A stretch of DNA of 64,000 nucleotides from Bacteroidota bacterium (GTDB lineage: Bacteria > Bacteroidota > Rhodothermia > Rhodothermales > Bin80), in the NCBI GenBank assembly GCA_026709065.1, contig JAPOTS010000100.1, positions 15,625-79,624 on the forward strand. Reading direction: 5' to 3'. Under the pieces are notes generated by a model. The model saw only the letters and a list, made by a program, of their open reading frames with translations. It was not told the origin of the DNA and did not search any database. The number at the start of each line of letters is the position of its first letter. Within the stretch, counting starts at the first letter, position 1. A program made the translations under genes and the position numbers. Positions 1 through 64,000 of this stretch are shown here, one piece after another.

Positions 1-2742
1 TATGCTCAAACCATTTCAGGCGATGTTACTGACTCCGAAGATGGGATGCCTTTGGCTGGTGCAACTATCATTCATGTGAATTCTGGCTTAGGAACAGCAA
101 CCGACTCATCCGGTGCGTATTCACTTACTCAAATTCCTACCGGAACCAGTTTAATCAGAGTCACATATACTGGGTATCAATCCTATGAAACGACTGTTAC
201 GTTATCCGAATCAGAAACCTATACTTTGGATGTTCAGATGGTCAGCGGTGTGAGTTTAGAACAAGTTCTAATCACTGCCAGCCGCAGACCAGAAAAAATT
301 CTGGATGCTCCCGCATCCACAGATATCATCCTATCACAAGAATTAACCCAAAAAACTGGGCCATCAACGATCACGGCTCTGCGTAATGTAACAGGATTAG
401 ATATTGCCCAAATTGGTATTGATCGGCATGAGGTTGTCTTGAGAGGTTTTTCAAATGTGTTTAGTGGAGCAACGCTGATCATGACAGATTATCGTGATGC
501 AGGTACAGCATCATTAGGGGTCAATCTTCACTCTGTTATGCCAAACATTTCTGTTGATCTTGATCGAGTAGAGATCGTCAGAGGCCCCGGCTCTGCGCTC
601 TACGGGCCTGGAGTTGATTCAGGAGTTATTCATTACATCACAAAAGATGCTTTTTCGCACCCTGGCGCGACGATTGCTCTAAGTGGTGGCGCACGTTCAT
701 ATGCGAATATAGAGTGGCGTGTCGCAGAAACATTCGGAAAATTTGTGGGTGTCAAAGTGACGGGTTCCTACTCAGAAGCAAACGATTTTGAACTTGAAAG
801 CTGCTCTTCTGAGATTCTTGCATTAGAGCAGTTTAATCAATGCCCAGATGTAGACGATGCAGTACAGATATTCGTGGATGGCGAGCGAGATACCGATCAG
901 AAAAAATTTACCGTGAATACGAATATAGATTTTAAACTGGGAGAACGGACACAATTATCACTCAATGGAGGAATTGGCCAGTTTTCAGGAACAGTATTGA
1001 GTGGAATTGGAACCCTACAGGCCATAGATTTTAACTACTCTTTTGTTCAGGCAAGGCTCTCAAGTGGAGGATTATTTGCCCAATTTTATACGAATGTAAA
1101 CAACTCTGGCAGGAGCTATGTATATGGTGGAGACCCCGTCGTCGAGTATTCAAATGAATACGTGATGCAAGCCCAGTACGACCTTCAATTAGGCTCATGG
1201 CAATCACTCATCTTAGGAGCTGATTTTGACTTGACCCGCCCAGATACCAGAGGTACAGTTCTTGGACGCAACGAAGACAATGATAATATTAATGAATATG
1301 GAGTCTATGGACAATCAACTTCAAAAATTACCAATCAACTTGAGTTGACACTCGCACTGCGTGGAGATTACAATAATGTTGTTGAAACTGTTCAGTTATC
1401 TCCCCGCATTGGACTTGTTGTAAAACCTTCTCCGAGGTCCAGCATCCGTGCAACGTACAATCGTAGCTTTTCCTCTCCCACAGCCACAAGTAATTGGCTT
1501 GATTTAGTCGCTGCTCAACTCCCTGGTGGAATTAATGTACGGGGACGAGGTGCCGCGACGGGCTTCACTTACTTGCGCAACCCTGACTATCTGGCTTTGG
1601 GGGCACCAACGGATCTGGTCGCATCTAGCCTGATCCCAGGATTCTTAGGAGCTGATACCCCTGCTGGAATCAGCACAGGACTCATTTATAGTCTTTTACA
1701 TCAACAACTCGTGGCGATACCTGACAAGGATATCGCACTACTCCTCGCTGGGGCTGGACTCAATATTCCCGTCCCTTTGATTGCAACGTTGAAACAATTA
1801 TTAGGCCCCGAATCAACGGTTGTTGAAGGCTTTAGTTCTGGAGTTCTTGGCTCCTTAAACCTCAGCACATTAAACATAGATCTCAATGTATCAGATTTGT
1901 TAGATGCCCCTCCTCTCAAACAAACCATCTCTCAAACATATGAGGTTGGATATAAAGGACTAATTGGTGAGAAATTGGTCCTTGCTGCCGATATATATTA
2001 TGCAAAAAAGAAAAATTTTCAGGGTGCTCTGCAAGTTAGAACCCCTTTTGTCTTAGTTCCACAATTATCACAGGATTTAATTAGAGATATTACTACGGGT
2101 GTCACCAACAATACAACCCTGGCTGCCGCTCTCGGATTGTTTGGTGTCACTCCAGAACAAGTCGCTCAATTATTAGTAGATGTTGCAGGACAATCCCTCC
2201 CCTCCCCTCAAACCCCTATTGCCATTGTGCAACCTAATGAAAATAATCCGGGAGTCGGAATGACACCTGAAATGATGTTATCTTATCCGAATTTTGGCAA
2301 CCTTGACTATTTTGGTGCTGACTTATCTGTACAGATTCTACTGTCCCCCGAGTTCTCCATGTTCGGAAATATGTCATGGGTCAGCGATGACTTTTTTGAT
2401 CATACCGAATTGGGCGAAGAACTTGAAGACCGCGTGATTGCATTGAATGCCTCTAGCTTTAAGTTTAAGTTAGGAGGACAGTATGAAAGTCAACAAGGAT
2501 TTAATGTGAATCTAGGAGGGCGTTATGTGAAAGGCTTTCCTGTAAGATCTGGCCCCTATGAAGGTGATGTGCCATCTTACTTTATTTTAGATTTGGGTGC
2601 AGGCTATGTATTCAGTCCTGCAATACGTCTAGATTTAGGCATCAACAATGCCACAGATAGTAATCATCGTGAATTTGTGGGAGCTCCCAAACTGGGACGC
2701 ACTGCGAATGTTCGGCTAACTTATACCACAGGATGGAAATAA
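1..2742 (+). CDS. TonB-dependent outer-membrane receptor with N-terminal CarboxypepD_reg-like domain; 5' end truncated by the window edge
   Basis: The reading frame is open from base 1 (YAQTISGDVTDSEDG...), so the tracked Met at 46 is internal. The N-terminus aligns with the paralog at 5625-8441. It has plug-like motifs (IVRGPGSALYGPG) and a long beta-barrel body ending in an aromatic residue region (RLTYTTGWK). Confidence 0.85.
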   Translation, partial: YAQTISGDVTDSEDGMPLAGATIIHVNSGLGTATDSSGAYSLTQIPTGTSLIRVTYTGYQSYETTVTLSESETYTLDVQMVSGVSLEQVLITASRRPEKILDAPASTDIILSQELTQKTGPSTITALRNVTGLDIAQIGIDRHEVVLRGFSNVFSGATLIMTDYRDAGTASLGVNLHSVMPNISVDLDRVEIVRGPGSALYGPGVDSGVIHYITKDAFSHPGATIALSGGARSYANIEWRVAETFGKFVGVKVTGSYSEANDFELESCSSEILALEQFNQCPDVDDAVQIFVDGERDTDQKKFTVNTNIDFKLGERTQLSLNGGIGQFSGTVLSGIGTLQAIDFNYSFVQARLSSGGLFAQFYTNVNNSGRSYVYGGDPVVEYSNEYVMQAQYDLQLGSWQSLILGADFDLTRPDTRGTVLGRNEDNDNINEYGVYGQSTSKITNQLELTLALRGDYNNVVETVQLSPRIGLVVKPSPRSSIRATYNRSFSSPTATSNWLDLVAAQLPGGINVRGRGAATGFTYLRNPDYLALGAPTDLVASSLIPGFLGADTPAGISTGLIYSLLHQQLVAIPDKDIALLLAGAGLNIPVPLIATLKQLLGPESTVVEGFSSGVLGSLNLSTLNIDLNVSDLLDAPPLKQTISQTYEVGYKGLIGEKLVLAADIYYAKKKNFQGALQVRTPFVLVPQLSQDLIRDITTGVTNNTTLAAALGLFGVTPEQVAQLLVDVAGQSLPSPQTPIAIVQPNENNPGVGMTPEMMLSYPNFGNLDYFGADLSVQILLSPEFSMFGNMSWVSDDFFDHTELGEELEDRVIALNASSFKFKLGGQYESQQGFNVNLGGRYVKGFPVRSGPYEGDVPSYFILDLGAGYVFSPAIRLDLGINNATDSNHREFVGAPKLGRTANVRLTYTTGWK

Positions 2743-2966
2743 TTCTATCTACTTTATATGAAAGGGTATAGGTGTGATTTAATGAGGCCATCTGATCAAC
2801 TAAACTTCATTGTAGTTAAAGATGAGACTTAAGAGACACCTCCATTTATTGCACTTGATTCTCTGGCATGATTTCATTCACGGCATATAACATGAATCAA
2901 TCTCAGTAATGATCCTGTCTCTAACACGGTCATTCTTACTTACTAACCACTATCCCCAAATTTCTT

Positions 2967-3788
2967 ATGAGTAAAACAATTTTAATTACTGGATCAAGTA
3001 CCGGAATCGGCAAAGCCACTGCACTTCATTTTCACAATCAAGGATGGAATGTCATTGCGACCATGCGGTCCCCTCAAAATGAGAACGAGTTAACCGATCT
3101 TGATAATGTTCTCATTACCAAGCTTGATGTCCTTGACCTTGACTCCATTGACGAGTCAATCCAGAAAGGAATTGATCAATTCGGCCAGATTGATGTCCTC
3201 CTCAATAACGCCGGATATGGAGCTTTTGGACCTCTGGAATCATTTCCAAGAGAAAATATTGTGCGTCAATTTAATACGAATGTCATTGGATTACTTGATG
3301 TCACGAGAGCGATTCTTCCTCATTATCGAAGCCGTCAATCGGGAATCGTCATCAATATCTCTTCCATCGGTGGAAAAATGACCTTCCCTTTAGGAAGTCT
3401 TTATCACGGAACAAAGTTTGCCGTTGAAGGCATTTCAGAGGCCTTATCCTTTGAAGCTGAACAAATTGGTGTCAGGATCAAAATTGTTGAACCAGGAATG
3501 ATTGCAACGGATTTTGCTGGGCGATCTTTTGATTTTCAGGTCAATCCTGAGATGGAAGAATATCAGGAGCTTATCACCAAATTATTGAGTGTATGGCAGA
3601 ATCCAGATATGGCAGTCCAAGCATCTCCCCCGCAGTTAGTTGCAGAGGTCATTTATGAAGCTGCAACCGATGGTTCATCCCAATTACGTTACCTCGCTGG
3701 CGAAGATGCCCATCAATACATTGCGGCTAGACGCTCTCTTGAAGACGAGCCGTTCCTTCAAAACATAAAGAAGCAATTTCAATTGTAA
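2967..3788 (+). CDS. Short-chain dehydrogenase/reductase (classical SDR)
   Basis: TGSSTGIGKA (TGxxxGxG cofactor motif), NNAG, and catalytic YHGTK (YxxxK); length is about 270 aa. Confidence 0.85.
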   Translation: MSKTILITGSSTGIGKATALHFHNQGWNVIATMRSPQNENELTDLDNVLITKLDVLDLDSIDESIQKGIDQFGQIDVLLNNAGYGAFGPLESFPRENIVRQFNTNVIGLLDVTRAILPHYRSRQSGIVINISSIGGKMTFPLGSLYHGTKFAVEGISEALSFEAEQIGVRIKIVEPGMIATDFAGRSFDFQVNPEMEEYQELITKLLSVWQNPDMAVQASPPQLVAEVIYEAATDGSSQLRYLAGEDAHQYIAARRSLEDEPFLQNIKKQFQL

Positions 3789-3794
3789 TTTAGA

Positions 3795-4586
3795 GTGTTG
3801 TCCGTCATTCAAGTGACAACACAGTCTATGTTCTGGCATTGCAAATCCTACCATAGGGGGCTCTTCCTTGTCGCCCTGCTTCTCAGTGGATGTAGTGCTA
3901 TTAGACAGTCTATACAAAATCAGCCCTGTAGCCTTGATACCGCAAATCCCTATGATACCGTTAAGATTGATCCTGATATACATCAAATCAGTCTACACTG
4001 GAAAAATCCCACCACTAATCAACCCTTCAAGACGATTGAGAATGTTGTCACTTGGATAGAGAATGAAGGGCTTGAGGTCATTGCTGTCGCTAATGCGGGA
4101 ATTTTTGAACCAAAGTTGATTCCAACAGGTCTCTTTGTGGAAAATGCTTCTGAGTTACGTCCATTAAACCTTGAAGATGGTTACGGGAATTTCTATCTAA
4201 AACCTAACGGGGTCTTTTATGTCACTAACCATCAATTCGGCATCCTTGAATCATCACGCTTTCATCAGCAATCACCAGAAGTAGAATATGCGCTTCAATC
4301 GGGGCCTCTACTCATTGAGAATCAAAATATTCATCCTGAATTTACTCCGGGTTCAAAGAATTGCCGTTTAAGAAGTGGAATCGGAGTGACTGCTGAGGGA
4401 GTTGCAGTCATTGCCATCAGCAACGGAGCGGTAAATTTTTATGGCTTTGCGAAATGGTTCAAAGACGTGATCAAAGCAGTGAATGCGTTATATCTTGATG
4501 GAGCAATCAGTCAACTGTTCACACAACAACGACCAAATTTTTCTGAAGAATCATTTGCTAGTTTCTTAGTAGTGACCTTGAAATAA
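3795..4586 (+). CDS. Phosphodiester glycosidase / DUF2233-family lipoprotein (YigE-like)
   Basis: Lipobox LLLSGC after a hydrophobic leader; the real start is probably the ATG at 3828. NAGIFEP...PTGLFVENA, GNFYLKPNGVFYV, QSGPLLIENQ and ALYLDGAIS resemble the DUF2233/NAGPA family as I remember it. Confidence 0.6.
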   Translation: MLSVIQVTTQSMFWHCKSYHRGLFLVALLLSGCSAIRQSIQNQPCSLDTANPYDTVKIDPDIHQISLHWKNPTTNQPFKTIENVVTWIENEGLEVIAVANAGIFEPKLIPTGLFVENASELRPLNLEDGYGNFYLKPNGVFYVTNHQFGILESSRFHQQSPEVEYALQSGPLLIENQNIHPEFTPGSKNCRLRSGIGVTAEGVAVIAISNGAVNFYGFAKWFKDVIKAVNALYLDGAISQLFTQQRPNFSEESFASFLVVTLK

Positions 4587-4591
4587 ACGTG

Positions 4592-4664
4592 TTGCCCCGC
4601 CAGGATTCGAACCTGAAACCTCCTGGTCCAGAGCCAGGCGCTCTGCCAATTGAGCTACAGGGCA
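4592..4664 (-). tRNA. tRNA-Gln (anticodon CUG)
   Basis: Manual cloverleaf on the minus strand: acceptor TGCCCTG/CGGGGCA with the U1:A72 pair typical of bacterial tRNA-Gln, D arm GCTC-AATTGGCA-GAGC, anticodon arm CCTGG-CTCTGGA-CCAGG (CTG anticodon), T arm TCAGG-TTCGAAT-CCTGG. It is 73 nt and CCA is not encoded. Confidence 0.9.
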
Positions 4665-4686
4665 AAATGGCTTATTTGTATTTCAA

Positions 4687-5451
4687 TCAATTTGGTTCCT
4701 TGATTGAATTTTGATCATACTTCTTTTGGTCATCTATTGTTATACAACGTAACCCAAGGTACAGCAAAATAGGAACGGTCTTTTGTCGTGAAGGTCCCTG
4801 CATCTGCAATGCGGTTAGCCCAATGGAGATTGACCACGCCCCAGGAATTATTGTGTTGATCCACCAGGGAATCCGAGCAAACATAATTGAAAAAATTGTG
4901 TTTGTCAGATTAACTCCTATCAAGCGGGCTGTCCATCCAAATAACAGTGTTTTGATGAGTCCTTCAACAACAAGCCTCCCAAGGGCTTGTATCAAAACAG
5001 GTAATGCAAAAAAACCACCTGCTTTCTTTAAGAAATCCATCGCACGCTTACGCTCAACCCCAAGCGATTCAAGCATTTGCTGTTGCTCAACAAGTGAGAG
5101 TTGAGAGAACTGGTCTACGGCATAGAGGTGAACTAACTTGATAAGCATCTCTCTTTCAGTCCCTTGATTCGCCAACGGTACTTTCAAAAATCTTGCCGTG
5201 TCACGAATCATGTAACGAAAATCCACTCCAGGTTCTATACCTAAAGTCCTGCGAGAAAAATATGCAATGTTGCTACTTCCCAAGTAACGTATTTTTTCTT
5301 CAATTCCCTCACACAACGCCTTGCGATGATCACTTGACTCCACACTCATTAGATGGGCTTTGAGGTGAGAACATTGATCAAAAGGGCCCTGAATAATCTT
5401 GATGATATAGCTGTAATCGTCTCGTGTAAGACTCAATAATATGTCCTGCAT
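4687..5451 (-). CDS. Hypothetical protein with hydrophobic C-terminal half (possibly YaaW/UPF0174-like)
   Basis: 254-aa ORF with a soluble N-terminal half and glycine/hydrophobic C-terminal segments. The family assignment is a weak recollection only. Confidence 0.4.
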   Translation of the reverse strand: MQDILLSLTRDDYSYIIKIIQGPFDQCSHLKAHLMSVESSDHRKALCEGIEEKIRYLGSSNIAYFSRRTLGIEPGVDFRYMIRDTARFLKVPLANQGTEREMLIKLVHLYAVDQFSQLSLVEQQQMLESLGVERKRAMDFLKKAGGFFALPVLIQALGRLVVEGLIKTLLFGWTARLIGVNLTNTIFSIMFARIPWWINTIIPGAWSISIGLTALQMQGPSRQKTVPILLYLGLRCITIDDQKKYDQNSIKEPN

Positions 5452-5624
5452 CTAAACACAAACGTTAGTTATTCAATACGATGATTTCAATCAATTAGAA
5501 CGATGGGTATTAATCATAACAAAACTCATTTTTAATGGATTGATTCAATGATATAAGAAGATGTTTAGACAGTCTCTTTGTTACATAGTACTGACAATAC
5601 ATTCAGCTAGATAATAATTGTAAT

Positions 5625-8441
5625 CTACCATCCTGTGGTGTAGGTTAGGCGTGCAGTTGCCGTTCGACCGAGTTTAGGTGCACCAACAAACTCCCTGTGA
5701 TTACTGTCCAATGCATTATTGATTCCGAGATCAACCCTGAGTGATGAATTAATTCCATAGCCGGCTCCAATATCCATGATCAAATAGGACGGTACATCGC
5801 CTCTGTACTGCCCTGAAATAACAGGAAAGCCATCTATATAACGCCCCGACGCATTGATTGAGAACCCAGATTCAAGGTTATATTGACCTCCAAATTTAAC
5901 CTTTATCGTTGGCGCATTCATTGATAATTCTCGATCTTCTTGCTCTTCACCTAATTCAATATGATCAAAGTAATTGTCACTGATCCAAGATACATTGGTA
6001 AACACCGTCAATGCTGGGGATAGGATCGCTTGAACAGAAACATCTGCACCGAAATAAGCAACGCTTCCAAAATTAGGATACGACAACATAATTTCTGGTG
6101 ACTTTCCTTCTCCTGGGTTATTCTCATTTGGTTGTACAATCGCAATTGGCGTTGTTGGACCTGGTAGAGCAGTACCTGCGACATCCACAAGAAGTTGCCC
6201 CGCCTCTTCGGGAGTGAGTCCAAAGAGCCCAAGGGCATTTGTAATGATGGTGTTATTAGTAATTCCGTTGGAAATATCTCGGGCGAGGTCTTGCGTTAAG
6301 GTTGGAACTAATACGAACGGCGTACGAACTTGAAGGCCCCCCAAGAAATTTTTTCTGGTTGAATAATAGGCATCAATGGCGAATAGGACATTCTCATTGA
6401 TGATTCCTTTATATCCTAACTCAATGACCTGAGATATCGTTGATTGTGCAGGATTCAAATCTTCTAAATCACTCAATCCGGTTTCAATTTGTAGCGTACT
6501 TAAATTCAAGGATCCCAAAACGCCTGGGCTAAATCCATCAACAACTATTGATTCAGGGCTCAATGCAGCTTTAAGAAGTCCAATTAATGCAGGAGGTACA
6601 TCCAACCCGACACTCCGTAATTGATCACCAAGTTCTTCATCTGGTATTGCCGCTAGCCCTTGGTACATAAAATCATAAATTATCCCGGTACTGATTCCGA
6701 CAGGCGTTGGCGAACCCAGAAATGCAGGGATTAAACTGGAAGCAACCAGATCCGTTGTTGCACCCAATTTTAAATAATCAGGATTTCGTGCAAAGTTAAA
6801 GGTATTTGCTGACCCTCTAGCGCGGACGTTTAGATCCCCAGGCAGAGATGCAACGACCAAATCTACCCAGTTGGTTGTTGCTGATGGCGATGAATAGCTC
6901 CTATTATAGGTGAGTCTGAAACTAGAATTAAGTGCAGGTTTCATCACCAACCCAAATCGTGGGCTAATCTGAATTTTATCTTGGACATTATTATAATCTC
7001 CGCGTAATGCAAGAGTCAATTCAAGTCTATTGGTCAATTTAGTGGTTGACTGGGCATATAATCCGTATTCATTAATCCCATCACTGAATTCGTTACGCCC
7101 CAGTACAGTGCCCCTTGTATCAGGCCGCGTTAGTTCTACATCAGCGCCGACGATTAATCCTTGACGATCACCCAAATTGATATCATACTGTGCTTGCATA
7201 GATAATTCGGATGAATGATCAACGACAGGAGCTCCCCCATAGACATAACTATCACCCGAGTTGGCCTGATTTAAATACACTTGAGCAAAAAAACTTCCGC
7301 TGGATAGCCTTGCCTGTGCATAAGCACTGCCATAGTTCTGTGCTTGAACCGTTCCGACACCACTTAACAACGCTCCTTTGAGCCCTGAAACCCCTCCATT
7401 CAATGACAATGTAGTATTCTTCCCAGCACGAAAATCTAAATTCCCAGTCACCACATACTTATAAAATTCTGTATCTCTTTCTCCGTCGACAAAAATCTGC
7501 ACAGCATCAGCCTCATCAGGGCATTGACTAAACTGTTGAGCCATCAATAGAGAGCTTTCGCAGGATTGTAGTGCAAAATCTTTAGCCGATGAATAAGCAC
7601 CTGTCACTTTGACACCGATACGATTACTGATAACTTCTGCAATGCGTGTCTGAACATTTAATTGAGATTGTTCACCACCGCTAAGAGCAATCGTCACTCC
7701 TGGATGTGTAAATGCATCTTTTGTAATGTAATGGATCACTCCTGAATCAACCCCTGGGCCGTAGAGAGCTGAACCTGGGCCCCGCACAATTTCTATCCGG
7801 TCTATGTCTACTGATATATTGGGCATCATGCTATGAATATTGAGATTGACCGCTGGTACTCCAGTATCACGATAATCAGTCATTATATATGTAGCCCCTG
7901 AAAACGTATCGTTAAATCCTCGCAATGCCACTTCATTGCGATCAATCCCAGTCTGAGCAATATCTATGCCTGTAACATTTTTGAGCGCCATAACCGTTGA
8001 AGGCACCACTAAATGGGAGATATCTTCGGCTAACAGAACATCAATGGACGCGGGAGTATCAAGAATTTTTTCCTGCCTTCGACTTGCTGTTACCTGTAAT
8101 TGATCTAAATCTACCCCGCTAATTAATTCAATATCTAATTGATAAACTTCCTCTCCAGAATGATCAATTTCAATTTCAAAGTTTTTATACCCCGTAAACG
8201 ATACGCGTATCAAATTTTTGCCCGCTGGTAGTCCCTCCAGAGAATAATATCCTTCCTCATCAGAAGAAACTCCTTGCCCTGAATTAACATGAAGCACACT
8301 TGCCCCAAATAATGGCAAACGAGTCTCTACATCTGAAACTGTACCAGTGATTGAAATTAATTGGGCATGCGACCAAGATGGAGTCACAGATATAATAATA
8401 AATGTTGCTAGGATAGATAGTATTCTAATACTCATTATCAA
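5625..8441 (-). CDS. TonB-dependent outer-membrane receptor with signal peptide and CarboxypepD_reg-like domain; paralog of 1-2742
   Basis: Signal peptide followed by ITGTVSD...GYKNFEI (carboxypeptidase regulatory-like fold), then plug and barrel, ending TYTTGW. It is collinear with the first receptor over its full length. Confidence 0.9.
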   Translation of the reverse strand: MIMSIRILSILATFIIISVTPSWSHAQLISITGTVSDVETRLPLFGASVLHVNSGQGVSSDEEGYYSLEGLPAGKNLIRVSFTGYKNFEIEIDHSGEEVYQLDIELISGVDLDQLQVTASRRQEKILDTPASIDVLLAEDISHLVVPSTVMALKNVTGIDIAQTGIDRNEVALRGFNDTFSGATYIMTDYRDTGVPAVNLNIHSMMPNISVDIDRIEIVRGPGSALYGPGVDSGVIHYITKDAFTHPGVTIALSGGEQSQLNVQTRIAEVISNRIGVKVTGAYSSAKDFALQSCESSLLMAQQFSQCPDEADAVQIFVDGERDTEFYKYVVTGNLDFRAGKNTTLSLNGGVSGLKGALLSGVGTVQAQNYGSAYAQARLSSGSFFAQVYLNQANSGDSYVYGGAPVVDHSSELSMQAQYDINLGDRQGLIVGADVELTRPDTRGTVLGRNEFSDGINEYGLYAQSTTKLTNRLELTLALRGDYNNVQDKIQISPRFGLVMKPALNSSFRLTYNRSYSSPSATTNWVDLVVASLPGDLNVRARGSANTFNFARNPDYLKLGATTDLVASSLIPAFLGSPTPVGISTGIIYDFMYQGLAAIPDEELGDQLRSVGLDVPPALIGLLKAALSPESIVVDGFSPGVLGSLNLSTLQIETGLSDLEDLNPAQSTISQVIELGYKGIINENVLFAIDAYYSTRKNFLGGLQVRTPFVLVPTLTQDLARDISNGITNNTIITNALGLFGLTPEEAGQLLVDVAGTALPGPTTPIAIVQPNENNPGEGKSPEIMLSYPNFGSVAYFGADVSVQAILSPALTVFTNVSWISDNYFDHIELGEEQEDRELSMNAPTIKVKFGGQYNLESGFSINASGRYIDGFPVISGQYRGDVPSYLIMDIGAGYGINSSLRVDLGINNALDSNHREFVGAPKLGRTATARLTYTTGW

Positions 8442-8900
8442 TATTAATTATTTGATTACAGCATAACAGGACTATTGCGACTAATTTCATTGTTTATGCA
8501 ATATAACGATTAGACTGAATCGCTTGATATTCAAAACTTCTATCAGCATGAAAGATCGTCCAATTTATCACTCAAATGGTCCATGAATGCATTTGTCTCA
8601 CTGAATTCAAATCTCATGGTATGTAATCATCAATGCAAAATAGAGGGTTAACATATGAATCAATTTAACATTCAATTCATTCTAAGTTGTTAGGTCATTG
8701 TCGGGATGTCATGGGAAATTCAATTACGTGTTTGGAATTCGAAATATAGCCTTCAAAATTGAGAATATTTGTTTGTTTTATTCAAATCTTAATCCAATCA
8801 ATTAGAGCCATCTGCGTGACTCAGAGGTCTTTATTTGTTACTTCTTCGGTATTATCTTCACCCGATTTTACTGTAAATTTAATTGATTGTACGGGCTAAT

Positions 8901-10262
8901 TTATGTCCAAGGTCCCGAAATTGCCAACGTTAAGCCATCGTGCTGAATATTAACAAAAAGCGTTGTACCGTCTGGTGAAAAGGTTGCACCAGCTAGCTCT
9001 GAATGGCTTACAGCATTACGAGCAAACTTATACAATTCTCCTTCTGGTGTTACGCCAACAAGAAATTGCTCATTAGATCCATCCTCGCATACAATAAGGT
9101 CTCCCCAAGGCGTGACAGTGAGATTGTCAGCATTTTCAATCATCCCTGGATCATTGGGTTCAATAAATAATTCCAACGTATCCTCGCTAGGAGACAGCCT
9201 CCAAATCTGGCCATACTTAGCATGCCCCCCATTGGTGCAGGCAAAGTAGACCGCATCATTGCCATACCACATTCCTTCTCCACGCGCAAATCTAGCTGCA
9301 CCCTGATCAAAACCCCGAATCCTTAAATCATCTAAGGGAGCCTCAATTTCATCCATGTCTATCCACTTGACATTCATTATTGATCCTACGGTTACCGTCT
9401 GTGAATCCCAATTACGAGTATCAAGACTAGGCATTCCAATGACTTCTAAAGCCTGTAATTTCCCACCTGCTTCCAAGTTATTTGGATCCAGAGGAATAAA
9501 TCGATAGATCAAACTATCATGCGCGTCTTCTGTCTGATAAATGATATTTGTCTTTGGATCTACTGCGACTGCCTCGTGATTGAATCGCCCCATGGCTCGA
9601 ATTGGAACTGGAGGTGCAATCATTGGAGAAACACTTGCTGGAACCTGAAAGACATATCCATGATCTTTGGCTAACCCATTCCCTGCCAGATCAGTTGTTT
9701 CTTCGCATGTAATCCATGTATTCCATGGAGTTGGTCCACCTGCACAGTTACGCAAGGTGCCAGCAAGGCTTAAATACTGTGATACCAATTGCTGTGAAGC
9801 CGTATCATAAATAAAGGTTGTTGTTCCTCCAAGTGCTGGGCTTCCTTCGGCTCCAGCATCATAGAGAAGGGCTGGATCAATGCGATCAATCAGCTCATTA
9901 TTCGGGCCAAATGCTCCCATACTCGGATCTGCATTAGAGTTGACTTCATGGTTTCTAATCACGATGGTTTCACCATTATGCCCTTTGAATGTCGCCATCC
10001 CATCTGCCGCGCCAGGTACATAGAATCCATCATCCATCAAGTCATTCATTCGGGTAACGATGTTGTATGTAAAATTTTCGGGCAGGTCCATAACTCCATC
10101 TGGATCGCTGATGAGCGGGCCAAACCTATCCTTAGCTTTCGCTGAAAAACCTTGACAACCAACCAAAGAGTGAAGTCCAACAAAACCTAGTGCAAACGCA
10201 CTGGATGTCTGGAGAAATTGACGGCGTGAGGCCATTGACTTGTATGATTCAGGAGTATTCAT
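8901..10262 (-). CDS. Tat-exported PhoX-like / DUF839 beta-propeller protein (putative phosphatase)
   Basis: Twin-arginine leader SRRQFLQTSSAFALG. Body motifs (NCAGGPTPWNTWITCEE, GRFNHEAVAVDP, PDGTTLFVNIQH) are typical of the DUF839/PhoX family. Confidence 0.65.
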   Translation of the reverse strand: MNTPESYKSMASRRQFLQTSSAFALGFVGLHSLVGCQGFSAKAKDRFGPLISDPDGVMDLPENFTYNIVTRMNDLMDDGFYVPGAADGMATFKGHNGETIVIRNHEVNSNADPSMGAFGPNNELIDRIDPALLYDAGAEGSPALGGTTTFIYDTASQQLVSQYLSLAGTLRNCAGGPTPWNTWITCEETTDLAGNGLAKDHGYVFQVPASVSPMIAPPVPIRAMGRFNHEAVAVDPKTNIIYQTEDAHDSLIYRFIPLDPNNLEAGGKLQALEVIGMPSLDTRNWDSQTVTVGSIMNVKWIDMDEIEAPLDDLRIRGFDQGAARFARGEGMWYGNDAVYFACTNGGHAKYGQIWRLSPSEDTLELFIEPNDPGMIENADNLTVTPWGDLIVCEDGSNEQFLVGVTPEGELYKFARNAVSHSELAGATFSPDGTTLFVNIQHDGLTLAISGPWT

Positions 10263-11175
10263 GATTTAGGGATAAGTTTTCAATACAGTGATGCCAAGAA
10301 GTAAGCTCAGATTAAGATATGGCTTCGGACATCATAAACGCTAAACATCAATAGCATGTTGCTTTATGGACCTAATTTGATTCTTGAACCCACAGTGCTA
10401 AAGCATATTTCCCTAAATTCCCATCATGCACCTTATGATGATGCGTCAGCGAATTGCTAAACTCATTACTGTATACTTTACTGCATGTGACTCTTCATAG
10501 TGTCAGCGTTGTGTTCAATAATTTGATGTGATTCAATAACATCCTGTTCAAAATGATTTAATTTAGATCAATTAACTTTTAATTCGTGACACAAGAAATG
10601 AATCTATATGATAATATATCACAGAGTTACGTGTGGAATGGCCGAAGAACGATGATATGGTTGCTAATGTGAGCCTTGATGAGATAGCGTTAATTCTGGG
10701 GAATCAGTCTGAATATGTTCATCAGATTAACCATCTAGCAAATTGATTCAAAGAAGTTATTGGATTGAAATGATAGGCTTGTGATCTTAGATGCAGACGA
10801 TCTATTATGCGTTGGCAAGTGGGTGAATCTGACCCGATTTTGAACCATGATGTCCATGGTTCACCATATCATTTCATCAATTGATATTACACTTTATGGT
10901 TGATCAGTGTTTACGGTTAATGTCAATCAGAAGACTCCAGTATGAGTTTTCCAAGAAAGTCAATAATTGTGTAGGAATGAATATATTTAGATACGATGTG
11001 GTTTCCCTTGTTGTTGCTTTCTGTTGAAGAGGCACTAATATCAGTCCGATCAGTTTTATTTTTACAAGATCTCTGTTAAAGTCATCAAAAGATGTTAATT
11101 TTGTAGAAATTATCTCAGAATAATCAATTAGTATCATGATCCTATAGGTGCAAGATTTAATGCATCATAGTTATC

Positions 11176-12432
11176 GTGAAATCTTCAAGATTTACCAACC
11201 GTCATCTTATGAGTCAAAAAAAATTCATTGATCTTTTCGCTGGCTGTGGTGGTCTGTCCCTTGGACTAGTCAAGTCTGGTTGGAATGGTGTTTTTGCTAT
11301 TGAAAAATCAGAAGACGCGTTTAAGACATTTCACACTAATTTTTGTCAAGAACATTCAAAACTGCATTTTAAGTGGCCTTCTTGGCTACCCCTTAGGGCC
11401 ATGACAACCCAACAATTACTCACGCAATTTCCTAAACAGCTCAACGACCTCAAAGGAAAGATTGATATGATCACTGGGGGACCTCCATGTCAGGGATTTT
11501 CATTGGCAGGTCTCCGTAATCCTAATGATCCAAGAAATGAACTCATACAAGATTATATTGCAGTGGTCAGAATTGTTCAGCCAAAATTAGTACTCTTAGA
11601 AAATGTCAATGGAATTAACATGAAGTTTCCTCATCAGGATTCCCCTTATTCAATAAAGATTCAAAATCTACTGAAATCTTGTTCTGATCATGGTTACAGA
11701 GTTCATTCATCCATGTTGAATGCATCTGCCTTTGGGGTACCCCAGATGCGCAGTCGTTACGTCATGATTGCCATTCGTGGAGACATGCCCAAATTATTTA
11801 ATAATCCTTTCGATTCATTAAGCGACGCATTACCTCGTTTTCTTAAAGTAAGAGGACTCACTGGCGCAGAAACGATGGTGCGAGACGCGATAAGTGACTT
11901 AGAAATCAACGATCGAAAACTTAAATCCAGCGTTGATACACCTGGCTTCTTCCAGATCCCCTACGATGAAAAACATTCTCTCTCCACTTATCAACAGTTG
12001 ATGCGTCAAGACGTTGGTAAAAATTTTGAACCAAATAGCCTACGTCTTGCAAATCACCGAAAAGAAACCCAGTCTCGTTTCCAGAGAATTTTGCATGAAT
12101 GTCCCAAAGGAGTCTGCATGTCAAAAGAGGATCGTAAGAAATTTGGGTTAAAGAAACAATCTCTTACACCACTGCATCCCGAAAAACTAGCCGGAACAGT
12201 AACAACCATTCCTGATGATATGATTCACTATCACGAGCCAAGAGTTCTCACGGTTCGCGAAAATGCTCGACTTCAGTCATTTCCTGACTGGTTTAATTTT
12301 GAAGGGAAATATACCACGGGAGGGCATCGTCGCAGGCATGAATGTCCCCGCTATACACAGGTTGGAAATGCCGTTCCACCTCTGATGGCCGAAGCAATTG
12401 GTGAAACTCTACTCCATTTATTGGCCTCATGA
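11176..12432 (+). CDS. dcm: DNA (cytosine-5)-methyltransferase
   Basis: All canonical C5-MTase motifs are present in order: I FAGCGGLSLG, IV GGPPCQGFS, VI LLENV, VIII QMRSRYVMIA, IX RENARLQSFPDWF, X GNAVPP. The likely real start is the ATG at 11209 (MSQKKFIDLFAGCGG). The stop overlaps the next start (ATGA at 12429-12432). Confidence 0.95.
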   Translation: MKSSRFTNRHLMSQKKFIDLFAGCGGLSLGLVKSGWNGVFAIEKSEDAFKTFHTNFCQEHSKLHFKWPSWLPLRAMTTQQLLTQFPKQLNDLKGKIDMITGGPPCQGFSLAGLRNPNDPRNELIQDYIAVVRIVQPKLVLLENVNGINMKFPHQDSPYSIKIQNLLKSCSDHGYRVHSSMLNASAFGVPQMRSRYVMIAIRGDMPKLFNNPFDSLSDALPRFLKVRGLTGAETMVRDAISDLEINDRKLKSSVDTPGFFQIPYDEKHSLSTYQQLMRQDVGKNFEPNSLRLANHRKETQSRFQRILHECPKGVCMSKEDRKKFGLKKQSLTPLHPEKLAGTVTTIPDDMIHYHEPRVLTVRENARLQSFPDWFNFEGKYTTGGHRRRHECPRYTQVGNAVPPLMAEAIGETLLHLLAS

Positions 12433-14735
12433 ACGAATCTAAGAATCTTAGATTTATCGCCCATGCGCGCTTGAAAGATATTATTGGACGAGGTCTCATT
12501 AATAATGACAACATTGCAATAATTGAGCTGATCAAGAATTCAAGAGATGCAGAATCTGAGCATGTTTCCATTAAATTTCATAAACCGGGTATTCTATATA
12601 TCTCTGATCATGGGGAGGGAATGTCCATGGAGGATATACGATATAAATGGCTCAATATTGCTTATTCCGCTCGCAAAAATGCAGATCCTAATCACCCTAA
12701 AATATATGCGGGTAATAAAGGAATTGGACGATTCTCGTGTGACCGTCTTGGCAAAAAACTGATCTTGTATACACGAGCTAAGAACGGTCAATTCATTACA
12801 TTAGAAATCAACTGGCCTGATTTTGAGCAGGACAGTCGTGATATAGAAATTGGACACATTGAGACGGAGGCTAGGTTCATCACACCCAAAGAATTTCAAC
12901 AACAGACAAACATTAAACCTTTTGATCATGGTACGGTACTTGCCATCAGTCATCTAAGATCTGATTGGACCGAGGATAAACTCAAGTCACTAAGACGGGA
13001 ATTAGAGAAGTTTGTGATTGCCCCCGCTGAACGGTTTAAAGTTGAACTTTACCACCATGGGTTTGATCAAGATCATGAGATCAATGGTCCCATTGAGAGC
13101 AAGATTTTTGAACTGCTAGGTTTTAGAACATCATCCATCAGTGCCAAAATAGATGAAACCGGAAACGAAATTCATATATCGCTCCGACATGATGGTGACT
13201 ATATCTTTGAATCTACTGAGAAAAACTCATATTCTCAACTCAAGAATATTAAGGCAATTATCTACTTTCTCAATCAACCCGCGAAGGCTTTCTTCAAACG
13301 CTATACTGGATACCATTCTGTTGAATATGGATCTATTTTTTTCTTCTTGAATAAATTCAGAGTATTCCCTTATGGCTCAGAAGGGGATGATTGGCTTGGC
13401 ATTGATCGCCGCCGACAACAGGGACAGATGCGCTTTTTTGGTACCCGTGATCTCGTTGGCTTCATTCAAGTGGATGACCTTGAAGATCAGTTTATTCCGG
13501 TGTCCAGTAGAGAAGGACTGATTCACAATACGGCGTACCATGAACTTACATCCATAAGCGCTGATGTACCCTCATCGCTTGATGATACAATGCAGTATGG
13601 CTTATTCCATAAAATCATGAGAAAACTGGAAAAATTCGTGGTTAATGGCCTAGACTGGGACCGAATTAAACGATCCGGCATCACTGAAGAAAAATTGATT
13701 ACTGGCGAGTTTGAATATCTGCATACCCATAGACCTGTATTTGAGACAATCGACTCCATTATTAAGCTGCGTTCCTCAACTGAGAGTATAATCGATTATA
13801 AAATCAATCTCTCACATCTTTCCAAAATTGCTCATCAGGAGACAGAGCAATTTGAGAAATTAGTTGAAGGATTGAAAGAAAAATTTGCAGGATCCTCTAT
13901 TGATCAAATCAAACCACATGAAAAACGTAATCTCTCAAAATTTATTAGTCGTCTGGCGAAGGAATTAGCTGCTAAAGAGCAAACCACCGTAGAATTGGAA
14001 AAAAAAGAAGCAGCCGCAACAAAGAAGTTAGCCACCGAACAGAAGCGTCGCTTATTTGCCGAATTTCAAAGTAGTGTTGATCAAAGTCGCATGCTACAAC
14101 TGCATCATCAGATTAACTTAATTGCAGGTTCATTATGGAAGCGATTCGATGGTATCGCACGTCGAGAACGCAAAGATCCTGATCAGTATTCAAAGGGAGA
14201 TTTACTTGAAGTAATTCACTCGGGCATTTTTGAGATTAATCGTATAAGAAACGTTACGAAGCTTGCATTGAAAGCCGATTTTGACCTTATGACCAATAAG
14301 GTTAAGGTAGATCTAATCCAATTTATTCAGGAATATCTCGAAAATTACAAAGAAATTCTCTCGGCATGGAATCTAAAAATGAGATTTACTAACGAAGACT
14401 CGGTGCAACTCATCAAATCATTTCGCCCCATTGAGGCTACTCTTCTTATTGACAATTTATTGGTCAATTCTGGCAAAGCTGATGCCGATACAGTGTATGT
14501 TAATGTTTTTAAGCACACCGGGAAAACAATCATTGAATTTGTTGATAATGGCAACGGATTAACGGATCGCTTTGAGTATTCGGATCTTTTCGAAAAAGGT
14601 ATATCTACGACATCGGGGGCAGGAATTGGGCTGAATCATTCCCGCGAGATTGTTCTGAATCTTGGCGGTATAATTCAGATTTCTAATGCGAAAAACAATG
14701 GTGCGAAAGTCACGATATCGTTTGACAACACATGA
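12429..14735 (+). CDS. Dual Bergerat-fold (GHKL) protein: N-terminal MORC/Hsp90-like ATPase module, central coiled coil, C-terminal histidine-kinase-like DHp+CA module
   Basis: N-terminal module: ELIKNSRDAE (ExxxNxxDA N-box), DHGEGMS (DxGxGM), GNKGIGRFS (GxxGxG). C-terminal module: LQLHHQINLIAGS (candidate H-box, H559/H560), DNLLVNSGKA (N-box, about 117 aa after the His), VDNGNGL (G1), LFEKG (F), GAGIGLNHS (G2). A Lys/Glu-rich coiled-coil stretch lies around LAKELAAKEQTTVELEKKEAAATKK. Confidence 0.75.
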   Translation: MNESKNLRFIAHARLKDIIGRGLINNDNIAIIELIKNSRDAESEHVSIKFHKPGILYISDHGEGMSMEDIRYKWLNIAYSARKNADPNHPKIYAGNKGIGRFSCDRLGKKLILYTRAKNGQFITLEINWPDFEQDSRDIEIGHIETEARFITPKEFQQQTNIKPFDHGTVLAISHLRSDWTEDKLKSLRRELEKFVIAPAERFKVELYHHGFDQDHEINGPIESKIFELLGFRTSSISAKIDETGNEIHISLRHDGDYIFESTEKNSYSQLKNIKAIIYFLNQPAKAFFKRYTGYHSVEYGSIFFFLNKFRVFPYGSEGDDWLGIDRRRQQGQMRFFGTRDLVGFIQVDDLEDQFIPVSSREGLIHNTAYHELTSISADVPSSLDDTMQYGLFHKIMRKLEKFVVNGLDWDRIKRSGITEEKLITGEFEYLHTHRPVFETIDSIIKLRSSTESIIDYKINLSHLSKIAHQETEQFEKLVEGLKEKFAGSSIDQIKPHEKRNLSKFISRLAKELAAKEQTTVELEKKEAAATKKLATEQKRRLFAEFQSSVDQSRMLQLHHQINLIAGSLWKRFDGIARRERKDPDQYSKGDLLEVIHSGIFEINRIRNVTKLALKADFDLMTNKVKVDLIQFIQEYLENYKEILSAWNLKMRFTNEDSVQLIKSFRPIEATLLIDNLLVNSGKADADTVYVNVFKHTGKTIIEFVDNGNGLTDRFEYSDLFEKGISTTSGAGIGLNHSREIVLNLGGIIQISNAKNNGAKVTISFDNT

Positions 14736-15649
14736 AACTTTCGTACGATATTCTTTGGGTTGACGACAATCTTGATTCCATTGCGGAAGACCGAAGGACT
14801 ATTGAAGAATTTCTTGAGGGTTTTGGGATTTACGCCAATATATCACCTGTGACAAATTCAGATGACGATTTATTGAATGAGCATATTCACAATCCTGATC
14901 TTGAAATTCTTTTAGTTGATTATCACATGGACGACATGGATGGAGCAGATTTAATTAATCGTATTCGTCAAACGAATCATGTGTATTTGCCCGTCATCTT
15001 TTACTCTTCAAGTCCTCTTGAAGTCTTACTCAAAGCGGCAAATGAAGCACAACTTGATGGTGTATACATTGCACAGAGAGACTTTTTGATCCAGAAATTT
15101 CAAGATGTCGCTAAAAGTCTTCTCAACAAGGAACATACCATCAAGCGTATCCGCGGTTTATTGATGGAGGAAGTCAGTGAGATTGACGAAAAGTTACAAG
15201 AGATCTTCCGTATGATATGGAATGGGCTCTCGGGTAATAACAAGAAAGAATTGATGATTTATCTCAAAGATAAAATCATTCAGCAGCGGGCAGATAGTGC
15301 CAATAAAAAGCTTAAAAACTTCCCCAACACCGTTGATGATTTTTCACAGCATATGAGTGAGCGATTTTTATCAAAATCATACGATACTTATACCAGATGT
15401 AGAATCGTAAATAAAATGCTCGGATTCAAGAATAATAATTTAGGTGAGTATAAACAAGTTTTTAAGGAGTTCTTTAACCATGGTAACGAGGATTCCATTA
15501 ATCGTCTTCGAAATAATTATGCTCACACTCCGCTTCGGACTTTGAAACAAGCTCACTCTTTAGAGAACTGTGTGAAAATTCGTAAAGAATTACATCGCCA
15601 ACTCAAGAATATTAATCGTATCATTGATTATCTGTCTGCAGAACCTTGA
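14732..15649 (+). CDS. Receiver (REC) domain protein with C-terminal alpha-helical HEPN-like domain (putative phosphorylation-gated RNase effector)
   Basis: REC motifs: WVDDN (acidic pocket D11/D12), ILLVDYHMDDMDG (phosphoacceptor D63), VIFYSS (S/T position). The C-terminal roughly 180 aa look helical and carry RLRNNYAH (R260-H265, nt 15509-15526), which matches the HEPN Rx4-6H / RNxxAH signature. The start overlaps the upstream stop (ATGA at 14732-14735). Confidence 0.6.
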   Translation: MKLSYDILWVDDNLDSIAEDRRTIEEFLEGFGIYANISPVTNSDDDLLNEHIHNPDLEILLVDYHMDDMDGADLINRIRQTNHVYLPVIFYSSSPLEVLLKAANEAQLDGVYIAQRDFLIQKFQDVAKSLLNKEHTIKRIRGLLMEEVSEIDEKLQEIFRMIWNGLSGNNKKELMIYLKDKIIQQRADSANKKLKNFPNTVDDFSQHMSERFLSKSYDTYTRCRIVNKMLGFKNNNLGEYKQVFKEFFNHGNEDSINRLRNNYAHTPLRTLKQAHSLENCVKIRKELHRQLKNINRIIDYLSAEP

Positions 15650-16320
15650 GCAATTCTTGGTTCAAATTCATTGGTGTAATTTATGACTACCTATCCGCTA
15701 TTTATTACAAGAGATTCATATATTCAACATGGATTTTCCAAGTTGTCCTGGTCGCTTATCTTTATCCAATCACCATGTTGGTCGTTGATCCGTCTTAACG
15801 TTTCTTCTGTTAGAGGGTTTTTAGTCAAACTAGCGATTTAGATGTGATTAAACTTGTTTACAATCTTGACAAAAATCATCCTGTTATCAAGACATGGTGT
15901 TCATGTAGCAACGGCTTGATCGTTTGTTGATATCTATACGAAGATCCCACACAGGATCATTGATTTGAGAAAAGTTATTCGAGTCAAATGCGTTGATCGC
16001 CATAGTAACGGGTTTGAAAATTAGGTTATGCCCTCCTATCAATACAAAGGGCCCCATCAGATCCATTCCAACGATACGTTTGGACGATTGAGTCCATACC
16101 AATTCTCAAATTTTAGCAAAAACAGCTATTACGGGCAAAATAAAGGCAATGAATCAATGAGGCGTAACTTTGATAAATTTCTAGATTCAGATGTAATGTC
16201 CATAGTTGACGGTATACCAAATAATATACCCCTTAGGATCTTAAAACCAAATTTGGTAGTATCGTATGGATAGGGTCTTCAGATCAGTTAATGATTCTCT
16301 GATGATGACCCTGAGAAGAA

Positions 16321-18207
16321 TTAGGGACTGATTCTATCCATTCTCGCAATCCAAAGCCCACTATTTAGATCCGAAGTGTAGATATGCCCCTTGAAAATCT
16401 GCGCACCCCATGTCATTGGCCATCCAGGAACCATGGATTGATCATCGGTCGTTAAAATATGAGCAATTTCTCGACCTTGATCATACAGATTCCCGCGGAG
16501 TTCTCCACTAATATCAACGACTCGCAATCCCCCTTGATAATACCCTACATATAATCGCTCATCTTCAACCCATATATTATGTGCACCTGCATCAGGGACT
16601 TCGTATCTTGCCACTTCAATTGGAGCCTCCATATTTGATACATCCAATATATGGATATAACCTCTGGCATCCAATGGCTTGCCCGCATCCCAATTGTCAG
16701 GGAAAATTTCGTCTCCAACAAATAAATATTGACCATCTCTCCATGCAACATGCGTATGACCCTCTGGATAAGAAAGACGACTCACCATGATTGGAACCGT
16801 AGGAGTTCCACCATGCGTTCCAGCTCCAACATCAAGGATTACAACCCCATCATCCCAATAGGATAGATAGGCATATCCATCTTGGACAATGACATCATGG
16901 AGTGTCTTATCCTCTTTATTCAAACCCCATCTACCAACCTCCATCGGATTTTCTCGGTCACTGATGTCAATGATATGCAATTCACTTGTTCCATTATGAC
17001 ACGCATAAACAAGATCCTCCTCAATCCATACATTATGCACACCTCCAGTCACTGTTCTGGAATACTCCGATAGAATTGTCGGATGTGCAGGGTTGGTAAG
17101 ATCTAAAATGACAATTCCATTACGCCGATTAGATGCTCCTTCACGTGTAATCACTGCAATCTCATTGCTATGATGAATCTTCACATCGTTGATCCTGCGA
17201 GCATCCACCCGAATGGAGTCCATTAAAACGGGGGTGTCTGGAGTGGTCACATCAAAAACCTTCATCCAATCATACATAAACGTGCCGACATATGCATAAT
17301 CACGACCATCAATACCTTCAAAAGCCCACATGTCCCCAGAATGATGATGAGCAATTGCTCCCCGACCTGCAATTGACAACGTTTCCTGATGAATCCGCTC
17401 TTCAACTGGTAAAATGAGTGTTCTCTGAATATCAATTCCAATATGTGCAGTAATGGTATAATCCAATGCCTGATCTGCCACAAATATCCCCTCACCCCCC
17501 TCATTAGTCAAGTAAAATCCATCACCAGAGACTTCCCACCGAGGATATATTCCATCAACTATATCACCATTTTCATCCGTTGCTTGGACACGAAAACGAA
17601 CGACATCACCTTGTCGTACAATGTAACGATTCTGTGCAATTTGATAAGACACAGAAGGATTTTCACGAACGAAAACCTCAACATTTGTTGAGTGCCCATG
17701 AGCTTGAACCGAAACGACTGCCGAGCCAGGGCTCTGAGCATGAATGTATCCTTGCTTAGTAACCCTCGCCACTGATACATCATTACTTTTATAGCGAATA
17801 CGCCCCTCTATGGCTTGACCGTCAAGTGTTACTTTGATTGGCATACTCGTTTGGGAAAGAATAAACGGTGCAGACAAGCTCGCAACCAAATTAGCCTCCC
17901 GATTCTTCTCTACTGTAATCTCTGCATATCCAGGTTTTCCACCAAGAACAACAACGAGTATCGCCGTGCCGGGTGAATGAGCCTCAACAATTCCGAATTC
18001 GTTCACCGTTGCAATGCTAGATTCTGCAATATGCCATCTTGGGCTCAACCCAGCGACTACTTGGTCATCTTGATCATATGCTATGCCAGAAAATATGAAT
18101 GTATCTCCAACCTCTATTGAGGCTGACTTCGGTGAAATTTCAACTTTATCTGGAAGCTCTAATCCAGTATTAAGTTGCATGAACATTCCTAAAAGAATCA
18201 ACACCAT
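16321..18207 (-). CDS. Secreted protein with Big_2 Ig-like domains and an LVIVD-repeat beta-propeller
   Basis: Two Big_2-like segments (ATVNEFGIVEAHSPGTAILVV; VARVTKQGYIHAQSPGSAVVSV). These are followed by repeated LVIVD-type strands (GIVILDLTNP, ELHIIDISD, GVVILDVG, YIHILDVSN, GLRVVDISG). Confidence 0.6.
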   Translation of the reverse strand: MVLILLGMFMQLNTGLELPDKVEISPKSASIEVGDTFIFSGIAYDQDDQVVAGLSPRWHIAESSIATVNEFGIVEAHSPGTAILVVVLGGKPGYAEITVEKNREANLVASLSAPFILSQTSMPIKVTLDGQAIEGRIRYKSNDVSVARVTKQGYIHAQSPGSAVVSVQAHGHSTNVEVFVRENPSVSYQIAQNRYIVRQGDVVRFRVQATDENGDIVDGIYPRWEVSGDGFYLTNEGGEGIFVADQALDYTITAHIGIDIQRTLILPVEERIHQETLSIAGRGAIAHHHSGDMWAFEGIDGRDYAYVGTFMYDWMKVFDVTTPDTPVLMDSIRVDARRINDVKIHHSNEIAVITREGASNRRNGIVILDLTNPAHPTILSEYSRTVTGGVHNVWIEEDLVYACHNGTSELHIIDISDRENPMEVGRWGLNKEDKTLHDVIVQDGYAYLSYWDDGVVILDVGAGTHGGTPTVPIMVSRLSYPEGHTHVAWRDGQYLFVGDEIFPDNWDAGKPLDARGYIHILDVSNMEAPIEVARYEVPDAGAHNIWVEDERLYVGYYQGGLRVVDISGELRGNLYDQGREIAHILTTDDQSMVPGWPMTWGAQIFKGHIYTSDLNSGLWIARMDRISP

Positions 18208-18265
18208 GATACCTATGTCAGTTAAAAGCGCATAAACCTATTCTTATGCCGTATGATCCAAATGA

Positions 18266-19660
18266 ATGAACTTTAGCATGCCTTCAAGCCAACAAAGAGG
18301 CCTCTTCACACATGAAGCACGTAAAGTCTCACTCCTGTGTATCCCAATCGTAGCCACTCAACTAGGACAGATAAGTAATGGGTTTATTGATGTCATCATG
18401 GTTGGGCGTCTAGGTCCCCCCGAATTAGCCGGTGTTGCTCTCGGCAATGCCACATATTTTCTCTTTGCTCTGATCGGAATTGGAATCTTGTTAGCTGTCG
18501 GGCCGCTGGTCTCCCAAGCTTATGGGGCAAAAAACTATACCCCAATTAGTCGGACCGTTCGTCAGGCAGTTTGGCTAGCCACACTGATGTCTATCCCAGT
18601 GATGTTCATCATGTGGAACGCACGATTACCTTGGAATCTAATGCAACAAGATGCGGCCACAATTACTTATGCAGAAGGGTATCTAAGAGCGGCTGTCTGG
18701 GGATTTCTTCCATTTATGTTATTCAATGGACTCCGAAATTTTGTTGAAGCTATTAGCCGCCCCTTTCCTGTGACAATCATTATAGTACTGGGAATACTGC
18801 TCAATATCGTTGCAAACTATGGCTTGATGTATGGTAACTTCGGCCTTCCAGAACTTGGATTGAATGGGACTGGATGGTCCACATGCATTGTTCACTGGTT
18901 TATGTTCATCAGCATTGCTGTTTACGTCACATTCAAGGATCCTTTTCGGTCGTATGAAGTGCTGAAAAAACTCCGAGTTCCAGACTTGGTCTATTTCCGA
19001 GAACTTTTGCGAGTTGGCCTTCCTATCGGAGGATCCATCGGTTTGGAAGTTACGTTGTTTAGTGCTACTGCATTTCTGATCGGTACATTTGGGGCAATAC
19101 CCATTGCAGCCCATCAAATTGCGATTCAATCTGCTGCAATTGCATATATGGTTCCACTGGGTATTGGATTGGCCACCTCTGTGCGTGTAGGGCAAAATAT
19201 TGGAGCTAAGGATCCTGGAGCTGCCGCTGTATCAGGATTCACTGGAATTGGAATATCTTTTGTATTTATGATCTGCACTGCACTCTTATTTCTCTTTGCT
19301 CCACAATTGGTTGCTGCTGTGTATTTAGACCTGAATGATCCAGCTAATTTTGAAACCGCCACGCAAGTGATTCGCTTCTTAGCAATTGCCTCAATTTTTC
19401 AGATTTTTGATGGCGTACAAGCCACTGCACTTGGTGCTTTACGAGGGTTAAAAGACACGCGAATCCCAATGATTTTAGGGTTTATTGCCTATTGGCTCAT
19501 TGGCATGCCTACAGGGCTAAGCCTTGGATTTGGATTAAACATCGGACCAGAAGGATTTTGGTGGGGACTTGTCGTTGGTCTTTTTGCCGCATCAATTATG
19601 TTTTTCTATCGCTTTCATCGTATGACTCAAAAACTTCCCAATGCTTCGATACCCGACTGA
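18266..19660 (+). CDS. MATE-family multidrug/sodium efflux transporter
   Basis: About 460 aa and 12-TM-like, with the two-halves architecture and typical MATE N-terminus (P.V..QL.Q...GF.D..MVGRLG), plus GALRGLKDTR in the second half. Confidence 0.8.
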   Translation: MNFSMPSSQQRGLFTHEARKVSLLCIPIVATQLGQISNGFIDVIMVGRLGPPELAGVALGNATYFLFALIGIGILLAVGPLVSQAYGAKNYTPISRTVRQAVWLATLMSIPVMFIMWNARLPWNLMQQDAATITYAEGYLRAAVWGFLPFMLFNGLRNFVEAISRPFPVTIIIVLGILLNIVANYGLMYGNFGLPELGLNGTGWSTCIVHWFMFISIAVYVTFKDPFRSYEVLKKLRVPDLVYFRELLRVGLPIGGSIGLEVTLFSATAFLIGTFGAIPIAAHQIAIQSAAIAYMVPLGIGLATSVRVGQNIGAKDPGAAAVSGFTGIGISFVFMICTALLFLFAPQLVAAVYLDLNDPANFETATQVIRFLAIASIFQIFDGVQATALGALRGLKDTRIPMILGFIAYWLIGMPTGLSLGFGLNIGPEGFWWGLVVGLFAASIMFFYRFHRMTQKLPNASIPD

Positions 19661-19892
19661 GTGTTAGGCGATTGAGGGGTTTGTAAAACATATTTTCTGA
19701 ATGAATCGCAAATTGATTCCCTGAGATATAATTTCCATTGATGATGATTTATTAAGAATTGGTTAATAATGAATAAACATCAAACAGTTTGAATCATTTA
19801 AGTTAAAGATGATCAATGCACTGCATCTGATCAAAAGTTGAGCTAATGTTTATGAAATATTCTATTTTGGTCAAGCGTATTGATTTTTGCCG

Positions 19893-19900
19893 TAAATTTG
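19893..19900 (+). promoter_or_regulatory. Candidate Bacteroidota-type -7 promoter box (TAnnTTTG) upstream of actA
   Basis: TAAATTTG lies 30 nt upstream of the actA ATG, with a TTTG at 19866-19869 as a possible -33 element (spacing slightly long). Confidence 0.3.
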
Positions 19901-19929
19901 CGCGTCCTTCAAAAAAGGCACTCTAAACA

Positions 19930-20577
19930 ATGCCGCAAATATTTCCCAAAAAATCTAACCTACTCCCTCATGTTTCGCTCGGTGCTTTGATGGGGAGCGG
20001 TTTGGTGGCTGTTTTTTTAGTTTGGTACTATTTTTCTCCCGAATACACTGATGTTGGTTATGCTCCAGAACAACCCGTATCCTATAGCCATCGGGTCCAT
20101 GTAGATCAATTAGGCTTGGATTGTAGATACTGCCACAGTTTTGTAGAAGTAGCTGATATGTCCAATGTTCCTGCGACTGAAACCTGTATGAATTGTCACG
20201 AAGTCGTTCTTCCCCAAAGCACAGAATTGATTCCCGTGCGTGCGAGTTGGGCTGATGGATCATCCATACCTTGGGTAAAAATTCACCAGCTACCTGATTA
20301 CGCACAGTTCAGCCATGCCGCTCATGTCAACAATGGTGTTGGTTGCGAAACATGTCATGGAAGAGTTGATAATATGGATGTTGTCCACTTAGTTGAACCA
20401 CTTTCAATGGGCTGGTGCCTTGAATGTCACAGAGAACCTGAAAAATATTTGCGACCCAATGAGGAAATTACAACTATGGGGTATGTTCATAGTGACGGAT
20501 TTCTTGAAGACAACTTAAACCGCATCAAGCAGGAAGGAATCCGACCTCCAACAAATTGCAGTGCCTGCCACTATTAG
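19930..20577 (+). CDS. actA: Alternative Complex III subunit ActA (pentaheme cytochrome c)
   Basis: N-terminal membrane anchor and five CxxCH motifs (CRYCH, CMNCH, CETCH, CLECH, CSACH). It is the first gene of an act-type cluster. Confidence 0.85.
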   Translation: MPQIFPKKSNLLPHVSLGALMGSGLVAVFLVWYYFSPEYTDVGYAPEQPVSYSHRVHVDQLGLDCRYCHSFVEVADMSNVPATETCMNCHEVVLPQSTELIPVRASWADGSSIPWVKIHQLPDYAQFSHAAHVNNGVGCETCHGRVDNMDVVHLVEPLSMGWCLECHREPEKYLRPNEEITTMGYVHSDGFLEDNLNRIKQEGIRPPTNCSACHY

Positions 20578-23500
20578 TCTGTTACGCTATGATATCGCTT
20601 CCTGTAATTGACGCTCCTTCGGAAAGTATAGGACATAAGATGTGGCGTAGTCAGCCCCATCTACATCAGAATCCAGAGCTCACAGAGTTAGCCTCAGAGG
20701 AACTCCTACCCGGCGCGAGTGACCCACCTTCAGGGACTAATCGTCGTCATTTTATGCAACTACTTGGCGCATCAATGGCACTAGCTGGCCTGGCTGCTTG
20801 TCGTCGTCCAGTAGAATATATTATGCCTTTTTCAGATCGCCCTGAGGAACTCATACCAGGTGTGCCCTTGAATTATGCTACGACAATGAATTTTCGTGGG
20901 ATTGCGCGCCCACTATTGGTAAAAAGCTATGACGGAAGGCCAATTAAAATTGAAGGTAATCCAGACCATCCGAATGCCTCAGGTGCCTCAGGAGTTTATG
21001 AACAAGCCTCGCTACTTCAACTGTATGATCCCGATCGCTCACAACAAATACTGCGTTCTGGCTCCCCTTCAACATGGAGCGATGTTTTAGATCTCTGTCA
21101 ACAGGCACAATCAGCAAACCGTAGAATCGCTGTATTAGCAGCTCCAGATAGTTCTCCATCTCGTGCCCGACTGCGTAGCCAACTTGAAAATCAGTATGAC
21201 AATTTTCAATGGATAGACTATCGCAGTGAGGGCGATGATACGCAAACGCTTGGCCTACAGATGGCTTACGGCCTACCATTAAGACCCGTATATGATTTTG
21301 AGAATGCTGACATCATCGTCAGCTTAGATGCTGATTTTCTTGGCCCCCATTCCAAGAATGGAAACTGGAACACCTATTCCTTTGCTCAAGGTCGTAGACT
21401 CTCTGATGCCGAAGATCAGATGAGCCGCTTGTATGTCATTGAAAGCACGTATACCTCTACAGGTACGATGGCCGATCACCGTAAAAGAATGCGATCGGAT
21501 GAAATATCCAATATTGCTAGTCAACTTGCGACGGCTTTGAATATCTTCTCTGGTGCCCAGCCCAACTCATTAATATCTCAAATCGCAGAAGACCTTCGCA
21601 ATTCTGATGGACGTTGTATCGTGATTGCAGGAGAGACCCAGCCCGCAGAAGTCCACGCGTTATGTGCACAAATTAATCAAAGTTTAGGTGCTATTGGGAC
21701 AACGATCACACTTCTTGACACGGGCGAACCCGTTCAGTCTCCCCAATCAGAGACACTCCCCGCACTTGTAGAGGATATTAATTCTGGTGAAATTGATCTA
21801 CTGTTGATCTTAGGGGTCAATCCAGTCTATGATGCTCCCCTTGCATTGAACTTTCAATCCGCATTGGAGCAAGTAACAGATACCGTCCATCTTGGGCTTC
21901 ATGTAGATGAAACTGCGCAATCCTGCACATGGCATATTCCTCAAACCCACTACCTTGAGGCTTGGGGGGATGCACGCTCCTGGGACGGAACACTGACCCC
22001 TGTTCAACCCTTAATTGCCCCACTTTACGAAGATTGCCATAGTGAAATTGAACTGCTTGGCGCTCTCTCCAACGGCGAACCAATCAATGGCTATGACTTT
22101 GTTCGTCAAACATGGAATTCAGTCATTGATTCTGAGGATTTTGAGACGGCATGGCGACGTATCTTGCATAATGGGTTCCTTGATGATACAGGATTTGAAT
22201 CTGTAACTCCTACTCCCTCATTCAATGGGCAACTTCCTGCTCTAAATACTGGTTTAGAGCTTGTGATGCGTCTTGATGCGACTGTGCTTGATGGAAGTTT
22301 TTCCAATAATGCATGGTGCCAAGAACTCCCTGATCCAATTACTAAAATTGTTTGGGATAATGTTGCTGTCATCAGTCCTCAAACTGCACATGATTATGGA
22401 CTGGTGTGTGAGTATTCTAAGGGCCATTATATCTCTGACATCATCACTCTGTCTGCCAATGGGCACCAAGTTGACTTACCTATTTGGATCTTACCTGGGC
22501 ATGCTAACAATTCAATTTCAGTAACTCTGGGGTATGGTCGTGACATTTCAACGAAACGCCCCAATAGGGACACCCCCTTCTGGGATAAAGATGATGAAAC
22601 AGATATCTATGCTAATGGCGCCTTATCTACGGGAATTGGGGGCAATGTCTCTGGACTTAGAAACATGCATGGAGAGCTTGTGATCTTCGATGTTGAACTC
22701 ATAGCCACGGGACGTAAATGGACGATCGTCACTACTCAGGATCACGGGATTCTTGACACCGAAGCCCGCCCATTGATTCGAATGGCGACGCTTGATGAAT
22801 ACCGCCAAGACCCCGCATTCGCACTTCAAGACGAAGCACCCACTCCAAGTTCGGATATAAAAACAGATTTTCAAGATTATCCAGAGCTCTGGAAAGACTC
22901 CCATCCTGCTAAAACCCCATCATTCCGGGATAGTGATTACTGGAAAAACCAATGGGGCATGGCCATTGACCTCAATACCTGCACGGGTTGCAATGCATGT
23001 ATCATAGCATGTCAGGCAGAGAACAATATTCAGGTTGTAGGTAAAAAAGAAGTCGGTAACGGTCGAGAATTGCACTGGCTCAGAGTTGATCGATATTTTG
23101 TCACCGAAGGTGGAACAGATCTTGATGCGGATCCACAGATTGTGATGCAACCGATCCCCTGCCAACATTGCGAAAATGCCCCATGTGAATCTGTCTGCCC
23201 AGTTGCTGCCACCGTGCATTCACCCGACGGCACCAATCAGATGATCTATAATCGGTGTATCGGAACGCGCTATTGCGCCAATAACTGTCCCTATAAAGTC
23301 CGACGGTACAATTTTTATAATTGGTCCAAGACCATTCCTGAAACCGTCCAGATGGCTCAGAATCCCAATGTGTCCATTCGCTTCAGGGGTGTGATGGAAA
23401 AATGCTCATTTTGTATCCAAAGAATTCGAGAAACACAAAAAAGGGCTGGACTGGAAAAACGACCATTGCACCGCGATGAGGTTGCCACGGCTTGCCAACA

Positions 23501-23684
23501 GGCTTGCCCAACCCAATCCATCACCTTTGGTGACCTCAATGATGATCAAAGTCAAGTCAGCCAAGCTATGCGTAACCCGCGAGGCTATAAGCTTCTTGCA
23601 GAGTTAAATATTAAACCGAGAGTTTCTTACCTAGCACGTGTTCGAAACCCTAATTCCGAGCTTGAATCCCTTGAGACCTCTTAA
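20556..23684 (+). CDS. actB: Alternative Complex III subunit ActB (molybdopterin-oxidoreductase-like domain fused to 4Fe-4S domain)
   Basis: Tat motif NRRHFMQLLGASMALAGLAAC. A large CISM-like domain is followed by Cys clusters CTGCNACIIAC, CQHCENAPCESVCP, CIGTRYCANNCP and CQQACP. The probable real start is the ATG at 20589. Confidence 0.9.
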   Translation: MQCLPLLVCYAMISLPVIDAPSESIGHKMWRSQPHLHQNPELTELASEELLPGASDPPSGTNRRHFMQLLGASMALAGLAACRRPVEYIMPFSDRPEELIPGVPLNYATTMNFRGIARPLLVKSYDGRPIKIEGNPDHPNASGASGVYEQASLLQLYDPDRSQQILRSGSPSTWSDVLDLCQQAQSANRRIAVLAAPDSSPSRARLRSQLENQYDNFQWIDYRSEGDDTQTLGLQMAYGLPLRPVYDFENADIIVSLDADFLGPHSKNGNWNTYSFAQGRRLSDAEDQMSRLYVIESTYTSTGTMADHRKRMRSDEISNIASQLATALNIFSGAQPNSLISQIAEDLRNSDGRCIVIAGETQPAEVHALCAQINQSLGAIGTTITLLDTGEPVQSPQSETLPALVEDINSGEIDLLLILGVNPVYDAPLALNFQSALEQVTDTVHLGLHVDETAQSCTWHIPQTHYLEAWGDARSWDGTLTPVQPLIAPLYEDCHSEIELLGALSNGEPINGYDFVRQTWNSVIDSEDFETAWRRILHNGFLDDTGFESVTPTPSFNGQLPALNTGLELVMRLDATVLDGSFSNNAWCQELPDPITKIVWDNVAVISPQTAHDYGLVCEYSKGHYISDIITLSANGHQVDLPIWILPGHANNSISVTLGYGRDISTKRPNRDTPFWDKDDETDIYANGALSTGIGGNVSGLRNMHGELVIFDVELIATGRKWTIVTTQDHGILDTEARPLIRMATLDEYRQDPAFALQDEAPTPSSDIKTDFQDYPELWKDSHPAKTPSFRDSDYWKNQWGMAIDLNTCTGCNACIIACQAENNIQVVGKKEVGNGRELHWLRVDRYFVTEGGTDLDADPQIVMQPIPCQHCENAPCESVCPVAATVHSPDGTNQMIYNRCIGTRYCANNCPYKVRRYNFYNWSKTIPETVQMAQNPNVSIRFRGVMEKCSFCIQRIRETQKRAGLEKRPLHRDEVATACQQACPTQSITFGDLNDDQSQVSQAMRNPRGYKLLAELNIKPRVSYLARVRNPNSELESLETS

Positions 23685-23707
23685 GCCAAATAACATTCTA
23701 ATTCACC

Positions 23708-25123
23708 GTGTCTAACTCAACTGGCAATTCTGTTAGCATCCCTGCTGAGCCACCTCTGGTAACTGGAAACCTTGGGTTCCACGATATTACCCAACTGGTT
23801 TCCTATCATACCGAGAAGCGTCCGCCATCGGTTTGGTACATGACATTACTTGTGTCAACGTCACTGCTGAGTGTGTTGATGTTAATGATTGGTTATCTTG
23901 TATGGAATGGAGTAGGCGTATGGGGAAACAATAACCCCGTTGGATGGGGATGGCCGATCGTTAACTTTGTGTTTTGGGTTGGGATTGGGCATGCAGGAAC
24001 GTTGATCTCAGCGATTCTATTTTTATTTCGTCAGCAATGGCGCACTGCAATTAACCGAAGTGCAGAGGCAATGACCATCTTTGCCGTCATCTGTGCCTTG
24101 TTATTTCCCACGATTCATGTCGGTCGTGTTTGGGTCATCTACTGGACGTTACCCCTGCCCAATCAAATGGAGATGTGGCCTCAGTTCAAGAGTCCATTGC
24201 TTTGGGATGTCTTTGCTGTGAGTGTCTACTTTACTGTTTCGTTGGTCTTTTGGTATATCGGTATGGTTCCTGACTTAGCCACCTTGCGTGATCGGGCTCG
24301 TAATACATTCCGTAAACGAATTCTTGGGTTTTTCTCCCTTGGGTGGAGTGGTGCAAACCGTCACTGGCGAAACTATGAAAAAACGTACCTCTTGCTTGCA
24401 GCTCTTGCTACGCCACTCGTTCTCAGTGTCCATTCTGTGGTTTCGTTTGACTTTGCTGTCAGTATTATTCCAGGCTGGCATACGACTATTTTCCCGCCCT
24501 ACTTTGTAGCAGGTGCTATTTTCTCTGGCTTTGCGATGGTCATGACGCTCCTGATACTTGCCCGCAAGATCTATGGAATTGAAAATATCATTACCATTGA
24601 CCATCTTGAAAAGATGGCCATCATTACCCTCCTGACAGGTAGCATGGTTGGATTTGCCTATATCACTGAATTTTTTATTGCATGGTACTCACAGGTTGAA
24701 TATGAGCAATACGCGTTTATCAACCGCGCCACTGGCCCTTATGCATGGGCCTATTGGATCATGATGTCTTGCAATCTTCTATTTCCTCAATTCTTTTGGG
24801 TCAAGCGATTAAGGCGAAGTATTCCCTTTCTGTTTGTGACCTCAATCATCGTGAATATCGGGATGTGGTTTGAGCGATTTGTGATTACCGTCACTAGTCT
24901 GCATCGGGATTATTTGCCAAGTAGTTGGGACTATTTTAATCCGACATTCGTTGATGTATTGACCTTTGCAGGTTCGTTTGGACTCTTTATGACATTGTTT
25001 TTAATTTTCCTCCGCTTCTTGCCGATGGTTGCTATGGCAGAGGTAAAAATGGTTCTCCCAGAAAGTGATCCCCACTTCTATGATAACCATGACTCAAAGC
25101 CTGAACATCCGGAAGCGCAATGA
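23708..25123 (+). CDS. actC: Alternative Complex III subunit ActC (NrfD/PsrC-like quinol-interacting membrane subunit)
   Basis: Polytopic membrane protein of 471 aa immediately after actB, with GTG start and NrfD-like helices. Confidence 0.85.
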
Positions 25124-25734
25124 TCAAAAAAATTCTACAGGGTATCAAGGCCACCATGGGGATTTATGAAGCCCGTACGGATGGAGTCTATGGATTATTG
25201 GCGGAATTCCCGCACCCTGGCGCGCTGATTGATGCTGCTCGGAAGATTCGTGAATCGGGATATCAACACTTTGATACACACTCACCGTTTCCAATTCATG
25301 GCATGGATCGGGCGATGGGACTTGGACAGTCTAAAGTGGGCTATCTAACCCTGATTGGCGGAATCAGTGGATTGGGGCTTGCGACATGGTTGCAATGGTG
25401 GACATCTGCCATAGATTATCCTATCAATATCAGTGGTAAACCATTCTTTGCCTTAGAACCCGCAATTCCTATTATGTTTGAATTAACTGTACTACTCGCG
25501 GCATTGCTGACCGTTGGTGGAATGTTGGCGATGAATGGGCTCCCCCGCCCCTATAACCCTCTGTTTTATTCACGTGAGTTTCTGAGAGTCACTGACGATG
25601 CGTTCTTTCTGCATATTGCAGCCAGTGATTCAAATTTTGATTTACAAGAAACCGAAGCACTCCTAAAAAATTTCGGTGCATCCTCCGTTGAAGTCATCCA
25701 TGATCACGGACACTCAGATCTAAACTCAGCGTAA
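25120..25734 (+). CDS. actD: Alternative Complex III subunit ActD (DUF3341)
   Basis: [24 protein letters not shown]...[10 protein letters not shown] followed by two TM helices; 4-nt overlap with actC. Confidence 0.8.
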
Positions 25735-25737
25735 TCA

Positions 25738-26346
25738 ATGAAAAACGTGGCTGTCTTCTTCGTCCTGATTTGTACATTGAGCGCTTGTCGTGGCACACTT
25801 AGTGATGACCCACCCATTCATATCAATCCAAATATGGATGCTATGGAGCGGTTTGAAGCACAAGAGGCGAATCCCTTCTTTGAAGATGGTCGTGCAATGC
25901 GTCCGCCCGTTCCAGGAACTGTGGCTCGCGGAATGCTCCGTGAGGATACTGCATTCCATACTGGCCGTCTCAGCGATGATACCTATCTGCAGGTAATACC
26001 AGTTGAGTATACAGTTGAATTTGCGAAACGCGGTCAAGACCGCTATGATATTTACTGTAGTGTATGCCATGGCGTTGCAGGAGATGGGCAGGGAGTCATC
26101 ATGTCCGGTGGCTATGGATTTGCGCCGATTGGCTTCCATGACGATCGCTTGCGCTCAATAGAGGATGGTTATCTCTATGAAGTGATTTCTCAGGGGGTTC
26201 GAAGTATGCCTGGTTATGCGCAGCAAATTCCTGTCGCTGATCGATGGGCAATTGTGGCCTATGTCCGTGCACTTCAACGTAGCCAGAATGCAACCGCTTC
26301 TGATGTACCATCTGATGAACTGACTCAATTTCAGAATTCGCCTTGA
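25738..26346 (+). CDS. actE: Alternative Complex III subunit ActE (monoheme cytochrome c lipoprotein)
   Basis: Lipobox LSAC, a single CSVCHG heme motif and a distal Met region (VRSMPGY). Confidence 0.8.
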   Translation: MKNVAVFFVLICTLSACRGTLSDDPPIHINPNMDAMERFEAQEANPFFEDGRAMRPPVPGTVARGMLREDTAFHTGRLSDDTYLQVIPVEYTVEFAKRGQDRYDIYCSVCHGVAGDGQGVIMSGGYGFAPIGFHDDRLRSIEDGYLYEVISQGVRSMPGYAQQIPVADRWAIVAYVRALQRSQNATASDVPSDELTQFQNSP

Positions 26347-27629
26347 ATCTTCCATTGATGAGTAACCCACTAAAAGGTAGTTCACTATTGATGAAGCTGA
26401 TTGATCCCTTGGCTCCAACCAAGAGTGATCAATATCCCTTCACAGCTTCCCCTCGTAGCTACATTGTTTTACTCCTTGCGGGCATCGCAATGACGGTGAT
26501 CAGTGTTGCAGTTGGAATGAGCGAGGCCTTTCTTGAACAATTTTACTTCTCCTACCTTATTGGTTGGGTTTTCTGTGTCTCAATTACGTTAGGCTGTCTG
26601 TTCATAGTATTGATCAAACATCTCGTACGCTCTAAATGGATTGTTTCTCTGCGGAGAATTCCAGAGGCTTCTGCTGCCTCCTTTCCTCTGTTGATTATTC
26701 TTTCAATTCCAGTCATCATTGGCTTACTCGATCCTCATGGACCCTATCATCATTGGACCACCGAGGGAATCGCTGACCCAACCAGCGAGCACTATGATGA
26801 GATTGTCTCTGGCAAAGTTGCATATCTCAATATCCCATTCTTTTTAGGGCGAATGGCATTTTATTTTATCGCTTGGACATTTATCTCTTCCCGGCTATGG
26901 CGTTTATCGGTGCTTCAGGATATTACTCATGATCCCCATTTATCTGTACGGATGCGCCATCTAAGTGCTTGGGGATTACCCGTGGCGGCGATTACAACCG
27001 CGTTTGCTGCATTTGATTTTCTGATGACTCTGGATCCTCATTGGTTCTCTACCATTTTTGGGGTCTACTTCTTTGCGGGAGCATTTCTTGCCGCTTTCTG
27101 TTTTACGACCCTGACTATTGCCGGACTACAGCGTGCGGGTATGCTCAAGGGTGTCGTCACTCGTGAACATTATCATGACCTTGGAAAGTTGATGTTTGGG
27201 TTTGTGGTTTTCTGGGCATATATTGGATTTAGTCAGTACATGCTAATTTGGTATGGGGGTATCCCCGAAGAAACCGCATGGTTTAAGTATCGTTTGCAAA
27301 ATGGATGGGAAACGCATAGTGGGATTCTATTATTTGGACATTTCATTATTCCGTTTATAATCCTTCTCCCTCGTGCGATCAAGAGATTTGCGACTCCCCT
27401 TGCAATCATTGCTGTTTGGCTTCTTGTCATGCAGTGGTTTGATATTCATTGGCAAGCCATGCCTGTCCTGCACAAGGATCAGGCGCAATTTCACTGGTTG
27501 GATCTCAGTTGCTGGGTGGGGCTCACGAGCTTGCTTGTCGGTGCCTTTCTGTGGAGGTTCAGCCGCCATGCCATCGTATGTGAAGGTGACCCCAAACTTG
27601 AAAAATCGCTACGATTTGAAAACGTTTGA
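26343..27629 (+). CDS. actF: Alternative Complex III subunit ActF (NrfD-like membrane subunit)
   Basis: Polytopic membrane protein directly following actE with overlapping stop/start. Its position and size fit ActF. Confidence 0.75.
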   Translation: MNLPLMSNPLKGSSLLMKLIDPLAPTKSDQYPFTASPRSYIVLLLAGIAMTVISVAVGMSEAFLEQFYFSYLIGWVFCVSITLGCLFIVLIKHLVRSKWIVSLRRIPEASAASFPLLIILSIPVIIGLLDPHGPYHHWTTEGIADPTSEHYDEIVSGKVAYLNIPFFLGRMAFYFIAWTFISSRLWRLSVLQDITHDPHLSVRMRHLSAWGLPVAAITTAFAAFDFLMTLDPHWFSTIFGVYFFAGAFLAAFCFTTLTIAGLQRAGMLKGVVTREHYHDLGKLMFGFVVFWAYIGFSQYMLIWYGGIPEETAWFKYRLQNGWETHSGILLFGHFIIPFIILLPRAIKRFATPLAIIAVWLLVMQWFDIHWQAMPVLHKDQAQFHWLDLSCWVGLTSLLVGAFLWRFSRHAIVCEGDPKLEKSLRFENV

Positions 27630-27985
27630 CCTATCAATCCATGAACTCTGATTCTAACACTACCGACCAATCTCTCATCCAAGAGGAGGCAATCGCTGCA
27701 GTTCCATTGATTTCATTTATCATGGTTCTTTTAGTTGGTCTCGTCGTCTTGGTTTTTGTGGCTTCTTATTGGTTTGATCGAGAGGCCGTTAGGATTAGCC
27801 AAGAACATGCAACTGAAGCTTCTTATCCACAACTGGAACGTTTGGAGATAAACGGCATGCAACAACTCAATCGCTATGAAGTGTTAGATAATGGCCTCTT
27901 TAGAATTCCTGTAGAGCAAGCCATGCATAGAGTGGCTGAGGAATTCCCTGATGAGACACCTATTTCACAAGAAATGTTGCCTTAA
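27626..27985 (+). CDS. Small single-pass membrane protein linking the ACIII and oxidase gene sets
   Basis: One TM helix (AAVPLISFIMVLLVGLVVLVFVASYWF). It overlaps the actF stop and abuts the SCO start. The start may be the ATG at 27641. Confidence 0.5.
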   Translation: MTYQSMNSDSNTTDQSLIQEEAIAAVPLISFIMVLLVGLVVLVFVASYWFDREAVRISQEHATEASYPQLERLEINGMQQLNRYEVLDNGLFRIPVEQAMHRVAEEFPDETPISQEMLP

Positions 27986-28788
27986 TGCTCAAACGATGCC
28001 TGTTCATTGTTGCTTGTTGCTCCTATACTGGTGCACTCTGTGCTCAGTTGACACAGCAGGCTAGTATTGCGTATGAAGGGGTTGGACTCTCTCCCCGTTT
28101 AGGTCAGCAGATCCCTCTGGATCTTACCTTTTTGGATTCGGAGGAGCGATCAGTGACACTTGGCGAGTATTTTCATCAAGAGCGCCCCATTGTACTCACA
28201 TTTGTGTATCATACCTGCCCCATGCTCTGTAGTAGTCTCTTAGATGGGGTCACCCGAAGCATGCAAGATCTATCGTTGTCACCAGGGTCTGACTATGAAA
28301 TGCTTACTGTTTCATTTAGCCCCGATGATACCCCTGCGCATGCAGCTCAGCAACGAGCCCGCTATCTCAAACGGCTTGATCACCAAGCCCCCGAGTGGAC
28401 ATTTTTAACGGGGGATGATCCTGCGATTTCTGCATTGACAGAGGCCGTTGGATTTCAGTATAAATGGGTTGAGGAGCAGGGAGAATTTGCTCACCCTGCT
28501 GCTGTAATTATTTTGAGTGATCAGGGAGTTATCACCCGTTATCTGCCTGATATTTCACCCAATAGTCGTGACTTTCGGGCAGCAATTGTAGAGGCTTCTG
28601 ATGGAACGGTTGGCAATTTCTTAGATCGCGCATTTCTTTATTGTTTTCAATTTGACCCTACTTCAAACTCGTACGTATTAGTCGCACGTCGGGCCATGCA
28701 GGTTGGAGGTGGCGTAACAGCTGTACTACTTATTGCATTTTTAAGCATTTTATGGGTTAACGATTCAACAAAGCCTAAGCATTCATGA
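27985..28788 (+). CDS. SCO1/SenC family copper chaperone / thiol-disulfide oxidoreductase
   Basis: Thioredoxin-like fold with the CPMLC (CxxxC) copper-binding motif and a downstream His, plus a C-terminal TM segment; precedes cox subunit II. Confidence 0.8.
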   Translation: MLKRCLFIVACCSYTGALCAQLTQQASIAYEGVGLSPRLGQQIPLDLTFLDSEERSVTLGEYFHQERPIVLTFVYHTCPMLCSSLLDGVTRSMQDLSLSPGSDYEMLTVSFSPDDTPAHAAQQRARYLKRLDHQAPEWTFLTGDDPAISALTEAVGFQYKWVEEQGEFAHPAAVIILSDQGVITRYLPDISPNSRDFRAAIVEASDGTVGNFLDRAFLYCFQFDPTSNSYVLVARRAMQVGGGVTAVLLIAFLSILWVNDSTKPKHS

Positions 28789-29720
28789 ATCAACAAAGCT
28801 CTATTTGGCTTCCAGAAGCAGCATCTACAATTGCTGGGGATGTCGATTCTCTGTTCTACTTCATCCTTATCACGAGCATCATTCTTTTTGTGGGGGTAGT
28901 CTCAACCATGATTTACTTTGCGTGGCGTTATCGACGGCGCAGTCAAGAAGATCGCCCTGAACCGGTATATGAGAACAAAATCGTTGAAGCGTCTTGGGTT
29001 ATTTTTCCCACCATATTGGTTGCCGTCGTCTTTGTATGGGGGTTTAAGGTTTTTCTTGAACAGGGAATTCCCCCACCAAATTCTTACGAAATCAACGTGA
29101 CTGCCCGAAAATGGAGCTGGACATTTACCTATCCAAATGGGGTCGTGTCTGCTGATCTTCATGTTCCTTCTAACCGACCTATCAAGCTACGTATGACCAG
29201 TGAGGATGTGATTCATAGCTTTTTTGTGCCCGCTTTTCGCGTCAAAGCAGATGTCTTGCACGGTCGGTATTCGTATGTATGGTTTGAGGCCATGCATCAA
29301 GACACTTTTATTGTGGCGTGTACGGAATACTGTGGTACATCCCATTCGGATATGTACTCTCGTGTGATTGCCCAATCCCAAGATGATTTTGACAATTGGC
29401 TAATTGAAAACATGGATGATGGCACCTTGACACCTGCCGAGCGTGGTGAACGCCTTTATACCCAACAAGGATGTTTTGCATGTCATTCCCTTGATGGGGC
29501 TCTAGCTTCTGGACCTACATTCCTCGGTTTGGCTGGTAGCACTCGAGTATTTACTGATGGCACCACGGCTGTTGCTGATGACAATTATCTTCGCAATTCT
29601 ATCGTTAATCCAAACTTACAGATCGTAGAGGGGTATCCGCCTGTGATGCCAGGGCAGTACGCTGCGACGCTGTCAGTTGATCAAATTGATGCCCTTGTAG
29701 CATTCATCAAAGAGTATTAG
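28785..29720 (+). CDS. ctaC: Cytochrome c oxidase subunit II with fused C-terminal cytochrome c domain (caa3-type)
   Basis: Two N-terminal TM helices, CuA site HSFFVP...[12 protein letters not shown], and a C-terminal CFACHS heme c motif. Confidence 0.9.
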
Positions 29721-29728
29721 AGAATATT

Positions 29729-31375
29729 ATGAGCGACGAATCACACAATTATTTGAATGCCCAAAAAGGCCTTTGGTCTTGGCTTTCCACTACGGATCAT
29801 AAGCGAATTGGGATTCTGTATGCCATTGCTTGTGCGGGATTCTTTCTCTTAGGGGGCATCCTTGCCACCTTTGTCAGGACAGAGCTAGGATCCCCAGGAG
29901 AGACTATTCTCGGCCAAGATGAATACAATCAAGTCTTTACCCTTCATGGCGTCGTCATGGTTTTTCTGGTGATCATTCCTGCAATTCCAGGGATCTTAGG
30001 CAATTTTGTATTGCCCATCCAGATAGGGGCGAAGGATGTGGCATTCCCACGCTTAAATTTAGCGAGTTGGTATCTCTTTATGGCTGGTGCCATCATGGCG
30101 GTTTGTGGCTGGCTATTTGTTGGAAAAGTAGATACTGGGTGGACATTCTATACTCCTTATTCCAGCGGTGCATCAAACGCAGTTCTCTGGCTCACTTCCG
30201 CAGTGTTTGTTGCAGGCTTTGCATCCATTTTTACGGGCTTGAATTTTATCGTGACCGTACACAAGATGCGCGCCCCTGGCATGACTTGGAACCGACTTCC
30301 ACTGTTTACTTGGGCGATTTATGCAACCGCAATTGTGCAGGTCTTGGCCACGCCCGTCATTGGGATAACTATGGTCTTGTTATTCTTGGAAAAATTGATG
30401 CACATTGGCATCTTTGATCCAGCCTTAGGAGGTGATCCTGTGCTATTTCAGCATTTTTTCTGGTTCTACAGTCATCCTGCTGTTTACATCATGATTCTAC
30501 CTGCCATGGGGATAATTAGTGATTTGATGGGGACATTCTCTAGACAACACGTGTCTGGTTATACATTTATCGCACTCTCCTCGGTTGCCATAGCATTTTT
30601 AGGATTTCTTGTATGGGGGCATCACATGTTTGTCTCTGGTCAAAGTGCACTTTCCTCAATTATCTTCTCAATGCTCACCTTCCTGATTGGAATTCCCACT
30701 GGGATCAAGGTGTTTAACTGGGTTGCCACCATGTACAAAGGCTCTGTGTGGCTCCGCACTCCGATGATTTATGCATTGATGTTTTTGTTCTTGTTTACCA
30801 TTGGCGGCCTTACAGGAATCATGGTCGGCGTGTTGGCTGTGGATGTTCACTTACATGACACCTATTTCGTGGTGGCTCATTTTCACTATGTGATGATGGG
30901 CGGGGCTCTGATTGGGTTGATTGGAGGAATGCACTATTGGTGGCCAAAAATGACAGGTAGGATGTACAATGAAACCGCTGGAATCATTGCTGCGATTCTC
31001 GTATTCATTGGATTTAATATGACCTTTTTTACCCAGTTTTTTCTCGGTTCCAAAGGAATGCCACGCCGTTATCACGATTACACGGAATTCTTAGAGACAT
31101 TTCCAGAATTTGCAATGCTGAATATGATGTCCACAATTGGGTCATATATTCTAGGCGTTGGCTTAGTCATGATTTTGGTTTATGCCTTGTATTCCTTGTT
31201 TAGAGGTCCCAAATCAACTGCCAACCCATGGGGTGCGTGTACACTTGAATGGACTCATACAGGGCCTATTCCAGATGCGCATAATTTTCATGATACCCCA
31301 TTAGTCACGCGTGGACCTTATGATTTTCATCTTGCAGATGATGTATTTGGTCCGAAAAAGCATACCGATCCATGA
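29729..31375 (+). CDS. ctaD: Cytochrome c oxidase subunit I
   Basis: Diagnostic heme-copper oxidase motifs ([29 protein letters not shown]); 548 aa, 12+ TM. Confidence 0.95.
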
Positions 31376-32034
31376 TTAGTGCAGATACAACACTTAAGCA
31401 CTATTTTGTGAATCACGATCAGCAGTTTGATGCTGCCAAGCTTGGCATGTGGTTATTCCTTGTCACTGAGGTGCTCCTATTTGCTGGTATGTTTGTGGCT
31501 TATGCAGTGTATCGGTCATGGCACCCTGAAGTTTTTCTACAAGCGAGCGAATTGTTAGACTGGCGCTTGGGAGCACTCAATACAATTGTACTTTTAGCTT
31601 CAAGCTTTACCGTTGCGTTATCCATTCACTATGTTCAGAAAGGAGAAAATCAAAAAGTTGTTGTTCTACTTCTTCTTACGCTTCTGTGTGCTGCCGTCTT
31701 TATGGGGGTCAAGTATGTCGAGTATTCAGACAAGTTTACTCATGGCATTTTTCCTGGTGCAGGCTTTGATCCACATGGAATCATAGACGGTAAGGATTAT
31801 TCAAAATACAATGTTCCGTTTGCTCCGCAGTTTTTTAGTATTTATTTTGTGATGACCGGAATCCATGGGGTTCATGTTCTTGTAGGAATGGGGATATTTG
31901 GATGGCTCACAACGCGTGTTGCGCGCGGCCATTTTTCCCCTCAGTGGTATACACCCGTTGAACTAACTGGACTCTACTGGCATTTGGTTGACATTATCTG
32001 GATCTTTCTTTTCCCATTACTCTATTTGATTTAG
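31372..32034 (+). CDS. ctaE: Cytochrome c oxidase subunit III
   Basis: [34 protein letters not shown]; 4-nt overlap with subunit I. Confidence 0.9.
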
Positions 32035-32044
32035 ACTAAAACTC

Positions 32045-32392
32045 ATGGCAGAGAGTCATCATATCATCCCGATTCGCACACTCAGCATTGTGTTTATTGT
32101 GCTGTTGCTACTCACCGTGATCACTGTCATCACTGCTAGAATTGATTTAGGAGTATTGAACGTACCTTTGGCGCTTACAATTGCTGGATCAAAGGCAATC
32201 CTTGTTGTGATGATATTTATGGCCTTAAAATATGATAATAAGGTCAACATGTTAGCCGTCACTCTTGGAGTCATTTTTGTTGTAGTTTTTCTTGCACTGA
32301 CACTTGCGGATACTGAATTTCGTGGCAGTATGGGGATTACTGAACCGGCGATTGTTGAGCCGACTCCAGAATCAGAATCATCGGATTATTAG
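32045..32392 (+). CDS. Cytochrome c oxidase subunit IV (prokaryotic caa3 type)
   Basis: 115-aa protein with three hydrophobic helices directly after subunit III. Position and size are typical. Confidence 0.65.
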   Translation: MAESHHIIPIRTLSIVFIVLLLLTVITVITARIDLGVLNVPLALTIAGSKAILVVMIFMALKYDNKVNMLAVTLGVIFVVVFLALTLADTEFRGSMGITEPAIVEPTPESESSDY

Positions 32393-32645
32393 ATTACCTG
32401 ATTTTGAGTTTCTGTTTATTCATAAATTTGTTAATGGCTGATTCTGACATAGATTCTGCATCATCTCATCGGATGAATCATTTCTGTATTCCATTGATGC
32501 CATCTGCTTTTTCGTAGAATTTTATTGTCGATATTCTTTGTTACATATAGTCACTATTGGCGAACCATTGATTTAATGTCTTGTCATTTCTGAGCCCCCT
32601 CTTCATTATAGTATCCATTACATCCACTATTTTTCTTGCATTACA

Positions 32646-33821
32646 ATGAGACGATATATTTCCCTTTTCCTCTCAGTTATTCTAATTGCGTCATTAAGTT
32701 CATGTGACTCAAACTCTGATGATGAGGAGCAGCAGCTAACAGAAATCTCTATAGGACTTGCTGTTCCACTCACTGGTTCTTTAGCAATTACTGGTCAGGA
32801 TATGCGTCTGGCGGCTGAAATGTCGGTCTCCATTGTAAATGAAGATACTACTTCAAAGATTTCCTCAGTACTTCGCCTTTCAATTGCAGACACAAAGAGC
32901 ACCGCCGATGGGACGAAGGAAGCATTTGAGGAACTTATTGAGAACAATATTCGATACATTATTGGCCCATATACGTCTGCTAATACCGATGAAATCATTC
33001 CAATCATTGACGAAGCTGGGGTTGTTACCATTGCTCCGGCCTCTGCTGCGGATGGTTTGTCTGAGAAATCTCAATGGCTTTTCCGTTCTGCCTTAACCGT
33101 CGATAGATTGATTCCGATCACTGTCAAACGGACCCATGATCTCCTTGATTACGAGTATATTGCTTCGCTGACTAATCAGGCCGATTTATTTTCTCGTAAT
33201 GCCACGACTATGTTTCTGGAAGAAGTGACGAAAATTACTGGTGTGAGATATGATATTAAGGAAACGTTTGCTCGGTTTCCAGATGACGTTCTCCCCCAGA
33301 TGGATTCTCAAATCAGGTCTTTATTGAATCCACTTCAGCCATTAGATGCTATTTTCTTTTTTGGCTTAGCCCCAGACCGCCTCAATTTTATCCTTCGGGC
33401 CCACCAACTCGGACTACGAAATATTCCTTTGGTGATCCCTGTTCTAAGCACATCTGATATTCGTCGTGCTCGTGAAGTCATTCCCGAGTCAACTGATGGA
33501 ATTTATGCAACACAGGTATGGGTATCTTCTAGCGCTCATCCTACAAGTAGAAATTTTGTAGAGGCATTTCAAGAGCGTTATAGTGTCATTCCTAATGACT
33601 TCCATGCACGTACATATGCCAGCATGAGCCTTTTACTGAAAGCGATTGAAGAATCTGAGGTTCCAACCCCTACCAGCGAAGAGGTCCGCGCTCAGTTGGC
33701 TGATTTTCGCAATGTTGATACGATCTATGGCCCATTCTCATTTGACGCAAATGGAGATGCTATCTATGATCCAGTAGTCGGCATCGTCAATGGTAACAAC
33801 ATAGATCTCATTCCAAATTAA
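32646..33821 (+). CDS. Periplasmic substrate-binding lipoprotein (type I PBP, LivJ/Peripla_BP_6-like), orphan
   Basis: Lipobox LSSC, IGLAVPLTGSLAITGQD and IIGPYTSANT motifs typical of the branched-chain amino acid binding protein family. No permease or ATPase genes are adjacent. Confidence 0.55.
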   Translation: MRRYISLFLSVILIASLSSCDSNSDDEEQQLTEISIGLAVPLTGSLAITGQDMRLAAEMSVSIVNEDTTSKISSVLRLSIADTKSTADGTKEAFEELIENNIRYIIGPYTSANTDEIIPIIDEAGVVTIAPASAADGLSEKSQWLFRSALTVDRLIPITVKRTHDLLDYEYIASLTNQADLFSRNATTMFLEEVTKITGVRYDIKETFARFPDDVLPQMDSQIRSLLNPLQPLDAIFFFGLAPDRLNFILRAHQLGLRNIPLVIPVLSTSDIRRAREVIPESTDGIYATQVWVSSSAHPTSRNFVEAFQERYSVIPNDFHARTYASMSLLLKAIEESEVPTPTSEEVRAQLADFRNVDTIYGPFSFDANGDAIYDPVVGIVNGNNIDLIPN

Positions 33822-34123
33822 TCGTTGATTACCCTCAACATCTAGATTCGTGTAAGGACTAAATCTTTGTCATTTGTAGTGTTACGATTAGGCTTGGTGA
33901 TGTCTGCACTAGACAAGGTGTGGGAACGGATGGCGAGGAGAGTTTCCGTTAGAGAGTACTATCACCCGTCAATAAGATTTGCAGGTGATTAGTCATAGAT
34001 ATAATGCCCATTAAAAAAGATCCATATTGACTTGGATTTGGACAGAGTACATATGTGCAAGGTCATATTAATGAAGATGTTGTACTCTTGGGTAGGGCTC
34101 ACGAAAGATGAGCTTCTTCAAAA

Positions 34124-37100
34124 TCAATAATGTAGGGTCCCCTGCAAATTGAGACTCATATCTCCGATGGACGATTGACGGTGATGGGCCAGAGCTGAGA
34201 TAGAAAATGTCATCCAGTCCTTGGGGCGAATTTCTCCCCCTAGTCGAAATAATTGACCACTAGAAAATTGGGTTACCCCGACAATAGACCTAACCCTACC
34301 ATCTTGAATCGGAATACCATATCCAAGCTCCAATTCTGTTCGATGCATGCCAATTTGTGGAGCTCCTAAATCCAAGATGGTTTGCTGGTGATATAAAGAT
34401 CTTCCATGGTTTGCACCCCAAGAGGGACGAATTTGCATCATCAGACCTCGCGAGGGGTTACCCACCTGAATGGAGCCCGAAACGCCCCACTCAGTAAACC
34501 CATCTGCACTATGGAGTACAAGCCCCTGTGAGCGAATTTCACCGCGTATTGTCCACTCTGGATAAGCAATCCTTAAGCCTCCGCCTAACTCAATTCCAAT
34601 CCCCGTCTCGGCATCTCCTCCATCTTGACGTACATTAGCCTCCACATACGGGCGTATGCCTTCTGTGATTTGAAACGAACTCTGCATGCCCAATCTGATA
34701 CGAATGACCTCGGCATGGATTTTATAATCCTTCATTTTCCCATCCGCCAATAGCACATCCCCAAAGTAATTCACGCGTGTTGATTGAATAGATGCTAAAT
34801 CCCCTTGAAACCCAATAGCACCAAATCTTGAGGTCAAATCTCCATCAAGCTCTGATAATGATGCGTTACCAAAGCCGTACCCCCCACTGAGCCAAATTTC
34901 CCATCCAGAAGATTGATAGGAGAGATATGGATAGAAGCCTGTCAGACCAGACTCAATTTCGCCTGCATCGTTACTGCTGAGTTCATAGGATCCATCGCCC
35001 AGGCTGTGTGCAACCATGACTCCAGCTAACCAACCCGAATTCCATCGATAATCCGCTCCAAACATCGCAGTCGTCACATCAGCACTCAAGGTAAAGGCAT
35101 CATCTCCACGTCCATTAAATCGCCTAAAGGATCCTCGCCCCCACGCACCAAGGCGACCACCTCCTGTGGACGTACTCTTAGAAATTCGGCATCCAGAGAG
35201 GAGTTCCCCCAGCGACGGAGTCCATGCCACCGGGGTTTGCCAGAATCGGACCATATCAGCACGCTCTGCGACACTGCAATAAGTATCTTCCAGTTGAAAT
35301 CGCTCCTGTAATGCCTCAACAATTTGCACGGACATCGTACGCACAAAACGTGCTGTATAAGCTATCATGACATTTTGAGTCTCATCTGTTTCTTCTGAAA
35401 GGGTAGCCATAGCTGTTGACTTTTCAATTCGGCCCTGTTGGGAAGATTCCAGGTGAACAAAGAAGGTTTCCTCCTGCCAGTTAATATCTTCTTTCAACAA
35501 ATGCACATCAATCTTTGAGTGAATGGTTCCAGGTGCAAAGGTCAACATTCCACTGGCCTTCACATAATCCTCCCCCGATGATGCTGTACCATCTTCGGTG
35601 CGATATTGCACCGAAACAGGACCTGGACTCGGATGTGATAGGTACACATCAAAGGTAATCACGCTGGCATCTTCATGAGCGATAGCATCTTCAATGGCAA
35701 TAGTCGCAATGGAATCATCATCTTTGATCGTAGCAGTCGCAGTAGACTTACCAAGAACAGCATTCTCTGGTTTATCAAGTGTGATGATAAATCTCTCATC
35801 CTCCTCTATTAAGTCATCATCTTCGATCTCTATCTGGATGAATCCTCGTTTTCCACCAGCTTCAAAAATTACAATCCCTTGAGATGATGTGTAATCCAGC
35901 GTTGCCTCTGCTGTCTCATTACTAGTCATATATTGTACAATAATGGTTTCATGTGAGACGCGATTTAACTCAACGGGAATTTGAATCAACTCAAGATTCT
36001 CAAATGCTTCGGCATTGAAGATATCAATTGTGACAGAACCGGGGTCATCAATCGTGACGTTCACTTCTTTCTGCTGACCCTCGTAATCACCTCCTGAGGC
36101 GATCACATTAAGGATTATAACGTCATCCTCAGAATCAGAGTCTGGATTAGATTGTAAATTCACTGGTAGCGGGGTTGACCAGTTGGAGCGTGAAAATGTA
36201 AATCTGGTATTGAGTGGAACTAAATCCGTATTCTCATGCCCAGTGATGGTGATTGAAACAGGTGCAGTCGGCTCTGAGGTCAAGGACACTGTAAACCCAC
36301 CCGTGCCTCCTTCTGGGATCTCAATGGAAGTCGGATCTACCATTAATTCTGCGTTATCATTGTCAAGAATGATGATTTCAACGGGTTCATTCACGGTATC
36401 ATATCCCCCACCAGTGGCCTTTAATGTTACCCTTAGCTGATCATCCATGGCATCAGCATCTTCCTGAGCCATAAATGTGAAGCTCTGAAGATCATTCCAG
36501 TTTGTAGTTGTAAAGATAAGGGTACGCGAGGACTGTAAGGTTAGATCTGTCCCTTGATCTCCCGTCAACATCACTGTCACATCGTCAGTGGGTAATTGCG
36601 TGAGACTTAGATTCAATATTCCCATATCGCCCTCATTAATCTCCAACGACGGTTGGACTAATAAATTAGGCCGATCATCATCCTTAATTACAACCTGAAT
36701 GATATGATCAATGTCATCAAAACCCCTACCATCGGCTTCCAACGTTAAACGCACTCTATCATCTTCTAAATCATCATCGTCATCTGCCTTCAGTTTTATA
36801 GATTTAGGTTGATTCCAATTTGAGGGCGTAAAATCAAGCATTGTAGGTACCACTTGCAGATCTGAACCATCAAAGCCATCAACGGTCACTGAAACATTAT
36901 CTTCCGGCTCTGCAGTCAGAGAAACTGGCACTGTTCTTTGACTTCCTTCTAGAATCTCAATGCTTGAATCGGCATTGATCCCAGCTGTGTCATCACTTTT
37001 AATCGTAATGTCTACCGATGCAGGGCTACCCCTAACCATTGATGGAGGAAGAGTGCCAAGTTCTACAGAGAATTGTTCATCGTTTTCAACGAGGTCATCA

Positions 37101-40100
37101 TTGATGGCAAGGATGGCGACCTCTCCACGCGTAGATCCCCCATTGACTAAGATTTGGGGCGCAGAACTGAGAAGTTGATAATCCACTGCAGACGCAGTGA
37201 TAGGGGTCAAGATAAGTGGAATCGTCACGTTGTCTTCCAAAGCACGAGACAACGTCACACTCACAATTGTCTCCTTCCCCTCATCAATAGTTTCTGGCGT
37301 TGCCGATAGCGTGATCGTAGGAAGATTGTCTAGGATCGTGACATTAATTGAAATGGGCCGCCCTTCATCAACTTGTGGGGGCAGTGTCCCAAATGAAATT
37401 GAAAAGGTTTCTGGGCCCTCAACATTATCATCAATCCGAGTTTGAATTTCACCAGTTACTTCGGTCTGTCCCGCAACAATGGTTACACTTGGTAATTGGA
37501 TGTAGTCCGTTGTCGGATCAGCAGGAGTACCCGTACCAGAGGAATACGAAAATGGAATCGTGACTGGCTCATTGATTGCACTTTGAAGCTTCACCGTGAC
37601 CTGTACCAGATCACCTTCAACAACTGAAACAGGAACGACCTCAAAAGTCACCTCCGTTGGAGGGGGAAGATCATTATCAATTATCGTAATGCGTTCTGAG
37701 AAAGAAGTTCCAAGCTTTACATCTGAAGGCAGTTGGTCGCGATCAATAGCGACCGTAAATGCTTCATTTGGCTCATCGGTTTCATCATCTTTGGTCACAA
37801 TCATGATAGATCCACGAGATTGTCCTGATGGAATCCTAACCGAAGCTGGACGCTCTTCAAAATCAGGGGGTTCTGTGGAATGATCAATGTATTCTAATGG
37901 GATAACAGTTTCACTGGTCAGTATACTTGTTAACTCAATCATCACCGATACAGATTCTCCTTCTTCAATGGAGTTTGAGCTGACTGTAAGCCTCGCAGAA
38001 GAACGACCATCATCTATGACCGTCACATCTACATTGACGGGTTCACTTGAGACGTACTCCCCTCCAGATGCAGTGTTGATTAATGTGGCAGAATCGTTCA
38101 CTATATCATCATCTTCGCCCGTATTAACGATGACTGTTTGAGGGTCATCCCAATTTGAGGAATTAAACAAAAGTAAGGGACGATTGACAGAAATCTCTCC
38201 AGATTCACCTGTAACTGCGACCGTTATATTTGTTGAAGGTTCTGTAGCAAGATTAACGGTATAAGATTCTGATTCTCCTTCTGGTATCGACAGAGTCGGA
38301 GGGGTCACGATTAATGATGCTTCATCATCATCATTTACAGTCACTACAACAGGCACGACAGGAACCGATGCGTATTCAACCCCAGAAGCTGTATTAGTTA
38401 ATCTGATGATATCATTGGACGCATCATCGTCTTCCAGAGCATTGACCGTTACGGTCTTGGGGGAATTCCAGCTCAGGGAAGTAAATAAGAGCGTAGATTG
38501 AAGACCTGCGGTAGTCATATCTGTATCTACGGTGATCTTTTCGGAGAGACTCACCACCGTCACAGTCACATTATTTGTGGGCTCAGTAGATAATTCCACC
38601 GTATATGTACCACTTGCACCCTCATTGACTGAGATAGATGAAAGATTTACTATGAGTTCGGCTTCATCATTATCTGAAATTCGTACGAGTACATCCACAG
38701 GTGCAGCGGATCCGTAGTCTCCCCCTGACGGGCGATTGGTGAGCGTCACCCCTTCATCGGTGCCATTATCATCTTCACCTGCCGTCACTGTGACAGTTTG
38801 ATCTGATGCCCAGTTGGAGATCGTAAAGGTCAATGATGGTGGGGAAACCGTGACTGTACTGGAAGCGCTTTCAATAGTGACAGTGACCGTTGCAGTGGGT
38901 AGTGAGGCAAGTTTAACATTGTAGGAATTATTTCCCCCTTCTACGATATCTATGATCTGTGGAGAAACAAGTAGGCCAATCTGGTCATCATCTTCCACGG
39001 TTACTTCAACATCTACAGCAGGAGCAGAAGCATATTCAATTGCCCCCGAGGCTGTGTTCGTTAGGGTTGCTGTACCGTCAATGACATCCGCATCCTGTCC
39101 AGAGCTCACAATCACGGGCTGCGGAGCTTGCCAATTTGTCGGGGTAAAGCTCAGCGTGTTACGATTTACAGTCACTTCTCCTGACTCACCATCTACTTGG
39201 ACAGTTACGTCAGCTGAAGGCTTAGTGAGTAGCTTAACGGTGTAGGATTGACTTCCTCCCTCATCAATAGTCAAATCGGTTGGGTTCACCACTAATTCTG
39301 CCTCATCATTATCACTCACAGTGATGGTGACAACCACATCGGGCACAGAATCATAGTCACCTCCGCTTCCAGAATGGGTTAGCGTAACCTCATCATTGAC
39401 AGCATCATCGTCTTGGCCAGCCGTAACGGTGACTGTCTTAGGCTCGTTCCAATTGGAATTAGTAAATGTTAATGAACTAGAACTAACAGTCACTTCACCT
39501 GGCGATCGATTGATTGAAACGGTGACAGTACCTATTGGCGCAGTCGCGAGTTTAACGGTATAAGATGCATTACTACCTTCATCCACACCAATGTCTGTTG
39601 GTGTAATAATCAACTCCTGATCATCATTATCCGTTACAGTAACCTGAACTTGCTCAGATAAAGATTGGTATTCTTCAGCCCCCGTTGCCATATTGATCAG
39701 GATTGCAGTATCGACTACACCATCATCATCTTCGGCAGCAGTTACAATTACCGTTTGAGCAACATCCCAAGTAGAAGGTGTAAACGTCATAATGTTCTGA
39801 TTTCCAATAGTGGTACCATCTGTATCTAAGGTGATATCGGTATTATTACTACTGATTGAAACAGTGACGGTATTTGATGGCTCCGTGGATAACTTGACAG
39901 TGTACGAACCATCACCGCCTTCATTGATAGTCAAAGTATTTGTGCTCAGAATCAATTCTACATCATCATCAATAACCGTCACTTCCACATCCTTTGATTG
40001 AGATGCGTAATCCCCGCCCGATGCGGTATTGATCAGTGTTGCAGTATCATTGAGTCCATCATCGTCCTGCCCCGTACTTACCGTAACGGTCTGGGAAGTA

Positions 40101-41773
40101 CTCCAAGTTGATGTCGTAAATGTGAGAGTATTCTGATCCCCCGAAGTACCACTATCGGTATCTACTGTAACCTCTCCAGTCGCTCCAGTGACCACAACGG
40201 TAACTGTTGCTGAAGGCTCGGATGCCAATTCAACGCTGTAGGTGCTACTACTTCCTTCATCAATTTCCAATTCTTGAGGAGTCACTATTAGATCGACTTG
40301 ATCATCTTCTGTGACTGTGACATCAACATTGACTGAGGAAACAGAGCTATAATCTCCTCCTGAAGCGATATTGGTGAGTGTTGCAATATCTTCCAGTGCA
40401 TCATCATCCTCCAAAGCAGTAGCGGTGACTGACCGAAAAACATTCCAGTTGGCCTTAGTGAATTGCAGCGTGTTTTGATTCCCCGTAGTGGAAAGATCAG
40501 TATCTACGGTAACATCATTATTGTCACTTTCTACAGTAATAGTGACAGGCATTGTTGGCTCTGTTGCCAGTTTAACCATGTAGGGTTTAGTAGATCCCTC
40601 ATCTACAGTCAAACGCGTTGGTTCAACGATTAGGGCAGCCTCATCATCGTCAATCACCTTTACAGAGATGATGTAGGGATCAAGCCAGCTATATCCAGCA
40701 CCAGTTGACTTGACTCTTATGGTAACATTGTCATCGGTAGCGTCATCATCTTGACCAGCGTGAATCACCAAAGTTTCGGTCTGGGTTAGATCGTTAAGAA
40801 AATTGAAACCGATAGCGATTGCCGGTAGAACGACATCTGGAGGACTTTGTAAGGTAACCTCTTCGCGGTCACCAACAAATCTGACACCCACATAAACTAC
40901 CTGATTGGTGGGAATAGGGGGCGAAGTAAGCTTAACCGTGAATCTTGATGAGCCACCTTCTGGGATTTCAATGTTTAAACTTGTTGGATCAAACTCAAGC
41001 CCCTGGCCGGAATCATTATCGTAAACATATTGATAGTATACACCTCCTTTCTTATTATAGGCCACACCCGAGGGATATCCAACATCATAGTCAGTTGTTT
41101 TGAAGTCAACCCTAACTCCGCTTGGACTAACATCCTGAGTATTGTTATCCACTGCAGTGACTATCACGGTCTGCGCAGTACACCAATTTGTAGGTGTAAA
41201 TGAAAAACTCGTTGGAGAGGCTGTAAGCGTGATGGGAGAGGTTGCTAGATTATCGGAATAAGTCACAGAAACATTTACATTCGATAAGGGCTTTTTCCCA
41301 GGGCGGATTTGATACATTTTACTCTCACCCTCATGAATAAAAGATATACCAAGATCAGGGCATGTGTTAGGTCTATCACAACTGTTTTGATACATGATTA
41401 TACCATGCTTACGCCACTCATTTTGTTCTTCGGCTGCATCGCAGTTCTGCTGAGGCGAAGAGAGGCTCTGAACATTAGAGTGACGCTGGGAGTCAACCAA
41501 TAGAGACGTAGTCTCGGAGGTTGAGTTGAGTTTTCTCTCAACTGGAATGGATTTACTTAAAGGTGTTAACTCAACGGATTGTCCATTAACTTGACTTACA
41601 AACAATAGCCCTATAATAAATAAACTATAAACAAGCCAAAGCTGTTGAGTCCTGAATTTTTGAACCCTGTAATGAATTTTGTGAAATGCTAAGTAAAAGC
41701 ACATCAAAAATTTGTTTGGATGGGTGGGGGGATTTTCATTGATCAATACATTCCCAGTCAACCCTTCCATCAC
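34124..41773 (-). CDS. Giant surface protein: about 18 tandem Calx-beta / Calx-beta-like modules plus C-terminal autotransporter beta-barrel
   Basis: Roughly 105-aa modules repeat, each ending in V.V.DDD/DND, with FT..NW...QTV.V.A.EDDD in one subtype and canonical Calx-beta features (DY....G.L.F..G......I.I.DD...E..E.F) in the other. The last roughly 300 aa (GADYRWNSGWLAGVMVAHS..., terminal LHY) resemble a type Va autotransporter barrel preceded by a linker helix. The probable real start is Met24 at 41704, before a signal peptide ending VNGQ. Confidence 0.8.
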   Translation of the reverse strand: MMEGLTGNVLINENPPTHPNKFLMCFYLAFHKIHYRVQKFRTQQLWLVYSLFIIGLLFVSQVNGQSVELTPLSKSIPVERKLNSTSETTSLLVDSQRHSNVQSLSSPQQNCDAAEEQNEWRKHGIIMYQNSCDRPNTCPDLGISFIHEGESKMYQIRPGKKPLSNVNVSVTYSDNLATSPITLTASPTSFSFTPTNWCTAQTVIVTAVDNNTQDVSPSGVRVDFKTTDYDVGYPSGVAYNKKGGVYYQYVYDNDSGQGLEFDPTSLNIEIPEGGSSRFTVKLTSPPIPTNQVVYVGVRFVGDREEVTLQSPPDVVLPAIAIGFNFLNDLTQTETLVIHAGQDDDATDDNVTIRVKSTGAGYSWLDPYIISVKVIDDDEAALIVEPTRLTVDEGSTKPYMVKLATEPTMPVTITVESDNNDVTVDTDLSTTGNQNTLQFTKANWNVFRSVTATALEDDDALEDIATLTNIASGGDYSSVSSVNVDVTVTEDDQVDLIVTPQELEIDEGSSSTYSVELASEPSATVTVVVTGATGEVTVDTDSGTSGDQNTLTFTTSTWSTSQTVTVSTGQDDDGLNDTATLINTASGGDYASQSKDVEVTVIDDDVELILSTNTLTINEGGDGSYTVKLSTEPSNTVTVSISSNNTDITLDTDGTTIGNQNIMTFTPSTWDVAQTVIVTAAEDDDGVVDTAILINMATGAEEYQSLSEQVQVTVTDNDDQELIITPTDIGVDEGSNASYTVKLATAPIGTVTVSINRSPGEVTVSSSSLTFTNSNWNEPKTVTVTAGQDDDAVNDEVTLTHSGSGGDYDSVPDVVVTITVSDNDEAELVVNPTDLTIDEGGSQSYTVKLLTKPSADVTVQVDGESGEVTVNRNTLSFTPTNWQAPQPVIVSSGQDADVIDGTATLTNTASGAIEYASAPAVDVEVTVEDDDQIGLLVSPQIIDIVEGGNNSYNVKLASLPTATVTVTIESASSTVTVSPPSLTFTISNWASDQTVTVTAGEDDNGTDEGVTLTNRPSGGDYGSAAPVDVLVRISDNDEAELIVNLSSISVNEGASGTYTVELSTEPTNNVTVTVVSLSEKITVDTDMTTAGLQSTLLFTSLSWNSPKTVTVNALEDDDASNDIIRLTNTASGVEYASVPVVPVVVTVNDDDEASLIVTPPTLSIPEGESESYTVNLATEPSTNITVAVTGESGEISVNRPLLLFNSSNWDDPQTVIVNTGEDDDIVNDSATLINTASGGEYVSSEPVNVDVTVIDDGRSSARLTVSSNSIEEGESVSVMIELTSILTSETVIPLEYIDHSTEPPDFEERPASVRIPSGQSRGSIMIVTKDDETDEPNEAFTVAIDRDQLPSDVKLGTSFSERITIIDNDLPPPTEVTFEVVPVSVVEGDLVQVTVKLQSAINEPVTIPFSYSSGTGTPADPTTDYIQLPSVTIVAGQTEVTGEIQTRIDDNVEGPETFSISFGTLPPQVDEGRPISINVTILDNLPTITLSATPETIDEGKETIVSVTLSRALEDNVTIPLILTPITASAVDYQLLSSAPQILVNGGSTRGEVAILAINDDLVENDEQFSVELGTLPPSMVRGSPASVDITIKSDDTAGINADSSIEILEGSQRTVPVSLTAEPEDNVSVTVDGFDGSDLQVVPTMLDFTPSNWNQPKSIKLKADDDDDLEDDRVRLTLEADGRGFDDIDHIIQVVIKDDDRPNLLVQPSLEINEGDMGILNLSLTQLPTDDVTVMLTGDQGTDLTLQSSRTLIFTTTNWNDLQSFTFMAQEDADAMDDQLRVTLKATGGGYDTVNEPVEIIILDNDNAELMVDPTSIEIPEGGTGGFTVSLTSEPTAPVSITITGHENTDLVPLNTRFTFSRSNWSTPLPVNLQSNPDSDSEDDVIILNVIASGGDYEGQQKEVNVTIDDPGSVTIDIFNAEAFENLELIQIPVELNRVSHETIIVQYMTSNETAEATLDYTSSQGIVIFEAGGKRGFIQIEIEDDDLIEEDERFIITLDKPENAVLGKSTATATIKDDDSIATIAIEDAIAHEDASVITFDVYLSHPSPGPVSVQYRTEDGTASSGEDYVKASGMLTFAPGTIHSKIDVHLLKEDINWQEETFFVHLESSQQGRIEKSTAMATLSEETDETQNVMIAYTARFVRTMSVQIVEALQERFQLEDTYCSVAERADMVRFWQTPVAWTPSLGELLSGCRISKSTSTGGGRLGAWGRGSFRRFNGRGDDAFTLSADVTTAMFGADYRWNSGWLAGVMVAHSLGDGSYELSSNDAGEIESGLTGFYPYLSYQSSGWEIWLSGGYGFGNASLSELDGDLTSRFGAIGFQGDLASIQSTRVNYFGDVLLADGKMKDYKIHAEVIRIRLGMQSSFQITEGIRPYVEANVRQDGGDAETGIGIELGGGLRIAYPEWTIRGEIRSQGLVLHSADGFTEWGVSGSIQVGNPSRGLMMQIRPSWGANHGRSLYHQQTILDLGAPQIGMHRTELELGYGIPIQDGRVRSIVGVTQFSSGQLFRLGGEIRPKDWMTFSISALAHHRQSSIGDMSLNLQGTLHY

Positions 41774-41901
41774 TTGGTTTTACAGAAATAAACTTGAAAA
41801 AATGATATAAATCTTACAATAACATATATAAACAATTACAAAAATTTTAATTAGCAATTACACACTACACTAAGCCAATTAAAGATAAGAGAATTATTGA
41901 T

Positions 41902-41931
41902 TGTTAAGAATGAAAAATTGAATTCTTAACA
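41902..41931. promoter_or_regulatory. 10-bp perfect inverted repeat in the AT-rich leader of the giant autotransporter gene
   Basis: TGTTAAGAAT-N10-ATTCTTAACA, about 130-200 bp upstream of the candidate starts. Confidence 0.25.
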
Positions 41932-42208
41932 GAAAATTAACAATTCGCCTAAGACCGGTATTGACTATGTAGTGAGTCACATGACGTGTGACTCTTAGCG
42001 ATTTGGCCGATACGACAGAGCTTTATTGCTCACAAAGAATGGTTGTGTGCAAGCTATGTGCAAAACCGACCTCTTCAAGCTTTGATAACCAACATTACTA
42101 TGGCAGACTCCCATGATTAGTCTGCATTTTGATTTGGTGATCCTAACTCTGTAACTCTAATCCGTGCACATCGGGGTTTACAATTACCTTGCACAAAAAG
42201 ACCTTCTG

Positions 42209-42247
42209 GAACGATAGAAAGGGAGTTTTCGTCCCTTTCTATCGTTC
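42209..42247 (-). terminator. Rho-independent-like terminator downstream of the His-rich TonB-dependent receptor gene
   Basis: Perfect 16-bp stem (GAACGATAGAAAGGGA / TCCCTTTCTATCGTTC) with a 7-nt loop, about 100 nt after the minus-strand stop at 42351. A T-run (GGTCTTTTT) follows a few nt later on the minus strand. Confidence 0.6.
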
Positions 42248-42350
42248 GTCAATAATTTTCCCAACTCTTGATGATGAGCCTGTGACTACTCCCCGCATTT
42301 TAATATGGGGTTTACGGCCCATTTGATCAATCAGATACTTTGGTCAAGAT

Positions 42351-44900
42351 TTAAAAATGGAATGAATAGGTCAAGCGAATATCCCTTCCCGGAAGTGGAA
42401 CTGAATCTTTCAGTAATGAAGTATGGGATCTTGCTAACTGATCCGTGAGATTAATTCCCTGCAGGGAAATAGTTTGAAGTGTAGTGCCGACAATCAGTCG
42501 ATATCTCACGCTCGCATCCATCATGGTATACCCGTCAGTCTCTTCTTCTGTAGTAAATACTTGATCCTGATGGGCAACATGCCTCAATGATACTTTTGCG
42601 ACAAAATTTTGCCACGAATATTGTAATGAGGCACCAACGCGTAAGGGGGTGATTCGTGGTAAGTTCGTATCGTCAGCTGTGAGCCTACCACGAATGTAAT
42701 CTCCCATCAATCCCAAATTAATGCGGGTATTTCCTCTCTGAAATAATTCAATGTCTGAATCAATCTCAATGCCGGTGATTGTAGCTTCTCCTTGAGAAGT
42801 TTGAAGCACAGGAAGTACCCCTTCAAATTCACCAGTGCGGGCAAAATATATGAAGTTATTTGATTGATTGAGGTAGCCAGTAAGTGTAAGGTCAAGAATC
42901 CCAGAATGAATATGGCCTGAAATGGTTACATTATTAGTAGTTTCAGCATTGAGATCTTCATTCCCAAGGTCAATGGAGCGAATTGAAGTATGGACTCCAT
43001 CAGAGTACAGCTCAGAAATACTCGGAGTTTTAGCTGCTCGGGCCAAACTCAAGGAAACAGACATGTAGTCACTCAACTCATAATTCAAACCGCTACCAAG
43101 GCTAAAGAGTGAAAACGATCTGTCGCGTTTATCGTCCGCATCATATGACGTAAAGTGCATACGACCACTAAACTCCAACCTCAAATCACCCAGTTCAATT
43201 CGTTCTAGTGCAAAAATTCCTATATCTGTGGATAATGTATGGGGCTGACTTGCATGACTTCCAGATACATCTAGATCTCGTCTTTTGAATTGAATTCCAG
43301 CGACCCCTCTTGTGGTATTAATGAATGAATGATCCAATTCAAACCGGCCTTCAAACTGTAGATTATCATAGATAGCACCAACTCCATCTTCCCCTTCATC
43401 TGATAGTTCTAACTCAGTATGATTGTAGTCAGTCAACCCAAGCCTGAAACGAATTCCTTTAATTGCTGCATCGCCAAAGCGGTAAGCGCCTTCAATATCG
43501 TATGAAACAGACTGAAGATCTAATGACACTTCCCCAATGCCCTCTTCATGTCCATGATCATCGTGATCCTCTTCATGATCATCGTGATCCTCCTCGTGAT
43601 CATCATGATCCTCCTCGTGATCATCGTGATCCTCCTCGTGGTCATCGTGATCCTCTTCATGATCATCGTCATCTCCGTGATCATCGTGTCCGTGATCATC
43701 GTGTCCGTGATCAGCATGACCATGCCCTGGAATTCCATAATCTTTATAATCAACATTGACGGCAACACCAATATATCCTCGCTTGCCAAGCCAAGTCATC
43801 CCAAGAGATCCTCTTGACATTGAGCTCCTGGAGTTCTCAATATGATCAATCAATGAGACTTCCTCATCAGAGTGGTCCTCATCATGGTCCTCATCATGGT
43901 CCTCGTCATGGTCCTCGTCATGGTCCTCATCATGATCCTCTTCGTGTTCCTCATCATGATCCTCGTCATGGTCATGATCACCGTCGTGGTCATCATGATG
44001 TCCCTCAATCCCCTCTGGGTTAAACAACGGAGTTGAAACATCCCCGGTTTCACGTAGAAATCCCCGTGCTCTCCAAACAACATTCCCAAATGAACCCGTA
44101 ATATTTCCGCCGCCGCCACGCTCACTTGCTCCAAATCCACCTCGCGCTATAAATTTTCCTTCAAATTGATTTACAGGGCGTTCAGTGGGAACTCTACCAT
44201 CAATGACATTCACAACGCCTCCTGTTATATCACTCCCATAGAGAAGAGTCGCAGGTCCACGAATAATTTCAATACTCTTCGCATCAAAAGCATCAACTCC
44301 CACAGCGTGATCTTCACTCTGATCACTAACATCACCTAAATCAATGGATGACTGAAGAATTTTCACTCTGCTACCTCCAACCCCACCAATGATGGGACGG
44401 CTAGCCATAGGGCCGAAATATGTGGATGCAATACCTGGCTGATTATTGAGCGATTCTCCCAAACTGATCCCAGGCGACTCAACTAAATCACTGCCCGAGA
44501 TGACTTGAACAGGATTGACTAATTCTGTTCTTGACAGTGCAGTTGGTCCTGCAGATACAATCAACTCGTCAAGTTGAATATGACGTAAAACCTCAATCTC
44601 CACCTGAATCGTCTGCCCAGCGATAACTGTGATCGATTTTGAATTCTCCCCGTACATTGGACTTTCAACGCGCAGAAGTACAGCCCCGTTAGGGACATCT
44701 TCAAAAAAGAATTCTCCCGATTCATTAACGGACTGTGAGTAATTCAACCCAACGAGCCTCACTGTGGCATCACTTACAGTCGATTCTCTGTCAGTCAGAT
44801 AGACAGTTCCTTCAATATTGCCCCAATCCTGCGCAGTGGCAGGTGTAAATCCATAAAATGCACATAAAACTCCAACAATTAGTATTCGTAAATTTTTCAT
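42351..44900 (-). CDS. TonB-dependent receptor with two long His/Asp/Glu-rich inserts (ZnuD-like, putative divalent-metal uptake)
   Basis: Signal peptide, CarboxypepD_reg-like domain, plug (IEIIRGPATLLYGSD) and a barrel ending TYSFHF. Two inserts are GHHDDHDGDHDHDEDHDEEHEEDHDEDHDEDHDEDHDEDHDEDH and GHGHADHGHDDHGHDDHGDDDDHEEDHDD(HEEDHDD)x4...HGHEEG. Confidence 0.85.
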   Translation of the reverse strand: MKNLRILIVGVLCAFYGFTPATAQDWGNIEGTVYLTDRESTVSDATVRLVGLNYSQSVNESGEFFFEDVPNGAVLLRVESPMYGENSKSITVIAGQTIQVEIEVLRHIQLDELIVSAGPTALSRTELVNPVQVISGSDLVESPGISLGESLNNQPGIASTYFGPMASRPIIGGVGGSRVKILQSSIDLGDVSDQSEDHAVGVDAFDAKSIEIIRGPATLLYGSDITGGVVNVIDGRVPTERPVNQFEGKFIARGGFGASERGGGGNITGSFGNVVWRARGFLRETGDVSTPLFNPEGIEGHHDDHDGDHDHDEDHDEEHEEDHDEDHDEDHDEDHDEDHDEDHSDEEVSLIDHIENSRSSMSRGSLGMTWLGKRGYIGVAVNVDYKDYGIPGHGHADHGHDDHGHDDHGDDDDHEEDHDDHEEDHDDHEEDHDDHEEDHDDHEEDHDDHGHEEGIGEVSLDLQSVSYDIEGAYRFGDAAIKGIRFRLGLTDYNHTELELSDEGEDGVGAIYDNLQFEGRFELDHSFINTTRGVAGIQFKRRDLDVSGSHASQPHTLSTDIGIFALERIELGDLRLEFSGRMHFTSYDADDKRDRSFSLFSLGSGLNYELSDYMSVSLSLARAAKTPSISELYSDGVHTSIRSIDLGNEDLNAETTNNVTISGHIHSGILDLTLTGYLNQSNNFIYFARTGEFEGVLPVLQTSQGEATITGIEIDSDIELFQRGNTRINLGLMGDYIRGRLTADDTNLPRITPLRVGASLQYSWQNFVAKVSLRHVAHQDQVFTTEEETDGYTMMDASVRYRLIVGTTLQTISLQGINLTDQLARSHTSLLKDSVPLPGRDIRLTYSFHF
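43556..43660. repeat. Five tandem copies of a 21-nt in-frame unit (GATCATCGTGATCCTCYTCRT) encoding HEEDHDD
   Basis: Read directly from the sequence; near-identical consecutive units inside the receptor gene. Confidence 0.85.
43875..43970. repeat. Tandem 12-nt in-frame unit (GTCCTCRTCATG): five good copies to 43934, then three degenerate copies, encoding (H-D-E-D)n
   Basis: Read directly from the sequence inside the receptor gene. Confidence 0.85.
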
Positions 44901-45010
44901 AAGTGTATAGTTGGTCTAAAAATTGATAAATTTCAAGCCATCGGTATCTCTGGTACCTATAACAATAGAGTCCAAAGAAATCGTTGTGTCCTTATACTTC
45001 CAAAGGTTCC

Positions 45011-45829
45011 CTAAGACAGTAAACGGCGAATCCTTTTCTCCGTTGGGGGATGGGTACTAAATAGAGACATGAATCCTGAGCGGGAAAATGGCATCATAAT
45101 ATACATGTGCGCTGTAGCTGGGTTCGTGTCTGGTTGGACATGCTCTTGAATATTCTCCATTCTTGCAAGTGCATTAGCTAAACCTTCTGGAGTTCCAGCT
45201 ATGTGTGCTCCGATGCGATCAGCTTCATACTCTCTTGAACGAGAAATCGCAGACTGGATCAGAGCCGCTGCCAATGGCGCAAGTATTAGAGTTGCAAGAA
45301 ACGTCACGATATTATCACGTCGTCCATCGTTTCCAAAAATCATTGCAAATTGGGCTATGCGAGTAAGCATCAAGATCGTTGCTGCTAAAGTGGCAGCGAT
45401 AGAACTTATCAAAATGTCTCGATTTTGTACATGGGCCAATTCGTGAGCCATAACTCCTGCCAACTCTTCTTGATTTAAATTTTGAAGCAATCCTTCAGTC
45501 GCAGCAACCACAGCATGATCGGGGTTGCGCCCAGTTGCGAATGCATTCGGAGATTGATCAGGAGTGATATAAACCCTCGGCATGGGCAGATTGGTATTTT
45601 CAACTAAACGTTCGGTGATGCGATAAAGCAAGTGATCTGGACCGACTTCGTAAGCCCGAGTCATCCTCAGAACAATTTTATCGGAAAACCAATAGGATCC
45701 AAAATTCATCCCAATTGCAATTATAAATGCAATAAACAATCCCGTTGAACCGCCAAGTGCACCCCCAATCGCCAACATCAATCCACTGAGACCGCCCAAA
45801 AGTAATACAGTTTTGACACCACTCATCAT
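45011..45829 (-). CDS. htpX: Zinc metalloprotease HtpX (M48 family)
   Basis: HELAHVQNRD (HExxH), N-terminal TM helices, second TM pair and ...EYEADRIGA (third zinc ligand region); about 270 aa. Confidence 0.9.
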   Translation of the reverse strand: MMSGVKTVLLLGGLSGLMLAIGGALGGSTGLFIAFIIAIGMNFGSYWFSDKIVLRMTRAYEVGPDHLLYRITERLVENTNLPMPRVYITPDQSPNAFATGRNPDHAVVAATEGLLQNLNQEELAGVMAHELAHVQNRDILISSIAATLAATILMLTRIAQFAMIFGNDGRRDNIVTFLATLILAPLAAALIQSAISRSREYEADRIGAHIAGTPEGLANALARMENIQEHVQPDTNPATAHMYIMMPFSRSGFMSLFSTHPPTEKRIRRLLS

Positions 45830-46070
45830 CTAAATCAGTAAATTTACTCAATCATGATTCTAACGCGTTTAACGAGTCTTTGTTCTTGCGATATGTCTTT
45901 AATTATCAGATTTTAATCCATCCATAGTTGTCTAATGAATGATACTCCCACCATTAAATTGACTATCTGTGTTAACAATCTTGAGATCGCACAACCGATA
46001 TATGATACTCAAAATAACGAAGAAAATTATACAGTATCCTTGCACAACAGATGACGAATTCTACTTTTGA

Positions 46071-47219
46071 GTGATGCTACTGCAGTTCAATTCTTGGCTT
46101 GATCAGTCCCGTGAGATTACTTTTGACCTGATCCGAATGCCCTTAGGCATTGGGTTATTTGCCAGCGGTATTCTATGTGTGATCAATGCAGACTCCTTTG
46201 TTTCAGAATTACCCCCTGATGCATCATCGTGGATCACTAATCACTGGGTGATTTATCTGATGGCTCCCATCTATATCATTGGGGGGCTATTTATCACATT
46301 CGGACTGTGGGCTCAAATTTCATCTCTCATTCAAATTCCAGTTCTCTTTGGAGCCTTCTTCTATAGTAGCTTACTCTCTGGAAACCAATCCTTTGAGCTT
46401 TATTCCATTGTTCTATTCATGTTGCTCTTAGTCGCAGTTTGTGGATCTGGTAAGTGGAGTATGGATCAGAAAATCTTCTCATCGCATCATAACCGGCCAT
46501 TGATCATTTCTAAATTTTATCCTTATCGCTCCCATGCATTTGATCTATTACGGATGTATCTCGGACTATGCCTATTACTTCGAGGGATTCTATTTATAGC
46601 GGATTCAGACCAGTTCTTTGATCTCATTGGATCAAATACACCTATGCTCCTTCGCTCAGAGTTATTGCTTAACTCAGTTGCTCTATCTCATATATTTGGT
46701 GGCTTCATGCTATTGGCTGGCCTAATGACACGGCTTGGCGCACTGATTCAAATCCCAATCCTTGTAGGAGCAGTTTTTGTTGAATTCATGTCAAGAGAAC
46801 TGACAACTCAAGGCATGGAGTTGGCAGTGATTACCCTCTTTCTTTTAATCATCATCGTTATACATGGCTCTGGAGCAATTTCATTTGATCATTACTTTTT
46901 CAGAGAGACGAGTAATGATTCCTTGGACTCTCCCACCCCCATTCAAAGCTCAGAGTCTCCAGGCGATGACCCTTCACAATCAGTACAAAATAGCGGTTCA
47001 CCAATCCCAGACACTCTCAGTTCAGAAACATCGATTAGTGAGATTATAGAGGATCCTAATATAGTGGCTCAGGCGCGGTATAGTATATGGGGATGGATCC
47101 TGTTTCAAATTAATGTAACTCCGCGACCAATAGAGATTGTGTTTAAAAATGTCCACACTGGCTCAATCGTGCATCGGAGCCAAGACCCGAAAGTCATTCA
47201 ACGATTCAAATATCGGTAA
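46071..47219 (+). CDS. Tandem DoxX-like membrane protein with C-terminal soluble extension
   Basis: Two similar 4-TM halves, each opening with FDLIRMPLGIGLFASGIL / AFDLLRMYLGLCLLLRGIL and ending ...GSGKWSMD / GSGAISFD (DoxX-like). A Ser/Pro-rich linker and a roughly 60-aa tail follow. Confidence 0.5.
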   Translation: MMLLQFNSWLDQSREITFDLIRMPLGIGLFASGILCVINADSFVSELPPDASSWITNHWVIYLMAPIYIIGGLFITFGLWAQISSLIQIPVLFGAFFYSSLLSGNQSFELYSIVLFMLLLVAVCGSGKWSMDQKIFSSHHNRPLIISKFYPYRSHAFDLLRMYLGLCLLLRGILFIADSDQFFDLIGSNTPMLLRSELLLNSVALSHIFGGFMLLAGLMTRLGALIQIPILVGAVFVEFMSRELTTQGMELAVITLFLLIIIVIHGSGAISFDHYFFRETSNDSLDSPTPIQSSESPGDDPSQSVQNSGSPIPDTLSSETSISEIIEDPNIVAQARYSIWGWILFQINVTPRPIEIVFKNVHTGSIVHRSQDPKVIQRFKYR

Positions 47220-47712
47220 AATCAAACTGCTCCAGATATTGATCTTCCAATTTTCGCATGATTTGTCTTGATTCAGGAGTGTCATCTTCATAGCCCATGA
47301 TATGGAGTAGCCCGTGAACAACATATCGGCATGCCTCTTCTTCAAAGGTGGCCTGATATTGAGTGCAGTATTTTCTTGCAAAATCAAGATTAACATATAC
47401 TTCTGCATCAATTTCCGTTGAACTACCCAATGAAAAAGCCATGACATCGGTTTCATAGTCAGCACTTTTCCATCTCTGGTTCATCTCTTGAACAATCCGT
47501 CCATCGGTGAGAATCACTTCAAGCCTCTCAATCTTTACATCTTTATGACCGATCACATTTGAGATGACCCGAAGAACCAAGCTTGGGGCTAATTCTAAGC
47601 TATGATGCTCATTCCAAATGGAAATATTTCCATTTTCTTTCGTGTCGGGTAAATCAGGCCAGAATACATCTGGATTATGATTTCTTACATGATGCTCACG
47701 CATCTTCATCAA
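47206..47712 (-). CDS. ybeY: Endoribonuclease YbeY (rRNA maturation factor)
   Basis: HGLLHIMGYEDD matches the YbeY zinc motif H-G-x-L-H-L-x-G-Y-D. Its 3' end overlaps the convergent DoxX-like gene by 14 nt. Confidence 0.85.
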   Translation of the reverse strand: MMKMREHHVRNHNPDVFWPDLPDTKENGNISIWNEHHSLELAPSLVLRVISNVIGHKDVKIERLEVILTDGRIVQEMNQRWKSADYETDVMAFSLGSSTEIDAEVYVNLDFARKYCTQYQATFEEEACRYVVHGLLHIMGYEDDTPESRQIMRKLEDQYLEQFDFTDI

Positions 47713-48175
47713 AGTGAAATCCTTCCAAGATTCCCTCAGCCATTAAAAATGCGATGACGCTATTTGAAATCTGTTTGGGCATCTTAGTATAGTCCATATC
47801 CAGTAACCGTCGGTCATAATTGGAAAAGACTTGACACCAAGCGTTTGACTGCACAATCAGAGCATTTACAACGTTATGTCCTTTGGCATAAAAAATCACT
47901 TCTCGAAAATCCTCCTCAGCCACAAGCCCAGTGCATCCGACTAAATGAAGTTGCCCGCTGATGGTTTCAGCGGTGATTATATGGCCTGGAATTTCGTGGT
48001 TCAAGTGGCCTGGGAATTCCACATCAATTGAAATTTCCAGTTTAACACTCAGTTGGACTTCTGGATTGACAATCTCATATAAGACGGAACCGTCATTACG
48101 TATGGGCTTCGCTCCAAGCGTGCGACCAATTCGTTCAAAGTCTTCGTCATTAAACTGAAATCTCATATCTGCCAT
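47696..48175 (-). CDS. Hypothetical protein (159 aa) co-transcribed with ybeY
   Basis: Uninterrupted ORF that overlaps the ybeY start by 17 nt and sits 14 nt after the DUF2723 gene. No motif recognised. Confidence 0.45.
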   Translation of the reverse strand: MADMRFQFNDEDFERIGRTLGAKPIRNDGSVLYEIVNPEVQLSVKLEISIDVEFPGHLNHEIPGHIITAETISGQLHLVGCTGLVAEEDFREVIFYAKGHNVVNALIVQSNAWCQVFSNYDRRLLDMDYTKMPKQISNSVIAFLMAEGILEGFHFDEDA

Positions 48176-48188
48176 TTAGCGATAAATT

Positions 48189-51107
48189 TTAATTTTCGTC
48201 TTGAATATCTTCTGCCCGAGAATCCTGTTGAGTGGAGTTCTCTATACTTGAAGTATCGTCCATGTTATTGCCATTAAACAAACCTAATGAAAGCTCTCGC
48301 ATTTCCTCAGCCGTCACCTCTTCTTCCCCTCCGAAAACAGCACGAATTTTATTTTCAAACTCTGCAGCCCCCTCATAGTCGGCGGCTTGAAGATATGCGG
48401 CCCGCACTGACGTTAAAAATGTGAGTGAAAATTGACTAAACTGATCATTATCCCCAGATTTGAGTCGATGTAGAAGCCTTGGCTCTGACGTACGGAAAAT
48501 TTGAAGCGCCCTGTCAAAATCTCCTACTAACTGATAGACGCGTGCGACATAAATAAATGAAATAAAGTCGCCTGGAATGGTAGAAAATGGAATTTTCTCC
48601 ATGAGTGAATCCATCAGTGCAATCCCTTCCTCTACCTGACCCGCTTCCACCATGGCAGACGCTGCATGCGAAAAAATATTTCGATAATTGTCAACCATGC
48701 GCCGTATATTTGCATCATAATAGACATCAGGGTTATTAAGGTTTCTAAATCTGAACTGCCGAAGTCTTTGAGGAGTCACCCCTAGTTCAACTCGACCTAG
48801 AGGTTCATCGTGGCGTATCGGAACGATCCGTAATGCCTGCCCTTCCAACTGCAAATAATTCTCCAAATCTAATCGCCCATCATTTGAAACAGTCACAGCG
48901 AAGTATACAGGCCGCGTCCAATCCTGTGAAGCAATTCCAGTGATGATACTCAATGTCGCAATATCTGCCCCATAAAGAAGATTCAAAGGCTCTCCAGTTT
49001 CTGGATTCGTTGTATATGGTCGTCCATTTAGGACCCAAGTCATAGTAGAGTCAAGTTGGCTACGATCAGTTAATCCTATAAATACATCGGAATCTTCAGA
49101 GAATAGATTTGGATCTACGGGAAGAATCATCCTATTTGGCTCCCATAAACGAGCTCCCAAATCATTGATTTCTGATTCGGATAAACCAATCGGTAGAGGA
49201 GTCGATTCTCGGGAATATTGATTTTTGAGTTGTCTGACATACCAGGGAGTATTTAATAAGGACAGGTTTGCAACGCGAACATCTCTTCGAATTTTTTCAA
49301 CCTCTTGGGCATACCATAATGGAAATGTATCGTTGTCACCATTGGTGAATAGAATTCCATTTTCAGCAACACTCATCAGCATATTGTAAGCATAATCGGG
49401 AGCAATATAGCGTCCTGAACGATCATGATCATTATAATTTTCAATTGCCATCCAACCGGGTACAAGAAGAAATATAATGAAAGGGGCAATCTGCATAACG
49501 AGTCTACTATTGACTGCCTCTCGGATCAATTGTAACAACCCTGTTGCTCCTATTCCAATCCAAAAAGCAAATGCCATGAAGCTGGCCACATAGGCATAAT
49601 CTCGCTCTCGGGGTTGAAGAGGAGTTTGATTGAGATATAGGATGATCCCAACACCTGTCACTAAAAATAGCACCAAAACACTAAAAGCATGCTTCCAATC
49701 CCGCCTGAAATGATAGAACATTCCGAAAAACCCTAGCAAAAGAGGGAGCGCAAAATAGCGATTACGACTTGCCTTCTCGCTGGGGGATTCTTGGAACACC
49801 TCAGATGACCGATCAAGTATTGGAATCCCCGTGATTGCCCGAGCACCTTCAACATCGCTCTCACGTCCAGAGAAATTCCAAAGGAAATAACGTAGGTACA
49901 TATGTCCTAACTGGTACTTCCAAAAGTATTCCAAATCGGAAGAATACTGACGATAGACATTGACATGTTGAGGGGATGGGGAATGTCTTCTGGGAAATGG
50001 TTTAATGTGATCTTCATCATAATTACCAGTCCGATCATTAAATGTAGCCCCATTAAGGATAGGGGTATCCCCATACTGCTCTCGTTTAAGATAGGAAACA
50101 ATCGCTTCTGGTGCCTCAGGATCATTTTCATCAATCGGAGGATCCGCAGCACTTCGAATAAAGATCACTGCATAACTAGAATAACCGATGAGAACCATCA
50201 ACACACATACTGATATGAGATTTGCAGTTTGTAACCTTTTGCTATGAGTGATCCAAACCGCACTGGTGACCGCAATCATCAGAACCAATAGTGTCAGCAG
50301 TGGCTGTCCAGTCGCCCCTACAATCCCAGGCAATGTTTGAACAATACCGGGGTAAATTCCCAAGAAAATGACAGAAGCAACAATAAGCATCAACAGAATC
50401 CCTTTCCACCGCTTGGCAGACCTCCATTCTGGTTGCCCAGTGATCGTCCATTCTTTTTTATCAAACTCTACAAAGAAGACAATCATTGCAATAAAAAATA
50501 ATGCAAGAATACTCAGCAAATGTACACCAATTGCAAGACCAAATAAATAAGCCACTAAGATGAGAATTCGGTTCGCATCAAGCCCCAGTCGGTCGTTTTT
50601 CATGCGCAACTCTTCATCTGCCAATTCTGCCCATTTTAAGATCAGCCAGATGACAAGAGCCGTAAATAGCATAGACATAGCATACACTTCGGCTTCAACT
50701 GCATTAAACCAGAATGAATCTGTGACCGCAAATGTACAAGCACCAATCACCCCACCAAAATGGTGTAGGAACGTCGGCTGCCCCTCTGTCTTGGTCTGGA
50801 TAAACTGCTTCAACAAACGAACAATAATCCAATAGGCTAAAAGGATGGTAAATGAGCTTGATAGCACTGAGACCATATTCACTGATAATGAAACCAGAAG
50901 GTCTGGGGCAAACATTGAAAATAGCCTGCCAACCAGCATATAAAATGGTGCACCTGGTGGATGAGAAACCTGCAAACCATGAGCAATCGCGATAAACTCA
51001 CCAGCATCCCAAAAACTTGCGGTCGGTGCAACAGTTAACACATAAATGACTGTTGCATATATAAATACCCCGAGGGATACTAAAAAACTTGCGCTTTTAA
51101 ATCTCAT
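48189..51107 (-). CDS. DUF2723-family polytopic membrane protein (putative glycosyltransferase) with C-terminal TPR-like region
   Basis: N-terminal SFWDAGEFIAIAHGLQVSHPPGAPFY motif characteristic of DUF2723, many TM helices over the first roughly 560 aa, and a large soluble C-terminal domain. Confidence 0.7.
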   Translation of the reverse strand: MRFKSASFLVSLGVFIYATVIYVLTVAPTASFWDAGEFIAIAHGLQVSHPPGAPFYMLVGRLFSMFAPDLLVSLSVNMVSVLSSSFTILLAYWIIVRLLKQFIQTKTEGQPTFLHHFGGVIGACTFAVTDSFWFNAVEAEVYAMSMLFTALVIWLILKWAELADEELRMKNDRLGLDANRILILVAYLFGLAIGVHLLSILALFFIAMIVFFVEFDKKEWTITGQPEWRSAKRWKGILLMLIVASVIFLGIYPGIVQTLPGIVGATGQPLLTLLVLMIAVTSAVWITHSKRLQTANLISVCVLMVLIGYSSYAVIFIRSAADPPIDENDPEAPEAIVSYLKREQYGDTPILNGATFNDRTGNYDEDHIKPFPRRHSPSPQHVNVYRQYSSDLEYFWKYQLGHMYLRYFLWNFSGRESDVEGARAITGIPILDRSSEVFQESPSEKASRNRYFALPLLLGFFGMFYHFRRDWKHAFSVLVLFLVTGVGIILYLNQTPLQPRERDYAYVASFMAFAFWIGIGATGLLQLIREAVNSRLVMQIAPFIIFLLVPGWMAIENYNDHDRSGRYIAPDYAYNMLMSVAENGILFTNGDNDTFPLWYAQEVEKIRRDVRVANLSLLNTPWYVRQLKNQYSRESTPLPIGLSESEINDLGARLWEPNRMILPVDPNLFSEDSDVFIGLTDRSQLDSTMTWVLNGRPYTTNPETGEPLNLLYGADIATLSIITGIASQDWTRPVYFAVTVSNDGRLDLENYLQLEGQALRIVPIRHDEPLGRVELGVTPQRLRQFRFRNLNNPDVYYDANIRRMVDNYRNIFSHAASAMVEAGQVEEGIALMDSLMEKIPFSTIPGDFISFIYVARVYQLVGDFDRALQIFRTSEPRLLHRLKSGDNDQFSQFSLTFLTSVRAAYLQAADYEGAAEFENKIRAVFGGEEEVTAEEMRELSLGLFNGNNMDDTSSIENSTQQDSRAEDIQDEN

Positions 51108-51279
51108 GAAGTTCTGTCTGCGGTAAAAAGAGTGATTATTGCATATAACTCTGAGATTGGTTACGTGTTGCTACAATGTATGTAATGGTAAGCATCAAAA
51201 CCATCGATCATTCGTTTTTAATCAAAATCATGGCCCTTTACGATGTGTCAATTCGTGCTCTGATCAGTTGCTCTAACCG

Positions 51280-52734
51280 ATGACGATTCTACACAGAATG
51301 ATATTAAAACAGCTTCCTGGCCCATTTCTGGGTTGGATGATGCTGTTAATGTTTCTATTGTTAATGCAGTTTCTGATTAGATTCTTACCCGATTTAACTG
51401 GAAGAGATCTGCCGATCGCATTGATTCTAGAATTAATCATGTATAATCTTTCATACATGGTTGTGTTAGCAGTACCTATGTCATCTCTTCTTGCGACACT
51501 CATGGTATTTGGTTCTCTGGCTGAATCACGCACTTGGGTCGTCATTCGAAATTGCGGAATCACGCTCTGGAGTTTGACATGGCCTGTATTCGTCGCTGCT
51601 GCTCTTCTATCATGGGGAATGACCTATTTTAATAATGTCTTGCTTCCCGAATCAAATTTTAGAGCCCTCAATATGTGGCAAACGATTAGAAGTGCACGAC
51701 CGGGCTTTGAATTGGAGCCAGGCGTGTTCTATCAGGAGATTGATGAATACAGTATTCTCGTTGGACAACGCGACCACAATTTTCTTTATGACATTCTCAT
51801 CTATGATTACACAAATGGGCTTCCCAATCCTGTTACGATCAGAGCAACTATGGGAGAATTGGTGCCTAAGGGAAATTTTCTTGAAATGATTCTGTTAGAC
51901 GGTGAGATGCATCGATTGATGCGTCCAACGGGGGGTAACACCAATGAGCGTTACGAGAAACTCATTTTTGACCGATTTTCTTTGACGCTTGATTTGAGCG
52001 AACTCGGACTTCAGGATGAACCAGAAACTCAGGGGTATCGTTCGGATCGTTCCACTCCCGTTGATCAAATGATTGAGATTGTAGATTCATTGAAACTCCG
52101 AGTGACTCACCATAATGACAAACTTAGAGCCATTGCTCCAGTCCCAGCTCAAATAGATACATCCATTATGAGACTACAGACTGAGGGCATGCCCGAGTAT
52201 GGGTCCAAACAAATAATGCCACGTTTTGGGGCGTTATTTAGGGGGAATGTAGATTCAATTGCACGAAGCAATGTTCTTGAGGGGTTAACCATGGAAGAGA
52301 TTCGGCGCACATTTCAGCACGCTCGTGATCTCGGACAAAGTTCACGGAGTGCAGTATCTGGTCGGGGAAGAAATTTGAAAAATACTACCACTTTATTAAA
52401 TCGTTATCAGGTTGAGATTCATAAGAAATATTCTATCTCATTGGCATGCTTCATCTTCGTGCTTATTGGTATCCCGCTTGGATTAAGTATTCGTAGGGGG
52501 GGATTAGGGGTCGCCTCACTCGCGGCAATGAGCATATTTATTTTTTATTGGTTCTCGTTGGTTCAAGGGGAAAAGCTTGCGGATCGAGGATTCTTAAATC
52601 CTTGGATAGGGATGTGGATTGCCAATATTCTCATCGGTATAGTTGGCATTTGGTTATATATTCGGGTCGCACATGATCGCAGATCTAAACCATCCTACGC
52701 GGCCAGGTCAGATGCCCCAACTCATTTGCAATAA
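51280..52734 (+). CDS. LptF/LptG-family (YjgP/YjgQ) LPS export permease
   Basis: N-terminal ILKQLPGPFLG...FLLLMQFLIRFL, a large periplasmic loop and C-terminal TM helices with EIHKKYSISLACFIFVLIGIPLG. The start is more likely the ATG at 51298. Confidence 0.75.
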   Translation: MTILHRMILKQLPGPFLGWMMLLMFLLLMQFLIRFLPDLTGRDLPIALILELIMYNLSYMVVLAVPMSSLLATLMVFGSLAESRTWVVIRNCGITLWSLTWPVFVAAALLSWGMTYFNNVLLPESNFRALNMWQTIRSARPGFELEPGVFYQEIDEYSILVGQRDHNFLYDILIYDYTNGLPNPVTIRATMGELVPKGNFLEMILLDGEMHRLMRPTGGNTNERYEKLIFDRFSLTLDLSELGLQDEPETQGYRSDRSTPVDQMIEIVDSLKLRVTHHNDKLRAIAPVPAQIDTSIMRLQTEGMPEYGSKQIMPRFGALFRGNVDSIARSNVLEGLTMEEIRRTFQHARDLGQSSRSAVSGRGRNLKNTTTLLNRYQVEIHKKYSISLACFIFVLIGIPLGLSIRRGGLGVASLAAMSIFIFYWFSLVQGEKLADRGFLNPWIGMWIANILIGIVGIWLYIRVAHDRRSKPSYAARSDAPTHLQ

Positions 52735-53187
52735 CTCGGAAACTCTGTTCTTCGGTTGAATGGTTGATGTCTCATAATACTCTGACAACTCCAACGAATA
52801 TTTTATCCGGTAATCTGTGGGTGGATATGATTTCTGGTGCTTTGAATCAGTGACTCGTAATGAACAAGTCCTCTTCCTTGAAATTGCATCCATCAATGCC
52901 TTGAGGATTATTTTCACATTGGAATCTAACATATCTTGTTCAATAATTCTAAACTCAATGAATCTATCATAATTAATTTGGGTTGAAAGTGGAATGTTGC
53001 CTTGTTTTTGATTGATACGAGACCCATTTGGACACTCAACTTATCCAGATACCCCTCTTCAATCACATCGTTACTGCAACCCAAATTTGTCATCTTAGAC
53101 TATCTCCAACGATTTTATCTCTAACTCCCATAAAACTGGCAATTCAATGGCTCCTAATGATGAGATGATTTCTAAGATCGTTTTGAG

Positions 53188-53871
53188 TTGACCTCCATGC
53201 TTTATTTGGTACCAACACCTATCGGTAATTTAGCAGATTTGACATTTCGCGCAGTTGAAGTTCTTCAGTCTGTGGATCTGATCGCATGTGAAGATACAAG
53301 AACATCTGGGGTTCTACTGGCCCATTATGAAATAAACACACCTACAATCAGCTATCATGATCATAATGAGCGTTCAAGAGGGCCCTACCTGATTGATCAG
53401 ATGAAATCTGGAAAGCAAATTGCCTTGATCAGCGATGCAGGATCACCTGGGATCAGTGACCCCGGATTTTATCTGGTCCGGATGTGCTGGGATGCAGGAA
53501 TCTCTGTTGAAGCCCTCCCTGGTCCATCAGCATTTATTCCCGCACTCACAGCCAGTGGTCTTCCCTCTGAAGAATTCGTATTTCAGGGATTTCTACCCAC
53601 ACGCAAAGGGCGACAAAAACGCTTAGAATTGATAAGCCGTGAAATCCGCACCGTTGTCCTCTATGAAAGCCCCCATCGACTCATTCGCACACTCACTGAT
53701 TTGCTACACTTGATGGGAAATCAAAGAATGTGCGCTGTATGCCGTGAACTGACCAAGAAATTTGAAGACATCCAACGAGGAAACCTCCATACATTGCTCC
53801 ATTACTACCAAGCAAAAAACTCTGTGAAAGGCGAAATAGTCATAATTATTGCTCCCCCCGAATTTAAATAA
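53188..53871 (+). CDS. rsmI: 16S rRNA (cytidine1402-2'-O)-methyltransferase RsmI
   Basis: LYLVPTPIGNLADLTFRAVEVLQSVDLIACEDTR and DAGSPGISDPG are hallmark RsmI motifs. The likely start is the ATG at 53197. Confidence 0.9.
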   Translation: MTSMLYLVPTPIGNLADLTFRAVEVLQSVDLIACEDTRTSGVLLAHYEINTPTISYHDHNERSRGPYLIDQMKSGKQIALISDAGSPGISDPGFYLVRMCWDAGISVEALPGPSAFIPALTASGLPSEEFVFQGFLPTRKGRQKRLELISREIRTVVLYESPHRLIRTLTDLLHLMGNQRMCAVCRELTKKFEDIQRGNLHTLLHYYQAKNSVKGEIVIIIAPPEFK

Positions 53872-53881
53872 TGCATAACCA

Positions 53882-54517
53882 ATGACCGAAGTAAAATCAT
53901 TTACACACAATCCATTTGGTACCAATTCCTTTGTCTGTCATAATAATTCTGAGGCCGTCATTGTGGATGCATCATGCTCTACTGACAGGGAAGAGCAAGA
54001 GATTTTAGATTACATCCACTCCAATCAACTCACCGTTAAGCATTTGCTTCTGACTCACGCGCATATTGATCATGTCTTTGGATGTATCAGGCTTTCAAAC
54101 CAATTTAATCTTGGTTGGAAGGCACATCCAGATTGTGCTATATTACTTAAACATGCACCTCAACAAGCAATGTTGTATGGTCTCCGATTGAAACCTCTAT
54201 CAATAGATATTCAATATTTGACGATTCAAGATGTCATTACATTTGGTGATGCCACATGGCAAATCCTTTACACACCTGGGCACGCCCCGGGTTCATTATG
54301 CTTTGTGGATGAAGCAAGCCAGTTCATCATTGCAGGGGATGTACTGTTTCATCGGTCCATCGGAAGAACAGACTTACCTGGAGGAGATTTAGGTGTTTTA
54401 ATGGAATCCATTTTTCAGCAATTACTCACGCTTCCCGATAATATGACCGTTTACTCAGGTCATGGGCCTATCACGAATATTGGGGATGAACGCCGTCATA
54501 ACCCTTTCCTTCAATAA
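53882..54517 (+). CDS. MBL-fold metallo-hydrolase (glyoxalase II-like)
   Basis: LLLTHAHIDH (HxHxDH), TPGHAPGS and a later GD..F...IGRTD motif. Confidence 0.85.
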   Translation: MTEVKSFTHNPFGTNSFVCHNNSEAVIVDASCSTDREEQEILDYIHSNQLTVKHLLLTHAHIDHVFGCIRLSNQFNLGWKAHPDCAILLKHAPQQAMLYGLRLKPLSIDIQYLTIQDVITFGDATWQILYTPGHAPGSLCFVDEASQFIIAGDVLFHRSIGRTDLPGGDLGVLMESIFQQLLTLPDNMTVYSGHGPITNIGDERRHNPFLQ

Positions 54518-55623
54518 TCCTCATCTGTATCGTCATCTACAAGAAGCCTCACCTCCTCATCGGTCGGGCGATAATCAAGCCTCATGATGGAATTATAGAC
54601 TAATTCCCCCATGTAACTACACCCATAAAATTGTTCATCTCCATGAAATGCCCCTAAGCTATTCGCGAGAATTGATACATGCTTCGGTTCAGCAATATGA
54701 TCTTTTTTCATGACCTCTAACAAGGCATGGACTCGTCCGTCACTGACGTTAACCCGATGTCTCATCAGCGCACGTTCTTCCTTCCTATATTGAGCAATTG
54801 ATGCTGGCGGTAGTACATCCCTCACCGCATCAACAAATAAAGCATTTCTATCATAGGCCTGAGGCCGATAGACCTCAATCTTGCGATGATGACTTTGCTG
54901 ATCAAAATCAATGGGGCGAAACCGGTAATGATGTTTTTCAAAATCCCGCGTTACATCAACGACAAAGTTACCTGCATGCATATCACCAAGCAGTTGAAAC
55001 AGACAACGGGTGTCAAACTTGACGAACTGTTTTGCCAACCGAACGAGGTCAAAACGATTTTTGGGCATGGCTGATTGAAGAAATACATCACCAGGAACTC
55101 CAACAATATGATCTTCAATAATCGTTTCATCTCGAACATAATATTGAATTCGACTTGGTGAGAGTAAATGTTCAAGTTCAAGCCCATAGATGCGGTTGGC
55201 ATCGGTTCGCTTAACATAGTAGTAATCAAAATTCTCATTCAATGCATTGACAATTCGCACCCTATAAGGAAGTGTATTTCCATAAAGACACAGATCAACG
55301 CGATCTACATATAGATGCTGAATGATGGAAAGATCTCCATGACCTCGCAAGTCTGCATATGTGACGACTAAATCATGATCAATTTCCCTTTGCTCATTAG
55401 GTTGGTAAATCACGCTTGCCCACAAAGTATCCTTACCATCTTCATCGTAAAGTGGAACAGATTCTACATATCTGGAAAGATCCAGATAACGAACCCCCCT
55501 ACTCTTTAATCTTCTATAACGCCCCAAATATTGCTTCAAATCCTTTGTTAGTGGGTAAAATTCCTTTTTTCGACTCACTAAGTGTTGATTGAGACGGGCT
55601 GGTGACGAATCAGGAAACTCCAT
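54511..55623 (-). CDS. Hypothetical protein with protein-kinase-like catalytic motifs
   Basis: LGDMHAGNFVVD resembles the HxDxxxxN catalytic loop of APH/Kdo/WaaP-type kinases, and RPIDFDQ resembles the metal-binding DFD/DFG motif about 20 aa later. There is no signal peptide. Confidence 0.4.
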   Translation of the reverse strand: MEFPDSSPARLNQHLVSRKKEFYPLTKDLKQYLGRYRRLKSRGVRYLDLSRYVESVPLYDEDGKDTLWASVIYQPNEQREIDHDLVVTYADLRGHGDLSIIQHLYVDRVDLCLYGNTLPYRVRIVNALNENFDYYYVKRTDANRIYGLELEHLLSPSRIQYYVRDETIIEDHIVGVPGDVFLQSAMPKNRFDLVRLAKQFVKFDTRCLFQLLGDMHAGNFVVDVTRDFEKHHYRFRPIDFDQQSHHRKIEVYRPQAYDRNALFVDAVRDVLPPASIAQYRKEERALMRHRVNVSDGRVHALLEVMKKDHIAEPKHVSILANSLGAFHGDEQFYGCSYMGELVYNSIMRLDYRPTDEEVRLLVDDDTDEDY

Positions 55624-55977
55624 TGAATTTTTGCTGGATGATGTACAGTCTGATCTTGATTTGAAAGAGAATGATTATTTTTGAAAGATACGGATCTCCA
55701 TCATGAGTGTATTTAAAGCATCCTATTGGTCTGTCATTGCAATCCACTGATGGATTATCTTATAATACATTACCCTGAGAGATAATTCATTCCATCTGCA
55801 TGTTAGAATGACCACCGAGCCGTTCAATTACGAACATGATATCTTAGTTCAGCGTGAAAACAGCATAATACTATATCATTATTGTTGTGTGATCTCTTTC
55901 TATCTTGTGGATTGATGAAAACATGTTACGGTAAACCGTTCAATATTCTACGGCGTTATTAAATTGATAATCATTGA

Positions 55978-57996
55978 ATGTTTGACCACCAATTGAAGCT
56001 CTCGCAAGATACTTCAACCGATTGTGTCACAGTATCGGTGATCATTGTCAACTATAATGTGAGAGAGCTACTGCGTCAATGTCTGCGAAGCGTTGAAAAA
56101 TCTCTTGCTAACATTTCTTCAGAAGTGATTGTGGTTGACAATAATTCGGTAGATGGCTCTGTCCAAATGTTGCGGGATGAATTTCCCCATATCACGTTGA
56201 TTGATAATCATTCAAATATTGGATTTTCTCGTGCAAATAATCAGGGAATCCAAATTGCTAACGGAGAATTTTTCTTAATTTTGAACCCCGATACAATCGT
56301 AGAGGAAGATACCATTGGTGTGTTAGCTGAGTTCATGATTACACACCCAAAGGCTGGTGCAGTTGGATGCCAAATCCTCAATCCAGATGGAACATTTGCC
56401 CTGGAAAGCCGGAGGTCTTTCCCTAATCCCAGCGTGGCTTTCTTTCGTATGACTGGCATGAGTCGACTCTTCCCAAAAAGTAAATTTTTTGGGCGCTATA
56501 ACCTGACATACCTACCACAGGATCAAGTGACAATCGTAGATGCTTTGAGTGGTTCTTGTATGTTTCTACGACGTTCTGCACTCATCTCATCTGAGAACTC
56601 TACCTCAGTTGCGGGACTCTTTGATGAAGAATTTTTTATGTATGGTGAAGATCTTGATCTATGTTATCGAATCCAACAGGCTGGTTGGTCAATCTACTAT
56701 ACTCCAAAGACTCAAATCATTCATTACAAGGGTGAGAGTACGAAAAAAGGTGACTTCAGATATGTACGCCTGTTTTATGGCGCAATGACGCGCTTTGCTC
56801 AAAAGCATTTAAGCGAAGATTATCCTAAGGCATTTTTATGGATTTTACATCTCGCAGTCATCCTATTAGGCTCATTAACGGTTCTGGCAAATATCCTACG
56901 TCATCCTGCGGTTCGAGATTTTGTTGTCTGCTTTGCAATTATCACTGGCCTCGGACTATTGAGATCCCTTCAATTAGGGTTTATATTCCCTCCTGTCTTC
57001 TTTTGGGGTGTATCTCCGTTCTTCGCGTTAATTGTCATGGGAGTCATTGCCGCATGGGGAGGATACCGAGGGGATCGCCCTAGCTTAGGGTTGGTCTTTA
57101 TGGGGGCTTTGATTTCGGTGACCTCTTTGGCAGCATTCTCTTTTTTTGTCAAGCAAATCGCATTTTCAAGAATGGTCATCCTTGCCTGCCTCCCTGCATG
57201 TTTAGTATTTTTATCCGCTATTCGCTTGATCCCACGCAAACGCAAGTCCCATGGTCTTAGAACCCTTGTAGTGGGCAATCTCAGCAACACTAATATTCTG
57301 GCTTCTCCGCAATTTTCTCAACATGTGCTAGTGGGAATCGTGACTCAAAAACAAGATGAAACGACCCCTACGACTCTGAGCTACCTTGGTAACTATAATC
57401 AACTCCGAGACATTGTCCGTATTTATGAAGTTGAATCAATAATATTTTCCTCAGCTGGTTTGACGAATAAAGAAATCTTTGCTCTCATGCAAAATTTACT
57501 TGGAACCCCAGTTAAAACCTACATCCTTGCCGAAAAGCAGGATCACTTAATTGGTAAATCAACCATTGAAAGCTTGGATAAACGAACTCTTTTAGACGCA
57601 GAAGAGGTCATCGGCACAATTCGATCCCACACTGCCCGCCGTACTTCAGATATCATCGCCGCTTTAATTGGGGCATTCATCCACCCAGCGATTTCTTTAC
57701 TGTCTACAATCGCCGGTCCTCAGTCTATATGGGCTCGCAGACATGAGCGCACCCGCCAATGGCGGGAGGTCCTAATTGGGAAACGATCTCTGATAGGTTT
57801 TGATGAAGACGGCGAGTTTATCCCCGCGACTGAATGGCAACTTCAACCAGGCGTATTTGCCGTCAGTGAAATGTTAGGACCGCGCCTGAGGCGCCCAACC
57901 GAAGAAATTGAGCACGCCTATTGGTATTATGTGCGCCATCAGTCAGCAGTCATGGACTGGATGATCGCATCTCGTGCATTGCGCGGATCCTTGTGA
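55978..57996 (+). CDS. Family-2 glycosyltransferase fused to a polytopic membrane region and a WbaP-like (CoA-binding-type plus degenerate sugar-transferase) C-terminus
   Basis: N-terminal GT2 motifs (VSVIIVNYN, VVDNNSVDGS, EDLDLCYR), then about 5 TM helices, then LRTLVVGN...VGIVTQ (Rossmann-like). The tail ARRTSDIIAALIGAFIHP...VLIGKRSLIGF parallels the flanks of the catalytic domain of the intact sugar transferase at 59940-61355. Confidence 0.7.
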   Translation: MFDHQLKLSQDTSTDCVTVSVIIVNYNVRELLRQCLRSVEKSLANISSEVIVVDNNSVDGSVQMLRDEFPHITLIDNHSNIGFSRANNQGIQIANGEFFLILNPDTIVEEDTIGVLAEFMITHPKAGAVGCQILNPDGTFALESRRSFPNPSVAFFRMTGMSRLFPKSKFFGRYNLTYLPQDQVTIVDALSGSCMFLRRSALISSENSTSVAGLFDEEFFMYGEDLDLCYRIQQAGWSIYYTPKTQIIHYKGESTKKGDFRYVRLFYGAMTRFAQKHLSEDYPKAFLWILHLAVILLGSLTVLANILRHPAVRDFVVCFAIITGLGLLRSLQLGFIFPPVFFWGVSPFFALIVMGVIAAWGGYRGDRPSLGLVFMGALISVTSLAAFSFFVKQIAFSRMVILACLPACLVFLSAIRLIPRKRKSHGLRTLVVGNLSNTNILASPQFSQHVLVGIVTQKQDETTPTTLSYLGNYNQLRDIVRIYEVESIIFSSAGLTNKEIFALMQNLLGTPVKTYILAEKQDHLIGKSTIESLDKRTLLDAEEVIGTIRSHTARRTSDIIAALIGAFIHPAISLLSTIAGPQSIWARRHERTRQWREVLIGKRSLIGFDEDGEFIPATEWQLQPGVFAVSEMLGPRLRRPTEEIEHAYWYYVRHQSAVMDWMIASRALRGSL

Positions 57997-58170
57997 TAGT
58001 GTCGTGACGTGACCAATGCTCAAGGCTGGGTTTGAAGGGCACCTTTGATCAATTCTCATTGAACAAAGGTGCCTCTAAGTTCTCAATCCAATCTCTTGTT
58101 ATTGAGAACGATTTGACTCAAAATTTCTACCCTGCTTATCAATCCTACAAAACATATAACTTATATCACA

Positions 58171-58192
58171 GGTGACAATCACTATTGTCACC
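58171..58192. promoter_or_regulatory. Perfect palindrome (candidate operator) upstream of the PIN-module operon
   Basis: GGTGACAAT-CACT-ATTGTCACC lies 30-60 nt upstream of the candidate starts (TTG 58223 / ATG 58253). Confidence 0.4.
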
Positions 58193-58222
58193 TAAACCTA
58201 ACGTAGTCCAAGTAAGTACAAG

Positions 58223-59032
58223 TTGACATATTTAAATCTTTCTTCATCATACATGGAGCAAACTGAGTTATTTCCAGATAATGTAGATGAATCAGTGGAA
58301 CTGCGTCTTGTAGGAATCTTTAATCCTAAGGAATTTGCCGATAGCGTCGTCGCGTTTGTTGGACTCATTAGCGGAGTATCCGAGTCCGTAATCTCTCACT
58401 CGGGTGCTTCCGACTGGGCTATCACAGTTGAACAAGGCAGTACTCTTATCAGGGCAGAGGCGAACCCTGAAACTCAAGGTTCACAACAGACTGTTCATCA
58501 GGTTGCTTCAATGATTTATGACGGACTTCTTCAGTTAGACTCAAGCGTCAACGAAGATCATCATTCCGATTATATCTTTGATGAAAAAGTACTGAAGCAT
58601 ATTAGAAAAATTGCTTCTTTGGCCATCCAAAGAGACGCAATAACAATCTCTATCAAATCTGATGGGCGAAATATCTTAATTTCTCCCACAATTGCAGATC
58701 ATACCAGCTATTTGTTAGGACCAAAGAAAGCTCACACTGCCATTGGACATGTTGAAGGACAATTATCTACACTCACTGGACGTAGAGGCTTTAAGATGAT
58801 CGTTTATCGTAGCCTTGACAATTTAGCCGTCGAATGTACCACAGATGATCCTGATTTACAAGCGCAGGCTCTGAAATCATTTGGACAGCGAGTTTCAGTT
58901 CAAGGGATCGTCAAATACAACAACAGAGGAAACCCTGTTCGTGTCATTGCAAATGAGATTAGAGTATTCAGACCTGAGCGTGAATTAACTCCCATCTCCG
59001 AAATAAAAGGAACTCTCAATGAGCACACATAA
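58223..59032 (+). CDS. Hypothetical protein (about 260 aa), upstream partner of the PIN-domain gene
   Basis: ORF overlapping the PIN gene start by 14 nt. No recognisable domain. An ATG at 58253 is a plausible alternative start. Confidence 0.5.
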   Translation: MTYLNLSSSYMEQTELFPDNVDESVELRLVGIFNPKEFADSVVAFVGLISGVSESVISHSGASDWAITVEQGSTLIRAEANPETQGSQQTVHQVASMIYDGLLQLDSSVNEDHHSDYIFDEKVLKHIRKIASLAIQRDAITISIKSDGRNILISPTIADHTSYLLGPKKAHTAIGHVEGQLSTLTGRRGFKMIVYRSLDNLAVECTTDDPDLQAQALKSFGQRVSVQGIVKYNNRGNPVRVIANEIRVFRPERELTPISEIKGTLNEHT

Positions 59033-59498
59033 CCCTAAACTAAGGTACTGGGATACCAGTGTATTTCTTGGTTATCTCAAAGGGAAACATGATCAAAGAG
59101 ATCAATGTGATATCATACTCGCTAAAGCCAATTCAGGGGAGACCACAATCGTGACTTCAGCAATCACACTGGCCGAAGTTGTGTGGTATGATCCGCAACG
59201 GATATTTGAAGAAAAATCTAAACAAAATATTAGGGATATTTTTGACTACCCCTATATTCAGGCTTTGGACTATACAAGGTTTGTTGCAGAGCGGGCCAGA
59301 GAATTAAAATGGAAGTATCGTGACTTAGAAATTAAGGATGCTGGCCACTTGTCAACTGTCATTGAGTCCGAAATTTCTCTATTTGAATCCTATGACTTGT
59401 CACTTCTGGAATACGACAAGGTATTCCACAATAAGCTTGGCCAAGAAATACGGATTTTAGAACCCTTTATTTCGGGACAATTCGAAATTTCATTCTAA
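59019..59498 (+). CDS. PIN-domain ribonuclease (VapC-like toxin)
   Basis: Four acidic PIN positions sit in the expected context: YWDTSVFLGYL (D), AITLAEVVW (E), IKDAGHLSTV (D), ESYD (D); 159 aa. Confidence 0.7.
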   Translation: MSTHNPKLRYWDTSVFLGYLKGKHDQRDQCDIILAKANSGETTIVTSAITLAEVVWYDPQRIFEEKSKQNIRDIFDYPYIQALDYTRFVAERARELKWKYRDLEIKDAGHLSTVIESEISLFESYDLSLLEYDKVFHNKLGQEIRILEPFISGQFEISF

Positions 59499-59939
59499 TA
59501 GTTGCGCGTTTTCAATCGCGGACTGATCGTATCATCAGCGATTTGAGTCATTTATAGCATCTGATAGTTTAGATCGGGCATTCTATCTATGAGTAACAAC
59601 CTAATATATCCTTTTGACGGGTTCTCGGAGTTCTCTGCCAAAACTCTTCTTTCCGTCCATTCAAATACCTTATATAGCATAGAGATCACCAAGCCCAAAC
59701 ATGCACAGCAAATGACGGCAATTTATTGGAAATATGCAAATTATAACTGATGCAAATCATTTCCTTCAATTTATCGCGTCCACATTGAACTTTAAATACA
59801 CATGGCAATCAATATCTATCATGCATTATGTGAGTCATGTGACCATAGAGTAATTGGGCAACTCCATTTCTTCAATTTATAGTTACTGAAGCTTCATTGA
59901 CAAGAGATTCAGCAGTAGTATGTATAACACGATGATTTT

Positions 59940-61355
59940 ATGTCCCGCATAGTAGAAATAATTGCGTTGATCATCACCGATACGATTGCAGCGGCGTTAT
60001 CCTGTATTCTTTATCTTCGGATTCGATTTCCCGACCGTTTTGATGTGACAGGATTTTCTGGGACAGAGGGGCAGATTATTTATCCATTGTATGCGATGAC
60101 AGCCCTTGCCCTGTTTTGGATCGTGATGTTCTTAATCGCCGGAATGTATCGTGAACGGCATGCATCGAGTCGTATTGATGAAATCGTTTCGTTAACAAAA
60201 GTCGTCACTGTGGGGGTATTAATTCTAGTCTTCAGTATTTTTGTGGACATCCTTGAAACAGGCGGTAGTTTGTCTATTTTTGCCATCTATTGGATCTCTG
60301 TACTTGGAATGATTACTGCAGGGCGTGTCATTGTTCGTTCCATTCAGAAGGCATTGGTAATACGTGGATTTGGTACTCACCGTACACTCGTTGTGGGCTG
60401 GCGTGAAAAAGTTGACCGCTTGTATCGCGATGTCGCAAAATACCCCGCTGCAGGAATCCAAATCGTCGGCGCTGTCCGTCTTAAACCGAAGGATGAGCAG
60501 GAAAATCATCTTGAATCTGATGATGACGAAGACATCTATGCTATTGAGCAACTTCCCCATCTGATTGATGATTTACAAATTCGTGATGTGTTGATAGCAT
60601 TGGGATCTCAGGACCATAAAGAACTTTCTGATGTCCTTGGGCTATGTGATGGAAAAAATGTCACCTTCAAACTCGTCCCTGATTTTTACTCTGTCATTGG
60701 TGGAATGGCCCGTACAGAACATATCTATGGGCTTCCCCTTATTGAGGTATTACCAATCCCCATGCCTGCTTGGGAGCAATACACCAAACGCGTCATTGAC
60801 TTGGTCGTTGCACTCCTTGTTCTCATCTTGGGCTTACCTATTTGGATTGGAATCATTATAGCCGTTAAGGTGTCGTCAAACGGTGATGCCATTTATCAAC
60901 AGCAGCGCGTTGGTCGCAAGGGTCGCATTTTTACGATGTATAAATTTCGCACCATGCATCATAATGCAGAGGCTGAGACTGGACCGGTTTGGGCTTCCAA
61001 AGATGATCCTCGCTACACAAACTTTGGTCGGCGGCTTCGCAAGACTCGCCTTGATGAAATTCCTCAACTCATCAATGTATTGAAAGGAGATATGAGCTTA
61101 GTCGGCCCCCGCCCTGAGCGCCCCTACTTCGTTGAAAAACTCAAAGAAGAAATTCCGTTATATAATCGCCGCCACCGGATCAAGCCTGGCATTACTGGAT
61201 GGGCGCAGGTCATGTGGCGTTATGATAGCTCACTTGAAGATGTACAGCAAAAAGTAAAGTATGATCTGTACTACATAGAAAATATGAGCTTACGAATGGA
61301 CTTAAAAATCTTGTTTAGAACTCTACGGTCAGTCATAAATGGAGGAGGTCATTGA
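59940..61355 (+). CDS. Polyprenyl-phosphate hexose-1-phosphate transferase (WbaP/EPS initiating sugar transferase)
   Basis: N-terminal TM helices, CoA-binding-like domain (TLVVGW...VGAV) and a catalytic domain with KRVIDLVVALL, YKFRTM, DEIPQLINVLKGDMSLVGPRP. Confidence 0.9.
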   Translation: MSRIVEIIALIITDTIAAALSCILYLRIRFPDRFDVTGFSGTEGQIIYPLYAMTALALFWIVMFLIAGMYRERHASSRIDEIVSLTKVVTVGVLILVFSIFVDILETGGSLSIFAIYWISVLGMITAGRVIVRSIQKALVIRGFGTHRTLVVGWREKVDRLYRDVAKYPAAGIQIVGAVRLKPKDEQENHLESDDDEDIYAIEQLPHLIDDLQIRDVLIALGSQDHKELSDVLGLCDGKNVTFKLVPDFYSVIGGMARTEHIYGLPLIEVLPIPMPAWEQYTKRVIDLVVALLVLILGLPIWIGIIIAVKVSSNGDAIYQQQRVGRKGRIFTMYKFRTMHHNAEAETGPVWASKDDPRYTNFGRRLRKTRLDEIPQLINVLKGDMSLVGPRPERPYFVEKLKEEIPLYNRRHRIKPGITGWAQVMWRYDSSLEDVQQKVKYDLYYIENMSLRMDLKILFRTLRSVINGGGH

Positions 61356-63334
61356 GTAAGACTAATCACTTCTCTGACAAGGAGCTACACCAACTGCTTC
61401 GCGCATTATTAGTCCCGAGGATGATTGAAGAGCATATGCTACGGTTGATTCGCCATAACCGAATCTCTAAGTGGTTCAGTGGATACGGACAGGAAGCTAT
61501 AGCTGTTGGAACCACATGGGCTTTGAATGATCAGGATGTTATTTTGCCGCTCCACCGCAATCTAGGTGTGTGGACAACTCGAGATATACCCCTCCAGCCA
61601 CTGTTTTGTCAAATGATGGGCAAAGATGGTGGCTTTACCAAGGGGCGAGACCGAACATTTCATTTTGGGCTCCCAGAAAAGCGTATCGTGGGTATGATTT
61701 CTCACTTAGGGGCCATGTTACCAGTCGCATGTGGAATCGCACAGGCTGCTCAACTCAAAGGCACACAAGATATTGCCGTTGTATTTTGTGGTGATGGTGC
61801 AACACGAGAAGGAGATTTTCATGAAGCTTGTAGCCTGGCTGGGATCTGGAAGTTACCCATCATATTTATTATTGAAAATAATGGATATGGGCTTTCAACA
61901 CCCACCAACGAAGCACTACCTATTGAAACCATTGGTGATGCGGCTGCAGGGTATGGATTTCCAGGAATTACCGTTGATGGCAATGATCTGCTGAGTGTGG
62001 TAACTCATGTACGTAAAGCTGCGGCGGATGCGCGAAATGGAAACGGCCCTACCTTACTTGAAATGAAGACATTCCGTAGGCGAGGGCATGAAGAAGCTTC
62101 GGGTGTCAAATATGTTCCCGAGGAGCTACTCAATCAATGGGCGCAGAAAGATCCTGTGGATCAGTATATCAGCCTATTAGTCAATGAGAAGGTGACTTCT
62201 ACCGAAGACATCCAGACTATGAAGGAGGAAATCTCTGATGCTATTGAGGTTGCTTCCGAGTATGCACTTGCCCAGCCAATGGTTGACAGTAGTCCTAAAC
62301 TGGAAGTAGCTGATGTGCTATTGATGACCAATGATGAACCGAGAGAGCCCTCAGGCAAAACGACTGAGATTCGATTCATTGATGCTATTACCGAAGCTAT
62401 GACACAATCCATGCAAGACGACGACAGTGTCTTATTGATGGGGCAGGATGTCGCAGAATATGGTGGAGTCTTCAAGGCTTCTGCGGGTTTATTGGAAAAA
62501 TTTGGACATGCTCGTGTTCGTAATACCCCAATTATTGAGAGTGGAGTTTTGGGGGCAGCAATGGGGCTATCCATGGAGGGCTTTCGTCCTATCGTAGAAA
62601 TGCAATACGCTGATTTTATTTCTTGCGGATTCAATCAGATTGTCAATAACATAGCCAAAACCCTTTATCGCTGGAACCAGCCAATCAATGTAACGATACG
62701 TGCCCCATTTGGAGGACACATTGGAGCAGGTCCATTTCATTCACAATCAATGGAGGCTTGGTTTTGTCATGTTCCGGGATTAAAGGTGGTGATCCCATCA
62801 ACTCCCCATGATGCAAAAGGACTCCTAATGGCATCTATCGCTGATCCTAATCCAGTACTGTATTTTGAGCATAAGTATTTGTATCGAAATATATATGGAC
62901 CCGTGCATAACGCACCTTATGATATCCCTCTGGGGGTAGGTTCGTGTGCGCATCAGGGTGAAGATGTCACAGTTGTCACTTATGGTCTCTGTACACATTG
63001 GGCATTGGAGCATGCCAAAAATCAATTAAAGAATGGTATATCTATTGAGGTGATTGATTTACGAACTTTAGTACCTTTGGACATGGATTTGATCTTGGAT
63101 TCAGTGAAGAAAACTGGTCGTCTCTTGGTATTACATGAAGCAACAATGACAGGTGGCTTTGGGGGTGAAATCGCGGCACGAATTGCAGAGGATGGATTTG
63201 AATTTTTGGATGCCCCACCAATGCGCGTCGCTGCCTTAGATACACCAATTCCATTCTCTTTAAATCTGGAGACCGAAATATTTTCCGCCAAGGCTCGTTT
63301 GGATGAGTCCCTTGAACGCTTATTAGCCTATTAG
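61352..63334 (+). CDS. Fused E1 alpha/beta 2-oxoacid dehydrogenase (TPP-dependent)
   Basis: The alpha part has GYGQEAIAVG, the TPP motif GDGATREGDFHEA...IIENNGYG and RRGHEE. The beta part has MGQDVAEYGGVFKA, NTPIIESG and the C-terminal transketolase-like domain. A GGAGGAGG precedes the TTG start, which overlaps the upstream stop. Confidence 0.9.
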   Translation: MSKTNHFSDKELHQLLRALLVPRMIEEHMLRLIRHNRISKWFSGYGQEAIAVGTTWALNDQDVILPLHRNLGVWTTRDIPLQPLFCQMMGKDGGFTKGRDRTFHFGLPEKRIVGMISHLGAMLPVACGIAQAAQLKGTQDIAVVFCGDGATREGDFHEACSLAGIWKLPIIFIIENNGYGLSTPTNEALPIETIGDAAAGYGFPGITVDGNDLLSVVTHVRKAAADARNGNGPTLLEMKTFRRRGHEEASGVKYVPEELLNQWAQKDPVDQYISLLVNEKVTSTEDIQTMKEEISDAIEVASEYALAQPMVDSSPKLEVADVLLMTNDEPREPSGKTTEIRFIDAITEAMTQSMQDDDSVLLMGQDVAEYGGVFKASAGLLEKFGHARVRNTPIIESGVLGAAMGLSMEGFRPIVEMQYADFISCGFNQIVNNIAKTLYRWNQPINVTIRAPFGGHIGAGPFHSQSMEAWFCHVPGLKVVIPSTPHDAKGLLMASIADPNPVLYFEHKYLYRNIYGPVHNAPYDIPLGVGSCAHQGEDVTVVTYGLCTHWALEHAKNQLKNGISIEVIDLRTLVPLDMDLILDSVKKTGRLLVLHEATMTGGFGGEIAARIAEDGFEFLDAPPMRVAALDTPIPFSLNLETEIFSAKARLDESLERLLAY

Positions 63335-64000
63335 CCCATCGGCTCCTCTATGGAACATGCGTTATTACACGGTAGAAAATTTAGAGGCTTATATACGTGG
63401 TTGCCTCTGATTTAGGGGCGGAGGCGCAACATCTTTGCATACTCCACCTCACTACGTCAATGGAACCGCTCAATGACAGGACACCTCCATAGTCCTCTAA
63501 CTGCAAAGACATCCGAGGAGATTAGGTTTGGGTATCTCTTTATTTGGCAGGCTTCAGAGTTGGATATCCCCTTTGATGGAATGGACTTGGTCTAACATAG
63601 AATGGAGAATCTTATTGGATAGAGCTTGATCTCAGAAGACATGGTTGAATTTAACATACTCCAACCTTGCGCTTACATCAGGATACACTAGATCTGTCTC
63701 GTATTGATTGATGTACCACCCTCCTACCAAACATAACAGACTGTGCGGATGCTCTAAATGAGAGAAACAAACGAATATACTCAGGACGATTACAGACTAA
63801 TTTTTTGATTGTGAGCTATTATCATAAGGGCCAGTAATAGAATTGTTTACTCAAAATGTTATATATTTGTGATAAGATGGTACTATGGTTGGGTGGTCAA
63901 CCTCCAATATATCGTATGTATTCTGTTTAAACCATATTTAATTTTTATCATCTACCTCTTTTTCTTGTTTCACTCACTTAAAATCAAAAATCCAAAAAAT

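Follow-up and report, generated by a model that had tools for sequence, protein, structure and literature searches.

A candidate anti-phage module joining a Dcm methyltransferase, a GHKL-headed histidine kinase, and a receiver protein with a HEPN-like domain

The operon at 11176-15649 of the window, a 64,000-nt stretch of DNA from a Bacteroidota bacterium that was analysed as a whole, encodes a C5 cytosine DNA methyltransferase (Dcm), a soluble hybrid of a GHKL ATPase and a histidine kinase, and a receiver protein with a probable HEPN-type output domain. We lean, with guarded confidence, towards the view that this cassette is a self-contained, horizontally mobile anti-phage or abortive-infection module, resembling a restriction-modification (R-M) system in which a His-Asp phosphorelay to an RNase stands in place of the DNA-cutting arm.

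ORF calling on the window gave three same-strand ORFs (11176-12432, 12429-14735, and 14732-15649), and the two ATGA stop/start overlaps that the original prediction had described between them were read directly in the sequence. Judged by this layout and by that of related loci, the three genes are one translationally coupled unit, co-inherited across phyla. The features of the region are as follows.

10263..11175, no strand: upstream ORF-poor gap, 913 nt, GC 34.5%
11176..12432, plus strand: gene 1, C5 cytosine DNA methyltransferase (Dcm), 418 aa from a GTG codon
12429..12432, plus strand: gene 1/gene 2 stop/start overlap, ATGA, sequence CTCATGAACGA
12429..14735, plus strand: gene 2, 768-aa soluble hybrid of a GHKL ATPase head (paraMORC-like), a conserved middle, and a histidine-kinase tail (HisKA-type)
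12486..13049, plus strand: gene 2 residues 20-207, Bergerat-fold GHKL ATPase head, BbrUII/HgiDII-type N-terminus
13050..14060, plus strand: gene 2 residues ~208-544, conserved middle and predicted helical linker
14061..14732, plus strand: gene 2 residues ~545-768, DHp and CA ATP-binding domain, predicted phospho-acceptor H560 at codon 14106-14108
14732..14735, plus strand: gene 2/gene 3 stop/start overlap, ATGA, sequence CACATGAAACT
14732..15112, plus strand: gene 3 (305 aa) residues 1-127, receiver (REC) domain, predicted phospho-acceptor D63 at codon 14918-14920
15113..15649, plus strand: gene 3 residues 128-305, all-alpha output domain, probable HEPN-type RNase, with R260-N-N-Y-A-H265 at 15509-15526 and E134-x3-K138 upstream
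15650..16320, no strand: downstream ORF-poor gap, 671 nt, GC 36.7%

The true start of gene 1 is probably the ATG at 11209, where homologs begin and where the publicly annotated gene (407 aa) starts too. No ORF-poor gaps in the window are larger than the two that flank the operon, as had been claimed. The upstream gap, which presumably holds a promoter or regulatory region, contains a single ORF (minus strand, 77 aa, 10904-11137) without a family assignment, and searches of this gap revealed no tRNA, Rfam family, or significant repeat. A terminator-like hairpin is present at 15943-15958 in the downstream gap, although such hairpins were no more numerous than expected by chance. No fourth gene was found in the downstream gap; the position left empty here is occupied in many relatives by a phosphatase, Vsr, or glycosylase gene.

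Identification of gene 1 as a C5 cytosine DNA methyltransferase, as first proposed, was borne out by matches to PF00145 (E 1.9e-60; 205 bits against a cutoff of 22) and TIGR00675 (E 6.7e-47; 160.7 bits against a cutoff of 100.65) and by the catalytic motifs; the best PADLOC match was MTase_II (1.6e-83). The methyltransferases linked to kinases of this type form a single clade, in which an 11-member alignment (A5) showed motifs I (FxGxG), IV (PCQ, Cys105), VI (ENV), VIII (QxRxR), and X (GNAVPP) to be invariant and the target-recognition region to be conserved too. Vsr (five loci) and EndoIII-type glycosylase (four loci) genes accompany relatives of the cassette, which indicates that the Dcm enzyme is active in vivo.

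The description of gene 2 as a MORC/Hsp90-type ATPase head joined to a histidine-kinase DHp/CA tail was likewise sustained by profile matches and by alignment to HK853. HATPase_c_3 (PF13589) matched residues 28-169 (3.8e-22), and the head also matched NF050001, restrict_BbrUII, a model of the BbrUII/HgiDII restriction-enzyme N-terminus (3.5e-22), as well as PADLOC REase_II (5e-8) and, more weakly than the restriction-enzyme N-terminus, MutL (1.8e-5). The nearest solved structures were TRAP1/Hsp90 (3e-7) and MORC2 (4e-4). Invariant residues of the head include E33/N37/D40, D60-x-G62-x-G64, K97-G-I-G-R-F102 (GxxGxG-like), and G168-T169. From its sequence, the GHKL head appears intact and catalytically competent, and its matches point to restriction-enzyme ancestry.

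In the tail, HATPase_c (PF02518) matched residues 671-766 (2.7e-14), and positions 561-769 of the gene 2 family profile aligned to the DHp and CA domains of HK853 (2c2a; E 1.1e-11), which placed the invariant H560 on the HK853 phospho-histidine in 'ISHE'. Conservation was assessed in an alignment of 29 homologs (A2) with a mean column identity of 54%. The N (D675-N676..N680), G1 (G708, G710), F (F721), and G2 (G730-x-G732-x-G734) boxes of the CA domain were invariant or nearly so, G710 being conserved in ≥90% of sequences. Both H559 and H560 had been put forward as targets for mutation; the same alignment upholds H560, but H559 is not invariant. The tail is thus predicted to be a complete HisKA-type transmitter with H560 as phospho-acceptor. 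Between head and tail, residues 208-544, at the place where ATPases of the MORC/paraMORC radiation have an S5-fold transducer domain, gave no Pfam, NCBIfam, or PDB sequence match, and they include invariant columns such as N308-x-F-R...P314-Y-G, D321-W-L, R361-E-G, and G407..W410. This middle region is a candidate sensor or DNA-binding module. A homolog search with gene 2, in which the 8000 best word-sharing candidates were scored, found at least 1448 proteins at E<=1e-5; the best 120 of these share its architecture, incomplete entries excepted.

The N-terminal receiver domain anticipated for gene 3 was confirmed by PF00072, although with a borderline score (30.5 bits against a cutoff of 30.2), by conserved residues, and by the predicted fold. 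REC matches were obtained in all 40 close homologs and in 55 of 69 distant ones. Within the close family, D12, D63, S92, and K122 do not vary, and the D11/D12 acidic pair is conserved. The AlphaFold (AF2) model (pLDDT 86.6) has a (beta-alpha)5 receiver fold, for which Foldseek returned CheY and PorX (E 2e-5 to 1e-3). The receiver-effector family comprises >900 sequence clusters and extends across Bacteroidota, Rhodothermota, Proteobacteria, and Cyanobacteria.

The C-terminal domain of gene 3 had been described as HEPN-like on the basis of an RNxxAH motif. The published HEPN signature consists of Rx4-6H with a polar residue (N/D/H) after the arginine, located at the end of a helix that precedes the last long helix, together with an upstream acidic residue, typically in Ex3[KR]. 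In the gene 3 model, the motif is found at this same position. The close family shows no variation at R260, N261, Y263, or H265; among relatives at 21-33% identity, and across all 108 sequences, R260 and H265 remain invariant and N261 is conserved in ≥90%. Upstream of this motif, E134 is invariant and K138 is ≥90% conserved (E-H-T-x-K), which corresponds to the HEPN-type Ex3[KR]. Of 108 members, 9 gave colinear matches to HEPN_RiboL-PSP at E<=0.01, none of which reached the gathering score (best 26.5 bits against a cutoff of 28.4), and one member matched Abi_2; the gene 3 protein of the window itself matched no HEPN family profile. Fold comparison did not lend its weight to the assignment. A Foldseek search of PDB and BFVD with the confident model of the output domain (pLDDT 88) retrieved no HEPN structure and nothing better than E 0.7, with Csm6 listed only at E 2.5, and a profile search of the PDB found no sequence relative of the domain. 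Taken together, the motif and sub-threshold profile matches make a HEPN-type RNase a plausible assignment for the output domain.

Conservation of the cassette was assessed in 85 non-redundant related loci with kinase identities of 30-100%, of which 71 could be tested for the gene following the kinase and 70 for Dcm. The three genes stay together in this sample. A gene of the gene 3 type directly follows the kinase in 64 of 71 loci, and in 44 of these the overlap is again 4 nt. Dcm directly precedes the kinase in 64 of 70 loci and is present somewhere in the locus in 69; most commonly the two genes meet in a short overlap of Dcm stop and kinase start, 4 nt being the most frequent length (16 loci). 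One homolog (P0102) is a methyltransferase-kinase fusion protein. Conversely, locus L006 has no Dcm within 10 kb and retains an intact kinase and effector, and methylation may therefore not be obligatory. The receiver-HEPN gene is replaced in 7 of 71 loci by a short response regulator and a gene whose product has weak caspase-fold similarity, and in a distant clade the same kinase architecture is paired with at least five unrelated response-regulator output domains. Genes following gene 3 in relatives encode HAD_PNKP (11 loci), Metallophos (5 loci), Vsr, or EndoIII-type glycosylase proteins, and the HAD_PNKP and Metallophos neighbours agree with an RNase whose products end in 2',3'-cyclic phosphates.

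Association of the cassette with defence and mobility genes held for the relatives, which occupy defence or mobile islands in 9 of 10 independent genomes, but not for the window copy. Contexts of the relatives include TOTE (L001), Type I R-M with GmrSD and a transposase (L002), AbiE/SLFN helicase/GIY-YIG (L003), TerB (L006), PIN/Fic/HigB (L007), an integrase with Macro (L131), HNH with a Zeta toxin (L132), TIR with a caspase (L133), and an integrase with HerA (L134), and some copies are carried on IMG/VR viral contigs. The window copy is surrounded by housekeeping genes (PhoX, LVIVD, MatE, and respiratory genes), and no defence or mobility genes were found nearby in the source genome. The lower GC content ascribed to the operon is present (39.3% compared with 43.3%) but modest, and 12 of 239 segments of equal size have a GC content as low as this.

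The proposal that the methylase marks self, that the GHKL/kinase protein senses, and that a phosphorylated receiver unleashes an RNase is retained as the best-fitting model. Dcm would methylate a fixed site on host DNA, and in gene 2 the GHKL head together with the middle region would act as an ATP-driven dimeric sensor of unmethylated incoming DNA or of disturbed methylation. Sensing would lead to autophosphorylation at H560 and transfer of the phosphoryl group to D63 of gene 3, whereupon dimerisation of the receiver may join two HEPN-like domains into a composite, metal-independent RNase site. Cleavage of RNA would then arrest the infected cell or degrade phage transcripts. In many relatives, the downstream gene of the polynucleotide-3'-phosphatase type (HAD_PNKP or calcineurin-like) may reset the system, either through repair of the cut RNA ends or through loss of the phosphoryl signal at its hands. 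Several observations count against this explanation: the HEPN matches are sub-threshold and confined to ~9% of members, with no HEPN fold match; the middle region has no known domain, and the sensing of DNA or of methylation state by the head and middle is a proposal; the window copy has housekeeping surroundings and a modest GC dip, and L006 has no Dcm within 10 kb; a buffer receiver like that of Detocs, which would prevent autoimmunity, is missing; and a regulatory role was favoured in the sole published analysis of the architecture (PMC8011034).

The same tight methyltransferase linkage, methyltransferase-kinase fusion, and mobility would also be expected of a selfish addiction (post-segregational killing) module, in which the methylase is the antidote. 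Loss of the cassette or a fall in methylation would allow the kinase to detect unmethylated host sites and turn on a toxic receiver-effector, so that the element is stabilised rather than the host protected from phage. Such behaviour is known for R-M systems (PMC8011034), and gene 3 is disrupted in two loci (L004 and L022), consistent with a toxic gene. Sequence does not separate addiction from defence, and most R-M-like systems do both; however, L006 keeps an intact kinase and effector although no Dcm is nearby, and the many bona fide defence systems found beside relatives point to selection for immunity. We regard addiction as the primary function of the cassette as unlikely.

A purely regulatory two-component system is a slightly poorer candidate still. 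The soluble kinase would here respond to a signal within the cell, for example NTP pools or DNA damage, and the helical domain would control R-M activity, methylation, or stress genes by binding proteins or nucleic acids instead of cleaving RNA. This is the reading of the one paper on the architecture, in which Pectobacterium homologs were induced during plant infection or competition (PMC8011034), and it accords with the housekeeping surroundings of the window copy and with a fold search in which the output domain does not group with nucleases. Yet the output domain matches no DNA-binding family, and its R-N-x-x-x-H and Ex3K residues are retained down to 21% identity. Its exchange for unrelated domains in sister clades, the recurrence of polynucleotide end-healing phosphatases downstream, and a patchy cross-phylum distribution beside integrases, transposases, and defence genes, which is atypical of housekeeping regulators, also argue against regulation. 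Finally, a genome-maintenance module tied to 5-methylcytosine, in which a MutL/MORC-like head would sense T:G mismatches or other Dcm-made lesions and raise a checkpoint-like response via the receiver protein, is very improbable: the relatedness of such GHKL heads to MutL/MORC and the presence of a Vsr or EndoIII-type glycosylase gene immediately after gene 3 in 9 of 55 loci speak for it, but Vsr and Mig-type genes go with C5 methylases generally and need no kinase link, most loci (the window copy included) have no such gene, the head is nearer to restriction-enzyme N-termini than to MutL (3.5e-22 vs 1.8e-5), and a repair role leaves the defence-island context and effector swapping unexplained.

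The locus matched no system in PADLOC-DB v2, but to call it undescribed is too strong, its layout having been published in 2021. Bellieny-Rabelo, Pretorius & Moleleki described computationally a methylase/HATPase_c_3-DHp-HATPase_c/RR-like arrangement, with the families PF19191 and PF19192, as an R-M-associated, paraMORC-derived two-component-like system with a favoured regulatory role; that study named no effector and included no experiments (PMC8011034). Both sets of loci have an upstream C5 methylase, a soluble HATPase_c_3, DHp (conserved His), and HATPase_c kinase, and an adjoining receiver-like gene, often followed by Vsr, in paraMORC/R-M contexts. In the present loci the receiver appears, from its conserved residues, to carry an RNxxxH HEPN-like domain. 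None of >120 kinases matched PF19191 (HEF_HK), a count covering the window kinase, seven distant-clade kinases, and the precomputed Pfam lists of 120 homologs and made without a positive control, and none of >100 receiver proteins matched PF19192 (Response_reg_2; 0 of 108 members), most matching canonical PF00072 instead. The H-box here is HHQ, not HE(F). HEF_HK/Response_reg_2 would be sister families of the present clade, set apart by Pfam matches and the published description rather than by direct sequence comparison.

GHKL-headed Type II enzymes of the BbrUII-HgiDII kind share with gene 2 a homologous Bergerat head and a C5 methylase partner (paraMORC/GHKL-headed restriction enzymes: Iyer, Abhiman & Aravind 2008, PMC2292703; NCBIfam NF050001). 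In gene 2, by contrast, the match ends at ~residue 207, and the C-terminal half is a histidine-kinase transmitter with no nuclease domain, so that the ATPase head is the only restriction-enzyme-family component of the cassette. As the original prediction had stated, no restriction endonuclease, Vsr, or helicase was found in the operon or adjoining ORFs. A classical Type II R-M system was rejected, there being no cognate nuclease domain in gene 2, gene 3, or the flanking ORFs.

Detocs, which consists of the kinase DtcA, the buffer receiver DtcB, and the receiver-PNP effector DtcC, is a precedent for phosphorelay in defence (Rousset et al. 2023). The present system resembles it in the proposed use of a His-Asp phosphorelay as an immune switch, in the fusion of a receiver to a toxic effector, and in the exchangeability of the effector domain. 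It differs in having no buffer receiver, a GHKL ATPase head in place of the Detocs sensor region, a HEPN-like effector rather than an ATP nucleosidase, and an obligatory-looking DNA methylase partner that Detocs lacks. Membership of Detocs was rejected, since no PADLOC Detocs model was matched and no extra receiver ORF was present in the operon or its flanks.

HEPN RNases tied to R-M systems have been proposed to serve as a suicidal backup. The anticodon nucleases PrrC (with EcoprrI) and RloC are of this kind, and the present cassette would be similar in linking a latent HEPN-type RNase, as an RNA-directed second arm, to DNA modification. Products of PrrC-type RNases are repaired by Pnkp-type phosphatases (PrrC/T4 Pnkp), a pairing mirrored by the recurrence of HAD_PNKP genes beside the present system. 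Whereas PrrC is kept inactive by direct binding to the Type I enzyme until a phage peptide activates it, control here is proposed to lie with a phosphorylated fused receiver, and the partner is a solitary C5 methylase of Type II style that has no restriction endonuclease beside it.

Tentatively, and with rather less assurance than we attach to an anti-phage role as such, the cassette may represent a class of innate immunity that reads DNA methylation status via a His-Asp phosphorelay, from a restriction-enzyme-derived GHKL sensor-kinase to a receiver-HEPN RNase (or, in sister loci, to a receiver and a protease with weak caspase-fold similarity), with Pnkp-type phosphatases as a built-in reset. 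If this is true, the 'restriction' decision would have been converted into RNA degradation or abortive infection.

The operon consists of three plus-strand genes, and the ATGA stop/start overlaps by which the original prediction joined them are present at both junctions.

Features in and around the operon (window coordinates)
4592-4664, minus strand: tRNA-Gln(CTG); no other RNA gene was detected across the 64 kb of the window
10633-10746, plus strand: 37-aa ORF
10904-11137, minus strand: 77-aa ORF, divergent from the methylase gene
11176-12432, plus strand: gene 1, 418-aa ORF, C5 cytosine methylase (Dcm)
12429-14735, plus strand: gene 2, 768-aa ORF, GHKL-headed kinase
14732-15649, plus strand: gene 3, 305-aa ORF, receiver protein with a putative effector domain

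As predicted, the genes are flanked by the window's two longest ORF-poor gaps (913 and 671 nt). The low GC content noted previously corresponds to a real dip (39.3% in the operon versus 43.3% in the rest), albeit a modest one, since 12 of 239 equal-sized windows were as low. No flanking direct repeats, nearby tRNA, or integrase were found at the operon borders; the tRNA-Gln(CTG) gene is not adjacent to the operon and so offers no obvious integration site. Scans for promoters and terminators gave counts no higher than chance. On public contigs encoding an identical protein, the three genes occupy the same housekeeping setting (PhoX, a 77-aa ORF, then LVIVD, MatE, and respiratory-complex genes).

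The 77-aa ORF is also a gene call on those contigs, in the same context; it had no Pfam match and may be spurious. Upstream of it, the 37-aa ORF ('...VSLDEIALILGNQSEYVHQINHLAN') looks by eye like part of an Xre-type helix-turn-helix. In the related loci L003, L007, L013/14, and L133, a small HTH_3 gene stands ahead of the methylase. A remnant of such a controller in the upstream gap was considered and rejected, as no similarity was detected to the upstream HTH genes of L003, L007, and L133.

Inspection of the gene 1 product revealed an ordinary C5 cytosine methyltransferase, in agreement with the original prediction, which matched PF00145 (1.9e-60) and TIGR00675 and contained every catalytic motif, including the PCQ cysteine. 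Public contigs call an internal ATG at window position 11209 (407 aa), and homolog alignment supports this as the likely start. Methylases linked to the system group closely in one clade (mean column identity 61%), in which the target-recognition region is also conserved.

The predicted combination of a GHKL head and a histidine-kinase tail in gene 2 was borne out by several matches. The N terminus is a Bergerat-fold ATPase (PF13589, 3.8e-22); among named families, it is most similar to the N-terminal portion of the BbrUII/HgiDII restriction enzymes (NF050001, 3.5e-22, residues 20-207), and the head alone also matched the PADLOC model REase_II. All ATP-binding motifs of the head and the catalytic Glu33 were invariant among 29 homologs. 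At the C terminus, a histidine-kinase CA domain (PF02518) was found in which the residues of the N, G1, F, and G2 boxes are invariant or nearly so, and the family profile aligned with the solved kinase HK853 across both DHp and CA domains (E 1.1e-11). His560 is the single invariant histidine and falls exactly on the phospho-accepting histidine of HK853; of the pair of candidate phospho-histidines put forward earlier, only this one stands, because His559 is not invariant. The middle region (residues ∼208-544) is strongly conserved and matched nothing known.

The receiver domain of gene 3 gave a borderline Pfam score (30.5 bits versus a cutoff of 30.2). All 40 close homologs matched REC, as did 55 of the 69 distant ones, and Asp12, Asp63, Ser92, and Lys122 are invariant in the close family. 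The AlphaFold model (pLDDT 86.6) has a (beta-alpha)5 fold that matches the CheY and PorX receivers, consistent with the receiver assignment made originally.

The C-terminal 178 residues of gene 3 are all-helical and contain an R260-N261-x-Y263-A-H265 motif that is invariant in the close family. Among relatives at just 21-33% identity, Arg260 and His265 remain invariant and Asn261 is at least 90% conserved. The HEPN signature, as defined in the reference HEPN-domain analysis, is Rx4-6H with N, D, or H after the arginine, often with an upstream Ex3[KR], and lies at a helix end ahead of the last helix. Gene 3 displays all three traits: RNxxxH, E134-x3-K138, and a motif that ends helix 256-265. 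Colinear matches to the Pfam family HEPN_RiboL-PSP were obtained for 9 of 108 family members, all below the gathering score (best 26.5 versus 28.4 bits), and a single member matched Abi_2, likewise below gathering; the window protein itself matched neither family. Fold searches with the full-length model returned REC matches only, the isolated C-terminal model (pLDDT 88.1) had no significant structural neighbor in PDB or BFVD, and nothing was found when the profile of this domain was compared with PDB sequences. As these searches lent no support, the HEPN call proposed earlier stays at the level of motif, placement, and sub-threshold profile matches. On this evidence, the output domain is probably, though not securely, an HEPN RNase.

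A kinase search yielded 1448 proteins at E<=1e-5 among the 8000 best word-sharing candidates scored, and in the best 120 of these the architecture was common to all apart from some truncated entries. An exhaustive profile search (E<=1e-10, representatives clustered at 50% identity) for the full-length, ∼300-aa receiver-effector family gave 946 clusters. Linkage was assessed in 80 metagenomic and 39 viral-contig loci, together with individual look-ups, by scoring all ORFs with purpose-built HMMs. Counts refer to the close kinase clade (30-100% identity to gene 2; 85 loci after removal of redundancy), with loci having enough sequence as denominators. In 64 of 71 loci, the next gene downstream of the kinase is of the gene 3 type, and 44 of these share the 4-nt overlap seen here. 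Dcm immediately precedes the kinase, in the same orientation, in 64/70 and is present somewhere in the locus in 69/70; the only exception, L006, has no methylase within 10 kb. In L005 (2732-5905 of the locus), one 1057-aa ORF, P0102, encodes both methylase and GHKL-kinase and is followed by a gene 3 homolog; this 'Rosetta stone' fusion supports a putative direct functional link between the two. The co-occurrence on which the original prediction depended thus holds outside this genome, and the three-gene system is real, widespread, and well conserved.

In a few copies, which are population variants, gene 3 is disrupted with kinase and methylase intact, for example in L004 and L022: it is truncated and lacks the receiver at L004:12653-13189 (compare L003:12232-13221), and it is split by a frameshift at L022:2427-3351. 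Such copies would be expected if a toxic effector is inactivated from time to time, as toxic genes are, but may also reflect assembly error.

In 9 of 10 independent genomes examined, genes of conflict or mobility lie beside the cassette; the window copy, which has no such neighbors, is the exception.

Conflict and mobility genes beside the cassette in nine genomes
L001: TOTE system
L002: Type I R-M, GmrSD, transposase
L003: AbiE, SLFN-type helicase, GIY-YIG
L006: TerB proteins
L007: PIN, Fic, HigB
L131: integrase, Macro
L132: HNH, Zeta toxin
L133: TIR, caspase
L134: integrase, HerA-like ATPases

On the Rhodothermales chromosome OZ242367 (L001:4958-8691), the triad is directly downstream of two TOTE-domain genes (TBP-TOTE, S1CSD-TOTE-2, DUF7017), with an IrrE-like peptidase upstream and AAA and Metallophos/SMC-like genes downstream, in what looks like a dense defense island.

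Output domains vary. In 7 of the 71 close-clade loci (L056:8388-9718, L061, L068, L072, L077, L084, and L095:8607-10036), the receiver-HEPN protein is replaced by a ∼230-aa receiver protein without RNxxxH, encoded after the kinase, and next comes a conserved extra gene of 212-241 aa. Its product carries an F(I/M)GHG motif and has weak, sub-threshold similarity to the clan-CD (caspase-fold) peptidases C25 and C13; a possible role is that of a protease effector encoded by its own gene. More remote kinases with the same GHKL-head/kinase architecture (the distant clade) were found in 43 Campylobacter plasmid records, mostly conjugative, on an Enterobacter plasmid, and on many IMG/VR viral contigs; examples are the Campylobacter jejuni plasmid NZ_CP092024 (L009, 6007-10460 of the locus), an Enterobacter mori plasmid (L008), and L097-L130. 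The receivers encoded after these kinases carry C-terminal domains of at least five unrelated types, none with a Pfam match, and in the Campylobacter case a convergent dcm gene is present. Full-length close-clade matches were absent from PLSDB and INPHARED, where only the distant-clade kinases on Campylobacter and Enterobacter plasmids were found.

In 11 of 55 loci (L003:13218-13658, L007:13250-13699, L133:13224-13670, and 8 others), the gene immediately after gene 3, in most cases overlapping it, encodes a ∼146-aa HAD_PNKP protein (E 2.7e-33), and a calcineurin-like phosphoesterase takes this position in 5 further loci (e.g. L075:4509-5273). The window copy is without a downstream phosphatase gene. 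These are two unrelated phosphatase folds, the two known kinds that heal RNA/DNA 3' ends (T4 Pnkp and bacterial Pnkp). HEPN RNases leave 2',3'-cyclic phosphate ends (reference HEPN-domain analysis), and recurrent end-healing phosphatases fit an effector that does so; it is equally possible that they dephosphorylate the phospho-receiver. Either phosphatase could serve the system in reset or repair.

The three proteins retain intact predicted signatures for methyl transfer, ATP hydrolysis by the head, histidine autophosphorylation, and aspartate phospho-acceptance, together with the RNxxxH site, and their genes are tightly coupled in translation and co-inherited. The observations can be explained by the following model, which is essentially the mechanism first proposed and is still the best available, its anatomy having proved essentially right. 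The methylase would mark host DNA; the restriction-enzyme-derived GHKL head and the middle region would sense unmethylated DNA or methylation failure and switch on the kinase; a phosphoryl group would pass from His560 to Asp63; receiver dimerization would assemble a composite HEPN RNase site; and RNA cleavage would arrest the infected cell. We judge this defense model somewhat more probable than not. PrrC/EcoprrI is the classical case of an R-M-linked HEPN RNase. Such RNases have been proposed to act as a suicidal second arm (reference HEPN-domain analysis), and Detocs provides a precedent for phosphorelay-driven defense (Rousset et al. 2023). That the co-inherited genes are primarily a selfish addiction module appears unlikely.

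The architecture itself has been published, so that its description as undescribed was overstated. Bellieny-Rabelo et al. 2021 (PMC8011034) reported 644 loci in which a C5 methylase precedes a soluble kinase of HATPase_c_3 + HEF_HK + HATPase_c architecture, which they derived from paraMORCs, and a 'Response_reg_2' protein is adjacent, with 91.6% linkage and R-M enrichment. The gene layout is that of the window cassette. By contrast, the receiver here is canonical, and with two independent Pfam versions no match to PF19191 or PF19192 was obtained for the proteins scanned, in any clade; on these models, membership of those families was tentatively rejected. The window clade may be a sister family or may fall outside narrow models. 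That study assigned no output domain, included no experiments, and proposed regulation of R-M; a purely regulatory two-component system, as this sole paper on the architecture has it, seems to us rather improbable.

Vsr follows gene 3 in 5 loci (e.g. L049:4987-5508) and an EndoIII-type glycosylase in 4 (e.g. L030:7721-8401, HhH-GPD/EndoIII). Both are usual partners of active C5 methylases in the repair of 5mC deamination. That the system itself is a 5mC-damage checkpoint is very improbable. Vsr occupies the same position in the published loci (PMC8011034).

In PADLOC-DB v2, only MTase_II, the head-only REase_II, and a lone weak OloA match not reproduced by the family were obtained; no system in the database corresponds to genes 2 or 3. 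Detocs, Olokun, and other named defense systems were rejected on these results, in line with the expectation that the locus has no named counterpart. No experimental study of the system was found in the literature searched, including among the MADS, DefensePredictor, BREX-diversity, WASA V. cholerae, and NLP-predicted-system papers. This kind of system is bioinformatically described and functionally uncharacterized; new relative to PMC8011034 are the proposed effector assignment, the quantified three-gene linkage, effector swapping, and the recurrent end-healing phosphatases.

As the receiver-effector family is absent from PADLOC-DB v2, defense annotation currently misses it. The system lends itself to experiment, having only three genes and obvious residues for point mutation (C105, E33, H560, D63, and R260/H265), and a DNA-methylation-responsive kinase could be used as a biosensor. 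If the phosphorelay defense model is true, this would be the second phosphorelay-based defense family after Detocs and the first coupling of epigenetic self/non-self marking with two-component signaling, in which the sensor module of a restriction enzyme would have been rewired to a new output (RNase or protease in the present case).

Follow-up and report, generated by a model that had tools for sequence, protein, structure and literature searches.

What does a protein with two different GHKL ATPase modules do between a cytosine methylase and a response regulator, and what does it sense? The question was raised by a locus within a 64,000-nucleotide stretch of DNA from a Bacteroidota bacterium, the whole of which is referred to here as the window. 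The best explanation of the 768-aa protein is that it is the sensor-transmitter of a methylase / paraMORC-histidine kinase / REC-HEPN cassette, the parts of which lie in the window as follows.

11176..12432, + strand: C5 cytosine DNA methyltransferase (Pfam, TIGR00675, PADLOC)
12429..14735, + strand: dual-GHKL protein of 768 aa, paraMORC-like ATPase head plus DHp/CA histidine-kinase transmitter (profiles, fold)
12510..12935, + strand: N-terminal GHKL ATPase domain (HATPase_c_3), aa 28-169 (Pfam, E 3.8e-22)
13038..13808, + strand: beta-rich middle (transducer-like) domain, aa ~204-460 (AF2, Foldseek, conservation)
13914..14273, + strand: coiled-coil stalk leading into a DHp-like helical hairpin (AF2, Foldseek, His conservation)
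14106-14108, + strand: H560, candidate phospho-acceptor (invariant His)
14301..14726, + strand: CA domain, aa ~625-766 (Pfam HATPase_c, E 2.7e-14)
14732..15121, + strand: REC domain of the 305-aa response regulator (Pfam Response_reg, AF2, alignment)
15134..15649, + strand: C-terminal all-alpha HEPN-like domain of the regulator, aa ~135-305, predicted RNase effector (motif, Pfam matches of relatives, AF2)

The kinase ORF is unbroken, and the two distinct GHKL modules proposed in a first-pass annotation of the sequence both lie far above the Pfam thresholds, with PF13589 (HATPase_c_3) matching aa 28-169 at 79.2 bits (cut-off 25) and PF02518 (HATPase_c) matching aa 671-766 at 54 bits (cut-off 26.4). 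Each motif quoted in that annotation was found at the position given: ELIKNSRDAE (aa 33-42), DHGEGMS (aa 60-66) and GNKGIGRFS (aa 95-103) in the head, then LQLHHQINLIAGS (aa 556-568), DNLLVNSGKA (aa 675-684), VDNGNGL (aa 705-711), LFEKG (aa 720-724) and GAGIGLN (aa 730-736). A kinase-family profile built here recovered ~2,000 clusters at 50% identity, and both modules were kept in 48/48 diverse cluster representatives. The absence of transmembrane segments and of PAS, GAF and HAMP domains, also claimed previously, agreed with a Kyte-Doolittle 19-residue mean that peaks at 1.02 and with Pfam, where the middle region was searched even at E 10. The protein is confirmed as a single soluble chain in which a MORC/Hsp90-type ATPase head is joined to a histidine-kinase tail.

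The annotation knew of no such architecture among characterised proteins, but it is not new as such, having been predicted from bioinformatics in 2021. Bellieny-Rabelo, Pretorius and Moleleki described in silico the order HATPase_c_3 + HEF_HK + HATPase_c, and found HATPase_c_3, DHp and HATPase_c together in 174/222 HEF_HK proteins, near C5 methylases and an RR-like gene (PMC8011034). For HEF_HK proteins these authors noted the same methylase-kinase-RR triad, and they proposed a part in signalling cascades controlling R-M systems, directly or indirectly (PMC8011034). The HEF_HK/Response_reg_2 elements share with the window cassette a soluble kinase with an N-terminal HATPase_c_3, a DHp-like helical pair with a conserved His and a C-terminal HATPase_c, an RR-like gene directly downstream, usually a C5 methylase upstream, and a patchy occurrence in many phyla; neither is known other than from bioinformatics. 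However, PF19191 matches neither the window kinase nor any of 48 diverse relatives, and in these proteins the H-box is H-Q-(I/V) rather than His followed by Glu/Asp, while the window regulator misses PF19192 and scores as a canonical Response_reg. The HEF_HK partners were described as RR-like proteins without another known domain (PMC8011034), whereas the window partner has a HEPN-like domain. No experimental work on any family member was found in the literature. What is added here is the coupled three-gene cassette, its recurrence in at least 10 phyla and the HEPN-like domain on the regulator.

The methylase matched Pfam DNA_methylase (E 1.9e-60), TIGR00675 dcm (E 6.7e-47) and PADLOC MTase_II (E 1.6e-83); its longest ORF gives 418 aa from a GTG at 11176, and public gene calls put the start at an ATG at 11209 (407 aa). 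The order C5 methylase, kinase, 305-aa response regulator is translationally coupled, the methylase stop overlapping the kinase start and the kinase stop the regulator start, in each case as ATGA. Among 78 related loci, which span at least 10 phyla, 71 have the methylase immediately upstream of the kinase and in its orientation, and 76 have it somewhere inside the locus; the regulator adjoins the kinase downstream in 62, with the 4-nt overlap of kinase stop and regulator start in 43 of these. It is present in only 173/185,579 species genomes, and such patchiness is typical of defence genes. Close relatives carry the cassette in different chromosomal neighbourhoods, and conjugative plasmids also carry it; no PADLOC model covers the system. 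The three genes are co-inherited across phyla, and together they are best read as a restriction-modification-like cassette that is horizontally mobile.

The head motifs are E33xxxN37xxD40A41 (I), D60xG62xG64 (II), G98xG100 (III) and G168-T169 (IV), whose residues show no variation, or at least 90% conservation, in alignments of 43 and 48 homologues, and the residues of catalysis look intact. The middle domain has no Pfam match, and is strongly conserved rather than variable, above all in a block at aa 286-365 (K286, F289, G301, G316, D321, R340, G344 and R361). With an AF2 model of moderate confidence (pLDDT 72.8), Foldseek matched the N-terminal 400-460 columns of the kinase to SMCHD1 (6mw7), MORC2 (9cdh) and the N+M domains of Hsp90/TRAP1 (E ~1e-10); by fold, head and middle domain resemble the MORC2, SMCHD1 and Hsp90 ATPase modules. 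The kinase is soluble and no classical sensor domain was matched, and therefore the MORC-like head and the middle domain, as the earlier annotation had argued for the head and its unassigned continuation, are the sole candidate input module.

The closest sequence-family matches of the head are the N-termini of restriction enzymes. Its GHKL domain is homologous to that of the BbrUII/HgiDII type II enzymes, whose NCBIfam model (NF050001) aligned kinase aa 20-207 only with model positions 14-198 (E 3.5e-22), a partial match that covers the first ~185 of 659 positions and scores 78.7 bits where the family cut-off is 550, and PADLOC REase_II models matched the N-terminal 190 aa. The remainder of the restriction enzyme is replaced here by the middle domain, DHp and CA. 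HgiDII is paired with a C5 methylase, as the window kinase is. An N-terminal GHKL ATPase and a clamp-like middle domain also precede the fused output of paraMORC3/VcSduA (Shedu type I-D; PMC2292703, PMC12137116), again in an R-M/defence context. There the output is a PD-(D/E)xK nuclease, unlike the histidine-kinase transmitter, separate REC-HEPN effector and cassette-borne methylase of the window. The ATPase of VcSduA is needed for anti-phage activity, and the E27A mutant loses defence, which shows that the fused effector needs its GHKL head (PMC12137116).

DNA-state sensing coupled to phosphotransfer would fit the near-obligate, translationally coupled C5 methylase upstream. An alternative that we consider unlikely is a defence or addiction module with another trigger, in which the head responds to something else, for instance a phage protein or dropping ATP/NTP levels, the REC-HEPN output is the same, and the methylase is separate or selfish (e.g. 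an orphan set against other restriction, or a stabiliser). The adjoining and usually translationally coupled methylase speaks against it, the linkage with the kinase being so tight that it is hard to explain without joint function, as do the restriction-enzyme matches of the head and the association of paraMORCs with R-M. Set against these are an exploratory test in which no kinase region co-varied with the variable target-recognition region of the methylase (partial r <=0.17), and methylase and kinase divergences that correlate at an r of only 0.3-0.5; neither the co-variation nor the conservation of the middle domain gave any sign that the head reads DNA sequence or methylation. The head fold is also as near to the protein clamps Hsp90/TRAP1 as to MORC, NTP-sensing by a HEF_HK-type head has been speculated on (PMC8011034), and in a few loci (L008, L025, L026, L037, L046, L051, L081 and L085) the methylase is absent next to the kinase or is in another orientation.

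Downstream of the middle domain the AF2 model has a helical hairpin formed by aa 496-582, a single unbroken helix with a Lys/Glu-rich stretch before the His, and aa 589-615. This agrees with the Lys/Glu-rich coiled coil and DHp-like hairpin suggested in the first-pass annotation, as does the spacing of 116 residues between H560 and N676. Of the two candidate phospho-acceptors offered there only H560 stands; it is the only invariant His (alignments A2 and A3 and the 78 loci), whereas H559 is replaced by C, S, Q, L, N or T among homologues. The C-terminal ~230 columns of the model matched DHp+CA of HK853, WalK and ZraS in Foldseek (E 1e-11 to 1e-12), and phmmer related the CA domain to HK853 (2c2a/3dge; E 2.4e-5). 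The CA domain is complete, and among homologues its N (N676, N680), G1 (D706xG708xG710), F (F721) and G2 (G730xG732xG734) boxes either do not vary at all or are at least 90% conserved. The window kinase resembles Thermotoga HK853, WalK/YycG and other class I histidine kinases in DHp+CA fold, CA sequence and a His-N-box spacing of ~116 residues, but has no membrane, PAS or HAMP input. Its DHp is atypical: it matched none of the HisKA-type Pfam models, PF19191 included, and H560 is followed by Gln or another non-acidic residue in place of the Glu/Asp that is the general base in HisKA kinases.

The acidic pocket of the REC domain is intact, and its key residues, D11/D12, the phospho-acceptor D63 (nt 14918-14920), S92, Y112 and R116, are invariant in a 35-sequence alignment, except that R116 is Lys in a few homologues; most members have Arg at the beta5 Lys position. 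The window regulator scored marginally with Pfam Response_reg (30.5 bits, cut-off 30.2), its AF2 model (pLDDT 87) has (beta-alpha)5 topology, and Foldseek gave a TM of ~0.7 to CheY, normalised to the target. The inactive-receiver model iREC weakly matched 15/35 family members. These iREC matches, the REC score at threshold and the Arg, together with the non-acidic residue after the His and the missing HisKA match, would suit a degenerate transmitter, in which DHp/CA and REC are a structural or ATP-binding scaffold without phosphotransfer and the complex is regulated by nucleotide binding alone. This is very improbable, as deep divergence has brought little or no change at H560, N/G1/F/G2, the REC acidic pair, D63, S92 and Y112, a degree of conservation that one would not expect of a dead relay, and some accepted HisKA-like families, e.g. 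PF06580, likewise have no acidic residue.

The HEPN-type domain on the 305-aa receiver protein, a predicted RNase, had not been recognised in the first-pass annotation. The C-terminal domain is all-helical in the AF2 model and carries two invariant motifs, R141-G-L-L-M-E-x-V-S-E-x-D152 and R260-N261-x-Y-A-H265 (nt 15509-15526); RNxxxH occurs in 59/60 partner proteins compared with 7/593 background ORFs (1.2%). Pfam HEPN_RiboL-PSP matched 9/35 regulator family members (best E 7e-6) and HEPN_Apea 3/35, and there were weak HEPN matches in other clades as well as weak matches to CARF_HEPN and Csm6 models. The window regulator itself matched no HEPN model and a profile search of PDB sequences found nothing; for this protein the prediction of a HEPN-like RNase is indirect and draws on the motif, the matches of relatives and the helical fold. 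Such a domain makes an effector of the abortive-infection type a likelier output than transcriptional regulation.

Non-catalytic domains of the HEPN fold exist, and the RNase role is only predicted here, both of which count towards an ordinary regulatory two-component system in which the pair controls how the methylase, or a neighbouring R-M system, is expressed or how active it is, and the helical domain is a non-catalytic RNA- or protein-binding output, with no toxin. Such a system, in keeping with the R-M-controlling cascades proposed in 2021 (PMC8011034), seems to us distinctly unlikely: no output domain of a known regulatory kind, DNA-binding, ANTAR or other, was found in the regulator, and the conservation of a catalytic-type RNxxxH and a second invariant acidic/Arg motif across very distant clades argues for catalysis. 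The cassette moreover travels alone into unrelated neighbourhoods, and therefore has no constant target operon.

The position of the kinase between a C5 methylase and a predicted REC-HEPN RNase, in a widespread cassette, suggests a defence system that is R-M-like and probably signals by phosphotransfer. We favour, with somewhat better than even confidence, an abortive-infection system in which the paraMORC head, probably helped by the methylase, detects DNA that is foreign or unmethylated and signals through kinase and REC to the HEPN RNase. The methylase would mark the host's own DNA and would probably be the sequence-recognition partner of the GHKL head, which may dimerise or clamp in an ATP-dependent manner on unmethylated foreign DNA, as in MORC, MutL and paraMORC3/Shedu. 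The conformational change would pass along the coiled coil to the DHp dimer, the CA domain would autophosphorylate H560, and the phosphoryl group would move to D63 of the regulator. Phosphorylated REC could then dimerise and pair two HEPN domains into a composite Rx4H RNase site, and RNA cleavage would arrest the infected cell by abortive infection or dormancy. If true, this would be an R-M-like system whose restriction step is a phosphorelay-triggered RNase and not DNA cleavage.

Detocs (DtcA/DtcB/DtcC) is a parallel in signalling logic; PADLOC detected no sequence-family relation between it and the window cassette. The Detocs sensor has TPRs and not a GHKL head, its buffer receiver DtcB is absent from the window cassette, its main effector is a PNP-type ATP nucleosidase and not HEPN, and it has no methylase. 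In both, a cytoplasmic sensor kinase is paired with a REC-effector, and Detocs demonstrated that His-to-Asp phosphotransfer to such an effector, with swappable effector domains, can be anti-phage abortive infection (bioRxiv 10.1101/2023.01.24.525353).

The open reading frame at 12429..14735 on the forward strand is intact, encodes 768 residues and contains two different GHKL modules, as the first-pass annotation had proposed on the basis of motifs that were all found at the positions it gave. Profile searching recovered both modules rather than one, and assigned them to two Pfam families: HATPase_c_3 (PF13589) at aa 28-169 with 79.2 bits against a cut-off of 25 (E 3.8e-22) and HATPase_c (PF02518) at aa 671-766 with 54 bits against a cut-off of 26.4 (E 2.7e-14). 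It had also been suggested that the protein lacks transmembrane segments and PAS, GAF or HAMP domains, and this was borne out by a maximum 19-residue hydropathy of 1.02 and by zero matches to those domains on aa 201-670, even with the E cut-off relaxed to 10. An AlphaFold2 model that drew on 43 homologues (mean pLDDT 72.8) divides the kinase as follows.

aa 1-200: GHKL domain
aa about 204-460: beta-rich middle domain
aa 496-582: one long helix with a Lys/Glu-rich start, carrying H560
aa 589-615: return helix
aa 625-766: alpha/beta CA domain

In MORC and paraMORC proteins a GHKL domain and the S5-fold transducer domain behind it form one ATPase module. In the head of the kinase GHKL motifs I-IV are all present (ExxxNxxD, DxGxG, GxxGxG and (G)T), with E33, N37, D40, D60, G62, G64, G98, G100, G168 and T169 invariant or at least 90% conserved in 43 close and 48 distant homologues, and the same sets conserve to the same degree a block in the middle domain (K286, F289, G301, G316, D321, R340, G344 and R361). 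Foldseek searches of the PDB aligned 400-460 columns of the model, at its pLDDT of 72.8, with SMCHD1 (6mw7), MORC2 (9cdh) and the N+M ATPase modules of Hsp90, GRP94 and TRAP1 (E about 1e-10), with a target-normalised TM of only 0.3-0.5.

The CA boxes of the second module (N676, N680, D706, G708, G710, F721, G730, G732 and G734) are likewise invariant or at least 90% conserved in the 43 close and 48 distant homologues. Either H559 or H560 had been offered as the phospho-acceptor; H559 is variable in homologues and H560, invariant in sets of 43, 48 and 78 sequences, is therefore the candidate. It lies 116 residues before N676, in keeping with the DHp-like spacing noted earlier, and the helical hairpin expected around it is present in the model (helices aa 496-582 and 589-615). 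About 230 columns of the model align with the DHp+CA units of HK853, WalK/YycG and ZraS (E 1e-11 to 1e-12; Foldseek, PDB). The HisKA, HisKA_2, HisKA_3, HWE_HK, His_kinase and HEF_HK models gave no match, on aa 201-670 not even with E relaxed to 10, and whereas the HisKA consensus has an acidic residue at H+1, this position is Gln in the window kinase and Q, H, K, V, N or I in its relatives. Judged by its CA boxes, hairpin and conserved His, the C-terminal part is a predicted histidine kinase transmitter. The domain architecture as a whole is regarded as virtually certain, and the structural reading of the first-pass annotation was judged to be sound.

The kinase is the middle gene of three, the other two being the following.

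11176/11209..12432, forward strand: C5 cytosine DNA methyltransferase (Pfam 1.9e-60), upstream of the kinase with an ATGA overlap
14732..15649, forward strand: 305-aa receiver protein (the regulator), downstream of the kinase with an ATGA overlap

The start of the methylase is ambiguous, since the longest open reading frame begins with GTG at 11176 (418 aa) and public calls on identical contigs use ATG at 11209 (407 aa); the Pfam match starts at residue 16. The catalytic Cys of the methylase lies in the motif PPCQGFS. Relatives were found in 173 of 185,579 species (one genome per species), and the best 80 of these 173 loci were kept, 78 of them with a complete kinase open reading frame on which gene order was counted. 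In 71 of the 78 loci a methylase adjoins the kinase on its upstream side in the same orientation, and in 76 one occurs somewhere within the locus. A homologue of the window regulator lies directly downstream in 62, and 43 of these 62 have a 4-nt overlap between regulator start and kinase stop. The best 80 loci are spread over Bacteroidota, Rhodothermales, Alpha-, Beta-, Gamma- and 'Delta'-proteobacteria, Planctomycetota, Zixibacteria, Nitrospinota, Cyanobacteria/Melainabacteria, Acidobacteriota, Chloroflexota, Elusimicrobia and Clostridia, and the cassette is thus present in at least 10 phyla. There is very little doubt about the three-gene cassette as described. A search of 1.84 billion cluster representatives (clusters at 50% identity) with a kinase profile returned 2,006 at E<=1e-30, of which the best 150 scored at least 479 bits and were mostly aligned over nearly the whole profile; both GHKL domains were present in 48/48 representatives sampled. 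Public genome annotation calls the kinase merely 'ATP-binding protein' or 'sensor histidine kinase'.

The AlphaFold2 model of the regulator (pLDDT 87, pTM 0.80) has a (beta-alpha)5 domain and, after it, an all-helical one. Receiver domains of this fold carry an acidic pair after beta1, the phospho-acceptor Asp after beta3, Ser/Thr after beta4 and Lys after beta5. The (beta-alpha)5 part superposes on CheY in Foldseek, and has the acidic pair D11/D12, an invariant D63, S92 and Y112 (alignment of 35 family members). The receiver domain at window 14732-15121 (aa 1-130) is nevertheless atypical, and it only just reaches the Pfam threshold (30.5 bits against a cut-off of 30.2). The beta5 Lys of receiver domains is usually invariant; in this family the basic residue there is mostly R116, with Lys in a few members. 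These features would fit a rival reading, that the relay is degenerate, as would the weak matches of 15/35 family members to the model for inactive receivers, iREC (PF22563), though the acidic pocket and D63 are invariant.

The Rx4-6H motif, typically R-N/H/D-xxx-H, in an all-alpha domain is the signature of HEPN proteins, a superfamily whose RNase activity is metal-independent. Two motifs are invariant in the helical domain of the family alignment, R141-GLLME-x-VSE-x-D152 and R260-N-x-Y-A-H265, and the second of these, which in the window protein reads R260-N-N-Y-A-H265, is by sequence the Rx4H signature of HEPN RNases. RNxxxH was found in 59/60 partner proteins as against 7/593 other open reading frames of the same loci, and is present in all clades, in the form RNxYAH, RNxLAH or RNKFAH. 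Pfam HEPN_RiboL-PSP matches 9/35 family members (best E 7e-6) and HEPN_Apea 3/35, regulators of other clades match HEPN_RiboL-PSP and HEPN_MAE_28990 weakly, and the Csm6 and CARF_HEPN models gave stray weak matches only in NCBIfam and PADLOC profile searches. With the full-length regulator model in Foldseek, matches to the receiver domain dominate both the PDB and the viral libraries and a HEPN protein first appears at rank 50 (probability 0.47). A match to 12aw_A ('hybrid two-component system protein') that seemed to extend beyond the receiver proved to be receiver plus low-information helical sequence and was set aside as uninformative. The assignment of the helical domain as HEPN, and so as a predicted RNase, is probable rather than certain because the window regulator itself matched no curated HEPN model and a PDB sequence-profile search was empty. 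A profile search for the domain outside receiver fusions returned only REC-fused proteins. Against another rival, that the genes form a plain regulatory two-component system, no DNA-binding output domain was found in the regulator.

The combination of a dual-GHKL kinase with a neighbouring response-regulator-like gene and C5 methylase has a computational description in Bellieny-Rabelo et al. (2021; PMC8011034), a study that is the origin of Pfam HEF_HK (PF19191) and Response_reg_2 (PF19192), proposed descent of the kinases from paraMORCs, speculated on NTP sensing or control of restriction-modification (R-M) and recorded no further known domain in the response-regulator-like proteins. The statement in the first-pass annotation that the architecture was not known from characterised proteins consequently holds for experimental work, none being found in the papers retrieved, and does not hold for description in silico. 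The systems share the order HATPase_c_3, DHp and HATPase_c, the response-regulator-like neighbour and the C5 methylase. PF19191 however matched neither the window kinase nor 48 diverse relatives, nor the kinases of two loci of a distant clade (L061 and L072) and of an Enterobacter plasmid (L081), and PF19192 matched none of 35 family members, 10 regulators of other clades and 4 downstream proteins of the distant clade. Because the models were never matched, despite the same architecture, membership of PF19191 and PF19192 was rejected for the window proteins and for every relative tested. The window system also differs in its H-box and in the near-canonical receiver domain of its partner, and is a sister variant of the HEF_HK kind rather than a member by the criteria of PMC8011034.

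The neighbourhood of R-M genes that serves to recognise MORC and paraMORC modules is seen here in the C5 methylase adjoining the kinase in 71/78 loci and in a type III-like pair near one cassette (L082). Fusion of such modules to a kinase or receiver is not mentioned in the paraMORC survey of Iyer et al. (2008; PMC2292703), nor is a REC-HEPN regulator paired with a kinase mentioned in the HEPN survey (PMC3710099). The head of the kinase matches the N-terminus of the BbrUII/HgiDII restriction enzymes (NF050001, model positions 14-198 of 659), and membership of that family was rejected at 78.7 bits against a cut-off of 550, with 185/659 model positions covered. In PADLOC the kinase matched REase_II N-terminal models only and the regulator gave weak matches only, to OloA, Cyclase, ZorA and JukA. 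No Detocs model was among these matches (v2.0.0, for which the inclusion of Detocs models is unconfirmed), and PADLOC v2 has no model for the three-gene system. Detocs comprises DtcA, DtcB and DtcC, whereas the window cassette has no third, receiver-only gene. No description of a system combining a REC-HEPN protein, a GHKL kinase and a methylase was found in the literature searched, which mostly excluded subscription journals. What is new here is the predicted REC-HEPN effector, the evidence on how widely and how strictly the three genes are linked, and the model of methylation-linked defence by a phosphorelay and an RNase to which they lead.

This model starts from the domain composition, the conserved catalytic residues and the tight linkage of the three genes across phyla, all of which are observed. 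The methylase would mark self DNA and the paraMORC-like head would close on unmethylated DNA in an ATP-dependent manner, the methylase possibly acting as recognition subunit for the head, as Mod does for Res in type III systems. The signal would then travel through the coiled coil to the DHp domain, where H560 would be phosphorylated, and the phosphoryl group would pass to D63 of the regulator. Dimerisation of the receiver domains may juxtapose two HEPN domains and thereby create a composite RNase site, and the resulting RNA cleavage would halt the infected cell. There are precedents for two of the components: Detocs defends against phages by way of a His-to-Asp relay that ends in a REC-effector (bioRxiv 10.1101/2023.01.24.525353), and in VcSduA/paraMORC3 the GHKL head is required for the fused defence effector to work (PMC12137116). 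The full sequence from methylation-linked sensing through phosphorelay to a HEPN RNase and abortive infection is given about an even chance, or somewhat less. The broader reading, of a widespread and unrecognised epigenetic self/non-self immunity in which a MORC-type GHKL clamp reads methylation, the cognate C5 methylase is the specificity subunit and a phosphorelay switches on a HEPN RNase, is put forward tentatively, as somewhat short of an even chance.

A further rival reading is that the kinase responds to a trigger other than methylation. In its favour, no region of the kinase co-varied with the variable (target-recognition) region of the methylase (partial r <=0.17), although the test, on 2,485 non-independent pairs of loci, is too crude to count as a negative. 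Across 71 loci (from L001-L080 and the window) pairwise methylase identity tracks that of the kinase only at r 0.3-0.5, as against 0.7-0.9 among the kinase regions themselves, while the variable region of the methylase spans 12% to 100% identity, which suggests that methylase partners or specificities were exchanged during the evolution of the cassette. On a 9.6-kb metagenome contig (P0102) the C5 methylase reads in frame through a linker of ~95 residues into the dual-GHKL kinase to give a single protein. The protein may be a true fusion, or it may result from an indel introduced by sequencing or assembly where stop and start overlap; if a true fusion, it hints at physical coupling of methylase and kinase.

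R-M systems act by cleavage of DNA and BREX-like systems by blocking replication. If the proposed mechanism holds, the cassette would add a third output logic for methylation-based discrimination and would be the second defensive two-component family after Detocs. If the reading as epigenetic immunity is true, restriction in this R-M system would come about through RNA degradation set off by phosphotransfer, with abortive infection, and not through DNA cleavage, and a MORC-family ATPase would for the first time be seen to serve a histidine kinase as its input domain. Recognition of the probable HEPN domain turns a vague 'TCS-like element' into a concrete hypothesis with defined residues (E33/N37, H560, D63 and R260/H265). 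The kinase family, at about 2,000 clusters (50% identity), is a large one of no known function, and the cassette, found in at least 10 phyla as well as on conjugative plasmids of Campylobacter, would offer a tractable bacterial model of how a MORC/SMCHD1-type ATPase turns DNA or epigenetic input into downstream signalling.

The cassette is mobile: the window copy has phoX/SusC-like genes on one side and LVIVD/MatE genes on the other, and a 78%-identical cassette (L082) lies between uxaC and dctPQM in wholly different surroundings (L082:1-5618 and 11353-14151). The window flanks (5625-10262 and 16321-23684) carry genes for a SusC-like TonB-dependent receptor, a PhoX alkaline phosphatase, an LVIVD/Big_2 surface protein, a MatE exporter and multihaem cytochrome-like proteins; as these are ordinary Bacteroidota housekeeping and uptake genes, the cassette is a small insertion in a non-defence neighbourhood. 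Its GC content is modestly lower (0.37-0.41 compared with 0.43-0.45). No direct repeats flank it, a scan of its borders for promoters and terminators gave results at chance level, and a search of 50,697 phage records for a phage origin yielded only two short unannotated partial matches. AT-rich intergenic stretches of ~0.7-0.9 kb (10263-11175 and 15650-16320; GC 0.34-0.36) without a conserved open reading frame border the cassette, and each contains one small open reading frame that is not conserved with it.

10904..11137, reverse strand: small open reading frame, no credible family match
16028..16273: small open reading frame of 81 aa, sub-threshold match to Phage_spike_P1 (E 0.0035), probably due to chance

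About 2.9 kb upstream of the L082 methylase, beyond uxaC, is an N6_N4_Mtase and ResIII pair resembling a type III R-M system, which is consistent with a defence-island habit. pTet-like conjugative plasmids of Campylobacter, among them C. jejuni NZ_CP092024.1 (L085) and 40 further plasmid records, encode a 27%-identical 'sensor histidine kinase' of 732 aa and a response regulator of 340 aa, with dcm in convergent orientation. The Enterobacter mori plasmid NZ_CP119171.1 (L081) has a kinase with the H-box H-E-G and a 357-aa partner of REC-X type, with no adjoining methylase and with an AbiJ-NTD4 gene nearby. In a distant clade, mostly of Bacteroidota (L039, L048, L061, L065, L067-L074, L076-L078 and L080), the kinases are of 808-865 aa with 32-35% identity, and the REC-HEPN gene is replaced by two co-directional genes downstream of the kinase (e.g. 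L061:10448-11889). Neither gene has a Pfam match; the first encodes ~230-245 aa with a weakly REC-like N-terminus and without RNxxxH, and the second ~213-249 aa. From these sequences the replacement looks like effector swapping within the system.
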